A stretch of DNA of 64,000 nucleotides from Eukaryota sp. TZLM1-RC (Eukaryota; Protista; Metamonada: BaSk clade), in assembly GCA_040285825.1 (NCBI GenBank), contig JAUPSS010000004.1:1654550-1718549 (forward strand), read 5' to 3'. The position numbers were made by a program, and so were the translations under genes. The notes beneath the pieces were generated by a model, which saw nothing but the letters and a program-made list of their open reading frames with translations, ran no database searches and was not told the DNA's origin. Of this stretch, positions 1-64,000 are shown in pieces. Within the stretch, counting starts at the first letter, position 1. Each line of letters opens with the position of its first letter.

Positions 1-2
1 CT

Positions 3-680
3 TTGCGCCATGCTGTGAATTGCTCTAAATTGATAACTCATCGTTCTTCATTACATGATGCTGTTAGAGACACTGTTTTCAATATGGCACAAACTGCAAG
101 AATATCGTGTATCAAAGAGCACCTGCTGAAGGAAACACTTTTTCTGAATAATTTTGGTTCTGATGATAGAGGTGATGTATACTGTTATTGGATTGATAAT
201 TCTGAAGCTATTGTTGACTTTGTCTCATGTAATGTTGCAAATGATACTTTGGTTCACAGAAGAAAACTTAATCCTGTGGCTCCTCTGGATTTTAAAGCAA
301 AAGAGAGACATAGAAAATATGATAAAGATATTGAAGAGGCTAATGTCGATAGAAATACACAGCTGGTTTTTATTGCTTTCCCATTTTCGATGAATGGAAG
401 ATTATCAGATGAAGCAGAAACTTTTTTGAATGACTTCCAAAAAATGGTGCAAGAAAAAACAATGAAAAGATTTGATATTTTTTATGGCGTTCATGGATTC
501 AATTTGCCATTACTAATAGATTACCACGGTTTTTCAATCGAATAAGAGAAGCTTTAGCTAAACAGCAAGCAGATCAAGATTTTGTAGAGGAAATCTTGGT
601 TCAATGATAGTCGTCCCCTTAGTTATGAGTTAATTTAAGTGTGCAAATTCAATAAATATTCTCTTATTTTTATAAAAAAA
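3..680 (+). mobile_element. 3' fragment of RLE-type (CRE-like) non-LTR retrotransposon, family A
   Basis: Zn-knuckle-like HAVNC..HRSSLHDAVRD, then RGD..VDFV and KERHRKY (PD-(D/E)xK restriction-like endonuclease). Frameshifted near 480. 3' UTR has AATAAA and an A-rich tail. Near-identical copies at 9680-10182(-), 17385-17515(+) and 53031-53352(-). Confidence 0.8.
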
Positions 681-1457
681 TAAGTTGATTCCCGATTGCA
701 TCAATGAAGATCCTACCAGCAGCTCTTGGGTTGAAGAAGAAGTATGTGCTTCAATCAGCTTCTCCTATTTCTACAGCAACACCAGACTCTACATCTGCCA
801 CACCAACACCGGGAACGGTCCAAACTACTACTACAACACCTAAAAAAAGTCAACAGAAAAAGTATTTGCTTTATGCAACTACATTAATAAATTTTCGGAG
901 TGGATAGCAATGTCTTCTACCACTTGTGTATTGGAACATGTAGAATGACTGTGTCGTCCTTTAGGCAGCAAATGTTTTAGATGATTGGCCACATTGGGGG
1001 TTTTAGAACTGTTGATCGATTTCTTTTTGTTCACAATAGAGTCTTTTTCATCTCCATCAATTCGTTTTACAAGTGTCGTATTTGTAAATGTGTCCAGGGA
1101 ACTCAAGATTTGCAATGTTCTGGTGAAATGAAATAGGAATTCATGAAATATCCGGAATGTAATCTAAGGATCAGTTACCAGAAAAAGCTAATTTACGGAA
1201 GTCGGAGAAATTGCTGAAGGTCAACGAACAACCGTCAAGACAAACAAAAGAACGAAAAGTCACAATAAAACTGATTCGTCATTTTTTGGAATACTGTTTT
1301 TTGTTAAATTTTCACTTTGCACCATCACTTGCAGTTAAGATGGTTAATTTTTTAAATCGAAATGTTATGGCTGTTTGGGAGGTCTTTGCCAAAAAGTGGC
1401 GACATGTAAATGAATTTACATGTGGTTTTATTGGTCATGAATATATGACTGTTCACA

Positions 1458-1940
1458 CTAATCAAACTCTTCGTCCTCGATTTCATCATCGTCAGATGCG
1501 TCCATCAACATGGAATCAGCGAGATCTTCCTTGTACTGATTGTAAACAGAATTAACAATGGCAGGATCATCAACAACGGAATAACTTGATGGATCGTTCA
1601 TATCATCAGCTTTCAACACTACTAGTTCTTCACGACGGCGGTCAGGTACTACGCCATAGACTTGCTTTTTGTATACAACAAAGGTCAGGGCATCCAAATC
1701 GAGTGAGTGAGGAGCTGATGCGAGCAATAAATCAGAATCTGCACAAAGTTTGTAGTCGGACACAGTCTTATCCTCATCGAGTAATTCGCCTGAATGAAAT
1801 AATGCAGAATCGGCGATGTCTGCGGTGACTTTATCCAAGATCTTTCCAAGGACACATTCAATAGTGTCAGACTCACTGACTTCGACTTGGACTGACTCAC
1901 CGATCTCATAGCACAGAACGTTTAAAGTGAAGGGAGCCAT
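1458..1940 (-). CDS. Ubiquitin-like domain protein with acidic tail
   Basis: 160-aa ORF. VEVSESDTIECV..KI..LFHSGELLDEDKTVSDYKL matches the ubiquitin-fold pattern; no C-terminal GG. Confidence 0.75.
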   Translation of the reverse strand: MAPFTLNVLCYEIGESVQVEVSESDTIECVLGKILDKVTADIADSALFHSGELLDEDKTVSDYKLCADSDLLLASAPHSLDLDALTFVVYKKQVYGVVPDRRREELVVLKADDMNDPSSYSVVDDPAIVNSVYNQYKEDLADSMLMDASDDDEIEDEEFD

Positions 1941-3449
1941 TGGATAACAGTTTAAGTTACTTCAAAACTAAATTGTTCATCACTGACATTAGTTTCACTA
2001 CCCTCAATAATCTTTTGAGGTTTACTTATTAGATCGAACTGATCAGTGCACTAGTACCTTTAGAACCTCTTCAACAGATGTCACCCTTCCATTAGTGACT
2101 TAACAACATTGGTTTGGGACTATTGTCTCGTGAAGACCTATGATCCCTCTCTTTCATCGATAGTGTCTTCGACCAGCAAACAATTAGTTAGAGTAGAATT
2201 GGTATCTCGATTCCAGAACGTTATGCATTGATTACACTGCCTCAAACCCTACGAACTCCATAGTTAGCCGAACTTTATTGTTGTCTGAATTCACCCTGCT
2301 CCAACAGTTTTTTCTATCTCTCTACTTACTAGACTTTGCGATCATACTCCTATCTGACTTTGTCTTGCCATGAAATTTATCTTTTTTTTTCTTATTTTCA
2401 CTTTTAATTCTTCTTTCTTACATGACTAATTGATTTTATTTTTTTGTAAAGTTTGGAGGACTTGTTGCAAAAATACCAGTGACTTTATCAATTTATTGCA
2501 AAAATACCATACCTATTGCATTTACATCGTTCAATCACGATTCTAAACTTAACAATAAATCAGTTTATTTATAAAGTAAAGATTCTAATAATGAAACTGA
2601 TTACATCACCTCTCCAGACAACCTCTTTGGTGTTTCTTCTTTGCAACATTCGTGATGTTCCAGGCTTGAGATGTGCCATAGTTGATCGATACGAAAATGG
2701 CTGACCTAATGTAAGATGTATTTCGTCTTTTCCTTCTGTCTTTGTTGCTGATGTTACACGTATTTCAACTTTGACTTTGTATGAAATCGTGTGTCAATGT
2801 TAATTACGTGTTATACTTACTTTTATAAGGCACATGATAACATTCTCAATTGATTTTGTATTTATTTGAACTCAACGAGATTTTTAAATTTATAACATTA
2901 AATTGAAAACTTCACTTTTTAAATAAATAATCAAAAAGTATACAATTGAATTGTTGCAAACTAATCAAACAATTGCTGTAAGTGTAAGAGTATCGTTTTT
3001 GATGCGATTTACTGAGGCTCATATGAAGTTCCTAGTTTCGTATGTTGACCAATGGTTGTTTATTACAATCACTGGTCAATTTTTTATGGTCCATTTTGGG
3101 ACAATTAATATAACAATTGTGGTGTTAAAGTCCGTGCTATGGTCATTTGAGTAGTCATTGGTATGATTGGTTGAATGGTCATTGGTATGATTAGGTGAGT
3201 TGCATGTAGTCCTTATGTACTAGATGTGATCAACTTGTGATCAAACTTTGTGTGAAATTGTGTGTGAGTAATGTTGGCTATGTGTTACTTGATCAGTACA
3301 AACTCGTGATTACATATTCAAATGATTTTGTATATATTTGAATTTATTGAGTTTATTAATTATTAATTAATTTATTAATGCATTCTGGATAATATCTAGA
3401 ACAGTAAAAGTTTTTTTTATGATAGTCGTCGTCATAATGAAGAACAACA

Positions 3450-4780
3450 TCGAAAAATTAATTCAACATAACTTTTTTGAAATTTTAGAATCAATATCAT
3501 TCAGAATTTAGCTGAATTTTTTCAATCTAATTTGTATGATTGTGGAATATTGACTATATTGATTGCAAAAAGAACCATCAATTTGTTTTTGTCAAATCAG
3601 CTCAATTCAATTAATTCAGCCCAAGTTAAACATTTTGTCAATCAAGACAAAAGATGCTTTTATAGCTGTGTTGACAATGAACGAAAATTATTTTAGACAA
3701 AGAAATGCTCCCTTGTACACAAAACCATCAGAGAAAGGCGAGTAGATGTATTGAGCACACCTTAGAAACGTGTCAAAACATTTTTCCATGAGAATCCTAC
3801 TGACTCTGTACAAATAAGCATTGGTGACACAATCAAATTTCAAAACACTATTTACCCTAAGAATTTTACATTTTGATATTGAAACTTTGGTGTTGGGTAA
3901 AATGCTCAGTGATGAGATGACATAATTGATATTTCTGCAAGAGAACATTCCATCTCTTACTGTCAATCTACAAGAAAGATTGTTTCAAATTCTGTTTCTC
4001 ATATTTGTAACTCGATGATAGATTGAATTAAATCTTTGTTTTTGTGATCTTGTGAAAAAGTCAACAAGCAGAAATGGACATTATTGTAAAGTTAATGATA
4101 AAAATATCAATTTATTTCATCATTGATCTGAAAATGAATTGCTAAGTTCATTTGAAAAGTTACAAGAAACTTACAATCCTCATATAATATATGGTTTCAA
4201 TAATGTTAATTTTGACATCCCACATATTGAGAAACGTTCTGAAAATGAGGACTTTTTTAACGGTGAAATCGATGCTAGTGATTGGATTCATTATTATAAT
4301 TCAAATTTAATAGAATTGAATCACAAACACTTGAACCCTTTAATTACTGGTCTATTTGTTGTTGATACTTGTAGTATTTACACAAATTACTAAACCACGC
4401 AAATGAAAAACAATTTCTAAAATTTTATTAGGGGAAAGTAAAATTGACAGTGTATTGCAAAGTATTGGAAAGTTCATGAAGATGATCTGTTCTCAGATTT
4501 TTTCTTATTTCAAAAAAGAACTGCAATTGATGTTTATTGTCTGAGATATACAGATTTAACCATTAAGTTACTCCATTTCTTTAACAATGACCATTTCATG
4601 AAAACTGTTAAACATAAACCATATAATGGTTATAAGGACAGTCGAACAAATGTCATCAGAGATCCGAAAATGATTGACGTGATCGATGAGGCAGTAATGA
4701 GGTGTCGGGAAATGTCTATTGATGGTTGAGAATTCATTTCTGGTTACTATTTGCATCTTTTTGACTTGAACCCTAATAAT
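3450..4780 (+). pseudogene. Decayed family-B DNA polymerase (3'-5' exonuclease region), possibly of viral origin
   Basis: ORF 4139-4393 carries the ExoII-like motif YNPHIIYGFNNVNFDIPHIEKR. Flanks are broken by stops and frameshifts. A second copy of part of it lies at 40230-40610. Boundaries are approximate. Confidence 0.6.
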
Positions 4781-4998
4781 ATTTTACCAAAAATTAAACC
4801 AAATTTTGTTGTGACGCTTTTCTTGTGGTCACGTCTCAAAGTGAGGAGGCAGGTTCCTTAGCCCAAAAACGAAAACAGCTTTGCAAAATTCTCGTTTCGC
4901 CCCATTGTTGCAATTCTATCACCAACACTTTAAAAACAAACTTGTTCCAAAAGTATTATCAAGAAAAAGAATAGAATTACACAATTGACAAACAGATT

Positions 4999-6240
4999 GT
5001 GTATTTCAACAATAACATCCTAGACCATTACTCTGATTACATCAATCGGCTTGTTGATATTCTCTATGATGTTAAGAGAAACAATAACGTGCTGAAAAAA
5101 CAGGATAGGAACAATTTTTCATCATTCATCAGCAAAGTTAAATCTTTCTTTCTAAAAGGAGGTGGAAATTTTTACAATGAGAAACAAAGTCTCATCAATT
5201 ACTTCGCTTTTAATTGATGACCGGATCCAACATTTACTCCCCAGTAATTCCAAAAGGGAGAAGTATTCAAAGTTTGATTATTCGTCCAAATCAGATTACT
5301 ATTTGAGAGCAATGTTTTATAGTAATAATTGTTTAGCAGAGGAGGAGAGCAAAGTCCTTCATGCTCTGTCTTTGGAGAATTCTTGTATTCCCTCCTATAT
5401 CAAAATTGACAGGACAAGTTATTGGACTTGTTCTTTGCCGAATACAAGGACGTTCTTGGTTACAAGTCCTCCTACCAATGTAATAATCAAGCTGTCGATT
5501 TTGTTTTATGGAATAACTCGTCCATTTTGGAAATGGACGAGATTAAAAACACTAAACTTTATTCAGAAAGTTCAAGGAATATCATGTCTAGTATCGACAG
5601 CGATGGAATAGCAGTATCATTTATTCAATCTAGAATTGATTGAAAAATACAAGGTAACTGCGAAGGTATTGAAAGACAAAGAAAAAATATATTGATATCC
5701 CCGGAATTAATCCTTCTGAATTTCAAAATATGGTCCTTGCGGCTGCTGATCCAGGGAAATCTGATCTATTTTATTTTTCTGCCAATTTAGCTACTTGCAT
5801 TTAAGAAACCCTGAGAAAAATATAAATATGTTCATTTCAGGTACACTCAAAATCAACGAAGATTTGAGTCGAAAAGTTTTAAATTCAAAAGAATAAGATG
5901 CAGCATACAGAATGAGAGTCTTATCACAATAAGTAAGTCTACTGATAGAGTGATTGATCTATCCAATTATGAACAATATGAAGAACAACAACAAAAGATG
6001 GCTTTAAGGAGCAGTATAGTTAATCAAAATACTGAAAGAACAATTAGTTCATTAAGAGAAAAAGTGCCTCAAAAAATTAATATTCCCCACGAAATTTATT
6101 ACTCATTAAATTTGAGTAATAATGGTCGAAAAACAAAATCTGTAGCAGAATGAAAAGCAATTCTATCCCAATTCTATTCCAAAAGCTGAAAGTTTGATAG
6201 ATTTATGGAGTATATTAAACAAAAGAATAAAAACAATTAT
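4999..6240 (+). pseudogene. Fanzor1 (TnpB-like RuvC nuclease) relic, 3'-truncated
   Basis: Successive frames give SSIDSDGIAVSF, VLAAADPGKSDLFYF (RuvC-I) and FRYTQNQRRFESK, all typical of Fanzor1. Many stops; RuvC-II and RuvC-III are missing. Confidence 0.75.
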
Positions 6241-6544
6241 TTTTGAAACAAAAATATTATAATTAATAATTAATATTATTAACAATGTGCGAAAAGGTTT
6301 TTAACCCTCAACTCCAAGAGGTTTCTCTTTTCTCACATCTTTTTCTATCTTCATTTGTATCTTCCATATCTTTGAATTGCATTATTCCTAGAATTCTACA
6401 TTCGAAATTCTATCGTTTTCGATAATTTCTCTATCTGAGTTCATTGCAGGTACACTTAGAGTGACTGCAGTGGGATGGAAGGACCCGTATTACAAATTGA
6501 AGTGTACACCTCAACTAACCACTTACATAGTTTCTAACCAAATT

Positions 6545-8050
6545 ATTTTTTTTGTAAGTAATTTTATTTATTTTTAAAACTACAAACTAAAAATCAATAT
6601 CTTCAAAACAAGCTTCAACACCATCAAACCATACAACAGGAATGTTTTCGTAATGTTCACTGACAGATTTGCATATTTTTTCCTTTTATACAATTCTGAA
6701 TCATCTAGGGGGAATACGAATTGTGCATTTTTTAAGGCATTTTTTCACGCAAACATCAACTGGTACAACTCTAAGATTCTCGGCAAAAGCATATTTTGTA
6801 GAAAATTCAAAAAACAAAAATTTTTCACCCACCAATGGATGCAGCATTAGTCAAAAACTTTAATGAATTAAACCCAACACCACTAAGCTGAACAGCAGAA
6901 AAATATGATTTTTCAAAATTGATGGATCAACAGACATAAAAAAAGCCAAAAAATCTGTACATATTTTGTTAAATTGTCTACAATAATTGTACGTTAAGAA
7001 TACAGGTAGTGATCGAAGTAAATGGGTATCTTCTCTCTGTATAACATATTTTCAAAAGAAATAACTTAAAATGTTGTTCCAATTGAAGGGTTTCAATTAC
7101 ATCAAGCTCTTTCTTGATAGAATCCAAATATTTATCAAGACTATCAAGTGTCTTTTCGGCAGAACCTAAATAACAACCAAGATAACAGAAACTACTTAAG
7201 GTATATTCAATAAATGATACATTCAGAAAATTAATTATTAGCTTAACATTTTTTCTAGAAATACAAAAAACATTTTTGAACATTCAACTCAAGATCAATG
7301 GATTGATACAATGTAGCAGCTTTATTAGCAACTCTATGAATAGTACTTTCAGGACCAATACAGGAAATGTCATCCATATAGACTACCACTTGAAGGTCAG
7401 AATTTTCTTCTGTTAATTTCTTCAAGATTGGATGAATTGCAAGACAAAAAAAGAAAGGTCCTGAATGGTTTCCTTGTTCAACGTCTGATAATGAGTTAAG
7501 ATTAAAGGAATTAAAAATTAAATCAGAAGAATTACCATAAAACCTTTAAAAAAAGGTTTCGAGTTCAGGAAAATTTGATTTGTTTTCTCTCCAAATTGAA
7601 TCTCATTTCACTGAATTGAAAGCATCTTTGAAATCATGATTAAAAATGCAATTATTTTCGTTACAATTGACAAATAAATCAGATGTTAAAGCTGCAACTG
7701 AGCTCCATCTATGGTTTGGATTCCATATTGGAAGGGAGAAAAGTATTCCCTTGCTTTTGTTGAAATTCTGTTAAAAATAACATATGACATCAGTCGATAA
7801 ATGGCTTCACCAATAGCAATTGGCAAACTTTTCCATTAGGTTCCAAACTATTAAATTGTTGTCTGAAGGTTTCAACGATGCCTTTCTATCTTTATAGCCC
7901 ACACTTCTACTTGTTTTACATGTGGCAACTATGTAAGGACTAACCCTCTATAAATTTGCTGATTTTTTGGACCATTTATCTGACTGAACATTTGTATTCT
8001 TGTTCAATTGTTTTAACAATTGAAACAAAATTAACTGATTTTTAGTGGGA
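6545..8050 (-). mobile_element. Decayed non-LTR retrotransposon with RT core and RLE remnant
   Basis: Minus strand reads PIAIGEAIYRL (~7800), DFKDAFNSV (~7620), EQGNHSGPF..LAIHP (~7450) and VVVYMDDIS (~7380). Region 6660-6745 matches 16640-16715 inverted. Confidence 0.75.
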
Positions 8051-8682
8051 AGTAACAACTGGTATTTAATTGCGAGTTAATATATTCAGAAGCCACTCTT
8101 CCTTTGAACGTTCCTTTGATGTAAAATGATTTGACGATGAAATAATTTGTATTAAATTCAATTTTAGGACGTGAAATAATATTTTGGATTAAAAAATTTG
8201 GATTACTGTGTTTTATATAAAACTACTGATGCTAGTTCGTTTTAAGGCAATGATGATGAAATCTCCAAACAATTGTTTGATAAATTGAATATTATTTCTG
8301 AACAAATTGACCGAATGATGGAATTGGATGTAAGAAAATAGAATAAATTTACAATAGTAAGATTTGAGTTCAATTTAAACTTCAATTGATGGTCTTGGCT
8401 GTTGTGAGTTGGACATATCTGTAAATAAAGTGTATTTTATAACGGGGAGGAATTGTATTCTCTCTTCTTATACTAATAGGCGGGACTAATATACTATAAA
8501 CACAAAGCTATTTAATCGATTTAAGACTGACACAATCATATATTTCGAACCATTAATCCTCTTTACTATACGACATGTGGCCCAAAAGTTTAATGAATCG
8601 CGCGATAAAGTTTTGACACAATTGTTTTTTAAAGTTTCAATTGATAGGGTGTAGAATGAAGACTATGTAAAGGAAGTAGATT

Positions 8683-9565
8683 TGATGTTAGACTTGGCTT
8701 GGCCAAGAAAAAGAATCCCGCTTTTGCAGATCTTTTACAAGATATGTGTGACAGTACTTCTTCTGCCTTAGTAACAACAATTCCTCAAGTTTATGGCACT
8801 CTCTTAACTGATTCTGCCTGGACTTTGAATATGAGATTTCGTGCCTTTACCTGGCCTGATAATTTACCTCATAATTTAATTTGTAAATGTTCTCGAGAAA
8901 TTACAATTACTCATTTGTTAAATTGTAAACATTTCATTACTTTTAGAAGCAAGGTTCACAATGCTGTAAGAGACCAGTTATATTGTATGTGTAAGTCTCA
9001 TAGAATTGAATCCTTTTTGGAACCTCTGTTGTCAAATCTGTTTGATGCTGAAAATGATTTTCATAAGAATAATAGAGGTGATGTAATATTTCCTGGATTA
9101 GATGGAAGCTTCAGTTTATTGGATGTAATGTCTGTTGATCCTTGTAATGCCTCAAATGAAAGGCTTGTTAATTCTGAAATTCATAGTCCTCTTTCAAATG
9201 CTGAAAATTTCAAACTCAAAAAATACAATGAACCTTTGTCCAAATTGGCCAGTCTACAGCATGCAAAATACAATTTGTATCCATTTGTATTTGCTCTATT
9301 TGGTTCACTCGCTACCACGGCTATGTGCTTTTTTGCAGATTTTGAAATGATTGTAAAGAGAAGAACATACAGAAATTTCAACAGATTGTTTTGGAAAAAT
9401 AGATGTGTTTTCTATTTTTCAGGGGATGTTGTAGATGGTTTCTGATGCTTTGCTTTCTCTTGGATCTCATTATGGGTGAGTTGCATCTAGTGTTTTTGTT
9501 TTGGGAGAGATGGATGATTTAGATGTTGATTTATGGGTTTTTGATAAAAAAATATTAAAAAAAAA
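8683..9565 (+). mobile_element. 5'-truncated RLE non-LTR retrotransposon, family B
   Basis: CKC..HLLNC..H Zn knuckle, RGD..LLDV endonuclease motifs and an A-rich tail. Highly similar to 27900-28770. Confidence 0.85.
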
Positions 9566-9679
9566 TATTGGTTGCAGTTGTTAAAACTTTTCTTTTATTT
9601 TGCAACGCAAACGAAACAACTAAACAAAAAACCTAATGTTATTTATTAAACATACACACTTAATCTAAGGTATATAAAT

Positions 9680-10182
9680 ATTGAACATGCACACTTAATT
9701 GAATTAATTCATAACTAATGGGACGACTATCATTGAACCAAGATTTCCTCTACAAAATTTTGATCTGCTTGCTGTCTAGCTAAAGCTTCTTTTATTCGAT
9801 TGAAAAACCGAGGTAATCTATTAATAATGGTAAATGGAATCCGAGAGCGCCATAAATAAATATCAAATCTGTTCATTGTTTTTTCTTGGCCCATTTTTTG
9901 GAAGTCATTCAAAAAAATTTCTGCTTCTACTGATAGTCTTCCGTTTATCGAAAATGGGAAAGCAATAAAAACTGGTTGTGTATTTCTACCAGCATTAGCT
10001 TCTTCGATATCTTTGTCATATTTTTTATGTTTTTCTTTTGCTTTAAATTCAAGAGCACTTACAGGATTAAGTTTTCTTCTTTGAACCAAAATGTCATTTG
10101 CAACATTACATCAGACAAAGTCAACAACAGCTTCAGAGTTCTCAATCCAATCACAGTATATATCTCCTCTATCAACAAAAAC
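9680..10182 (-). mobile_element. 5'-truncated RLE non-LTR retrotransposon, family A
   Basis: ORF 9730-10089 is nearly identical to the ORF at 3-606, with the same 3' UTR. Confidence 0.85.
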
Positions 10183-11419
10183 CTAGAACTCAATATCCTC
10201 AATTCATCTGATCCATGGTGAATCAAATTTTTAGTTAAATCATCTTCGATTTGATTTACATCATTTGCCTAGTAATTTCTGGATTCAGTGTTTTCCTCAA
10301 AATATTCAAGAAATTCCCACCCGATCACTTCCAAATTTACGTTTTTGCTTGAAAAAGCTTCAGCACCATCTGGTTAAATTATATGAAGGCTTGGATTATG
10401 AAGTAAGACTTGGCTTGGCCAAAACTAAAAATCCCGCTTTCAGTAATTTTTTAAAGGATATTCGTGATAGTTCAGCTGCTGCTTTAGTAACTCAAGTTCC
10501 CTCTGTTTATGGACTTTTGTTAAAAAACAATGAATGGCTTCTAAACATGCGTTTTCGTTGTTTTCTGTGGCCAAACAATTTGCCCAATCATTTAACTTGT
10601 AAATGTGGTAAACCTCTTTTGTTTACTTATCTTGTGAACTGTAAACAATTCATTACATTTAGAAGCAAAGTGCATAATAATGTCAGGGACCAAATTTATG
10701 TAATGTGCAAATCATATCGAGTAGATTCCTTTTTAGAGCCGTTGTTATCAAAATTAATTCTTGATGACCCCAATTTTGATAGTACGCGTTACAACAGAGT
10801 TTCTATGGGTGTGACAAGAAGTGATCTGGTTGTTCCCGGTTTAAATGGTAGTTTTACTATTTTAGACGCCATGTCTGTTGACCCTTGTAATTCCTCTAAC
10901 GAACATCTCATTAACTCGGATGTAAATAATCCTCTTTTTGCAGGAGAAAAATGCAAAATTGCTAAATATGCGAAACCCATTTCCTCAGTTAATGAAAATT
11001 CTCATGCCCAATATAATCTATGTGCCTTTGTTTTTTCTTTGTTTGGATCGCTAGGTAAGGCTGCTATGGCTTTTCTTGATGATTTTGTTGTAGTTGTATA
11101 GGAAAGAACTGGAAGAATTTTCAATCGCGTTTACTGGCAAAACAGGATTGTATTTTCTATTTTTAAAGGAATGGTAAAACTAATTTCTGAGTCACTTTCT
11201 TCTTTTGGGAAATTTTCTGAATCTTTAGCAATTAATTGTTTTGATGTAGGGGATGCAGGTTTTGAGGATGTGGAGTTTTAATTGTGTATTTGATGTTTTC
11301 ATATTCGTAACTTCTTTTGGGAAATTTTCTGAATCTTTAGCAATTAATTGTTTTGATGTAGGGGATGCAGGTTTTGAGGATGTGGAGTTTTAATTGTGTA
11401 TTTGATGTTTTCATATTCG
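10183..11419 (+). mobile_element. 5'-truncated RLE non-LTR retrotransposon, family C
   Basis: ORF 10265-11101 has CKCG..YLVNC..H and RSDL..ILDA. Sister copy at 59330-60432(-). Confidence 0.85.
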
Positions 11420-11427
11420 TAACTTCT
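11199..11427 (+). repeat. 112-bp tandem duplication at the retrotransposon/MULE junction
   Basis: The unit cttcttttgggaaattttctgaatc...catattcgtaa starts at 11199 and again at 11311; cttct recurs at 11423. Confidence 0.9.
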
Positions 11428-13210
11428 CGCTACGGCTGTTGGGTCCTCTTGGGTCATTACTTCTCCTCTTCCTAACGATTCCTGGTCTTCTTGCTCGCGG
11501 TGTAGGAATTGGAGTTTGAGTTAGTATATCTGATTCGATTTTGTCATCTAGCGTCTGCTTCACAACCGAATGAAGTTTTATGTCGTCCACTGAGAGTATT
11601 CTTGCACTGTAAGTTTTGAGAAATCTCTGTGTTGAATGAAGTTCAGAACACAACTCAACACCTCTACTTCCTTTTGCTGAAAGAAGTACGAGTAAATGCA
11701 CACACAGAATCCCTTCTTTTTCCAAAGCTCCACATGAGCATTCGTTAGAATCCACATTGACAGTAAGTACAGTGCCGTTCTCTCTCGCTTCAAATTCAGT
11801 TTGGTCCAATTCCACAGCTTTTAAATCTCGAGATTGTAACAGTCTCTGTTCCAGAATATCATTTGCTCTGCAGACAATAGTTGATGATAAGTTTCGTGCT
11901 TCTTTTCTTCTCGTAATACACCATCTCGCCAACATTGACCTAATCGATTCAAACATATTACAATTGGAAGCTGACGAGCTTCTACAATGCACGCATTTAC
12001 ACATTCAACTATGTTGCTGGTAACATGACCACATCTGTTCCCTGGAAATTGATATTCAACCCAATGGTGTGGTTCAGCCGTATTACGGATGTAGTTTGCA
12101 GCAGCTGGACTCACTAACGTCATTTCACGCAACAGTTTCTCGTATTCAACTTTGGAACCGCATTTGGTCAATCGGAATATGAACGGTCGGGCCTTTAAGA
12201 ACCTTTACCGTTGGCATTATCGGCAAGATGCTTTACACAAAATGCATGAGCAGAGGTTTGCAACGTTTTTCCAACAGCCTTGATAAGTCCTTTTTGTCGA
12301 TCAGATATAACAGTAATACCAGTCAAATCAAAAACCTTCTTTAGCTCTTCTATAAACCATTTCCAAGAATCATAATGTTCATTTTCAACTACTCCGAAAG
12401 CAAGAGGAAAAGTATGTCCAGCTCCATCTACTGCTGTGGCAACCAACAAAACACCAAGATATTGAGTCTTAATGTGACATCCATCCAATCCCAACAGTGA
12501 TTTGGTGTATTCAAAGCCTTCAATAGAAGCTTCAAGAGAGAAAAAACATCTATGACAATGTCCTTCTGCATTGAAGTTCACAAAAGCCACGCTTCCTGGC
12601 ATCTTTTCACATATAGCAGAAAAGTAATACGGGAGAAGTCTATAGGAAGATTTCCTGTCACCGTATAAGTAGTTTTGTGCAGCCCTAATTGTCCGTGCTG
12701 CAGATGTACCATTTTTGATGACGGAGCTAGATTTTTCCAACGCTTTGGGCGAAAACAGTCTCTCGCACCTGAAGTCTTCTTTTAAGATGTATGTAATGAT
12801 CTTGGGTGGAAAATAGATCTTCGGAGAGGCAACACATCCTGCTGCATGGTTGACCGCTTTGGTAATACACCAGACCTCAGAATCTATTGGTGCCCTAGCT
12901 ATGATTTTGAACGGACATTCGGAAGCAGTACACCTCACCTCATACCGCGTTTTGTTATCGTTGGGAGCAACTGTGAATTCCTTGTTGTATTGAAGTGCAA
13001 GTTGATGTAAGAAGGTCTGTAAGTCCAATCTCGACTCAAACGTCTTGTGTTCTGTTGCCACCAATGTTGCATCGTTCCTAAGACGTTTAAGATCAATGTT
13101 CATAGGAAATGTGGATTGTGTTGTGAATCTATGAAAGTGTGTGGATTTTGTTTTGCAAGTGTGGATTTTGTTTTATCTTTGAAAAACGTGTGGATTTTGG
13201 AGTTTTTCCT
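11420..13210 (-). mobile_element. MULE (Mutator-like) DNA transposon, 3'-truncated copy
   Basis: LGLDGCHIK, ISDRQKGL, FCVKHL, TSNIVEC and SWIM CSC..CVH motifs. Near-identical to 56422-58190. One TIR at 13105-13210. Confidence 0.92.
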
Positions 13211-13251
13211 ATATTATTTAAAAAAGGGGTAGATGAATGAAAACTCAAAAT

Positions 13252-13308
13252 ACTCAGTCCCTCTCAATCTTCCAAATCTTTCTATTGTTATAGTCAATAT
13301 CTGTAAGA
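13252..13308 (+). promoter_or_regulatory. Shared ATG-proximal cassette, copy 1 (PSMA4)
   Basis: ACTCAGTCCCTCT...ATTGTTATAG-TCAATATCTGTAAGA-ATG; homologous to 26893-26958, 31158-31221 and 44976-45021. Confidence 0.7.
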
Positions 13309-14095
13309 ATGGCACATCGATACGATTCACGCACTACGATCTTCTCTCCTGCTGGTCGTCTTTTCCAGGTTGAATATGCGATGGAAGCAATATCACATAC
13401 AGGCGCTTGTATAGGTGTTCTGTCAAAAGACGGCATAGTTCTTGTAGCCGAAAAGAAAGTTGCTGGTCAACTTTTAGATACATCCCGTCCTGAAAAACTT
13501 CTAACAATCGATGGTCACGTCGGCGCTGCGGTGGCTGGCATGACTGCTGATGCAAATGTCTTAGTTCAAGCAGCACGTACTGCTGCTCAGCGGTACCTCT
13601 TTGCCTATCAGGAACCAGTTCCCATTGAATACCTAGTACGAAGGGTGTGTGATGTGAAGCAATCATACACTCAGTTTGGTGGCCTTCGTCCCTATGGTGT
13701 TGCTTTCCTTTATGCTGGCTGGGACAAGCGTCATGGTTTTCAACTCTACCAAAGTGATCCATCGGGTAATTACACTGGATGGCACGCAACAGCCATTGGA
13801 AACAACTCTAGTGGAGCACTTACGATGTTGAGATCTGAATACCAGGAGAACTGCACTTTGGAGCAGGCAAGAGATCTCGCAATGAAAGTCTTGGCCAAGA
13901 CTGTTGAAGCTGTTTCATTGACCTCGGATAAGAGTATGATTTCCTTGATTCTCACTCACTTTAGTTGAAGTTGCTCTTTTGTCAAAGCCAACTGAGGACG
14001 GGCCTGTGGAATTTAGGACCTATAACAAATCAGAAGTTGAAGAATTGATTAAGCCAATTCTAGAAGAACGAGATGCTCGACTTTCATCAATGTAG
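13309..14095 (+). CDS. PSMA4: 20S proteasome subunit alpha3 (one 31-nt intron, 13934-13964)
   Basis: RYDSRTTIFSPAGRLFQVEYAMEAI and YTQFGGLRPYGV. Removing gtatga...ctcactttag restores KIEVALL and gives a stop at 14095. Confidence 0.96.
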
Positions 14096-14142
14096 ATAGT
14101 TTTTGGAAAATAAAAAGCACAATGTAAAAAAGTTTTTGTTTT

Positions 14143-16038
14143 TTAATCATCTTTATTGAGAGTTTTGTTTAAAAAAATTGACATTAATTCTTCCTCAAAA
14201 CGTTTGGAATTTTCAGTGTACCTTGATATTAATTCTACCAACTGAATTTGATCTACGTTATACTCTTTCCAACTATAGAAAATATTGATCTTGTCAAGTA
14301 AAGCAGAGACAACTTGGCATGTCAAATCAAGAACTTCTTCAAAACTCCGAATGTACAAAGGAATCAACACTGTGCAACAATTCAAAATGTAAGAAAATTG
14401 TTCAATACGTTGGAGTGCTAAATCAAAAACGTCATCAATCAAATCTGACTGAATTTCGGTTGAACTACATTGAAATCGAGACAATAATTCTATAAAATCT
14501 CCACCAAAACTTAATTTTACAATTACTTTGGAGGTAAAAAACCTTGAGTGATTAAGAAAAGCAACAATAGACCGAAAACAATGAGAAGATGATGAAACTT
14601 GATCCTCAGAATTAAAGAAACCAGATAACAAAGAGCTCGAGTTTGAGTTGTTCACAATTGGTAAAATTAATTCATCTTTATAGGGGTTCAAATCTTGTTG
14701 AAATAGTATAATTTGTTGCAACAAATACAAATTGGAATTAATTTCATCACAGTGATGTAAAAGAAAGTCACAAGACTTCCTGAGAGTGGCAAGACTTAAG
14801 TTGACTGCTGAGCTGGCAATTGATTGAAGATCACTTGTCCTTAAAATCCGACAATTTCGTGAAATTAATGACACAGAAGAAAGGATCACAGGATGACGTG
14901 GCAGAACGTCATCAGGTAGGTCAAGAAGAACTGAGGGGTAAACATCAGTAACATCTTCAGGAATTAAAGCAAGACGAGATCCAATTTCTTTGAAAGAAAA
15001 GTTTTGCAATTTGCTTTTAAAATTGGATAAATTTTGTTTAATAAACGGAACAAGGATAATATTCAAGACTTCATTTACAGCGTAATTATCAATAGCATCA
15101 ATTAAAACTCGACAAACTACTGAACAACTGTCAGAAGATTGGCAACTTTTCAAAACTTTCGCCAAATATTCATTGACCAATTGAGCAATTGAATTGAGAA
15201 AAAAGGATAATAAATTTGGTAATTCTAATAGACTATAAGACAAGTTTCTTTGAGCCAAAGCAAATTCAGCTTCAATTCTGGAAGAAATGATAGTACATAT
15301 AGAAGTGACTACAAAATCAAATGATTGTACAAAACTTTGTTTTTTGAAAATCTTATCCAAATCTTTTGCGGTTTGAGTAACGACATTACAATTTAATCTA
15401 AATTCGCCATATTTTTTGACAACTTCTTCTAAATGTTTAACAGCAAAAGGTCTACCAACAATAACTGAACAATAATCTGAAAGAACATCAGAAATAGGGG
15501 CATGAGGAGACATTGAATTAATACAAGAAAGGGCAAGCTTTGTTATGACTCTAAATCCTTTGGTAAGGTGATCTTGATAGGTAGTGATGTACTGTTGAGA
15601 GGCGACAAGGTTCTTGTTGGCTGAAAAGAAGGCAAGACACTCTTCGCAACGAGTCAGGGCCTGTGAAAACTCTTGAACAGAGCAAGAAAGGGTGGGTGAC
15701 TGAAAGATGTGACGAAGATCTTTAGCGTCCATGTAGAATTTTTTAACTAAAGAAACTTGAGACGAGAGTTTTACGAGTTGATCTTTCTCTTGAAGAAGCG
15801 GCATACACTGTTGTTGAAGAGTGAGAAGGGAACTAAAGATTTTGGAATAGTTGATACGGACCAGACGCATGTTATTCTGGGCATCTGTTATAATGTCCAA
15901 GGAATTAGTGAGGTGATTGTCCTTGTGCTTTAAAAGAGTGAGAAGGTCCCCAAGCTTGTTTTCTATTGAAAAAGTCATTAGATAAAACACAAAGTGTAAA
16001 AATAATTGAAGTATCATTTGTGTCACTTCAAATTTCAT
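14143..16038 (-). CDS. COG3: Conserved oligomeric Golgi complex subunit 3 (Sec34); true start may be the Met at 15978
   Basis: QSPTLSCS..F..LTRCEECLAFFSANKN and NLYLLQQIILFQQDLNPY resemble COG3 blocks (NSPTLSV..LDDCI, LFLIKHLLILREQIAPF). Confidence 0.7.
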   Translation of the reverse strand: MKFEVTQMILQLFLHFVFYLMTFSIENKLGDLLTLLKHKDNHLTNSLDIITDAQNNMRLVRINYSKIFSSLLTLQQQCMPLLQEKDQLVKLSSQVSLVKKFYMDAKDLRHIFQSPTLSCSVQEFSQALTRCEECLAFFSANKNLVASQQYITTYQDHLTKGFRVITKLALSCINSMSPHAPISDVLSDYCSVIVGRPFAVKHLEEVVKKYGEFRLNCNVVTQTAKDLDKIFKKQSFVQSFDFVVTSICTIISSRIEAEFALAQRNLSYSLLELPNLLSFFLNSIAQLVNEYLAKVLKSCQSSDSCSVVCRVLIDAIDNYAVNEVLNIILVPFIKQNLSNFKSKLQNFSFKEIGSRLALIPEDVTDVYPSVLLDLPDDVLPRHPVILSSVSLISRNCRILRTSDLQSIASSAVNLSLATLRKSCDFLLHHCDEINSNLYLLQQIILFQQDLNPYKDELILPIVNNSNSSSLLSGFFNSEDQVSSSSHCFRSIVAFLNHSRFFTSKVIVKLSFGGDFIELLSRFQCSSTEIQSDLIDDVFDLALQRIEQFSYILNCCTVLIPLYIRSFEEVLDLTCQVVSALLDKINIFYSWKEYNVDQIQLVELISRYTENSKRFEEELMSIFLNKTLNKDD

Positions 16039-16059
16039 TCATATATTTCAATCTATCAA

Positions 16060-17380
16060 TCCTCTCATCTCCACACCTTTGGCCCAAATGTTCAATGAAT
16101 TGTTTGCTAAAATTTTGTCTCAACTGATGTGGTGTAAAATGTCCCACATTCCTGATCATGCTTATCTAAGTCCACAACATCGTGGTTTAGCCTGGACTAA
16201 AGCCTCCATTCCTACTTCATGTGCTTTTATTCGTGGATGTAGAGATTCCATATTTGAGTTTTCAGAAAGATTTGCAGATTGGAAAGATATATTAGTGACA
16301 ACCCAATGTTCAACTTTTTCTGCATTGAATGAAGAAATTTCAAAAATCTGTTTTGATGCAAAGGTGGAGCTGGTTTGACATTATCACATTTATTCAATTG
16401 CAACTTATTTATTTCTTATCGCTCCACTTTGTATGTTGGTGTCAGCGATCAAATCCATGCAATGTGTAATTCCTATCATATTGAATCATTTGTAGAACCT
16501 TTGTTGAGGTCTCTTGACATAAATGAAAACGCAAGAAATTCAAAATATGGAAAACGATGCGCTGTTGCTGTTGTGCCCTCATTTGAGGATGTCTTGAAAG
16601 TTATTGATGTCGTAACAGTGGATGTTTGCAAGAATAAAATGCCTTGAAAAATGCACAATTCGAAGTATCCCCCCGGATGATTCAGAATTGTATAAGCGGA
16701 AGAAATATGTAAATACTTTGAAAGAATTGAAACATTTTTGTTTCGATACATATTTTATTCAAACAAAATTATAAAAAAACTAAAAATCACTCTCCTCTTA
16801 TTCCACAACTACTACAGAAAACTTACCTACAGCTTTTTCTTCATAAAAATTTCCTAGTGATAACAACGAGCTAGAAACAAGACTATATATTCCCCTAAAA
16901 TTAGAAAATACAATTCTGTTTTGCCAAAAGGTTCGGTCAAATATTCTTCCAGTTCTATTTTTGACAATAGATGAGAAATCGTCCAAGAAATATAGCGCAG
17001 TTTTACCCAAGGTTCCAAATAGAGATAAAGCAAAAGGACAAACAATGTATTGAGTATGTGTGTTGGAATTCAGACTATTGATTTTTTCTCTATACTTAAT
17101 AATATTCGCTTCTTCAGCTCTTCGTAAAAGTGAGTTATACGATTGTGCCAGTTTTTCATTTGAGCTGTTTGATACATCAAACATATTGAATTGAAACATG
17201 TTCGCCATGTGGATAACCAAATTTGCCCATTTGCTATATCGTTGTTTGGACGTCTTGGAAAAACTGCAATGAATTTAAAGATGATTTAAAAAAACTGGTA
17301 AAAAGAAGAATGAATACGCGTTTTGACCATCGTTTGTGGTTAAATCGTATTGTTTTTACCATTTTTAAAACAATTCTAAC
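16060..17380 (+). mobile_element. Internally deleted RLE non-LTR retrotransposon (family D), interrupted by a nested insertion
   Basis: HLFNC, ESFVEPLL, VIDVVTVD and KRKKY..LKELKH continue after the insert as VRHVDNQICPFAISLFG..LWLNRIVF. Confidence 0.7.
16736..17187 (-). mobile_element. 5'-truncated non-LTR retrotransposon with 12-bp target-site duplication
   Basis: RLE C-terminal ORF (CPFALSLFG, FWQNRIVF) flanked by GAATTGAAACAT at 16724-16735 and 17188-17199. Confidence 0.8.
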
Positions 17381-17384
17381 TAGC

Positions 17385-17515
17385 TGTACTGATGATAGAG
17401 ATGATATTCACTGTGATTGGATCGATAACCCTGAAGTTATTGTTGATTTTGTTTCCTCTCATGTTACAAATGACATTTTGGTTCAAAGAAGGAAACCGGA
17501 TCGCGTCGATGTTTG
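17385..17515 (+). mobile_element. Internal fragment of family A non-LTR retrotransposon
   Basis: DDRDDIHCDWIDNPEVIVDFVS..NDILVQRRK matches the ORF at 3-545. Confidence 0.7.
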
Positions 17516-18101
17516 ACTAGAAAAATGTTACAATTAGAAACCATGATATAGATGTTCCAGGCTGTTGTGTCAGTTTCTGAAGATTAAGCATGCATGTTAG
17601 AACGTCAACTTGTGCTCTTACCAGTGATCCCTACGTTGTTGTTGAGAATAAAGTAGAGTTATCCGATGGCAATTAAAATATGCGGACAGTAAATTACCTA
17701 TGATCTATTGATGTTTATTTGAATATAGCTGAACAAATTGCCGAAAATTGATCACAAAATGGATTATCTGTCTTTTTTGGTTTTATTATAAATTGTTGCT
17801 GATTAAATATCGTCGTCAATGATTTAATTTTTACGAATAAAAACATATATTAAAACATTTGTTTAATAAAGAATTGCTGTAACATTTGTCAAGACTATTG
17901 GACAAAGGATAGTTTAATCGTTTTTTTTTGCTTTTTATTACGTTATAAAAGCAGCACGTTCCTGAAACAAACACATTCTTATTGGAATTCTTCTTTTAAA
18001 AAAATACAGAGAAAAACTAAAAAGAAAGTAGCCACAGATAGCTCTAGAACAACTTAAACGATGGTTCAGCTCAATGAAAGAATGGTTATAAAAAGACTGG
18101 A

Positions 18102-18706
18102 CCACTCATCAATAGATGTTTATGACGTGCAGAAATTGAATCATTATCTGCTTGAAATATCAACTATCGGTGACTATAAGGACTATGAAGGTAATAACGT
18201 AAGACGATCATTGCTAAAGCAGCAATTATATCTGAGTGGTCGAAAAGCATTGAGGAGAAACACATTGGACTTCTTTATAAGAAAACAGTAAAGATTCAGC
18301 TCCATTATCAACAAAGTGAAAAAATTTGCAGACGGTCGAGAAGTAAAGGTGTGGTTTGGCAGTGTGGTTTGGAAGTAAAGGTGTGGAGGTGGTGGTACAT
18401 CACGTCAAAAAGTGAAAACTCCACGTAAGGCGTTTCTCAAGTTGTTACAATGTTCATTTGCTAATGTGAAGATCGGAGATGAATATACGACATCTGCAAA
18501 GGTGAACTGACATTTCTGCATCACTGAATCAGCTAGAAATTGCAATTAGTGAGCACTACTATGGAACACGACCAGTAGCGTTCCAGAGACCACAGAGAAA
18601 CTAGCTTCAAAGCCATGTTTTGTTCTAGAGGAGAAATGGGCGCTGAAATTGGTCGCCGCTTAATCGACGATCTAAAACGTCGATGCAGAATGAAAGTTCT
18701 CTGCAT
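18102..18706 (+). mobile_element. Fanzor1 family F2 3' fragment with structured right end
   Basis: Near-identical to 21793-22365(-): LRRNTLDFFIRKQ, VWFG, GDEY.TS and ASLNQLEIA. Zn finger deleted at ~18510. Hairpins at 18663-18684 and 18683-18706. Confidence 0.82.
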
Positions 18707-18751
18707 TTTTTATTTGAAATTCCACATCCATCCAACATTGGTTCTTAGATC

Positions 18752-19064
18752 ATGAGCCAACCCGTCAATCCTACACCCTTTCTTAATAGTCTTGTTGGTA
18801 AGCTTATACTTGTGAAGCTTAAATGGGGTCCAGAATTCAAGGGCATTCTTATATCGACTGACCGGTATATGAACCTTCAAGTATGCCGGACAATTACAGC
18901 TCAACTAAACACAGATGGCCAATACAGAGGAATTTGTTTCTGGACAACTCAAAGGCAATATCGGTGAGATACTGATTCGCTGCAACAACATCTTATACAT
19001 CCGTGGTCTTGAAGAACAAGAAGAAGGAGAAGCTGAAGAACCAGAAAGGACGTGGGATATGTAG
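18752..19064 (+). CDS. SNRPF: Small nuclear ribonucleoprotein SmF (34-nt intron, 18881-18914)
   Basis: [29 protein letters not shown] joined to [21 protein letters not shown]. Confidence 0.95.
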
Positions 19065-19209
19065 TAATTTTAAATGGGTTTCAATGTGTTGACACAAGAA
19101 ATATAATGAAATTGTATTTAGATTGATTAAATGGAGAATAAACCTTTTGCAAACTGTACAACAAATGAAATAAATAATAAATATTGTTTAAATAAAATAA
19201 TCACAATAA

Positions 19210-21573
19210 TCAAAATAGCAAAAAGGAATAATTAGCAAGCTCAGCCTCAATGATATCACTACAATCAATCAAAGTTTCCTTTACAACAGTCTGGTCATGG
19301 CCACGTGTTAAGACGTCAACGCATGCATCAAAAAGACTGGCAGTTTCACTGGATAAACATTCGACAAATCCAGTAAAAACTTTTTTGAAAAACATAATTT
19401 CACAAATTTCTTGAACTAGTGAAAGTTCTGAAGTTTGGGTAACCTCTGACAGTTCACTTGATTCGGAAATCTGATCTAATTCGTCTTCTAAATTGCGTAA
19501 GTAAGTGCAGCAAGTCAATAACTTATTGGCAACAGCAAAAATTAGTCTGCAGAACAAAACATCTATTGAGTTGAATGAATAACCAAATAGGAAACTGTTG
19601 ATTGAAAGAAAATAGACAAGTAATTCAACAACATAATTTCTTATTCCAGTAAATTGGCCAAAGGAAAAGACCTCAGGTGAAGTGTGAGAGTCTTCACAAC
19701 CCAAACCTTGGTCAATAAGCATAAACAAGTTGAATGAGTAAAATTCAACTAGCGAATTTAAGACAAAATTCTTTGACTTGACTAAACTTGACAAAAGTAA
19801 AGAAACTTCCATTTTTGCGTATCTTTCATCAATAAATTTCGGGTAATTTAATAATAAATCCAAAAACTTCCCTTCACATTGCCCCAATAATGAACAATCT
19901 TTAAACAAGAGAGCCAACCTCCTTGCTACCTCAGAATCAACATCTAATGGTCGAAATGAAGGTGAACTAACTACAGGTGATAAAACATCAGAATTTTCAG
20001 TGTTGGATAGTACTTGAGGAATGTTTTTCAACATTCCTGATACCACAAACCTCAATTCATTCACAGAAACACTCCAACCATCTGTCAATTCAGAAAGCAA
20101 AGATAGTCTTTTTTCAAGAAATTTGAAAAGAAAATCATATCTATTGTCATCAGAGGCGGCGTCTTCAGAAATAGACAAGCTATTATCACTTGAATGGGTT
20201 AGGGAAGTGCTAAATTTTGTAAACAAATCTCTGGAGAAATCAACTTTTAATCTTCTAAACAATTCAGAGAAGCAATCATTCAATAATGAAGAAAAAACCT
20301 TGACATTGGTGTAAAAAATGGAGAAATCTTTTAATAAAACAACCAACTCAATCAAAACTTTGGTTGATGGCGGTCGAATGACGTCATCAGATTGCTGAAA
20401 TTGGCAAGTCGACACTGAAAGAGGGGTTAATTCGAGATGTTTTTGCCTGGAAACTTTGACTGGTGAATCAGCCTTAATTAACAATAAACTTCGCAAATGT
20501 TCAGATAGAGAATTCATAATGAAAAGAAAAGAATTGGAGTATAAATTACTTAAATAAGGTCTAATTTTGCTGGAAAACTCTCCTAAATGCGACTGTAACT
20601 CAAACAAAATTTCACAGCAATGTAAACGTGAATTAATCAATGATGATACATATGTCAAGAAAATTTCATCGTCGTCATTGTCGTCAAAAACTTCATCAGA
20701 GCCATAGCCGTCGTATAAAAAGTCCATATTGTCAGAAAAATGGACTCTATGATGGTAAGGTACCTGGGAAACTGATTGATTAAGTGATTGATTGAGATTT
20801 TGATTGAACTCAGATTGAAATTGAGAGTCCTTTTCTGTGATTTGAGCTACTACAGCTTTTGCTAGAAGTGAAAATAACCAAAATTTGGCATTTGTTCTGG
20901 GCACCGGTATTTCTGACCCTTTTATGAGCTCTTCCTCTCCAGTTTTGATCTCTTCACTGTCAGGGATCCCCAGTTCAGAAAGATGGCTGATAACTTGGAA
21001 ACAATTGGTTTTTTCGACATTTAAATAAATGATTTTTTTATATAATAAAATTCTAATTTCTTCAAGAGAATTTGACAATTTTTGATCAATGACTTGAGCA
21101 TTAAATGAAGAAACCGATTTCAATTGTTTGAAGGAAGAGCAAATTGACTCAAAGTCCATAATCTCAATTGACTGACGAAGACTTTCCTGGAGCTTCGAAA
21201 GACCGTACCTTCGCTCATGAAACTGGCGAAGATTCTTGGCAACAACGAGTGCTCTGTACTTCTTGAACAGTGGTTCGTATGTTTCTTGTGCTATAGTCTT
21301 TTGTTCACCCAACTTATAACAGAGGTTGTTAAGTCTGTATCGAAAGGAGTCATCAAATAGTGTTGAAAGAAGATCTACTGCTTGTTTGTAAGTCACAAGA
21401 CTGTCAAAGTGACGTTTTACAAGAGAACGAATGCCAGTTTCCTTGTCATCAATGCCAAGTGCTAGCGATGATGCAAGTTCTTCAAGTTCTTCTCTGGAAG
21501 TATGTTGTAGTTCACTGCTGAACCATTCAGGTTCTTTAAAGGCTGGTGTATTCGGTATATTGAGGTCTTCCAT
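19210..21573 (-). CDS. EXOC2: Exocyst component Sec5
   Basis: 787 aa. HTSREEL..L...I..IRSLVKRHFDSLV..KQAVD and GIRNYVVELLVYF resemble Sec5 conserved blocks. Confidence 0.7.
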   Translation of the reverse strand: MEDLNIPNTPAFKEPEWFSSELQHTSREELEELASSLALGIDDKETGIRSLVKRHFDSLVTYKQAVDLLSTLFDDSFRYRLNNLCYKLGEQKTIAQETYEPLFKKYRALVVAKNLRQFHERRYGLSKLQESLRQSIEIMDFESICSSFKQLKSVSSFNAQVIDQKLSNSLEEIRILLYKKIIYLNVEKTNCFQVISHLSELGIPDSEEIKTGEEELIKGSEIPVPRTNAKFWLFSLLAKAVVAQITEKDSQFQSEFNQNLNQSLNQSVSQVPYHHRVHFSDNMDFLYDGYGSDEVFDDNDDDEIFLTYVSSLINSRLHCCEILFELQSHLGEFSSKIRPYLSNLYSNSFLFIMNSLSEHLRSLLLIKADSPVKVSRQKHLELTPLSVSTCQFQQSDDVIRPPSTKVLIELVVLLKDFSIFYTNVKVFSSLLNDCFSELFRRLKVDFSRDLFTKFSTSLTHSSDNSLSISEDAASDDNRYDFLFKFLEKRLSLLSELTDGWSVSVNELRFVVSGMLKNIPQVLSNTENSDVLSPVVSSPSFRPLDVDSEVARRLALLFKDCSLLGQCEGKFLDLLLNYPKFIDERYAKMEVSLLLSSLVKSKNFVLNSLVEFYSFNLFMLIDQGLGCEDSHTSPEVFSFGQFTGIRNYVVELLVYFLSINSFLFGYSFNSIDVLFCRLIFAVANKLLTCCTYLRNLEDELDQISESSELSEVTQTSELSLVQEICEIMFFKKVFTGFVECLSSETASLFDACVDVLTRGHDQTVVKETLIDCSDIIEAELANYSFLLF

Positions 21574-21635
21574 TTGGTTGTTTAAGAATTTGAAATAATG
21601 TAAAGTTTATTTCTTCAAGATGCTTCAGTAGTTTT

Positions 21636-21795
21636 CATGTGAAATGCATACTTTCGTCAAGCATCATTCAAACTTATTCCAAGAACTTATATCCTTGGTG
21701 AGATCGTCCACAGACGTTCTAGAATCCTCGAATAATTGGCCACCAATCTCAGTGAGCCCATTTCTCCTCTGGAACAATACGTAGCTTTAAAGCTA
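21636..21795 (-). ncRNA. Putative Fanzor omegaRNA scaffold (family F2)
   Basis: About 160 nt after the stop codon are conserved with 42175-42335, ending abruptly at GCATTTCAsATG. Stems CCAAGGA/TTCTTGG and ATGC..AC-GAAA-GT..GCAT. Confidence 0.6.
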
Positions 21796-23600
21796 GTTTC
21801 TTTGTCGTCTCTGGAACGCTTCTGATCTTGTTCCATAGTAGTGCTCACTAATTGCAATTTCTAGCTGATTTAGTGATGCAGAAATGTCTCTAGACCATAC
21901 TTGATTACATCCCGGACAACTGAAATAGGCGTTGTGAACTTTAACTTCACCATCAACTTCTCGATAGATCTTTTGGTGTGGCATCTTGCAGCAGTTCACC
22001 TTTGCAGATGTCATATATTCATCTCCGATCTTCACATTATCAAATGAACATTGTAGCAACCTGAGAAACGCCTTACGTGGTGTTTTCACTTTTGGACGTG
22101 ATGTACCACCACCTCCATTGCCAAACCACACCTTTACTTCTCGACCGTCTGCAAATTTTTTCACTTTATTGATAATGGAGCTGTTATCTTTACTGTTTTC
22201 TTATAAAGAAGTCCAATGTGTTTCGACCACTCAGATATAATTGCTGCTTTAGCAATGATCGTCTTACGTTATTACCTTCATAGTCCTTATAGTCACCGAT
22301 AGTTGATATTTCAAGCAGATAATGGTTCAATTTCTGCACGTCATAAACATCTATTGATGAGTGGATCAGTGAAGCGGAGTGATTGATTTTTCGTCACTTT
22401 GATGCCAAGAAGATATTGGATACAGTTGGCCCTGAATGTGTTCCAATGCTGGAACCACATAGATTTGAGTGGTTGATGGCCTAGAACACCTTTTCCATTT
22501 CGTCATCAGGTACCTGCCACTCAGTAGCTTTTGCTTTCTGGTGAGGTCTTGGCCGTTCAACCTGGGCTTGCAGGGTATGTTTTCTAATCCGAGTGGTTTC
22601 GTAGTAATCAAGTTTCCCTCTGGATCTCTTATAAGACAAGGCTTCTCCAGACAATCTCACACCTGTTGCTTTGGAGTGCGGTTTGAAAGTTATACGGACA
22701 CTATCACCATTAGAAGACATGGTGTAGTCATTAGCTTTTGTTTTAAACAATAAATAAGGGTTTTTCAAAATTGTTGGTGATGTGTTTTTGGCGATCAAAT
22801 GGTTGAGGACCCATATGGAAAAAGAAACAAAAGCATGCTTCAAACTATCGATGAAGCTGAGTGTTTGTTGTCTGAAAGTATGCGGAAAGGCTTGCTCCAT
22901 GTGGTTTGGATTGTTAATCCACAAGGAGCGACGTAGGTACCATTCCCTTGATTAAGAGTCATTCTACAGGAACAAAGAAGAGTGTTGTATCTTTGCGTAT
23001 CTACAACCAAGAAGTTCAATACAATGACAGCCATTGTATGGTGTGTTTTGAACCAAGAAGGAAGAGGTTCCCGAAAATTCGCGTTGTTGTGGAGTACATA
23101 GCCAGCTTAAGTGGCTGGTGCAGGGCAGGTATGACCTACTACATATGAGCGGAAGAAGTTTAGCTTCCAAGACACAAGACCATCAGCTAGTAGTTGGTGG
23201 TAGTTGACTTGCAGCTGGCGGCACTTTGCTTCCACTAGTTGTTGGAGAGGCCTACTAGTAGATAGTGTATGATTATGACCTTTTCTTGACAAAAACAACA
23301 CATCCAACGACATGATGAAGAGATTCGCTGGAGCTTCTTATACACATAACCTTTGCCAAGTCTGTTGAATGGATGCCTCACTTTTGGCTCAGAGACCGCC
23401 GCAAAGTCAAGACAATTGATCCAGAATTGATGCTGAGTCCGGAAATGGCTGTTTTCAGGGAAGCGTACAACAATAACTCTGGTCAGTTTTCCATCAATAT
23501 ATTCACATACTGGCCGCTCAAAAAACCGATGAAGAGAACAGACACGTGTCCATTACTGCATAGATCTTACTGGAATTGGAAGGTGCACATACAATCAAAA
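21636..23600 (-). mobile_element. Fanzor1 family F2, near full-length pseudogenised element
   Basis: YTMSSNGDSVRITF, AI-NHSNLCG (RuvC-I with DP deleted), VWFGNGGG, GDEYMTSAKVNCC, FSCPGC and WSRDISASLN. Multiple stops and frameshifts. Left boundary approximate. Confidence 0.85.
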
Positions 23601-24489
23601 ATGATTGATTTCTGAGTTTCAGTTTCAAAATGTGGTTAACTTTCAACTTTTTACATCCTCAAAATGATACAACATAAACAAACCGATAAATAGAAACATT
23701 TATTACAGATAAGGACCTGCTTCAATCATTTTTTTCCCAAAAACTAGTGATGTGATGTCAAATTTGATAAAATTGTGGTTAATTACAGCAGTTGTTTGTT
23801 TAGTCTTGGGTGTTTGTAGATTCCATGAGTTCGTATAAAGTTTTGAAGTTTAACTCTTTCAGTCAGTTTTTACCTAGTGTAATTGTCAGGTTTGTTGTTG
23901 CTTATACATACTTCTCGTAAAACACAACACCCGTCTCTTCCTTCCCATTTCCTTCCCTCTTTCAGGAGGTACCTTTCACTGACGGAAATAGCTAACAAAA
24001 GACAGGCAGTAGAAGCACTACAGGCTATTTTCGAACCTAAACTCGAATCTATTGCAGATCGTCCATCCTAAGCTGCGCCAACAACTTCTGATATGCCACC
24101 CCATCCAACTGCATTCCTTGCTGGTTTTCTTTTTGGCGCTCCCCCACCTTTACCTCCACTTTCTCTTCTGAATTTCAGATAAATCTCTTCAACTGTTTTC
24201 CTTCATCAGCTGTAATTTTCGGCCTTCTTTGCAATGTCTAAAAATCCATTGTTAAACCTTATTGACAGGTTCTTTCCTCAGGAGAAGGAACACCCGAAGG
24301 AACACCGCACTTTGTTAAATGCAGAATCAGAATTTGATTCTAGAATCACTCAACATTCGTTTGGAAACTTAGATAACCAAGCACTAAATCCTTCTAATTT
24401 TGAGGAGCAATTAACAAAATCTGGATGTGAAATAAAATTAGATGATATTGATAACCAATTGAAATTAACGAGTCTATTACAAATTTCCA

Positions 24490-24670
24490 ATTTAAAGAGA
24501 AGAACTAAAAGATATCAACAGATTGATTTGGCAAAATAGAATTGTGTTTCCTATTTTTAAGGGGATGTTGAAGACGGTTTCTAATGCTTCGCTTTCTCTT
24601 GTATATCACTATGAGAGAGTTGCATCTAGTGATTTTGTTTTGCGAGAGATAAAGTCCTTAGATTTATTTT
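24490..24670 (+). mobile_element. Short 3' fragment of family B non-LTR retrotransposon
   Basis: WQNRIVFPIFKGMLK..ERVASS matches 28575-28750. Confidence 0.7.
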
Positions 24671-25185
24671 CGTTACGACTTTTTAGGCGACTATCACACA
24701 TGTTGTTTAATATTTTCTGCTTTATCAATTTTTTCCGTTTCTTGGTCTATTCGAATCCGGATATCATATCATGACGCATCAAATGCCAGATTGAACCAGA
24801 ATGTCTACGGCTTGTTTTAAGCTGGTGGAAAGGTTTTGTCAGATCATCTATGTTATAAGTTTGTTGTTCAGTAGTAACATTTCAAAGAACAGGATCAGTT
24901 GCAATTTGAAGACTGACACATGAATGTAATGATTGAAGGGTCAACTTATGATAATAGAATGGGATAGGGTGAAAATTGTTTCATTAAACACACCTAAATT
25001 GAAAATGATCATGTGTAAGAATCGTCCTATTTGATTTTTACTGTTCAAAATACAACTTATCTTAGTTTTCATCAGTAGTGGAAAGTTATTGATTCAAAAA
25101 AATTATTTGATTAAAAAAAGGAATGAAAACTATATTTTATAACTAAAATATCTTAAATAATCACTGAAACTGCAAGCCGTCCCTC

Positions 25186-26892
25186 CTAAGCCCAGGTTCT
25201 ATTAACATGTTTCCTTTTTGGAACACTACTGGCTGAACCTACAACATCAGTAGAATCAACAATAAAAGAAGGCAAAACTAACGAAGAATCAAATGCAAAG
25301 GATCTATATCTAAGTAAATCATTTGGGAAGCCCAACTGAATAGCCAAAATATTTACCTTATAGAGGTCAACATGTGGGTGAAAAGATGACGTGACGATCT
25401 GCAATTGATTTGAAAAACAATCAAAAGATTTAATTAAACCAAAACCAATTAATTTTGCTGATTTACTGGGTCTACTATTCAGAATTTTAGGGGCACTTGA
25501 CACCTCCAAATTTTCATCAAAATAAAGGGAAACAAGGTAACAAACTATATTGGATCCCAACTTGCGCATATAAAGCTCACTATTCGAAATTTTGGTAAGG
25601 AAAGAAGGCAGATACAGCGGTGGGCTGAATAGAACCAACCCTAATGATCGCAAATCAACAAGATGTGATCTCTTCTCGAAAATTTGTGATGTGAGAAGTT
25701 CATAATACTGCATAACCTTAACAGAGCCGGTAGTAACTAATTCGATTATCTTGTTAATTAAACCAAGTATGCATTCTAAGTCATTCAACCAAGCAAAAGT
25801 TAAAGAATCTCTCAAAATCTGGGGTTTTAGTTTATTATAATCAAGTTCTAATGAAACTTCACTCTTTTCCATTCTTGGTAGAGAAAAAACTAAATAAGAA
25901 GGCTCAATGACAGGGCATGACGTGTCATTTTGAGCTTGATTGATGACATCAGCACCCCATGATTGCCAGTCAGAAACGTTGGTTTCCGATGCCAAGATGA
26001 TTGGTGATACCTTTTTAAATCCTCTTTGTGATAAATAGCTTTGAAACTTGCCCAATAAAGTGATTAACAATTCTTTACCAAAACCAGAAGTCCAACCACA
26101 CGTGTTAATGACGATTGGTGACGTGTCAAAGTTGCTGATTACGAACTTGAACAGTCGACACGCAAGATCTATATAGAAGGGAATATCTGAAGATGGCGTA
26201 TTTGACGCAAATGAAAAAGTTTTGATTAATTCTAAACTATTTGATTCGGCATTCAAAAGCCTGCCTATTGAGGAAGGAGTGACAATTGATTTGATTGAAA
26301 CTGCCGACATATGGTTGGGTGGAGCAAAAAATGATTGACCACAATCAAGATCAATCAAAGTCACCTTCTGATTACGAGAAGCAGTTAGAAATGACGACAA
26401 ATATGAACAAAAAACAGATTTACCAGAGTCTTTGGCTCCTACTACAAAGTAAATTTGAGGAGAAACAGATCCCTGTCCCTGAGCAAAAGATTCCCAACAA
26501 GGAGGAATTACAAGAGGGGTATACGAGCAAGAGGAAGGGTCTGATATGGGAATGAAAGAAGTAACAGGGTACAGTGGAGCCATGGGGGGTGAGTCAGGTA
26601 GAGAAGGTTGAGTGGGAAAGGAGTTGTGAAGGGTGAAAGTAGTGGCTTCTGATGTGGATTGAAGGTAAAGAAGAGGACCAAAAGGAAGGGAGCAGATAAA
26701 GGAGTGAGGTTTGGTGAGCTGGACACCGCCAATCAAAAGAGATCCAGATTGAACAGTAATGTTGGCATAACCTACAAAGGGAAGGACACAATTAGCAGGA
26801 ACAATGACCTGTGCATGGGAGTCTGTGGATGTGACTTTAGTTAAGTCCCAGTTGCTTTGATAAAGGAGTTCTATATTAGAATCATCAGTCAT
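25186..26892 (-). CDS. NOL9: Polynucleotide 5'-hydroxyl kinase NOL9/Grc3 (Clp1 family)
   Basis: P-loop VVGAKDSGKS, LIDLDCGQS..PP and IVINTCGW. Confidence 0.85.
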   Translation of the reverse strand: MTDDSNIELLYQSNWDLTKVTSTDSHAQVIVPANCVLPFVGYANITVQSGSLLIGGVQLTKPHSFICSLPFGPLLYLQSTSEATTFTLHNSFPTQPSLPDSPPMAPLYPVTSFIPISDPSSCSYTPLVIPPCWESFAQGQGSVSPQIYFVVGAKDSGKSVFCSYLSSFLTASRNQKVTLIDLDCGQSFFAPPNHMSAVSIKSIVTPSSIGRLLNAESNSLELIKTFSFASNTPSSDIPFYIDLACRLFKFVISNFDTSPIVINTCGWTSGFGKELLITLLGKFQSYLSQRGFKKVSPIILASETNVSDWQSWGADVINQAQNDTSCPVIEPSYLVFSLPRMEKSEVSLELDYNKLKPQILRDSLTFAWLNDLECILGLINKIIELVTTGSVKVMQYYELLTSQIFEKRSHLVDLRSLGLVLFSPPLYLPSFLTKISNSELYMRKLGSNIVCYLVSLYFDENLEVSSAPKILNSRPSKSAKLIGFGLIKSFDCFSNQLQIVTSSFHPHVDLYKVNILAIQLGFPNDLLRYRSFAFDSSLVLPSFIVDSTDVVGSASSVPKRKHVNRTWA

Positions 26893-26958
26893 TGTTAGAG
26901 ATGTTGTCTATAACAATGAAATAAGTGTCCTTTTTACACCAATGTAGAGGGACTGAGT
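26893..26958 (-). promoter_or_regulatory. Shared ATG-proximal cassette, copy 2 (NOL9)
   Basis: Minus strand ACTCAGTCCCTCTACATTGGTGTAAAAAGGACACTTATTTCATTGTTATAG-ACAACATCTCTAACA-ATG. Confidence 0.75.
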
Positions 26959-27099
26959 TTTTGGACCTATTGTGTAGGGTCGTGTATAAGTAATTGACTG
27001 ATTGTTGGACTTCAAAAATCGTTCAGAATTCTGCACATGTAGAAATTCAAAAAAAACTCAAAAAATGCATGTTTTTATTCTGTAAAGTGAAAAGCAATA

Positions 27100-28775
27100 T
27101 GTGAAGTAATTAAATCTGATCTTTCTGAGCTATCAAGAGTTTTCTACCAGTTTTATGGTAAAGAATCAGATTTAATATTTAATTTATTTGGTTCAAAATC
27201 ATCTTCTGGCGCGAGCAAATGTCTTCTGATTGGCTCTTCTGCTCATGATCTTGTGACAAACGATTCTGTTGTCCCTTTTACTAATAGTAGTGATGCTTCT
27301 AAGTTACTTGGTTGTTGGTTAGGAAATGTGCCTCAAATTCGGAATGAATTACAAGTTATTTTTGAAAAAATGAAAATTGAACTTGATTCAATTTCTTCTT
27401 TTGATTTAGAAAAACATATTAAATTTTTCATGCTTAAAATTTGCTGTACTGGGAGAATAACCCACATTTTGAGATTTTGTGCTCCTTTTATAGCACTCAA
27501 TTTTTGTTGTTCCTTTAATTCATTGAGAACAGAATTATTTACTGATTTATTGAATGTGAAATCAGGAATGTTGAAAAATCTTTTATTTTCTTCAGCAAAT
27601 TTGGGTGTTATTGGATTTGCTAAATCTTCTAATTTGTGTCGATCAGCATTTTTGGGTGGAGGTAAGAAATTTATTCATGAACTTTCTGGTAGATTTCCTG
27701 AAGTTTTTCAATTGTTAGTTCTCAGTTTCAGTCCATATTTGCATGAGTTATTTTGTGAACTTGATAGATTGCCACCACAAATTTGGACCAAATGTTTTCC
27801 TCAATCAATTCAAGAAATTCCAAACCGATCTCTTTTTAATTTGCAGTTTTGCTGTAAAAAGCTTCAACAAAGATTGTCAAAGATTTTTGAAATCGTGGAT
27901 TCTGATGTTAGACTTGGCTTGGCCAAGAAAAAGAATCCCGCTTTTGCAAATCTTTTACAAGATATGTGTGACAGTACTTCTTCTGTCTTAGTAACAACAA
28001 TTCCACAAGTTTATGGTACTCTCTTATCCGATTCTGCTTGGACTCTGAATATGAGATTTCGTTCCTTTATCTGGCCTGATAATTTACCTCATAATTTAAT
28101 TTGTAAATGTTTCCGAGAAATGGCAACTACTCATTTGTTAAATTGTAAACATTTTATTACTTTTAGAAGCAAGGTTCACGATGCTGTAAGAGACCAGTTA
28201 TATTGTATGTGTAAGTCTCATAGAATTGAATCCTTCTTGGAACCTCTGTTGTCAAATCTGTTTGATACTGAAAATGATTATCATAAGAATAATAGAGGTG
28301 ATGTCTCATTACCTGCATTAGATGGAACCTTCATTTTATTGGATGCAATGTCTGTTGATCTTTGTAATGCCTCAAATGAAAGGCTTGCTAATTCTGAAAT
28401 TCATAATCCTCTTTCAAATGCTGAAAATTTCAAAATCAAAAAAATACAATAAACCTCTGTCCAAATTGTCCAGTAAACAGCATGCAAAATACAATTTGTA
28501 TTCATTTGCATTTTTTCTATTTGGTTCACTTGTTTAAATGGCTATACATTTTTTCGGCAGATTTGGCAGTAACTATAAAGAGAAGAACTAACAGAAATTT
28601 CAACAGATTGTTTTGGCAAAACAGAATTGTGTTTTCTATTTTTAAGGGGATGTTGAAGATGGTTGCTGATGTTTTGTTTTCTTTTGGATCTCACTGTGAG
28701 AGAATCGCATCTACTGTTTTTGTTTTGGGAGATATGAATTATTTAGATGTTGATTTATAGGTTTTTAATAAAATT
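27100..28775 (+). mobile_element. RLE non-LTR retrotransposon family B with RT core deleted
   Basis: ORF 27253-28452 has the post-RT region (KLLGCWLG), Zn knuckle and RLE. Upstream, SSG joins directly to SKCLLIG, so the QGD/YxDD region is absent. Confidence 0.85.
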
Positions 28776-29201
28776 AATAATACAAAGAAATGCATGTTTT
28801 TATATACGCTAATAAATCTTATTAATAATACTGTAGATATTCTTTCCCACACTCACTCATCATTGTGGTACCATTAGTCTATCATGTTAATTATCATGAA
28901 TATGAAATTACGTAATCCTGTACATGTGTAGAGCACTGTTAACATCACTATCCAATCCTATTTGTTGATGAATTGGAAACAGATGACATGAAGAAAGTGG
29001 AATGGTGATGTGAATGAATTGAGTCCATTGAAAAGAAGACAAAAAGAAAGGGGAAGAAATGATGAATTGGTAGGAAAATATGGTTGTAAATGGTTCCACT
29101 GTTATGCACAAACAAACCAAATGAAAATCAAACCAAAATAATCAAAAAGGAAAAACCATTTACACCCCTAGTACAAAATAATAAATTTGTGACGTCACAT
29201 T

Positions 29202-30536
29202 TTTTGGCGCTTTAAGGCTTATATAATATGATTGGAAAATAAATCAACTTTTCCTCATAGACTTCTCTTTACTACAATAGACATTAGGCCACAATAATTA
29301 TTGGCCATTTTAAAGTCAAAAGGTATACCATAACTTCAGCATTAGTGAACATACTAGTAACCATGTTCCAGAAACCTTCACAGCATGTCAGACATCATTC
29401 AGCAAGATATCTCTGACCCCAATTCCTCACCTAACATACAGCAACAGGAACCAGCAAGATACACACATACACATAACGAAGAAGGTAACGAGGTAACGGA
29501 CCCGGATCCCACCTCCCCCTACAAGAAAGAAGAAGTTGAAAGAGAGGACGAGGTCCCTCCTTCAGACGAGAAAGAGGTAACGAGAACGGACCCGGCTCCC
29601 TCTCCCCTCCCCAATATAGAACCTGTCTCAAAGGGTACGGATGAAAATCCTGCCTTAGACACGTTTTCCCCACTGGGAGAGTATGAAGAAATTCAATCTC
29701 AATTAGATGAGATGGAAGAAGAAGACGACTCCAGTGATGCAGTCTACAAACTCTTAACAAGGACGCAGAGCCTTACCTCGATTCCATGGACTTTTATCCA
29801 TACAAGCAGCTCCCTTCCTTTATGGACCCAACACAAAAAAAGTCGACTACATACGAGGTTACAAATAGAGACTCCACCTCCACTATTATTGACTACAATG
29901 GCAAATATACGGTCGTTGCTCCTCTGATATTTTGAGTCGTAAAGGCAGTACTTCAACAACAAAAGACGCCGCCTTCAGGTTTCTGAAGTTTGTTACTTCG
30001 CTTACTGTTGTTTTTGATCCAACATAGACCCTGCATGAACACTAGCGAATCCATTCTTCGATTCCATGATATCTTTACTAAACGACACTATCACGTTACT
30101 CGTTTACGAAAAAGGGAAGAAGCAGAGCGTATTCATGTAGCGATTAAAACATACACAACAAAGTAATCAAACATATAGATCATGGAACAAGGCCCTTTTC
30201 AGTTATTACTTACTATCTTATACTAACATTATTGTAGGAGAGTCATAATACATCAATTGTCGATCTTAAGAATGTAAAACCAGTGTTTGCGTGAATCCCA
30301 ATCACTGCTAAAATATTTGTAGACAATAGAAAACATAGGAATTTGGTATTTAGTTCTTAGTAGTCATAGTTATTTAGTTATTTGTTCATAGTTTTAGTTT
30401 CATATTTCTATAAGCTGATTTATTTTGAAAAAGGGAAGAAGCAGTGTTGGCGCCCTAAGGCTTATATAATATGATTAGAAAATAAATCAACTTTTCCTCA
30501 TTGACTTCTTTTTACTACAATAGACTTTAGGCAACA
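29202..30536 (+). mobile_element. Small non-autonomous LTR retrotransposon (92-bp LTRs, PPT, 4-bp TSD CATT)
   Basis: Direct repeats at 29202-29293 and 30445-30536 (3' copy TGTTG...CAACA). Purine tract GAAAAAGGGAAGAAGCAG lies immediately before the 3' LTR. CATT flanks both ends. Contains an acidic/Pro-rich ORF at 29385-29927. Confidence 0.8.
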
Positions 30537-31157
30537 CATTGACGTATTTTGTGCAACCATACTATGAATTTATGTTCATATGTGTCTTTTCTTTCGAAGA
30601 ACATGAAAAAATACTTTTGATTGATAGATAACCTAGCCCCAATGTCTCATTTGGGTTTGTTTTCTTCTTCGCAAACTTCTATGCTGTCATAAAGGACACT
30701 TGGTTACAAGGATGGCAATAAAATGTATTTGTTTAGGATTTCTATGGATTTCAAATCAAATGTAAATTGTTGATAATATGATGGAAAAAATGATTGAAGA
30801 AGTGGATGTCTGTATATAGAGCTTTTACATTTTCAATAAATCTGAATCACCAAGTGTAAATGAACAAAATGGCTGTGATGAGAACCGATTCCCAACCTCA
30901 ACAATTCTCGACTTGAAATGACACTGATTTTTCTTTCAATTTAATCATTCTTCAATTTAATGGCCTTGAAAATAGAATATAATTAATTGCAGTTCCGAAC
31001 TTGATAAGTCTAAAAGAAAATACTGTATTGAGATAAGACCAAACCAAAGACTTTGTAAAATCAACAGAGGTACTGTAAAGCTCATTCACCATAGAAAAGA
31101 ACGGTTTAGAGAACAAGAATTTTAATCAATGAACAGACATTTATTTGAGTTGCCAAA

Positions 31158-31221
31158 CACTGTCCCTCTACATTGGTGTACAAAGGAAACTTTTTCATTG
31201 TTATAGCTCACATCTGTAAGA
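31158..31221 (+). promoter_or_regulatory. Shared ATG-proximal cassette, copy 3 (LRR gene)
   Basis: GTCCCTCTACATTGGTGTACAAAGGAAACTTTTTCATTGTTATAG-CTCACATCTGTAAGA-ATG. Confidence 0.75.
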
Positions 31222-33369
31222 ATGGATCGTTTGCAAGCTCTTCTTTCAGAGGATCCCCATGCTTCCGTTGTTGACCTCTCTAATTGTGATATTAAAGGTG
31301 TAGGTCCCTTGACTTCTCTTCTGGGCCAGTTTACTTCATTAACGCATCTTGTTCTATCAAACAACCATGTTTCCAGTCTTCCTGAAGATCTCTCTCATTG
31401 CCTACCGCATCTACGTACACTCGACATTTCATATAACCCCATTGAAAATGTTCACTCTGTTCTTCCTGGACTTCAATCGCTCCCCAAGCTTCGCCACCTT
31501 TTTATCAACCTTCCAGACGAGGAGCAGGAAGATGAAGTCATTGTTACTCTCATCTATTTGCGCACTTTTAACAATGTCCAACTACCTGAAGCTGATGAGA
31601 GCGAAGACGAAGAACAAGTGGCAGACACTCCCAAGATGTTGTCCGCTAACTCTAACCCCAACTTTAACCCCAAACCAACCCCAACCCCAAACCCCCCTCC
31701 CGCTAATGAAGTCACCATGGACCCTCTCAACGATTATGAGTTACCCTTGCTGGCTGACCTCTATACCAGAATTTGCTCAATGATTGGTTACCAAGATGAT
31801 TCTATTTTTGAATCTCACTGCTCTGATGTCTTTAAAAATCAAGCAGATCTAAACGGAAAAGTCAAGGATGTTCAAGCCCAGGAAGCTCTTTTTGACCTAT
31901 GTAGATTGGAACTCTTCAGTGTTTTATTTAAGCCTATTTGTCAGGTTTTGAGCAAGAATTCCCCTGAAGTTGGGTCAATAGTCAGAACTATTTTTGACCG
32001 TGTTTCCCGTGCCACGTCATCCATCACGTCATCTGTCACATCATCAGTCTCCGATTTAGTCCAAAAACTGGGTTCAGCTAGGGAATCATTACTTGCAGCT
32101 GAAAGGGAAACCACAGATTTACTTCACGCAGCAGAACTTTTGGAACAGGAAACCAAGACCCACAGAAACGAAAGACAAGCAGTAATGAATCAGTTTGAAA
32201 AGGAAAAAAGACAATTGAGAGAAGAAATTGGGTTATTAAAGGTTGAAAATGAGAAACTCAATATTAGGGTTCGTCAGTTGAGTACTCAGCAAGCCCGAAG
32301 AGCTCAAAAGGAAGGTCAGATCACATCATCTAGGTCAGAAGTGATTGAAGTCAAGGATAGTCCTCGTGAAGTCAAGAAGAATCACTCTGATGACGATCTA
32401 GTTCGAGCAAAGAGTATGATCTCTTCCCTAATGGCCACCGCTCCCAAGCCGACTGTATCTAAGCATAGGGACTTAACCCTCAAACAAACCACTGAACTCA
32501 TTGAAGAAATTTGGGAAAGTAAAGTAAAAACGGATAAGAGAAACCTTAATGCTAAAATTCCTCTGGAAACTCTCAATGAGCATATCTTTTCTTATCTTAA
32601 TACTAAATATGGATTACCTTCATTAGTAATGGAGATGGCTGGAGCTTTGACCAATGCCATCCATAGATACAAGACACAGTCGAACTTCATTGCGGTGTTC
32701 TTTCATACATTACGGAGTGAAATTGATGAAGAATTTAGACATGTGCAAACTCAATTAGAAAAGACTGTCAATGAACTATTGAGGGCCCAGCTGAGGGTTA
32801 AAAATCCTTATCTTTCGGAACGGGATTTGTCAATCAAAGTCAAGAAGAAGGTCAAGGGTTTTCTGAGCGAAGAAGAGTGGGTTGATGTCATCTCTTACCT
32901 TTATGCACATGAAGATGCCGTTTCTGTCACAATGAAGGTTAAACTTGAAGTTCAACGTACGAATCCCAAGCCAAAATCCTTATCTCCCGCCACGAGACTT
33001 CGTCTTCAACAACTACAAACTGTAGGACGTCTTGACCAGCATGATGAGGAAACCAGGGTAGCCTTGAATCCTAGTGAAGCAAGCAAAATTTCTTATGATA
33101 ATTTCTTGAAGGTTTTGCTCGATTTTCAGCTTGATGGACATTTGAAATTTTTGTCAAATTTTGTTGTTTTGTTTAAAAAAGTCGATGGTGACTTGGACGG
33201 AGCTATCTTTGAAGCTGAATTTATTGAATTAATGAAGTTGCTAGATAATTCAAAAAGTCAGATTCAAATAACCAATGCTATTAATCAGTTTGACCCGCAC
33301 GGAATTGGAAGGTTTACTTTTAGTCAATGTGTTCAATTTCTATCAAATGAGTTGGTTAAGGAAACCTAG
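31222..33369 (+). CDS. Leucine-rich-repeat / coiled-coil protein with C-terminal EF-hand-like motifs
   Basis: LxxLxLxxN repeats (LTHLVLSNN, LRTLDISYN), a central coiled coil, and DGDLDGAIFEAEF and DPHGIGRF. Confidence 0.85.
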   Translation: MDRLQALLSEDPHASVVDLSNCDIKGVGPLTSLLGQFTSLTHLVLSNNHVSSLPEDLSHCLPHLRTLDISYNPIENVHSVLPGLQSLPKLRHLFINLPDEEQEDEVIVTLIYLRTFNNVQLPEADESEDEEQVADTPKMLSANSNPNFNPKPTPTPNPPPANEVTMDPLNDYELPLLADLYTRICSMIGYQDDSIFESHCSDVFKNQADLNGKVKDVQAQEALFDLCRLELFSVLFKPICQVLSKNSPEVGSIVRTIFDRVSRATSSITSSVTSSVSDLVQKLGSARESLLAAERETTDLLHAAELLEQETKTHRNERQAVMNQFEKEKRQLREEIGLLKVENEKLNIRVRQLSTQQARRAQKEGQITSSRSEVIEVKDSPREVKKNHSDDDLVRAKSMISSLMATAPKPTVSKHRDLTLKQTTELIEEIWESKVKTDKRNLNAKIPLETLNEHIFSYLNTKYGLPSLVMEMAGALTNAIHRYKTQSNFIAVFFHTLRSEIDEEFRHVQTQLEKTVNELLRAQLRVKNPYLSERDLSIKVKKKVKGFLSEEEWVDVISYLYAHEDAVSVTMKVKLEVQRTNPKPKSLSPATRLRLQQLQTVGRLDQHDEETRVALNPSEASKISYDNFLKVLLDFQLDGHLKFLSNFVVLFKKVDGDLDGAIFEAEFIELMKLLDNSKSQIQITNAINQFDPHGIGRFTFSQCVQFLSNELVKET

Positions 33370-33990
33370 AAATTTTAGAAATTTTTGTATTTTATATTTA
33401 TAAATGACTTTAAATACCTTTTCTTTGAGCAACAAAGCCACTTAAACGAGATAATATCTATACACTTAAAAAATGAAAATTAAAAATGAAAATTACGAAA
33501 CAGTGCTGGAAGCTGTTGAAAAAAGACAAAACTGGAAAAATAGATTCCCAGCCACTGCAAGCCAACCACAGCACTTCAGCAGTAGGTGGAAGGTACAACT
33601 GATAGACAAAGCAGTACCGATGTTAATGAGTTGATCTTGCAGGGCTAGTCTTTGAATTACTTTTGAACTTTTAGGGGTTGTTCAACTATTAATGTCAATC
33701 AATGTTTCTACCGATGTCATTTACCTTGATCCATACTTTATATAGTTTTCATGTAGTGATTGTACAACTGTATAAATTGATAATAATATAATTATAAAAT
33801 TAATTAGTCTTAAAAATAATTTACAGGTGAACCGTGAACGCAACGGTCTGAAGAAATCTAATAAACCAACAACAATTCAATGGCTTGAACAGTTCTGTTA
33901 CGGAATATGAGTAGAAACCCAAAGAAAATTGTTGGCAAAGGAAAACAGTTGAACAATGAATAAGCTCTCTCATAACGTAGATGCGAAAAA

Positions 33991-34191
33991 CTAGTCTTTT
34001 TGTTCATAGGAGTTCTTCTGAATCATCTGATGTAGTGACGACTTAATGAAGTCTACACTTTGTGGAAAGACTATGATATGAGTTTCGTCAACATCTTGAA
34101 CAATGAACGACTTTTCCCGATTGAGTTGCAAGATGAACTCTTTAACTGCTGGATCACATTCAAGCAAGCAACCTGAAACTTCCTTCACCAT
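33991..34191 (-). CDS. GTF2H5: TFIIH subunit TTDA/Tfb5
   Basis: MVKEVSGCLLECDPAVKEFILQL..FIVQDVDETHI. Confidence 0.9.
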   Translation of the reverse strand: MVKEVSGCLLECDPAVKEFILQLNREKSFIVQDVDETHIIVFPQSVDFIKSSLHQMIQKNSYEQKD

Positions 34192-34276
34192 CAAGAAGTA
34201 AGTAAAAGTAATTTATTTTCCCAAACCAAATACACCATTGTTGCACTCTGTTTCAGCATACCTCTACTTAAGTGCA

Positions 34277-35695
34277 ATGTCCAACTCCATCTCACCAGCG
34301 GCTCAGCGAAGAGCCATGGCTACTAGAATGTTCCTTGACTCCTACTTTCGTGACTTGTCTCGTCGCACTGCTTCAAGATCAATAAGAGAACATGAACTAC
34401 AAAAACAACTGGCAGATCCGTCACTCTCTTCTGATCAAAAACAGTCTTTGATCAATGAGTTTAAAGCTCTAGAAACAGCATATTTACGATCATCAAGAGT
34501 AAAGTTAACCATTACTGACTTTGAAAGTGTTGCAGTAATTGGTCGAGGTGGTTTGTTTTCGTTAGTTATTAATTCCAGGGTTTGGTGAAGTCCGTCTAGT
34601 ACGTCATATCAATTCTGGGAAATACCTTGCGTTAAAAATACTCAGCAAGTCTAATATTGTCAAAAGAGGTTACATGGCACATGTATTGAACGAACGCGAG
34701 ATAATGAGTTCTTATTCACCATTCTTAGTCCAACTACATGCCTCTTTCACTACAACAGGCTACTTGTACTTATTGATGGACTATTGTGCTGGGGGAGATC
34801 TTATGGCTTTATTAATAGCCGAAGACATATTTCCTGAACATCAAGTGAGACTATATGCTGCAGAAATGGTAGAGGCTCTTTCTGTTACACATAGAAGAGG
34901 CTTTCTCCACCGTGATTTAAAACCAGACGTGTGTTTTCCTTTATTGACGACAATTAACTCTAGAACATATTGATAGATGCAGACGGCCACTTGAAGTTGG
35001 CCGATTTCGGTCTATCTACACAAGGTGAAGCCCCTCTCCGCCCTGCTGATGTCTATGCCGATATGCTAGCAGAATACAGACAGGAGAGCAACGATGGACC
35101 CCAACCATTACCTAGTGTTGCTGAAAAGTATAAAGCAAGAAGGAGGCGATTACGGGCTAGGTCCACGTGTGGAACTCCTGACTTTACTGCTCCTGAGGTA
35201 CTCCTACGGCGACCCTACTCAAATTGTATGTAGATTTCGTTACTTTTGACCATAGCTGTTGATTGGTGGAGTTTAGGCTGTATTATATACGAAATGCTTG
35301 TAGGATATGCTCCATTCTTTGCTCAAACTCAGTATGAAACTTGCAGAAGGATCGTCAATTGGAAGAAAACACTTAATTTTCCTCCTGGAAAGTGCTCTCC
35401 TCTCGCCGAAGATTTGATTCGTAAACTCTTATGCGAAGAACATATTCGTCTAGGTACCAAAAGTGTGACGGAGATTCGCAACCATCCTTTTTTTAAAGAT
35501 ATAGAATGGAAGAAGCTTAAGCTGACACAGGCTCCTTGGGTTCCAGAGTTGGAGAGTGAAGCAGATACCAGGTATTTTGATGAATTTCCTGATCACCAAG
35601 ATTTTTTTGAAGAAAAAGATGATGAAGCTGATATGTTCTTTAAAGGATTTTCATTTAGAAGTTTTGATTCAGTCAAGAATTTTGCACAATCTTGA
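34277..35695 (+). CDS. NDR/LATS-family AGC Ser/Thr kinase (introns 34551-34578, 34929-34963, 35226-35255)
   Basis: ETAYLRSSRVKL..DFE..VIGRGGFGEV, HRDLKPDN, DFGLS with long insert, STCGTPDF.APE, DWWSLG and C-terminal FKGFSF. Confidence 0.92.
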
Positions 35696-35958
35696 TTTGT
35701 TGTTTTTACTTAATTTTTATATGTTTTATTGATATTATTTGTTGAGGCATGAGGTAGGGATCATTGTATATTTGGTTTTCTTCATTTTGATAGAGTTTAT
35801 TTTGCACACATTGATTTTTCATTAATCTTGAAGCATAAATTGAACTGTTTTTTGCGTATTTATTCAAAAGAATTAATGAACATTTGGAATTTTAAATTTA
35901 TTTAGATTACAGTGATTGATTATCATCATCCATCTCCATTAACGTTCATCTCTAAACA

Positions 35959-37911
35959 ATGTCTAGACCACCAGATGGACTGTCGTTCCCTCCTCGTATT
36001 CGTCAACTCTTGAATGCGTATTTCAAAGCAGCTTCCCGTACTCGTCTCAATGTGGTTGAGTATCCTGACTTGACTCTCGTTTCGGTAGCAGGCAAAGGTT
36101 CTGCTGCAGAAAAATCTTCTCTCTACCGCCGCCTTCTCGAACTTCAGAAGAACCTCCGTTGTGGCGTATCTCCTTTTCCGTTAGGTTATGAAACTCTCTT
36201 CACTGCCCTTTCTAGACCAATTAACCAGGAAACAGGAAGTTCTATATTCGTGCTACCTGGTAATGTGCGAATCACTTCCCCATCCGAACCTTCATTTGAA
36301 CTTGCCCAGTCAGCTGTTGCGTTCCGTGCAGGACAGATTAATTGTCAGACAAGGGCCCATGTTTTGTGGATCCATGTTGGTAACAATAGCCCACGTAGGT
36401 TCAAATTTGAACCCCATCCTCATGTACCTGACGATCTGCGTCTTGTCTCTTTACCCACTACTAATAATGATGTAGCGACCACTACATTCGATCCTATTAT
36501 TGTCCACGGTGCTCATATTAATTCCCTAATAGTAATTGCTGATATTAACGATCCTGGCCACATGGAAAAAGTGTTGAACTCTTCTTTCAATCTAGCAGAC
36601 AGCTGGGATGAGAATGTCATTTCTCGCTCAGTCAACAAAGATTCAGCTATTCGCCAACCTAGAGTTACTGATGGTTCTTGCTCTCTTTCTTCAAGGGTTC
36701 AGCATTTAATGTTTTATGTCCGCAAAGATGAAGAAAAAGGTAACGTCAACTCCACTACCAAGTCATCTTTAATGAGACATGATATATCTGCTTCTGAATT
36801 GGTTCATTTGCTTCAAAAAAGAACTGTGGATTACACTATCAAACACCCTCATCCATCTGAGTTTAATGGTATGATAGGAGCAGGTAATGGAGGAAACAAT
36901 TCATCCAAAAGGATTTTTGGCTTGGGTTACATTGCGAATGTTTTACGAAAATCGACAGGAAACCAAGAAAACATAGATTCATCCGACAGAGTTTTTTCAA
37001 GAATTCAACATTGGTTCTCTATGGATCCTAAATCTGGGCACATTGAGGATTCTGCAGTTGTTCTACCTTGTCGTCCCAATGTTGCCATGGATTTAATTCT
37101 ACCTCATTCGTATGGAATTGGAAGTCTTCAAATAAGGTTTCATTTCAACACAAGGCTACCTTCAGTAGAGAGTCCTATTGGTTCTTTAAGCTCTTTTGTT
37201 TCAGAAGTTCATGATGAACTGTCTAATGCGATGAAGGAGAACAGCAAGTCTTGTTTTTTTAAACCCGAAGATTTGTGTGTGTCCCAACACTCTGAACCAT
37301 TAACTGATGTTACAACTGCAAAAGGGAAAGTTCCGTTACCACCACATGTTTTACTCGACACTTTCTCCTCCTTTGTAGAGAATAGGTGTGATGTCATATT
37401 TCCACCGCAGAATTGCCCTCATCCAAGATCAGCTTCTACCAGAATTCACAAAAGCATGGCGAATGCTTGGAAAGATGTTTCCTGTGATTGGTTGCTCGAA
37501 ACTAGGGACGTTTGCCTTAATGAAGATAATGGGCTGGTGTTGATGCATATTACCAATACCAATTCTGGTGACCAACGTCAAGAAAGTGCCTTGTTCACCC
37601 GACTTTGGGATAATTTTTGGCCGCTCTCATCAGTGGAAGCTGACAGACTTTCTAATTATGTCACTATTGGAAGTTCAGAGAACATTGGTCGCATAATGTC
37701 TTCTCCTGCCAAGCCTTTTGCCGGATCTCAAAGTGAAATTCTGTCTCCTAATGGTATACTTGATTTGCAAGAGTTCCTTCACGATACCATGAATGTTCTT
37801 TCACAACACTATCACCACAAAGAAAATGCTACTTTGAGAAAAAAGGTCCAAGATTCACGTTCTAAAGATTTTACGTCTTGCGAAGAACACAATTCATTGT
37901 TTTATTGGTGA
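35959..37911 (+). CDS. Hypothetical protein (650 aa)
   Basis: Long uninterrupted ORF with gene-like composition; no family recognised. Confidence 0.75.
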   Translation: MSRPPDGLSFPPRIRQLLNAYFKAASRTRLNVVEYPDLTLVSVAGKGSAAEKSSLYRRLLELQKNLRCGVSPFPLGYETLFTALSRPINQETGSSIFVLPGNVRITSPSEPSFELAQSAVAFRAGQINCQTRAHVLWIHVGNNSPRRFKFEPHPHVPDDLRLVSLPTTNNDVATTTFDPIIVHGAHINSLIVIADINDPGHMEKVLNSSFNLADSWDENVISRSVNKDSAIRQPRVTDGSCSLSSRVQHLMFYVRKDEEKGNVNSTTKSSLMRHDISASELVHLLQKRTVDYTIKHPHPSEFNGMIGAGNGGNNSSKRIFGLGYIANVLRKSTGNQENIDSSDRVFSRIQHWFSMDPKSGHIEDSAVVLPCRPNVAMDLILPHSYGIGSLQIRFHFNTRLPSVESPIGSLSSFVSEVHDELSNAMKENSKSCFFKPEDLCVSQHSEPLTDVTTAKGKVPLPPHVLLDTFSSFVENRCDVIFPPQNCPHPRSASTRIHKSMANAWKDVSCDWLLETRDVCLNEDNGLVLMHITNTNSGDQRQESALFTRLWDNFWPLSSVEADRLSNYVTIGSSENIGRIMSSPAKPFAGSQSEILSPNGILDLQEFLHDTMNVLSQHYHHKENATLRKKVQDSRSKDFTSCEEHNSLFYW

Positions 37912-38610
37912 ATTTGTATAATTATTGTTTTATTGTTTATTGTTTATCTATCTGTTTATTTGAAATAAATGTTTCTTAACATCAAATCTGGTTTAAGATC
38001 TTGAATATTTTGTATGGTATTCTGTTGATGACTTAAAAAATGACTTAATTCCATAAAAACTTTCACTGTAAGGGGTTAAAGTGCTTCATTTGATACATGG
38101 TCCAAAGAAAGAGATATCATTTTGTTGGAAATCCTAGAACAAAAGATGTCCTGTAACTACCAAATTTACTCATTCAAAACACATGAGTGAACAAGATCTA
38201 CAACAGCGCATAGACCAACAACTATCTCACCGAAAGCACGTTGAGGAGCCATGTATCCACTACCATGTGGAGGAAAAGGAGATGGGAAAAGGCAAGGAAA
38301 AGGAGAGGATCTACGTTGAGCCAGTCATGAGAGAAAGAATAGGTATGTGAACATTCGACTGACCAATCGCAGATCGTGAACCGTTTGTAAAGTACTTAGA
38401 AACATTCTAATCTTAGTGTTGAAAGAGTCTGCATAATAACAGAACCTGTAGATGCAGATGAAGCAAGATTGCAGAGAAAAGTTGTAGATGGAGAGAGGAA
38501 AGAACTACCCCGAGGAACTACCAAAAGAATAATGGATGAATTGAGACAGGTACGAAAGTCATAGAAAATCGTTGTTGCCAATTACGATAAAGAGATGTTT
38601 TTAATAAACA

Positions 38611-40200
38611 CTAGTTCGGCGTACGTTCGGCCGAACGTTCGGCACCTACTGATACGTTCGGTTAGTTCGGCATCTCGTTTTGATTCATTAATATCAATAC
38701 GCTGTTTATCTCCTCCTTCGTTATGCTATTACACTCACTATCAACCAACAAACTAAACTTTTATTCAGAAAGTTCTACAACATCTAAATCTAGGTCATTA
38801 ACCTGACCAAATACTCTCTTTAAGTGGTCTGCAAGACAAGGATCCTCGACTTCTGAGTCAGACTCACTTTCTAGAACCCAGTCTGCTTCCATTGGATCTG
38901 TCTCCCATTTCAAATAGCTTTCCTTCTTGTTCTCCAGTGTCTTTTTCAGCTTCATGTTTGAGAAAATAAACACAAGATCGTTCGCTAGTCTGTCACTGAG
39001 ACGGTTTCTTCTCTTGTTCTTGATAAATCCATATGCTGACCAATTTCTCTCAGCACTGCCAGTTGATACACTCTGTGAAAGTATTCTCAGTGCAATACTT
39101 CTCAGTTTACCATCTCGACTGCCATACACCAACCACCATTCTCTAGGCGACAATTCTGGAGCATGCTTCCATGCTTCTGGTTGAGAGTAATGGTTTTGCT
39201 TAGTATAAAACATCTGCCATTCTCGAAAAACTTCTAGGGAGTCGTTTTTATCACAAACACTACTCAGCGCTTTTCGGAAAGAGTTAATTTCTGCGTCAGT
39301 GCTTTCTTCAAATTTTGAAGCGTATTCTGGATCGAAATAGTAAGCAGCAAGATAAATTGGAGTTAATAGCTTCAAAAAAAATCGGTTATTTATACTACCA
39401 TTGACAGAGTATTTTTCAAAGTCGGTCATTCCTTCCCATGAGTTCAGATAGTAGTATTCTTGTAATTGTCGACATTTTACGTACATCTTTGAGAAATAAG
39501 GCTCATTGGAGTCTGTGAGTTTCAACAGACCAACTAATGGCTTCAAGTAGGTTATAAGTGAGGAAAGCAACTGCCAAAAGTCGTACTCAATACTTCCTAC
39601 AATGATTTTTACCTTCCTAAATGATGACATCAGAGGCTCGCCTACATCTCTAACAAGCCGTTCGATGGTAGGCGAGCTGATTAACGATTAGACACTGGGT
39701 TCTAAGTCTTGAAGACGACTGAGCATGAGAAATTGTGTGTAAAATCGTGTAGCAGCAGGTCGCATCAGTGTTTTACCAGCTACTTTTTCCAACTTGGTTT
39801 TGATAATGGTATGATTGCGGATAAAATCTACTACCATTTTGCAATCGCTAATGATTTTGTTGAAACTAGGCAGTTTGCACATGTCCTCAATAAGGAGATC
39901 CAAAGTATGAGAGGCACAAGGAGAAAATAGAATATGAGGATAATCGGCGATAAGGAGTGAGCAAGCGGAAAGGCAATTGGTGGCACTGTCTGACACAATA
40001 TGAGTAATTAAATTTGAGCCAACACAATCAACAACTTCTTTCAATTTTAAATAAAGTGTATAACCAGACTTTTTTTCATCAGATATGTTTATTGATTTTA
40101 CAAAGAAAGAGAAAGTGTTGCTTACCAAAAGAATATTTAATAGAGATGAACCATTGACATCCTTCCAACCATCAAAAACAAGTGTATTTAATTACAGCTT
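38611..40200 (-). mobile_element. hAT transposon, truncated; transposase with one in-frame stop (39688)
   Basis: FDGW, IVSDSATN, PCASHTLDL, PAATRF and the dimerisation domain WWLVYG..ILSQSVSTGSAERNWS..KRRNRL. Subterminal GTTCGG repeats. Confidence 0.9.
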
Positions 40201-40229
40201 TGAAGCATTTGTGATCTTATAGCACCATC

Positions 40230-40610
40230 AACAAGCAGAAATGGACATTATTGTAAAGTCGATGATAAAAACATTAATTTATATCATCATTCCTCTGAAA
40301 GTAAATTGCTAAGTTCCTTTAAAAAATACTAGAAACTTAGAGCAAATGTGTCGGAAATCCACATAAAATATTTCGTTTCAGTGTTTTCTACTCTGACATC
40401 CCACATATTGTCAAAAAATACGTTCCAATAATGAGGAATGTTTCAAAGATGAAGTCCACACCGGTGATTGGATTCAGTGTTATAAGTCAAATTAAATAGA
40501 ATTGAATCACAAACGCTTAAATCCTTCAATTGCTGGTCGATTTGCTATTGATACTTATAGTAGTTACACAAATTATTATCAACCACGCAAATTGAAAACA
40601 GTTAAAAACA
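40230..40610 (+). pseudogene. Second copy of the PolB exonuclease relic
   Basis: Collinear with 4062-4420 (caacaagcagaaatggacattattgtaaag...aaccacgcaaat). Confidence 0.65.
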
Positions 40611-40664
40611 CTTTAAGGACTATGAAGTTGTCTGACAGTTGAGATATCTGGTTGGCTTGTTGAT

Positions 40665-42335
40665 TGAATATGTTGATGGACAGCTGACCAGAGTTTTTGT
40701 TTTACGCTTCCCTGAAAACAGCCATTTCCTAATCCATTTGATCTCCAAAAACACATCACCAACAATTTTGAAAAACCCTTATTTATTGTTTGAAACAAAA
40801 GGTAATGACTACACCATATGTCTTCAAATATGGATAATGTCGTATAACTTTATCACACCACACGAACGCAACAAAAGTCAGATTGTCTGTAGAAGCCTTG
40901 GCTGATAAGAGATCCAGGAAACCTGATTACTATGAAACCATACGGATTAGAAAACATACCCTACAAGCTAAGGTTGAACGGCCAGGACCTCGAATGACAT
41001 GCAGAAATTGAACCATTATCTGCTTGAAATATCAACTAACGGTGACTATAAGGACTATGAAGGTAATAAAGAAAGACGATCATTGCTAAAGCAGCAATTA
41101 TATCTGAGTGCTCGAAATGCATTGAGGAGAAATACATTTGATTCCTTTATAAGAAAACAGAAAAGATTTAGCTCAATTGTCAACAAAGTGAAAAAATTTG
41201 CAGACGGTCGAGACCTAAAAGCAATGTTAGAATTCCGAACGTTCGCAACCCTTCCGAACATTCGGCCGAACTAGTTTTTGTTCATTTACACGTGTCAACA
41301 CAGTTTTGTATAAAAATGTTTTCCCAAATCCCTATTTCAACTACTACAATAAATTTCATTGTTTAAAAATCGGTATTCATACATAAATCCCCTTCTTTAC
41401 ATCAACTTTCTTCAATACCAAAGCACCCTGTTTACAAACTTCTAGACAACGTAAATTACGATAAAGTGTCCAACAATATTACTTCACAGTGCCGCTGCTG
41501 CAGTAAAATGCTAAAAGGTTCAGCCCGTCGCTTTTCCTCCCATTTCATTAAGGAGTATAGAGCTGGATACCAAGATCTGGATGTACTCAATTATCCACCA
41601 TTTCTGTCAAGGATATAAACACTGTCCTAGGTTAATGACCTAGATTTAGATGTTGTAGAACTTTCTGAATAAAAGTTTACTTTGTTGGTTGATAGTGAGT
41701 ATAATAGTATAAGGAAGGAGGAGATAAACAGCGTATTGATATTAATGAATCAAAACGAGATGCCGAACTAACCGAACGCATCAGTAGGTGCCGAACGTTC
41801 GGCCGAACGTACGCCGAACTAGTTCAGTAATTCTAACATTGCCTAAAAGTGTGGTTTGGCAATGGAGGTGGCACGTCAAAAAGTGAAAACACCGCGTAAG
41901 GTGTTTCTCAAGTTGTTACAATGTTCATTTGCTGATGTGAAGATCGGAAATGAATATATGACATCTGCAAAGGTGAACTGCTGCAAGATGCTACACCAAA
42001 AAATCTATCGAGAAGTTGATGGTGAAGTTAAAGTTCACAACGCCTACTTCAGTTGTCCGGGATGTAATCAAGTATGGTCTAGAGACATTTGCGTATCACT
42101 AAATCAGCTACAAATTGCAACTAGTTAGCACTACTATGAAACAAGACCAAAATCGTTTCAGAGTCCACAAAGAACTAGCTTCAAACTACGTATTGTTTTA
42201 CAGGAAAAATGGGCTCATTGATAATGGTGGCCAATTATTCAAGGATTCTAGAACGTCTGTGGACGATCTCACCAAGGATCAAAGTTCCTGGAATAAGTTT
42301 GGATGATGCCTTGAAGAAAGTAAGCATTTCAGATG
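40665..42335 (+). mobile_element. Fanzor1 family F2 internally deleted copy, interrupted by a hAT derivative, with intact right end
   Basis: Segments match 23440-23510, 22555-22800, 22135-22340 and 21636-22130 (inverted). The 3' non-coding region is conserved to 42335. Confidence 0.85.
41222..41841 (+). mobile_element. 620-bp non-autonomous hAT element (13-bp TIR CAATGTTAGAATT, 8-bp TSD CCTAAAAG)
   Basis: TSD at 41214-41221 and 41842-41849; perfect TIRs. Region 41628-41822 is the inverse of 38611-38805. Confidence 0.93.
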
Positions 42336-43097
42336 TGGTTACACAAGAGTTAGTGTTAAAAGGTTAAGAAAACTGTTCTAAGTTTCACTTCTCAAAAAAA
42401 TCAGTCCGTCCACATCTAGAACCAGTTTTTGTTTTGTTTTTGATGGTTGGAAAGTGGTTGAGGGTGGTTTTGAATCAATGGTGGAATTGTTTTAGGTATA
42501 GGATTATCAAGAAAAATTGATGAAGATTGTAAGGGTTTAGGGGACACAAATGGAGGTGGTGCCTTGCATTCCATGTGCAAGAACTCTGATCATAGGGGTA
42601 GTTGCTAAAAGGTGAAAATCCTCCACTCATTAGCAATCAATTTGAAATTGCCATCAGCATGTCAGACATCATGTCAGACAGCGAGATCATCTTGACTCTT
42701 CCCATTCTTCTAACATTATGCAACGAAACGAGAAAAAGGATGACGAGGATACTGACCCAACTCCCACCTCCTCCTTCAACCTGTTCTTCACAGAACAGCA
42801 CAGTATTTCCTCCCGAACTCCTCGGTCGGGAACAGTTCCTGCTTTACAGGATTAAACGGAAGGTCAGACCCTCGATTTCCTATCAGAATCGTCGTTCTGA
42901 TCCTGATTGTGGGGGTAGAGTATTGCACTTTTTTCAATCATCATGTGGGTCATGATAAGGGTGCTGTTGAATCAGCCATGGTGCTAATCACCTTAGATAT
43001 GGGATGTTTCTTTTGTTTATGTTTTGTTTTATATTGATGTTATATTGATGTTTTTGAGTTTGTTGATTTTTGTAATTTAGATACCTGCACTGCAGAT

Positions 43098-44916
43098 ATG
43101 GGATGCTGTGTCTTAAATTGTTCTTTTGACAATGTTCAGTTTGATGATTATGATTATAATTTATCTTTTCAATCCAGTAGCTGCCAACATCTTCTATCAA
43201 AAAACCCCTTTACTGTTGATTTAACAATGGATGGAAATGTTGAAATAAATTTCGGTCCCAAAAAGAAAAGCTGCAATTTTAAATCAACTCGTCCATCAAA
43301 ATTATTAGAAAAGCGATTTTTGAACAACAAACATCAAAGTGTCAGCTGGTCATCTTTACCAAAATCATGATGGCCAATTTTTCCCTCCTGACGAGATCAT
43401 TAACGAAAAAGGAAAAGACGGTGCAAATTTTTTGAAAAAGAAAACTGATGAGCAAATTGAAGAGTGGATTTCAGATCAAAGAGTGTTTGTTATTTCGATT
43501 GTTATTGGTAAGTTTGACCGCCGTAATTTCTTTTTGGAGAGTAAATATTCACTCATGTTGAGAATGAGTCCTCAAGTCAGCAGATTACCAGACACTGATA
43601 TGGATATTCAAACGGAAATTTTCTCTAAAAAAAGATCATCAAATATTCCTAAAACCAGGAATTACAATTGCCCAATATATTTTTAGTAGAGAGAGAAAAC
43701 CTTATCATGTTTGAAAATTGTTAAACAAACATTGAAGGATGATTGATCATCTACACAGGCGCTGAAAATGTCAATTACACTAGCCCAAATTACGAAATTC
43801 AAACCACCTGAACAATTTGACTTTTGGTCTAATATTCTCTATTTAAACCAACCAATGTTCAACCAAAAGATTTACCAATTCAACAACATTATCCACGCAG
43901 ATGGATTTACTATTGCAGTGGAATCTGTTCGTCGGGATTTACAAGGTCAGAAATGTAAGCCAGACAACAAGGCTAGTATTTCTGATTTATATATTGATGA
44001 CGTTGATGTTGATACTTTTCAAGACAAACGAATTGTTGTTTGTGATCCTGGAAAACGTGATTTATTGTATGTTGGGAGTAAAATAACGGATCAACAATTG
44101 GCCATGGTGCACGAAACTGAACAGCAAAGAAATATTCGGCTGATGAATCAAAACAAGAAGTACAAATGGCTGGGAATGACTCAGATGTTCTGGTCTTTGA
44201 AAAGTAGGATAAATGAAAAACAAAAACAATGGGCTAAAAAGTATACTGGGGTAGATTACGACATGAACCAAATGATAGAGTCTAACGAAATAACAATAGT
44301 AGATGCAAACACCAAATTGTCCGCATTTGCTGCCAATTCAACATCTTTTATAGATTTTTCCAACTTTGTGGTTGCCAAACTTCAACAAGTTTTTTTGACA
44401 ATTGACTTTTAAAATCTTGACTTGTGGAACATTCATAAAATGCAAGCTTTTATTCACCAGCAAAAGACTGAAAGTTGGTTATTAAAAAATCTTGTTCAGC
44501 AGTTTTGCAACCCAAAAGACACTTCAATTCTAATGGGTGATTATGTTAAAAAAGGTTCCAAGAAATTGAAACATCAGAGACTTACTCGAAGCATTGGATG
44601 GACTCAATTTCTGAAAAGAAATGGATTTGAAGTATTGATGATTAATGAAGCGTTCACTTCAGCAAAATGTCCTGCTTGTTTTGAAAAGGTTGCTACGTTT
44701 TTGAGAGTCGCAAAGCCCAGATTCTATAGAAGGGAAAAGACTGCTGTTACTACATTTCATGGTTTATTAGCTTGCACCAGTGAAAGTTGTAAACACAATA
44801 TCAAAGGCTCAACAAAGATTTTCAATAGAAATAATCTGGCTTGTCTGAATATGTTTGCAATTGCTGAAGCCAGAATGAGTGGTAATGAAAGGCCTCAGTA
44901 TCTGTGTAGTAGATAG
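43098..44916 (+). pseudogene. Fanzor1 family F1, near full-length with stops/frameshifts
   Basis: FNNIIHADGFTIAV, VVCDPGKRDLLY (RuvC-I), ILMGD, INEAFTSAKCPAC, HGLLAC..C and FNRNNLACLNM..RPQYL. In-frame stop at 44410-44412. Confidence 0.9.
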
Positions 44917-44975
44917 TTTTTGTAATTATTCCACACGAAAATAGATCATGTGCCAATGGGAATTTCTCTCATCAC

Positions 44976-45021
44976 TGTAAAAAGGACACTTATTTCATTG
45001 TTATAGACACTATCTGTAATG
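44976..45021 (+). promoter_or_regulatory. Shared ATG-proximal cassette, copy 4 (SAE1)
   Basis: TGTAAAAAGGACACTTATTTCATTGTTATAGACA is identical (34/34) to the NOL9 copy; 15 nt separate TATAG from the second ATG (45022). Confidence 0.75.
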
Positions 45022-45843
45022 ATGACAGATCATGTTTCATCAGAAGAGGTTCAACAATATGACCGGCAAATTAGAGTCTGGGGCTTTGAAACACAATCAA
45101 GACTCAAAAATGCCCGTATATGGGTAGTTTCTTTAAACAGTGTAGGGTCTGAAGTGGTCAAGAACCTAGCTTTAGCTGGAGTGGGTTCGATATTGCTCAT
45201 TGACAACAGATTAGTTTCAGATATTGCACCTCAATCTTTCCTTATCCGTCCGGATGCAGACCCTTCTCAAACCGTTGCACAGGCCTCGTTAGACAGTGCT
45301 TTGTCCATCAATGCACATTGCAACATTATAGTCAAAGAGGACCTGAATCCATGCTCTGATGATATTGTTATTCATTGTTCCACTATCTTGGAACCAATTG
45401 ATACCATTTGTCCCAGAGTTTGGTGCTTCTCGGCCAGCCACCTCTGCTTTTGTGGCTTTGATTTCGAAGGATCAGGGTTTGCCAGCATTCTTAGTCGATT
45501 GAAGGCCTCTGCATTTGTATTTTCTGGTCATTTGTCTTCAGTTTTGTGTACTTTTCTCTCTTTAATGTATTTTATCAATGTTGAAAGGAAATCACCTTCA
45601 TTTTCAGATCTCTGTGAATTTGTTAATTCCAAAGTGTCTAAATCTCAACAAAAATCTACAGACTCTGTCTGCAAGCAGGTATTCGATTGTTTTCAAAGCA
45701 ACGAATCCAATTACCCAGCTTCTATGGCCATTGCAGGACTTTGCTGCCAGGAAGTTATCCGGTTTATTGGGAAAACGGATGGAGTGGATGGTATAATATT
45801 ATTTGACCTTGAGGAAGGAAAAGCACCAATTGTTTCTCTTTAA
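45019..45843 (+). CDS. SAE1: SUMO-activating enzyme subunit 1 (Aos1)-like E1 half
   Basis: EEVQQYDRQIRVWG..Q.RL, EVVKNLALAGVGSI and IAGLCCQEVIR; 274 aa. Confidence 0.85.
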   Translation: MMTDHVSSEEVQQYDRQIRVWGFETQSRLKNARIWVVSLNSVGSEVVKNLALAGVGSILLIDNRLVSDIAPQSFLIRPDADPSQTVAQASLDSALSINAHCNIIVKEDLNPCSDDIVIHCSTILEPIDTICPRVWCFSASHLCFCGFDFEGSGFASILSRLKASAFVFSGHLSSVLCTFLSLMYFINVERKSPSFSDLCEFVNSKVSKSQQKSTDSVCKQVFDCFQSNESNYPASMAIAGLCCQEVIRFIGKTDGVDGIILFDLEEGKAPIVSL

Positions 45844-46295
45844 TCAAGTCTTAAAAATGATAAAGACTATGTCCATTTTTTTATTTTCATTATTGTTTAA
45901 TTTTTGTTTCGCTCACTTTATTCAATTGAGATAATAATTCAAATTTATGTAATTTTTTATTAAAAAATTATCATATTTGGAAGTTATCAAAGAACCCGAA
46001 CACCTGTTTTTCTTTAGATTTCTTGTTCCAATATCAATTGCAAATAATTTGTTCATACCACCAGCATTCCAAACCACGTGTTTGGGAATTACTGCAATGT
46101 AGAATTATTTAGTCTTTATGATAACAGCCTAATTCTGAAAAGTCAACATCATTAGTTAAATAAATTTAAATAATTTAGGAATTGTTGCTCGGTTACAAGT
46201 TTAATAAAGTTTAGTAGTTAATATCCATTAAAGAATAGTTTATTTACAAAAAACATTTACACAAGACACAAAAAAAGAACAAAAAATATTGGTTG

Positions 46296-47345
46296 TTAGA
46301 GACAACAAAAGTCCGGACTTCGCAGCCTGTAAGGTACATTGAGAGCGATTGAAAAGATCCCACTATCCGTACCTACCATAATATATGAATTCTTAACAAA
46401 TGCTGCACCTGATATAGAAATTTCATCTTCCTCATTGTTCAAGTTTACGATGCTATGATGGTAGTTGGAATCAATGATGTGCAGATTGTTGTTTTGCTCT
46501 GTAGTGAAGAGCATGTCTCCTGAAGAAGAAAAAGCCATGGATCGAAAAGGCAAATGCTCAGGATGAGATGTAAACTCAAACAAGCATTTAAAGTTCCTCC
46601 TGTCAAACAATTTTCCAACACCATCTTGAGAACAGCATCCAAAGGCCATGTTGCCAGGCTTCCATGCGGAAGAAAACCCTGCATCAGCAAATTCACGGTT
46701 GGAGAATATACTGTCCCACGACTCATGCGTGTTGGGGGTCAACAGACGAGCTGTACCATCATCAAAAACGCTCACTACACATCCATCAGATGATATTTCA
46801 GCATAATTGGGTGGACAAGAAAATGACATGTTGCGTGTTGTCTGGAGTGTTGCTACATTGACCAAAATGATATCATCATCATTAGTACTGACACACAGTG
46901 ACATTTGGTGAGAGTTATCAACATAGAGACGAACTGAATTGATGATAGAGTTGGCCAGTGACAACCTGTTCACTGATTGCATGTGTTCGTTATAGATCTG
47001 AACATTGCCCCTTTCGTTTCCTACAACTACAACTCCGTGGTGTACATCTAAGCAAGTGGGTCTTGATTCTGCTTCAAAGACTTCGTAATGGTTATCATGA
47101 TTTGTAAAACAGATTATCCGGGAAGAACGTCCGCTCACAGTGTATAAGTATGACGTTGTAGGATCAGTAGCTACAAGGTGCCTCAATTGCCAATGAACAG
47201 CTTCGACTGGCGATGGCGAAAAAGTGGATATTTTACGATATATAGTGTCAATAGTCATGTGAATGGAAGGCTTTTGCAAAATATTTAGTTTTCTTTTCAA
47301 GTATTTTTTGTTGTAAAACCGATCAATTACCTCAACTGCAAGCAT
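46296..47345 (-). CDS. WD40-repeat protein (DUF2415-like); start may be the Met at 47258
   Basis: HWQLRHLV, FSSAW..FGCCSQDG..LFD.R and FRSMAFS. Confidence 0.75.
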   Translation of the reverse strand: MLAVEVIDRFYNKKYLKRKLNILQKPSIHMTIDTIYRKISTFSPSPVEAVHWQLRHLVATDPTTSYLYTVSGRSSRIICFTNHDNHYEVFEAESRPTCLDVHHGVVVVGNERGNVQIYNEHMQSVNRLSLANSIINSVRLYVDNSHQMSLCVSTNDDDIILVNVATLQTTRNMSFSCPPNYAEISSDGCVVSVFDDGTARLLTPNTHESWDSIFSNREFADAGFSSAWKPGNMAFGCCSQDGVGKLFDRRNFKCLFEFTSHPEHLPFRSMAFSSSGDMLFTTEQNNNLHIIDSNYHHSIVNLNNEEDEISISGAAFVKNSYIMVGTDSGIFSIALNVPYRLRSPDFCCL

Positions 47346-47592
47346 ATTAACATTACTAATTTATTGACCTTTGGATTTCGTATTTACACTATTCAAAAAT
47401 GGGTGGAAATGGCTTTTGTTGTTCCTCTAAGTCCTAAATCCGCTAAAGAACCATATTGTAAAGTCTAAATTTTATGATAGAATCATTGTTCAAGCAAGAA
47501 TCAATTATTCAAGAAAAGATGGGAAGAAAAAAACAATTAATAATTTTATACTCACAAAAACTAAACACGAAACACCAAAAAAAACACAAAAT

Positions 47593-49569
47593 CTAATCAA
47601 TATCTTCAACAGTGACATTGGGAGTTGGTTGAGCACCTTGACCTTGGGCTTGGGGAGGAACACCCATTCCACCAAAATCTGGCATTCCACCTTGGCCAGG
47701 AACACCTCCTGGGACACCGCCTTGACCTTGGGCTTGAGCATATGCCTTCATCATGATTGGTTGGCAAGATTCTTCAAGTTCCTTCTTCTTGGCTTCAAAT
47801 TCTTCCTTAGTAGCTTCAGCATTAGATTCAAGCCATTTGAGAGCTTCTTCAACCTTACCTTCGACAGTTTTTTTGTCTTCCTCTGAAAACTTGTCCTTCA
47901 TTTGGTCATCATTGAGACTGGAACGCATTGAGAATGCAAGATTTTCCAATTCATTCTTGGCACCAATGGTAGCTCTGACCTTGTCGTCTTCTTCCTTGAA
48001 TTGTTCGGCTTCACGAACCATTCTTTCAATATCTTCCTTGGATAGACGACCCTTGTCATTGGTAATGGTGATTTGGTTCTTCTTTCCGGTTCCCTTTTCT
48101 TCAGCAGTAACTTCAAGAATACCATTGGCGTTGAGTTCAAAAGTGACTTCAATTTTGGGAACACCACGAGGAGCTGGAGGAATACCCTTGAGATCAAAGG
48201 TACCAAGTTGATTGTTGTCACGAGTACGAGCACGTTCTCCTTCAAATACCTGAATGAGGACAGATTCTTGGTTGTCTGAATAAGTAGAAAACATTTCAGA
48301 CTTCTTGCAAGGAATGGTGGTGTTTCTGGGGATAAGAACAGTCATTTGACCACCAGCAGTTTCAACACCCATAGAAAGAGGGGTAACATCAATCAAGAGG
48401 AGATCCTTAGTCTTTTCTGAAGTGTTACCAGTGAGAATACTAGCCTGAACAGTGGCACCATAAGCAACAGCTTCATCAGGATTAATAGTCTTACAGGGTT
48501 CTTTTCCGTTAAAGAAATTCTTGATTAATTCTTGAATCTTGGGAATACGGGTTGATCCACCAACAAGAACAACTTCATGGACTTGATGCTTGTCAATCTT
48601 GGAGTCACGGAGAACACGTTCAACGGGATCAAGACAGCCACGGAAGAGATCCATACAAAGTTCCTCAAAGCGAGCACGGGTGATGGTAGTAAAGAAGTCA
48701 ATACCTTCATAGAGAGAGTCAATTTCGATGGTGGTTTGAGCAGAAGAAGACAAAGTTCTCTTGGCACGTTCACAGGCGGTACGGAGACGTCTCATGGAAC
48801 GAGCAGATTGAGTCAAGTCTTCACGGTGCTTCTTCTTAAATTCATCACAGCACCATCGGACAAGACGATCATCAAAATCCTCACCGCCAAGATGAGTGTC
48901 ACCTGCAGTGGCCTTGACTTCAAATACACCATCTTCAATGGTCAAGAGTGAAACATCAAATGTACCACCACCAAGATCAAAAACAAGAATGTTTTGTTCC
49001 TCATCAGACTTGTTGTTCAGACCATAGGCAATAGCAGCAGCGGTGGGTTCGTTGATGATTCTGAGAACTTCGAGTCCGGCAATTTGACCAGCATCCTTGG
49101 TAGCTTGACGTTGGGAGTCGTTGAAATAAGCGGGAACAGTAATGACAGCCTTGGTGACTGGTTCAGAAAGATAGTCTTCAGCAATAGTCTTCATCTTGGT
49201 CAAGACCATAGCAGAGATTTCTTCAGCTTGGAAAGTCTTTGTCTCCCCCTTCCAGGTAACTTCAATGTTAGGCTTATCACCGGCTCCAGAGACAACCTTG
49301 AAACTGTAATGCTTGGCGTCAGCTTGGACCACAGGTTCAGAAAACTTACGCCCGATAAGACGCTTAGCATCGAAGACAGTGTTAGCGGGGTTGCGAGCAG
49401 ATTGATTCTTGGCAGCATCACCAACAAGACGTTCAGAATCAGTGAATGCTACAACAGATGGGGTGGTGCGATTACCTTGATCATTGGCGATGATTTCAAC
49501 ATTGTTGTTGAGGAAAACACCAACACATGAGAAAGTAGTACCTAAATCAATACCAACAGCGTAAGGCAT
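47593..49569 (-). CDS. HSP70: Cytosolic Hsp70
   Basis: [18 protein letters not shown]-type [12 protein letters not shown] and [11 protein letters not shown]; no signal peptide; ends TVEDID. Confidence 0.98.
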
Positions 49570-49993
49570 TATTGATCAAACAGTGAAAATAAACAGCATC
49601 CATAGGGTTTCTGCGAGGAAGAGAGGAGGGTGAGTCATGATGAAGTAGTAGTGACGTGTCAAATACTACGTGGCGATTTTAAGATATTTTATGAGATAGT
49701 GACACACCTACAAATTGCTACCAATATCTCTAAGACAGAACACCTCTCTTTGGAGTTGATCATTCATAGTAATGGCTGTACTGATGTGGTTTTGAAAATT
49801 GGTTTGACCTTTACCACCCAACACCTTACCTCTACTCTTTATTTATTCATTTTTCACAAGAATAGATCTAGAAATAAAGCCACATGTAGCAATCGTTTTA
49901 TTGAAAATTCAAAGTTACTAAGATATAATAGAGATAACAAGAGAACTTATTAAAAACGATTCTTATACAATTGAAAGAACACAAACTTATAAA

Positions 49994-51517
49994 CTAATAA
50001 AACTCTTTTCTTATATACATATCTGTTGGAAACATGGCACAAAGAAATTTTCTATTATTAAAAGCCCTCCTTGGTAATTGTTTCAAAGCTTTTATGCAAT
50101 CTTTCTCTAGTTCAAACTCCACAAATATCTTTCCAAAACCTGCTTGTCCAGGACTAGGTATCGAAATGGAAACAACCACGCCGTAGGATTCACATTCAAA
50201 CTGCACATCTTCTGTCAGATCCTCAAAAGACCCTTGAAAATCTTCTTCCTTAAGTACTCCAATCATTTGAATTACTCTGCTATGTTGTCTTTCAACCAAC
50301 AATTCTAAATCAGCATTAACAGGAGGCTCGTACCAGCTTGGAGGCGGAGGAGGGCTTCTATCGGCGAAACCAACCTTTAAGTGACTCCCGGCCAGGTCAA
50401 TAAGAGGGAGATAATGAAGGACATTCTCAGTGTCAATCTCTCTGCAGAATTGGCAATACGCATAACCCTTCGAGCCTACGGTGCTGGGATTTAGAGGTAA
50501 TTCAAAGCTCATCAACATTCCAAAAGGCCTCAAAATTCTTTTCATTTGATCTTCGTTGAAGTAATCGGGAACTCCGCCAATAATTAGTCTATTTCGATGA
50601 GGTGGGCATTTCTTTCGTACAATACCAGGAATTTGGTCTAATTGAAGTCTAGTTTCGGGTAAAATGTCCTGGTCAATACCAAAATCTTTCGGTCTACGAA
50701 CTTTAAGAGCGTTTCCCTGTAACGAAACACCATCAAAAGCTATTGCTGAGGTCGTATCTTCAATATAGTGAAACTCAATGAACGCAAAACCCTTATCTTG
50801 ATTGATTTGACAAGACAAGATAGGATCAATGTCCGAAAATTTGGCTACACCGGCTTGTTTAAGTGCTGAATTGAAAAAACTTCGAAGTTCATCATCTGTT
50901 ATACCCAGGGGAACATTGCCAACGTAAAGTCTTCTAGAGTGTCTATTTGAAACAGGAGCATTGGATTTAATAGCTTCAAGAATTAAATCAGGTTCGACAG
51001 CTGCTACCTCTGCCACAGACTTTCCTTCAAAACCCTCAGGTGGAAGGTCCCACAAAGTTTGCTGACAGATTCTTCTCTCAAGATCTCCATTGGGGTCTAT
51101 TTGGTAGGGAGGGACTGGAATGTCTTTGATGGGCCTGGTTATTCTTGGAGGGGGGAAATCTCTATCAGAATCCCTGTCTCTATTACGAGGACGTCGGTCG
51201 TCCCGCCTGTCTCTGGAAAAGTTTCTGTCATGAAAGTCGCGTCTGTCTCTACGTGAGTCAGAGCGGTCACGGAAGTGGGAGGAGTGGGAGGAACGGCGCA
51301 TTCTATCCGGATGAATGAATTGTTTGTCCCTGTCAGAGTAGTCGCGAGGCCTGTCAGTGTGTCTGAAGTGGTCCCTGTTTCTGTCACGTTCATAAGAGTC
51401 ACGGGGGTCACGACTAGAGCGGGAGTCCCGAAAAGATTCACGACCTCGAAAGTCTCTAGGATCTCGGTGGTCTCGGCGAGAAGAGCGTCGAGAACGAGGA
51501 GGAGAGCGTGGTGGCAT
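49994..51517 (-). CDS. U2AF2: U2 auxiliary factor large subunit (U2AF65)
   Basis: RS/RD-rich N-terminus, LWDLPPEGFE, RRLYVGNVP, KGFAFIEF, LKVRRPKD and a C-terminal UHM (GKIFVEF). Confidence 0.95.
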   Translation of the reverse strand: MPPRSPPRSRRSSRRDHRDPRDFRGRESFRDSRSSRDPRDSYERDRNRDHFRHTDRPRDYSDRDKQFIHPDRMRRSSHSSHFRDRSDSRRDRRDFHDRNFSRDRRDDRRPRNRDRDSDRDFPPPRITRPIKDIPVPPYQIDPNGDLERRICQQTLWDLPPEGFEGKSVAEVAAVEPDLILEAIKSNAPVSNRHSRRLYVGNVPLGITDDELRSFFNSALKQAGVAKFSDIDPILSCQINQDKGFAFIEFHYIEDTTSAIAFDGVSLQGNALKVRRPKDFGIDQDILPETRLQLDQIPGIVRKKCPPHRNRLIIGGVPDYFNEDQMKRILRPFGMLMSFELPLNPSTVGSKGYAYCQFCREIDTENVLHYLPLIDLAGSHLKVGFADRSPPPPPSWYEPPVNADLELLVERQHSRVIQMIGVLKEEDFQGSFEDLTEDVQFECESYGVVVSISIPSPGQAGFGKIFVEFELEKDCIKALKQLPRRAFNNRKFLCAMFPTDMYIRKEFY

Positions 51518-51532
51518 AAGTTAATAGCACAC

Positions 51533-51661
51533 CTGAGAATTTGACACAAAGTGAATATTGAATAAATATCCCTAATAATTGTGTAAACTTCTCAGCACCA
51601 AGGGTTAGTATACACTAAACACCTTGGAAATACGTTGATGAAAACAGCTATTGCTGTTTTC
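51533..51661 (-). ncRNA. Putative Fanzor omegaRNA scaffold (family F3)
   Basis: Three consecutive hairpins: 51640-51661 (perfect 9-bp stem over the stop codon), 51598-51627 (CCAAGG/CCTTGG) and 51533-51595 (CTGAGAA..ACACAA/TTGTGT..TTCTCAG). Confidence 0.6.
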
Positions 51662-53030
51662 GTAGACGTCTCACACGCCTTGGCCTTCTGAATGGTTCTG
51701 GCCTAGTACCAGTGAAATACTCACTAATTGCAATCTCCAGCTGGTTTCTGGAGGCTCAGATGTCTCTAGACCAGTTGGTCTGACATCGAGGGTAATCGAA
51801 CTTAGCGTTATTTACCCTTCCGTCATCATGATAGATCTTTCTATGAAAGACCTTACAGCAATTCACTTTTGCTGAGGTCATAAACTCGTCCCCGACTTTG
51901 ACGCTTTCAAAGTGTTTTTTGATTTGTTTGAGAAATCTCTTTCGGGGGGATTTCACAGATTGACGAGATGGACCACCGCCATTGCCGAACCAAACTATAG
52001 TGTTTCTTCCTTCAGATAAGCGTTTAATTTTGTTAATAAAACTAGTTAGTCTCTTTTGTCTTCGTATGAAGAAATCAAACTTATTTCTTCTCAGCTTTTT
52101 TCTTGCACCACGCTGCAAATTTCCAGACATAATTGAAGCATATTCAGGCTCTTCCTCAGATTCAGGAACATAAGGTAAACTTATTTCAATCAGATACTCT
52201 TGGAAGCTTTGAGCGGAATAAGTGTTAGGAGTTGCTTGGGTGAGAGGAGGGGGGTGATTTAGTCTTCGTTCTTTTGGATTCAGTAGCAGTCCAGAACGTT
52301 CAAAAATAGTAGCAGAATTTCGGAAAGAACCATTAGTCCAACCACAAAGATTGCTGTGGTTGGGATCAATGGCTACAAAAAACAAATTTTCATCAGGTTC
52401 TCTGTAATTGGGATGTTGTTCCACTGGTAACCGCGGTCTTCTCTGTGGATTTGCTGTTCTATGGACATTGGATTTTCGTTTCCTTTCAGATTTATGAAAA
52501 TCATAATTTCCAGAGGCTTGCCGGGGCTCAAATTCCGCTTGATTTGGCCTATTATAAGTTTTTCTTTCCTTCTGGGTAAACGTAAACCGCAAGGAATCAC
52601 CATTCGAAAAAATGGTATAGTTAATAAATTTCGATTTATTAAAAAACCGATAAGGGTTGTTCAGAAGCTCTTTGTTTGCATTTAGTTTTGTGAAATAAGC
52701 TTCTGCTTCTTTAGTCAAGCTGCAGAAGCATGGAGACCAAATGGACAGTGGAGAGAGAGTGCCTTTTCATCACATCAGGGCAGTTATCTTCTAAAAAAGA
52801 TAAAATGTTCAAGCCAGATTGAACGATTGTTGCAGCAGACTCCATATTGATGGGAAACCGTTCGTTTCTTATTGAATTTTCGAACAAATTTTCACCGCCA
52901 CCAATATAGGCGTTGGCTGTCATATTGAGCCAATGGACCAAGATATGCTGGTGTATTTCTTGATACCATTGTAAAATTGACTCATCTGGCTGAATCCCTT
53001 GAAGTACACCAAGGTGGAATTAATAAGCAT
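51533..53030 (-). mobile_element. Fanzor1 family F3 (related to F2), 5'-truncated by a retrotransposon
   Basis: YTIFSNGDSLRF, FVAIDPNHSNLCG (RuvC-I), VWFGNGGG, GDEFMTSAKVNCC and WSRDI*ASRNQLEIA. The natural stop is at 51648-51650. Confidence 0.88.
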
Positions 53031-53352
53031 TTTTTTATTTATTGAATTTGCACACTTAATTAAATTAACTCAATACTAATGGGACGACCATCATTGAACC
53101 AAGATTTCCTCTACAAAATCTTGATCTGCTTGCTGTCTAGCTAAAGCTTCTCTTATTCGATTGAAAAACCGTGGTAATCTATTAATAATGGCAAATTGAA
53201 TCCGTGAACGCCATAAAAAAATATCAAATCTTCTCATTGTTTTTTCTTGCACCATTTTTTGGAAGTCATTCAAAAAAGTTTCTGCTTCAAATGATAATCT
53301 TTCATTTATCGAAAATGGGAAAGCAATAAAAACCAGCTGTGTATTTCTATCG
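53031..53352 (-). mobile_element. 3' end of family A non-LTR retrotransposon with poly(A) tail
   Basis: DRNTQLVFIAFPFS..EEILVQ; tail AATAAATAAAAAAA abuts the Fanzor sequence. Confidence 0.85.
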
Positions 53353-53359
53353 GAATTAA

Positions 53360-53900
53360 TCAAATACGTTTTCTCAATTACAAGAAACAACAATTAACTT
53401 TATCTACCTCCTCCTCAATGCTTACCAAATATCAAATCTATATGTGGTGCTTATGTTTCTTTTGATCAAATTATGTTTTGCTGTAAAATCACTCAAGAAA
53501 GATCAATTATCCACAATGCAGTTCGTGATTGTATTTATGATCTGTTCAAATGTGCTCATCATCCAGTTCGTTTAGAAGATCTGTTTGATGAATTAAATTT
53601 CAGTTTGAGTCACAAAGGAGGTGACATTCAATGCGCTTGGTATGATGGAATTGAACTAATTACGGATTGCACCACCGTATCTCCGTGGCAAAGAGTTCCA
53701 ATTCTGACATTCAATATTTACTCAAAGTTGCAGAGCTTTCCAAGAAATCAAAATACGAAGTTCTTCTACAATGTCTGAAAGAACAAGAGGCAGAAACATC
53801 AAATTTGTCCCAATTGCTATTTCAATTTTTGGTACCATCGTAAGTGAAGGACTCAACTTTTTAGATGATTTAGCAAAACTTGAAAGTTTTTCCTCGTAAT
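53360..53900 (+). mobile_element. RLE-domain fragment of another non-LTR retrotransposon family (E)
   Basis: CC..RSIIHNAVRD, KGGDI..ITDCT and FVPIAISIFG. Confidence 0.65.
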
Positions 53901-56421
53901 ATTAACTGCAATTTTAATAAGAATACGGAGTTTTATAACAAGCAAGTTTCTATTTAAGTGAATAGCGAAAATCTCCCGTCATTCAATTGAAGGGGATTGA
54001 GTTGGTAAAAGTATTAGTTAAGGTTTTTGGTTGAGTTTTAAAATGTGAATGTTCCAGTAATAAATCTCAATATTTTCCCCATTCACAGTGAATGGCAAAT
54101 ATTGCAGTTTCTTAAATACTGTAACACTTTTATGTCAAAGACCTGAAATATATCTTTCTTCATCAAACAACCATATACAAAATTCTCTGCCAAAAAATTG
54201 CTGTGTGAGGGTTTAAAGAGGTTCACGTGCTAATTTTTTTACAAATTTAACTAAATATATTCAAATTTGTTTTCATTAACCATTATAGATTTTCGAAACA
54301 ATAACTTTTTCACGAAAAAACACAAAATATTAGCAAATATTCTTCTTGTATAGATTTCAAGAAAAAATGATTCAAGCAAAAAATGTAAATTGGACAACAA
54401 TAATTTACGACTCTAATATTTCATACGTTTCAGTACATGTTTAATATCTCAATTTTGTTCCATTAGTGATACTAACTCAGAGATCAAAGCTGATATCCTT
54501 CCTTTTTGTTCTGTCTTTGATGTGATAATTAGATCGAGTCTCAACTCAGTCACAACCAAAGCAAAATTTACACAATGATTTGTGTGAAGGGATAAATCAC
54601 AGTAAACAACAATATGGTCCAGGATAGGAAGTAAGGGGTTAACAACAGTATCAAAAATAGAATTTAGAAATCATGTTTCAATTCACAGCAGCTTTTTGTT
54701 ATTCGTGGTCAGGCCTCTTATCTTACATAATCTTCTTCTCCACTCTCCAACATCACATGATTTCACATTAGTATCGACGTGCCACTTCATTTTTTCACAA
54801 TCACAAACTCGTATAACACAGCTGAGTATCAGCTTGAAATAATAGTCGAGCCTATGAATATATAAGTATTACGGCAGTGTGACTCCTTGCACAAGGTGGA
54901 ACGAAAAACCAAACTGACCAAAGGTGTTTATTATAAACAGAGATATTTCGAAACCTCCAAACCTACCAAAAATCTGAGATGATGTGTACTGTTATCTCCT
55001 TGAAGTATCTCATCAATACTATATGGCACCGTTTGATTGGTTGTATGCAGCCGCAATGCTGAAGTAGGGGAAAGTCTTAAGAGAAAAACAGATGAACAAC
55101 CGTCAACAGTTCACTGAGTCCATATCTGGACGTCCTGCATCATTCACCTCCTCACATAAAGAAGAACAACACCCAAATGTAGTCCTTGTGGTCAAGAAGA
55201 ACATAACCGTTCCGCATGTGAGCGTTTATAACTTACTACTCCAATAAAGATGTTTATTTAGCCATATTGATAGCTCAAGGTGCAGTCAAAGATTTCCAGA
55301 AAGACAATTTTCCAATTTGGGTCTATCATGTGTTTCAGGTATTTGATAAAAGTGGCAACTGCATAAATTGTGTCAAAATGTTGTTGATTCATGTTTGACG
55401 ATCTTGATTTTGACATAACCGACACATTGGAGACAATAGTTTAGATCCCTCAGGCATTTTCCGACAAATTTTCGATCGATAAAGGTTATCAGCAGTAGGT
55501 AATACATTCAAGCAAGAATTAATTGCAAATTTAATGATTCTAGGACGTAGAAGAAGCAATGATGATCAGCATTCACATTTTCGAACTATAATGTAACATT
55601 ATCTATTGATAATTGTACTTTACACTCCCAAAGTACATCAATTCTTCCTTGAATTTCAACTTTTTTATAATTGAAAATATTTTTTTTTCTGCAAAGATGG
55701 GTATTTGTTAATCTATTTCTATCTTCACCCAATAAGGAATAAGTTGCCAAATTATCAATTGGATTAGATTTTTGCTTCTAAATACATGTTTCATGTTTTA
55801 TTTTTTGAAATGAACTTAACAAGAAAGAATTTTGCAAAATGTGGTATTGCTAAAATTGACATTTTTTATAAAATGAGGTTAGATCAGGAGAGCCAACACC
55901 GATCCTATATTTTAGTGAATACAGATCATCCAAATAATTTCCATTTTTTATTATTTATTTTTTTTGAATATTATTAAATAACAGATCTAGCGACACCTAG
56001 CCAACATTTCAATGTTCAACTTAATAGCGATGTAATAGTAATTTCAATAAAGGTGATTGGTATGTCAAATATTTGTAAATAACGTGCAAATGGCAAAACA
56101 TAATTTCTTAATTATTTAATAATTCAATTACTTTGGCTTTCTTTTTGGGCACTAGTGTCTGATTCTCAAGATGTTTCATCATATTTTCAAACTTTGACAA
56201 ACACAATTGGAAAAACCAAAAGTATAATCAGCATCTGTAAAATATTGTTTTTAAATATATTACATTTTCAAATAATAATGTTATCAACAGGGGCGTACAT
56301 GGTTTCATTTATTTCCGGTAGATTGATAAAAAGAATATTGTATACTTCAATCAGAATTTATTGTTGTTGTTGACTTGAAAAAGACCAATAGCAAAACAAA
56401 CCATTTACACCTTTTATAATT

Positions 56422-58424
56422 GGGAAAACTCCAAAATCCACACGTTTTTCAAAGATAAAACAAAATCCACACACTTTCATAGATTCACAACACAATCCAC
56501 ATTTCCTATGAACATTGATCTTAAACGTCTTAGGACCGATGCAACATTGGTGGCAACAGAACACAAGACGTTTGAGTCGAGATTGGACTTACAGACCTTC
56601 TTACATCAACTTGCACTTCAATACAACAAGGAATTCACAGTTGCTCCCAACAATTACAAAACGCGGTATGAGGTGAGGTGTACTGCTTCCGAATGTCCGT
56701 TCAAAATCATAGCTAGGGCACCAATAGATTCTGAGGTCTGGTGTATTACCAAAGCGGTCAACCATGCAGCAGGATGTGTTGCCTCTCCGAAGATCTATTT
56801 TCCACCCAAGATCATTACATACATCTTAAAAGAAGACTTCAGGTGCGAGAGACTGTTTTCGCCCAAAGCGTTGGAAAAATCTAGCTCCGTCATCAAAAAT
56901 GGTACATCTGCAGCACGGACAATTAGGGCTGCACAAAACTACTTATACGGTGACAGGAAATCTTCCTATAGACTTCTCCCGTATTACTTTTCTGCTATAT
57001 GTGAAAAGATGCCAGGAAGCGTGGCTTTTGTGAACTTCAATGCAGAAGGACATTGTCATAGATGTTTTTTCTCTCTTGAAGCTTCTATTGAAGGCTTTGA
57101 ATACACCAAATCACTGTTGGGATTGGATGGATGTCACATTAAGACTCAATATCTTGGTGTTTTGTTGGTTGCCACAGCAGTAGATGGAGCTGGACATACT
57201 TTTCCTCTTGCTTTCGGAGTAGTTGAAAATGAACATTATGATTCTCGGAAATGGTTTATAGAAGAGCTAAAGAAGGTTTTTGATTTGACTGGTATTACTG
57301 TTATATCTGATCGACAAAAAGGACTTATCAAGGCTGTTGGAAAAACGTTGCAAACCTCTGCTCATGCATTTTGTGTAAAGCATCTTGCCGATAATGCCAA
57401 CGGTAAAGGTTCTTAAAGGCCCGACCGTTCATATTCCGATTGACCAAATGCGGTTCCAAAGTTGAATACGAGAACCTGTTGCGTGAAATGACGTTAGTGA
57501 GTCCAGCTGCTGCAAACTACATCCGTAATACGGCTGAACCACACCATTGGGTTGAATATCAATTTCCAGGGAACAGATGTGGTCATGTTACCAGCAACAT
57601 AGTTGAATGTGTAAATGCGTGCATTGTAGAAGCTCGTCAGCTTCCAATTGTAATATGTTTGAATCGATTAGGTCAATGTTGGCGAGATGGTGTATTACGA
57701 GAAGAAAAGAAGCACGAAACTTATCATCAACTATTGTCTGCAGAGCAAATGATATTCTGGAACAGAGACTGTTACAATCTCGAGATTTAAAAGCTGTGGA
57801 ATTGGACCAAACTGAATTTGAAGCGAGAGAGAACGGCACTGTACTTACTGTCAATGTGGATTCTAACGAATGCTCATGTGGAGCTTTGGAAAAAGAAGGG
57901 ATTCTGTGTGTGCATTTACTCGTACTTCTTTCAGCAAAAGGAAGTAGAGGTGTTGAGTTGTGTTCTGAACTTCATTCAACACAGAGATTTCTCAAAACTT
58001 ACAGTGCAAGAATACTCTCAGTGGACGACATAAAACTTCATTCGGTTGTGAAGCAGACGCTAGATGACAAAATCGAATCAGATATACTAACTCAAACTCC
58101 AATTCCTACACCGCGAGCAAGAAGACCAGGAATCGTTAGGAAGAGGAGAAGTAATGACCCAAGAGGACCCAACAGCCGTAGCGAGAAGTTAACTGATGCA
58201 GTTGAACCAGCGCCCGAACAACGACGCAAGTACACATGTAAAGTATGTGGTGTCGAAGGACATAACGCAAGAGGATGTCCCAACAAAGATAAAGAATAGC
58301 TAATAAACAAGATTGTGTGGATATTGATGTTTTTGGAGTTTCTGTGTGAATTGTGAAGTCTTTTGATGAAAGTGTGTGGATTTTGCTCCATTTTGAAGAA
58401 AAATGTGGAAAATGAATTTATCCC
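56422..58424 (+). mobile_element. Complete MULE transposon, 2003 bp, imperfect TIRs and 9-bp TSD TTTATAATT
   Basis: TSD at 56413-56421 and 58425-58433; GGGA..CAAAATCCACACACTTTCAT at both ends. Transposase split over three ORFs (56508-57416, 57440-57790, 57607-58299) with DDE, SWIM and CCHC motifs. Confidence 0.95.
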
Positions 58425-59329
58425 TTTATAATTTGTAAAACCTTCTCGCTTTGAATTCATTTTGAGAAATTAATAAAATTTACTGAAATGATCACAGAAT
58501 TAACCTGCAGTTAAGGTCCATTGGATCGATCACAATATCAACTTCAAATACTGTTGTGTTTACTGTTTGTTCTAGCTTTTCTAATTCAGTCCCATAAATT
58601 ATAAAGGTAAATCGTAAGAAAAAAACAATGATGTACAAAGGACCTTTTCCTTGTTCTTCCTTTCTCCATTGTTTGAAATTGAACCGAACCATTATTCGAA
58701 CTTATTCGGACTAAACTATCTCCAGCTGATATTCGATGAAATTTTTTCATTTATTAAGGGTTATTTCGTACACGGTATTCGAGTCATTGTTATCCTCATA
58801 AAAGGTTTACGGTTAATGAAAAAACCATTGTGTAAAATTATTGTGCAAATTATGAATTACAACAATTTAGAATATGTGACCAAAAACAAGAGCAATTCCC
58901 GTAACAAAAAGTTGACCATTCCGTTGACAAACCGACCTTAGGACAATTCATAGGACAACTGTGACCTTCATATTCCTCAACAAAAATACTGGCAAAATAG
59001 AATGTGTTATTTCCGTCAGAAAACTAATCATAAACTGATTGTTTCAGCATCATTAGTTCAGGATTAAACTCCTATTAGTTTTGTATTTTGAATCTATGCA
59101 GTTTGTCTTATGTTTATATCTATTTACCTGGAACGCTTTACGAACTCTCGAGTTGCTTCTGCAAAAGATTTATTTGTTCCAAATTTTTCATTAGCCTGAT
59201 TGAAGATGTATTAAAAGGGTGATTAACTCGATTGTCGATTACTTTTGTAAATTATCAAATGAATCAACTACAAAGTTTTGTTGAAAGTGTCTATTTATAA
59301 GATTTTCTCTATTTATTTATCTAATAAGA

Positions 59330-60432
59330 AATGAAAAATTATCAAATACACAATTAAAGCTCCACAACCTCGAAATTCGCTTCCTCTACATTAGAACAAT
59401 CAATTACTAAAGATTCAGAAAATTTTCCAAAAGAAGAGAGTGAATCAGGAAGTAATTTTACCAGTTTTCTTCAAAATAGAAAATACAATCCTGTTTTGCC
59501 AGTATACACGATTGAGAATTGTTCCAGTTCATGCCTTTACAACTACATCAAGATCCTTAAGGAAAGACATAGCAACCTTACCTAAAGATCGAAGCAAGGA
59601 AAAAACAAAGGGACATAAATTATTTTGGGCATTAGAATTTTCATTGACAGAAGAAATAGATTTCGCATATTTAGCAATTTTGTATTTTTCGCCAGCAAGG
59701 GGAGGATTTTTGACATCTGAGTTGATGAAATGTTCGTTAGAAAAATTACAAGGGTCAATGGTCATGGTGTCTAAAATAATAAAACTACCATTTAAGCCGG
59801 GAACAACCAAATCACATCTTGTCAGACCCATAAAAGCTCTGTTGTAGCGCGTACTATCAATGTTGGGGTCATCAAGAATTAATTTTGATAGCAAACGCTC
59901 TCAAAAGGAATCTCCTCGAAGTGATATACACATTACATAAATTTGGTTCCTGACATTATTATGTACTTTACTTCTAAATGTAATAAAATGTTTACAATTC
60001 AACAGACGAGTAAACAAAAGAGGTCTGCCACATTTACATGTTCAATGATTACACAAATTGCTTGGCCATAGAAAACAAGGAAAACGCATGTTTAAAAGCC
60101 ATTGATTATTTATTTTAACAAAAGTCCATAAACAGAGGGAATTTGAGTTACTAAAACAGCAGCAAAGCTATCACGAATATCCTTCAAAAAATTTCCGAAA
60201 GTGGGATTTTCAGTTTTGGCCAAGACAAGTCTTATTTCATAATCCAAGCTTTCATATAATTTAACCAGAGGGTGCTGAAGCTTTTTCAAGCAAAAACGTA
60301 AATTTGGAAGTGATCGGGTGGGAATTTCTTGAATATTTTGAGGAAAACACAGAAGCCAGAAATTACTAGGCAAATGATGTAAATCAAATCGAAGATGATT
60401 TAACTAAAAATTTGATTCACCATGGACCAGAT
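59330..60432 (-). mobile_element. 5'-truncated family C non-LTR retrotransposon
   Basis: Inverse homolog of 10206-11300; ORF fragments 60110-60373 and 59529-59894. Confidence 0.85.
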
Positions 60433-60649
60433 AAACAACATAAGGGAAAGTGTGAAAGATACTGATGTTACTGATAATTCATTGTCAGATTTCAAAATAA
60501 GTGTGTGATTTTGTTCACTGTAATGGAAACGTTAATTACCACGAACTCATGTCAAAATAATGTATTTTCAATGGAAATATCATTCTCTTTCAGTATTTTA
60601 ATTCCAAATCAACAACCACTTGATAAATTGAATTTTAGCAGATGCCAAG

Positions 60650-60731
60650 GCGGTCGTCGTCTAGTGGTTATGACGTTGCTTTGCTAAGGCAATGGGCTTT
60701 GCCCGCGTGAGTTCGAATCTCACCGATCGCG
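60650..60731 (+). tRNA. tRNA-Ser (anticodon GCT)
   Basis: Acceptor stem GCGGTCG/CGATCGC plus G73, anticodon loop TTGCTAA, long variable arm GGGC-TTT-GCCC and T-arm GTGAG-TTCGAAT-CTCAC. Followed by a TTTTT Pol III terminator. Confidence 0.95.
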
Positions 60732-61017
60732 TTTTTGTTGAGCAGCACGGGGAGAGAGGCAAAAAAAGGATAAAGATTGTTTATCTGTACATCTTCAATG
60801 TTCAAGGACAAGAGTTCTCGATATTGTTTCCACAGATTTGAACCAATAAAAGCAATAACTATAGTGATAATAATACTACGTTTTTGAAGACATACATGGA
60901 GGATAAGCTATTATATTTCATTCTAAAATCAACAATTATGTGTTTTGAGGTTTGATTTGAAAGGCAGTGTGAATTTGAGAGAAAACAAATTCTTTCTCAT
61001 CTGAACAGCAAACATAA

Positions 61018-61239
61018 ATGACTGATCCAGCTAGCTCCTTCTTAGATCATCTTTTAAAGCATGAAGTACTTGTTCGTCTTACAACAGGCGATGAGATCAG
61101 AGGAGTCCTTTCCACGATTGACTCTGCCTCCAACGTGTATCTTCAGAAGTGCTCCGAATATAGCAATGGTGACCTCGTTCAAACATACGAAGATGTTTTG
61201 GTAAGAGGAATCAACGTTCAATTCATTTCCCTGCCGTGA
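61018..61239 (+). CDS. LSM6: Sm-like protein, LSm6-like
   Basis: SSFL..L..EVLVRLTTG.EIRGVLSTID..NVYL..EYSNG..YEDVLVRGINVQFIS. Confidence 0.75.
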   Translation: MTDPASSFLDHLLKHEVLVRLTTGDEIRGVLSTIDSASNVYLQKCSEYSNGDLVQTYEDVLVRGINVQFISLP

Positions 61240-62211
61240 AAAATCGTGGCCAACAGGATTCTCTCTGTAGCTGTTTTTTTCATGTACTTTCTTTAGCTGA
61301 CACTCATTAGATTATCAATCATTTTTTCTTCTGTTTTGATGTACATTATAAAATACTTTTCTTACTATTCAAGTTTTTTTGATATTCATTATTTTTAATA
61401 TTTGCACAGTTTTTTCAAATAAATTGTCACATACCTTTCTACAAACAATGATTCTCTCGATATTTACAACAAGTACTGATGAATTTCATCGATCACTGTG
61501 TCTTCATTTGTATCAATATATATGAAACTTGAGGAAATAAATCGCAGAAAAAGATCAAACCTATATAGGTCAAAATTACTTGCTGTTTTGTCTTCGCACC
61601 AGTGCATTGACATTTTCATCAAATTTTATACATACTTGTTCAGCCTTTCACCTGTGAAAAAGCACTACAGATCGACAAAGTGAACGGAGTGAAACTGTTC
61701 TTCTTGTTTTCAAATATGCTATTTGGAGATTGTATTGATGGAATTTAAAATTAAATTACATTTGTATCGGTCATGAATTGAAATCTTAATTCAAAGACAT
61801 ATTCCATTTTGACTAAAAATGGTCTTGATCTTCCTTATTTGGAAAACGTTTGCCTAAATTGCACATCATTTGAACTCGAATGATAAATTATACTAAAAAC
61901 ATCTAAGAATAAATGATTCTAATACAGTAAATTGGTCTCAGTGAACATGATTCGGTGCTAAAGAAGGCCTGTTCATTCACCATTAAAGTATTTACTACTC
62001 TTGAGAGAATTAATGCTAAACATAAACATAGTAAATTCAAATAGCTGTTGTTGAGAATAAGCAAACTCAACAATTACCATCAATTAAAGATGATCAAGTT
62101 ATACCAAAGTTTCGATTAGCAAGACTTTATTTAGAACAGAGCTGTGAACTGCTGTGATTCCGTCCGTGGACGATAAAACAAAAACAACTATATGATTATG
62201 ACATTATTGGA

Positions 62212-62750
62212 TTACCAGACTTCGCTATAGGCAACGGGGCGGACTTCTATGACATCAGTCACGTTGGCATCAACAATTTCTGCTGGTCTGGGGCCTTGAG
62301 GAACACGCTTCAATTGATACTTTTCTAGGATTAATGATTTATATGACAATACGTTTAGTGTCCTTTGATTGTTCAGCCAATCTAAGGTTTTCGACACATC
62401 GTTGACGGAATTCCTGAGCGGACTTCGATGGACGAATATGTTCTACACGAGCATGAATTCTCTTGCGGATGATACGGTGACGGACTCTTTTGTTTACTTC
62501 AATACCAATGGCACGGCGAGAGATGTTCCAGACACGGCCAGTCTTACCATGGTAGTCCTTGTGAGGCATACCCTTTTGGATAGCTCCATTAACCTTAATA
62601 TCAACGAGATCACCAAGGCGATATCGCTGCATATAGTTGGTAAGTGGGATTACACCATTCTTCTTGTAATCACGCTGGAACATGTAGCGAGTACCGCGTC
62701 TGACACCTTGATGTTTCGTCTGAGGTGATCATATGGATGTAGCAAACCAT
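62212..62750 (-). CDS. RPL21: 60S ribosomal protein L21e (28-nt introns 62720-62747 and 62325-62352)
   Basis: ATG, intron, then TKHQGVRRGTRYMF..VDIKVNGAIQKGMPHK.YHGKTGRV..RVEHIRPS..LKRVPQGPRPA. Confidence 0.96.
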
Positions 62751-63193
62751 TGTGGAAAGCTAAAAAAGGAGGAAAAAAGGGAAAATTACTTTCAGATCAA
62801 ATACATTATAGTAAAATGATTGTCATAAAACAACGATTATTCTATGGGATTTTGGTCTTCTCCTTTCAGCATAAGATCAGGTTTGATGTCACAATAATTT
62901 CTCCCATTGAAGACTGCTTAAGTGTTCAAACAGTGGTTTAGTGGTTGATTAGTGAAGACGAATGAGATAATACATTTATGAAGTCGCTGGTCCTGACCGA
63001 TTATGATGAAATGAAACACAATGTCATGTGGTCTCAACAATAAGGATGTGCTAAAAACAGGACACATTTCAAAGAGAACCTTTATACACATCTAAAATAC
63101 AGAGAAGTAAAGATAGTCAAAATTACACTATCTTAAACAGGAGATATTAAGAAAAGCTAATATTGCAGAAACTAAGGAATCAATCAATATTTT

Positions 63194-63514
63194 CTATGAT
63201 TCAAAGGCATCAACTTCAGCATCAAGTTCACCTTCAAAGGACTCAACTTTAGACAAAACAGATTTCAATATATCAATGTCTGATGCATAAGATTGAATAA
63301 GATTTTCGACTTCAAGCACTGTATTGGATGCTGCAGCTATATCACTTTCATGATGGGAAAGTTGAAGCGAATGAAACAAAGTGGAGAGACAATTAGTCAG
63401 TTGGAGTAATTCCTCCACTGAAACAGGTGATTGAGCTGTTGCAAAGAGAGTAGCGTCAATGCCACTCACTGTAGATAATTCATTCTCATTAAGAAGTCTG
63501 GGTTGCTTATCCAT
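63194..63514 (-). CDS. Small helical/coiled-coil hypothetical protein
   Basis: 106-aa ATG-initiated ORF, divergent from the CDF gene; family not recognised. Confidence 0.6.
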   Translation of the reverse strand: MDKQPRLLNENELSTVSGIDATLFATAQSPVSVEELLQLTNCLSTLFHSLQLSHHESDIAAASNTVLEVENLIQSYASDIDILKSVLSKVESFEGELDAEVDAFES

Positions 63515-63561
63515 TACTGAAAAGAAGAGAGGTTTGAATGCAACAAAAATCCAAATTTATA

Positions 63562-64000
63562 ATGCCCGACTTAACCCCTACAAGATCTAATTCTCGGGTC
63601 GATATTGGTGTACATGAGTCTAGTGGAGTTGTTGTAGATTTTGCTGAAATCAGCCCGGATGTTGATGAACATCTTACTGTTTCACCATCAAAACTGCTAG
63701 CGGTGCGCAAAGACGATGAGGAACTCTCCAAGATTCGTGATCCATCTATTCGCAAGTTTTACTCTCAACAAAACTGTCAAGTTGATGCCCTATTAGAGGC
63801 TCATCAGGTCACGGTCACTGACCAATCTACGCCTAATGATAACAGTGACACTGGTGGTGTCCGAACCTCCAGAGTTTCTCTTATAGCTAACATATTCCTT
63901 CTTCTTATTAAGTCTTTTGTCTTTTACGTTTCCGGCTCTTTGTCTATTTTCGCCTCAGTTTTGGACTCGTTCCTTGATTTGGTATCTGGCACGATCCTAG
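63562..64000 (+). CDS. Cation diffusion facilitator, Mn-CDF (MTP8/MTP11-like), runs off the window
   Basis: IRKFYSQQN, SLIANIFLLLIK..SGSLSIFASVLDSFLDLVSG (DxxxD in TM2). Confidence 0.88.
   Translation, partial: MPDLTPTRSNSRVDIGVHESSGVVVDFAEISPDVDEHLTVSPSKLLAVRKDDEELSKIRDPSIRKFYSQQNCQVDALLEAHQVTVTDQSTPNDNSDTGGVRTSRVSLIANIFLLLIKSFVFYVSGSLSIFASVLDSFLDLVSGTIL

Follow-up and report, generated by a model that had tools for sequence, protein, structure and literature searches.

Fanzors are eukaryotic RNA-guided nucleases, and what service they render to their own elements in eukaryotes is not yet settled. Mobile elements that target gene starts are familiar from other groups, with Ty3 inserting at Pol III starts, Tf1 and the P elements at Pol II promoters, and SLACS/CZAR in spliced-leader genes; all of these belong to the retroelements or the DDE transposons and are tethered by proteins, and we know of none for which an end at a constant distance of a few bases before the start codon, and in a single orientation, has been reported. 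In the IS200/IS605 elements, a specific target motif abuts the left end and not the right end. For TnpB and Fanzor, the 3' transcript runs from the ORF end through the right end of the element and into 14-15 nt of flank, the latter being the guide (PMC13565253).

The subject of this analysis is a short cassette lying directly upstream of several genes in a stretch of 64,000 nt (the window) of contig JAUPSS010000004.1, assembly GCA_040285825.1, deposited as 'Eukaryota sp. TZLM1-RC' and placed by protein look-ups. The cassette is very probably the right-end (3') terminus of a Fanzor1 element family of Skoliomonas litria TZLM1-RC, the body of which was later lost while the last ~60-70 nt were kept as the 5' region of the host gene. 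This cassette-bearing Fanzor1 family is here named F4. As in the right ends of TnpB and Fanzor elements (the ISDra2 reRNA and Fanzor1 of Spizellomyces punctatus, SpuFz1, which is homologous to an F4 paralogue protein), there is conserved non-coding sequence that overlaps the nuclease ORF at its 3' end, stops sharply and is followed by a variable flank. The S. litria copies, which are known here from DNA sequence, differ in that the flank invariably consists of the opening codons of a host gene in the same orientation, and in that stubs of 60-70 nt persist without the nuclease. A full-text literature search found no mention of start-codon placement in Fanzor papers, nor does a 2026 review of OMEGA systems mention it; the Skoliomonas genome paper contains no discussion of promoters, UTRs or transposons.

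F4 resembles the IS200/IS605-type elements in having no terminal inverted repeats and in its subterminal hairpins, which are predicted, and the pairing of a CATT hairpin foot with the AATG of the junction recalls the guide/cleavage-site pairing of that group. The F4 junction word, unlike the IS200/IS605 target motif, lies at the right end, and a word of 3-4 nt cannot pick out start codons alone. Pfam scans of neighbouring ORFs revealed no Y1 TnpA. Position-specific integration relative to a gene start is shared with Ty3, Tf1, the P elements and SLACS/CZAR. Solo LTRs and other exapted transposon fragments are likewise short terminal remnants kept before a host gene after loss of the body; the F4 stub differs from them in being 60-70 nt long, in abutting the ATG to the nucleotide and in deriving from the 3' end of a Fanzor, and its promoter role is putative.

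Cassette copies and their register to host start codons

A sequence-only reading of the window had described one cassette at a fixed spacing before the ATG of four unrelated genes (PSMA4, NOL9, an LRR gene and SAE1), had taken it for a copied module kept in single-nucleotide register, and had noted 34 nt of identity between NOL9 and SAE1, an alignment of about 60 nt between NOL9 and the LRR gene, and the lack of the cassette elsewhere in the window. All of this was borne out. The strict pattern ATTGTTATAG-N5-ATCTSTAA-NN-ATG matches the window four times with no mismatch (Table 1), compared with a mean of 0.01 matches per dinucleotide shuffle, where none of 100 shuffles reached 5. BLAST returned 34 identical nt common to the regions upstream of NOL9 and SAE1, and the NOL9 and LRR-gene cassettes align over 46 nt at 93% or over 66 nt at 86%. 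When the four upstream regions were compared by BLAST over 1.5 kb each, likeness did not reach further than 71 nt from the ATG. The cassette is present at 4 of roughly 15-20 genes in the window and was found by nhmmer at no others; at least three of the other genes have different Fanzor tails just upstream (an RRM gene at 51517, a 787-aa gene at 21573 and an LSM gene).

The ATGs at the four cassettes are the true starts, because the Proteasome_A_N signature occupies residues 5-27 of the PSMA4 frame read from the cassette ATG, the other three frames contain CLP1_P (NOL9), LRR (LRR gene) and ThiF (SAE1) domains, and PSMA4 begins at this ATG in the public annotation as well. Of two neighbouring ATGs in SAE1, at 45019 and 45022, the latter is the one in register.

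Copies were counted in ~250 kb of S. litria TZLM1-RC, comprising the window and nine loci, a sample biased towards Fanzor loci. With a strong copy defined by an nhmmer E of 5e-10 or better, 11 were found, and 11 of 11 abut the ATG of a co-oriented host gene; placement relative to genes is thus not random. The distance from TATAG to ATG is 15 nt in ten copies and 16 nt in one. By context, four are linked to an F4 element, four are solo stubs (PSMA4, NOL9, the LRR gene and PBDC1) and three are abutted by an element of a second Fanzor family, F1, described below (SAE1 and two others). The host genes are functionally unrelated, including a proteasome gene, a SUMO E1 gene, NOL9, BBS7, a galactokinase-like gene and a CCCH zinc-finger gene, among others.

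From 5' to 3', the cassette comprises the last 8-9 codons of a Fanzor (..QKLSPSTLV), a TAA stop at -44 to -42 and a 41-nt non-coding tail, the conserved part of which runs from -41 to -5 and ends ..ATCTGT (counted on the NOL9 copy). Positions -4 to -2 vary among copies, whereas 10 of the 11 have an A at -1, as compared with 25 of 51 ordinary gene starts; the four bases before the ATG are probably host DNA. Box C as a general start-codon context was ruled out by the 51 gene starts. Two hairpins are predicted, the first with 82% of cells paired and the second with a foot that pairs CATT with AATG, and so with the host start codon. Pairing in hairpin 2 reaches 90% of cells in register, compared with 32-62% when the sequence is slid. 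Neither hairpin, nor the 256-nt consensus fold, showed two-sided covariation.

The 5' limits of the solo stubs lie at -71 (NOL9), -67 (LRR gene), -61 (PBDC1) and -57 (PSMA4, with a 9-nt internal deletion). At the 5' edge of the PSMA4 stub (window 13240-13257) there is a short direct duplication, AAAACTCA / AATACTCA, and at that of PBDC1 (L007 ~4830-4855, minus strand) CCCTACATCAT is present twice; these duplications may be scars of cut-back events.

Table 1. Cassette, Fanzor and predicted-fold features located in the window
Feature	Position	Strand	Description
Strict motif matches	13284-13311; 26890-26917; 31197-31224; 44997-45024	+; -; +; +	pattern search, 0 mismatches
F4 relic	4393-6228	+	corresponds to F4 -3597 to -626, 3' end missing; blastn 81-85% to L012 and L013; also L007
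PSMA4 solo cassette	13252-13308	+	nhmmer E 5e-10; box A and terminal hairpin kept; middle diverged, 9 nt shorter
NOL9 solo cassette	26893-26963	-	-71 to -1 from ATG 26892-26890; 93% identity (72-75 nt) with the F4 copies of L007 and L013
NOL9, last F4 codons	26963-26937	-	-71 to -45
NOL9, former F4 TAA stop	26936-26934	-	-44 to -42
NOL9, hairpin 1	26953-26927	-	-61 to -35, predicted fold
NOL9, hairpin 2	26918-26890	-	-26 to +3, predicted fold closing on host ATG
LRR-gene solo cassette	31155-31221	+	-67 to -1; nhmmer E 3e-18; former stop TAA mutated to TAC
Detached 5' piece of F4 tail	42350-42414	+	~-110 to -51; 33-nt local alignment to F4 tail crossing -71
F1 Fanzor element	42629-44971	+	left end common to L004 and L005; right end common to 8 copies; PF07282
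SAE1 cassette, 3' part only	44976-45021	+	-46 to -1; 5' part displaced by F1 right end ending 44971

The comparison with related species that the earlier reading had called for was made at NOL9, where the orthologue loci of TZLM3-RCL and GEM-RC1 (36% protein identity to the S. litria gene) have no cassette, and neither has any of 18 gene starts there. The cassette therefore appears lineage-specific, as expected for mobile DNA, a sample this small being by itself also compatible with low frequency. A strict-motif scan of metagenomes gave one exact match where ~1 is expected by chance on a rough estimate. This 28-nt match, on the minus strand of contig WNFU01202666.1 (L001, 2173-2200), has weakly cassette-like sequence upstream, no Fanzor and no ORF after the ATG, and is probably due to chance.

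The F4 Fanzor1 family as probable source of the cassette

Two of the further cassettes lie in one locus (L007), at the ATGs of BBS7 and PBDC1. Upstream of BBS7, 900 nt run unbroken from the cassette into the C-terminal coding region of a Fanzor, the ORF of which ends ..RERDASLNMLAVMEAHVKGGDRPEYLQR, followed by a K/S-rich extension, ..SQKLILSTLV and the stop. Box A (ACTCAGTCCCTCT..) consists of the last codons of this ORF and the TAA within GGTGTAAAAAGG is its stop. The Fanzor ORF joined to the cassette contains the motifs of the RuvC-III/zinc-finger region (..CKSC..NRDRNASLNM), and the F4 C terminus aligns to that of the F1 Fanzor (E 1e-8). A protein search identified the F4 paralogues P0044 and P0047, both with PF07282; P0047 matches the Fanzor1 structures 8GKH (E 5e-14) and 9CF0 (E 1e-12), from Spizellomyces and Parasitella, and the annotated P0044 protein ends ..SQKLSPSTLL, reading through box A. 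The C-terminal extension of F4 appears to be real coding sequence, since a metagenomic relative, P0046, also has an extension after the ..RPxYL motif. A further ORF upstream of the BBS7-linked F4 (L007 15567-16340, minus strand) has an HW...ECG pattern and the look of an Ulp1-type protease, with no significant Pfam match.

Three loci (L011, L012 and L013) were picked blind, by F4 protein similarity alone, and in all three a complete cassette follows on from the Fanzor ORF without interruption and stops at the ATG of a host gene. The hosts are an unnamed 394-aa gene, a CCCH zinc-finger gene and, at L012, a GHMP/galactokinase-like gene, whose galactokinase signature falls at residues 7-35 only when the frame is read from the cassette ATG (10530); in the public model this gene starts 81 nt too late (L012 10530-10611). 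Throughout the ~250 kb, each stub, and each F4 copy whose 3' end is intact, is fused to a co-oriented host start codon.

The cassette thus overlaps and directly follows a Fanzor ORF, with continuity in four loci, in each of which homology with the Fanzor gene continues for more than 600 nt past the cassette; its 3' limit is sharp, at ..ATCTGT, after which come the variable positions -4 to -2 and unrelated coding sequences. Identity among F4 copies is 88.4% in the body, 92.6% in the cassette and 94.7% in the tail, the excess of cassette over body being modest. All four F4-linked copies are 5'-truncated, at different points (-674, ~-1250 and beyond -2300), and consequently the left end of F4 was not recovered. 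The sequence-only reading had held that the transposons present do not explain the cassette. That view is overturned by the F4 right end as source, and an F4 relic lies within the window itself.

F1 elements at SAE1 and other readings of the cassette

The element adjoining the SAE1 cassette belongs to the second Fanzor family, F1, for which seven further loci were collected via paralogous proteins. F1 begins with ATTAGCAATCAATTTG, a limit shared by three copies (42629 in the window), and finishes GGGAATTTC(C/T)C(A/T)CA, with ..TATGGGAATTTCCCACA at the right end in eight copies. The copy at SAE1 is decayed, with ORFs spanning 43768-44916 and a weak match to PF07282. F1 was considered as the source of the cassette and rejected, as in four copies (one in L002, one in L007 and both in L006) the right end runs into unrelated DNA or straight into a host ATG. 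In the remaining four the cassette comes next, at -60 (SAE1), -51 (L003), -68 (L012) and in a degenerate case (L004). The tree of F1 copies has a star-like shape, in which those linked to a cassette do not form a clade. With four copies lacking the cassette and no clade among the rest, F1 adjoins the cassette or sits inside it but is not its carrier.

Several F1 right ends show further arrangements. At L006 11177-11193 (plus strand) the right end ..GGGAATTTCCC is fused directly to the ATG of a diacylglycerol-kinase-type gene, and at L006 16146 and L007 11228 right ends lie 33-56 nt before host ATGs. An insertion of ~495 nt within the F1 tail at L003 (11198-11692), flanked by a near-duplicate of GTGTATTTAT (ATGTATTTAT on the right), parts F1 from the cassette at a myotubularin-related gene.

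The SAE1 locus appears layered. From left to right it consists of an F2/F3-type relic (40994-42322), the detached F4-tail piece, 214 nt of unique DNA, F1 and the 3' part of the cassette. The detached piece is probably the other half of the SAE1 cassette, split from it by the unique DNA and F1. Simple insertion of F1 into the cassette was rejected, as the left flank of F1 is not box A and the box-A piece lies 214 nt further left across unique sequence. The arrangement fits repeated Fanzor insertions upstream of one start codon, each trimming the previous tail.

The F1 junctions bear on a different and improbable reading, that the 70-nt cassette is an independent module (a promoter/leader of the host or a very small mobile unit) and acts as a landing pad, F4 and F1 inserting at or close to its 5' edge by a guide or target match and the solo copies being empty sites. 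The stub limits do cluster within ~15 nt (-57 to -71), as such a unit would predict, yet they are close and not identical. At L012 the right end of an F1 copy meets the full cassette at exactly -68, before a DUF3161 gene (1864-1933), but the F1 junctions as a whole fall in three registers (-51, -60 and -68), and thus there is no single shared F1 guide. That four of nine F1 copies adjoin a cassette although these copies are not a clade, that the tip of the F1 right end resembles box A, and that the right-end flank of TnpB is the guide (PMC13565253) would all be accommodated. On the other side, the F4 ORF would lack its last 8 codons and stop without the cassette, with the P0046 extension supporting real coding; the detached piece at SAE1 likewise shows homology across -71; and the arrival of the module itself at 11 start codons is left unexplained.

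A native conserved core promoter or translational-control motif of a regulon, unrelated to mobile DNA, is a very unlikely identity for the cassette. Near-invariance of box B and the hairpin, with a variable loop, would suit such a motif, as would an initiator-like word, TCATTG, at -27 to -22 with an A-rich stretch ~15-20 nt upstream of it. The contiguous homology of 66-71 nt is nevertheless far longer than a factor site and enters the Fanzor gene by more than 600 nt in four loci; a host core promoter would be a short motif kept at orthologues, whereas the cassette is absent both from the NOL9 orthologues and from the 18 gene starts in the two sister species, and the host genes share no function. 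From the sequences compared, continuity with the Fanzor ORF appears essentially to exclude this reading.

Least probable of all, and close to excluded, are two suggestions of the sequence-only reading, the retroposed relic of a spliced leader and a module acting as trans-splice acceptor. The cassette does end beside the ATG, and ..TTATAG resembles a 3' splice site; the sequence after the AG is conserved too, however, the AG lacks the -7 branch A, as had already been observed in that reading, and the 5' third of the cassette is made up of C-terminal Fanzor codons and the stop. The stand-alone SL-RNA gene for which a search had been proposed did not appear: no free-standing copy followed by a GT donor occurs in the ~250 kb, and the Rfam search gave no SL-RNA-like gene, a tRNA being the sole family found. 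To our knowledge, SL trans-splicing is not known in metamonads. A MITE or TIR terminus was dismissed, the likeness being one-sided, ending at the ATG, with no inverted partner or second end.

Putative role of the retained F4 tail and neighbouring features

If the cassette is the F4 right end, its present role is likely that of a plug-in promoter or 5' leader, judging from its persistence. Insertion would have displaced the native upstream DNA, and since PSMA4, SAE1 and NOL9 are intact nonetheless, the last 60-70 nt would have to supply a core promoter and/or leader. A role of this kind would explain why stubs stand before housekeeping-type genes, why they share a common minimum length and why they show extra conservation. 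Two MULE transposase copies are present in the window (12195-13209, minus strand, and 56402-57416, plus strand; ~96% identical over 827 nt), and a protein look-up of the transposase returned the window's own locus only. The end of one copy lies upstream of the PSMA4 cassette at a distance of ~43 nt, a gap with little space for another PSMA4 promoter.

By analogy with TnpB and Fanzor, the cassette would also be the 3' part of an omega-RNA scaffold, with a guide that reads into the first codons of the host. The pairing of the CATT foot with AATG in the predicted fold is suggestive of a part in start-codon choice, and is too short to suffice.

After docking, the body of the element would decay or be trimmed by later insertions, including F1 Fanzors landing at -51 to -68, with the last ~60-70 nt kept as core promoter and/or 5' leader. 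A wider account is offered tentatively and with rather less than even confidence. F4 would integrate in one orientation ~4 bases upstream of host start codons, perhaps with the CATT/AATG hairpin foot involved. The host gene, its native upstream DNA displaced, would come to rely on the 3' tail of the element for transcription or translation. Selection would lock this tail in place even once the nuclease is lost, so that a sizeable share of genes would now have stubs as their obligate 5' regions, and the omega-RNA guide would read the first codons.

A Fanzor right end that is always fused to a start codon would, if true, represent a new targeting rule for a DNA element, in which the last 60-70 nt of F4 outlive the nuclease before core housekeeping-type genes. 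In addition, the compact genome of this protist would then offer a concrete example of many genes that have come by their 5' control regions from transposon tails. The guide predicted on the first codons of the host makes a regulatory or 'addiction' role directly testable. For gene annotation, the cassette explains a recurrent problem, of which the late start of the L012 gene model is an example.

A second, unrelated cassette family was also observed, with ~110 nt up to the ATG common to a DPCD gene and an RsmB-type methyltransferase gene (L004 ~6752-6860 and L002 ~14241-14350, both on the minus strand; window 51518-51560, minus strand). Its last bases, ..GTGCTATTAxCxxATG, resemble the tail of the best-preserved Fanzor of the window at its junction with the RRM gene.

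High-copy repeats lie at 27072-28860 and 29255-30633, with a sharp repeat limit at 27072, and a 399-aa ORF (27253-28452) for which Pfam gave no match. Sequencing-run contigs over 26300-32200 derive from low-coverage DNA and represent mainly these two repeats and almost none of the genes, and they reveal neither transcript starts nor joints or leaders; in run X1, contig depths are 100-500 in the repeats as compared with 2-3 in unique DNA. The sole Rfam match in the window is a tRNA gene at 60650-60731 on the plus strand.
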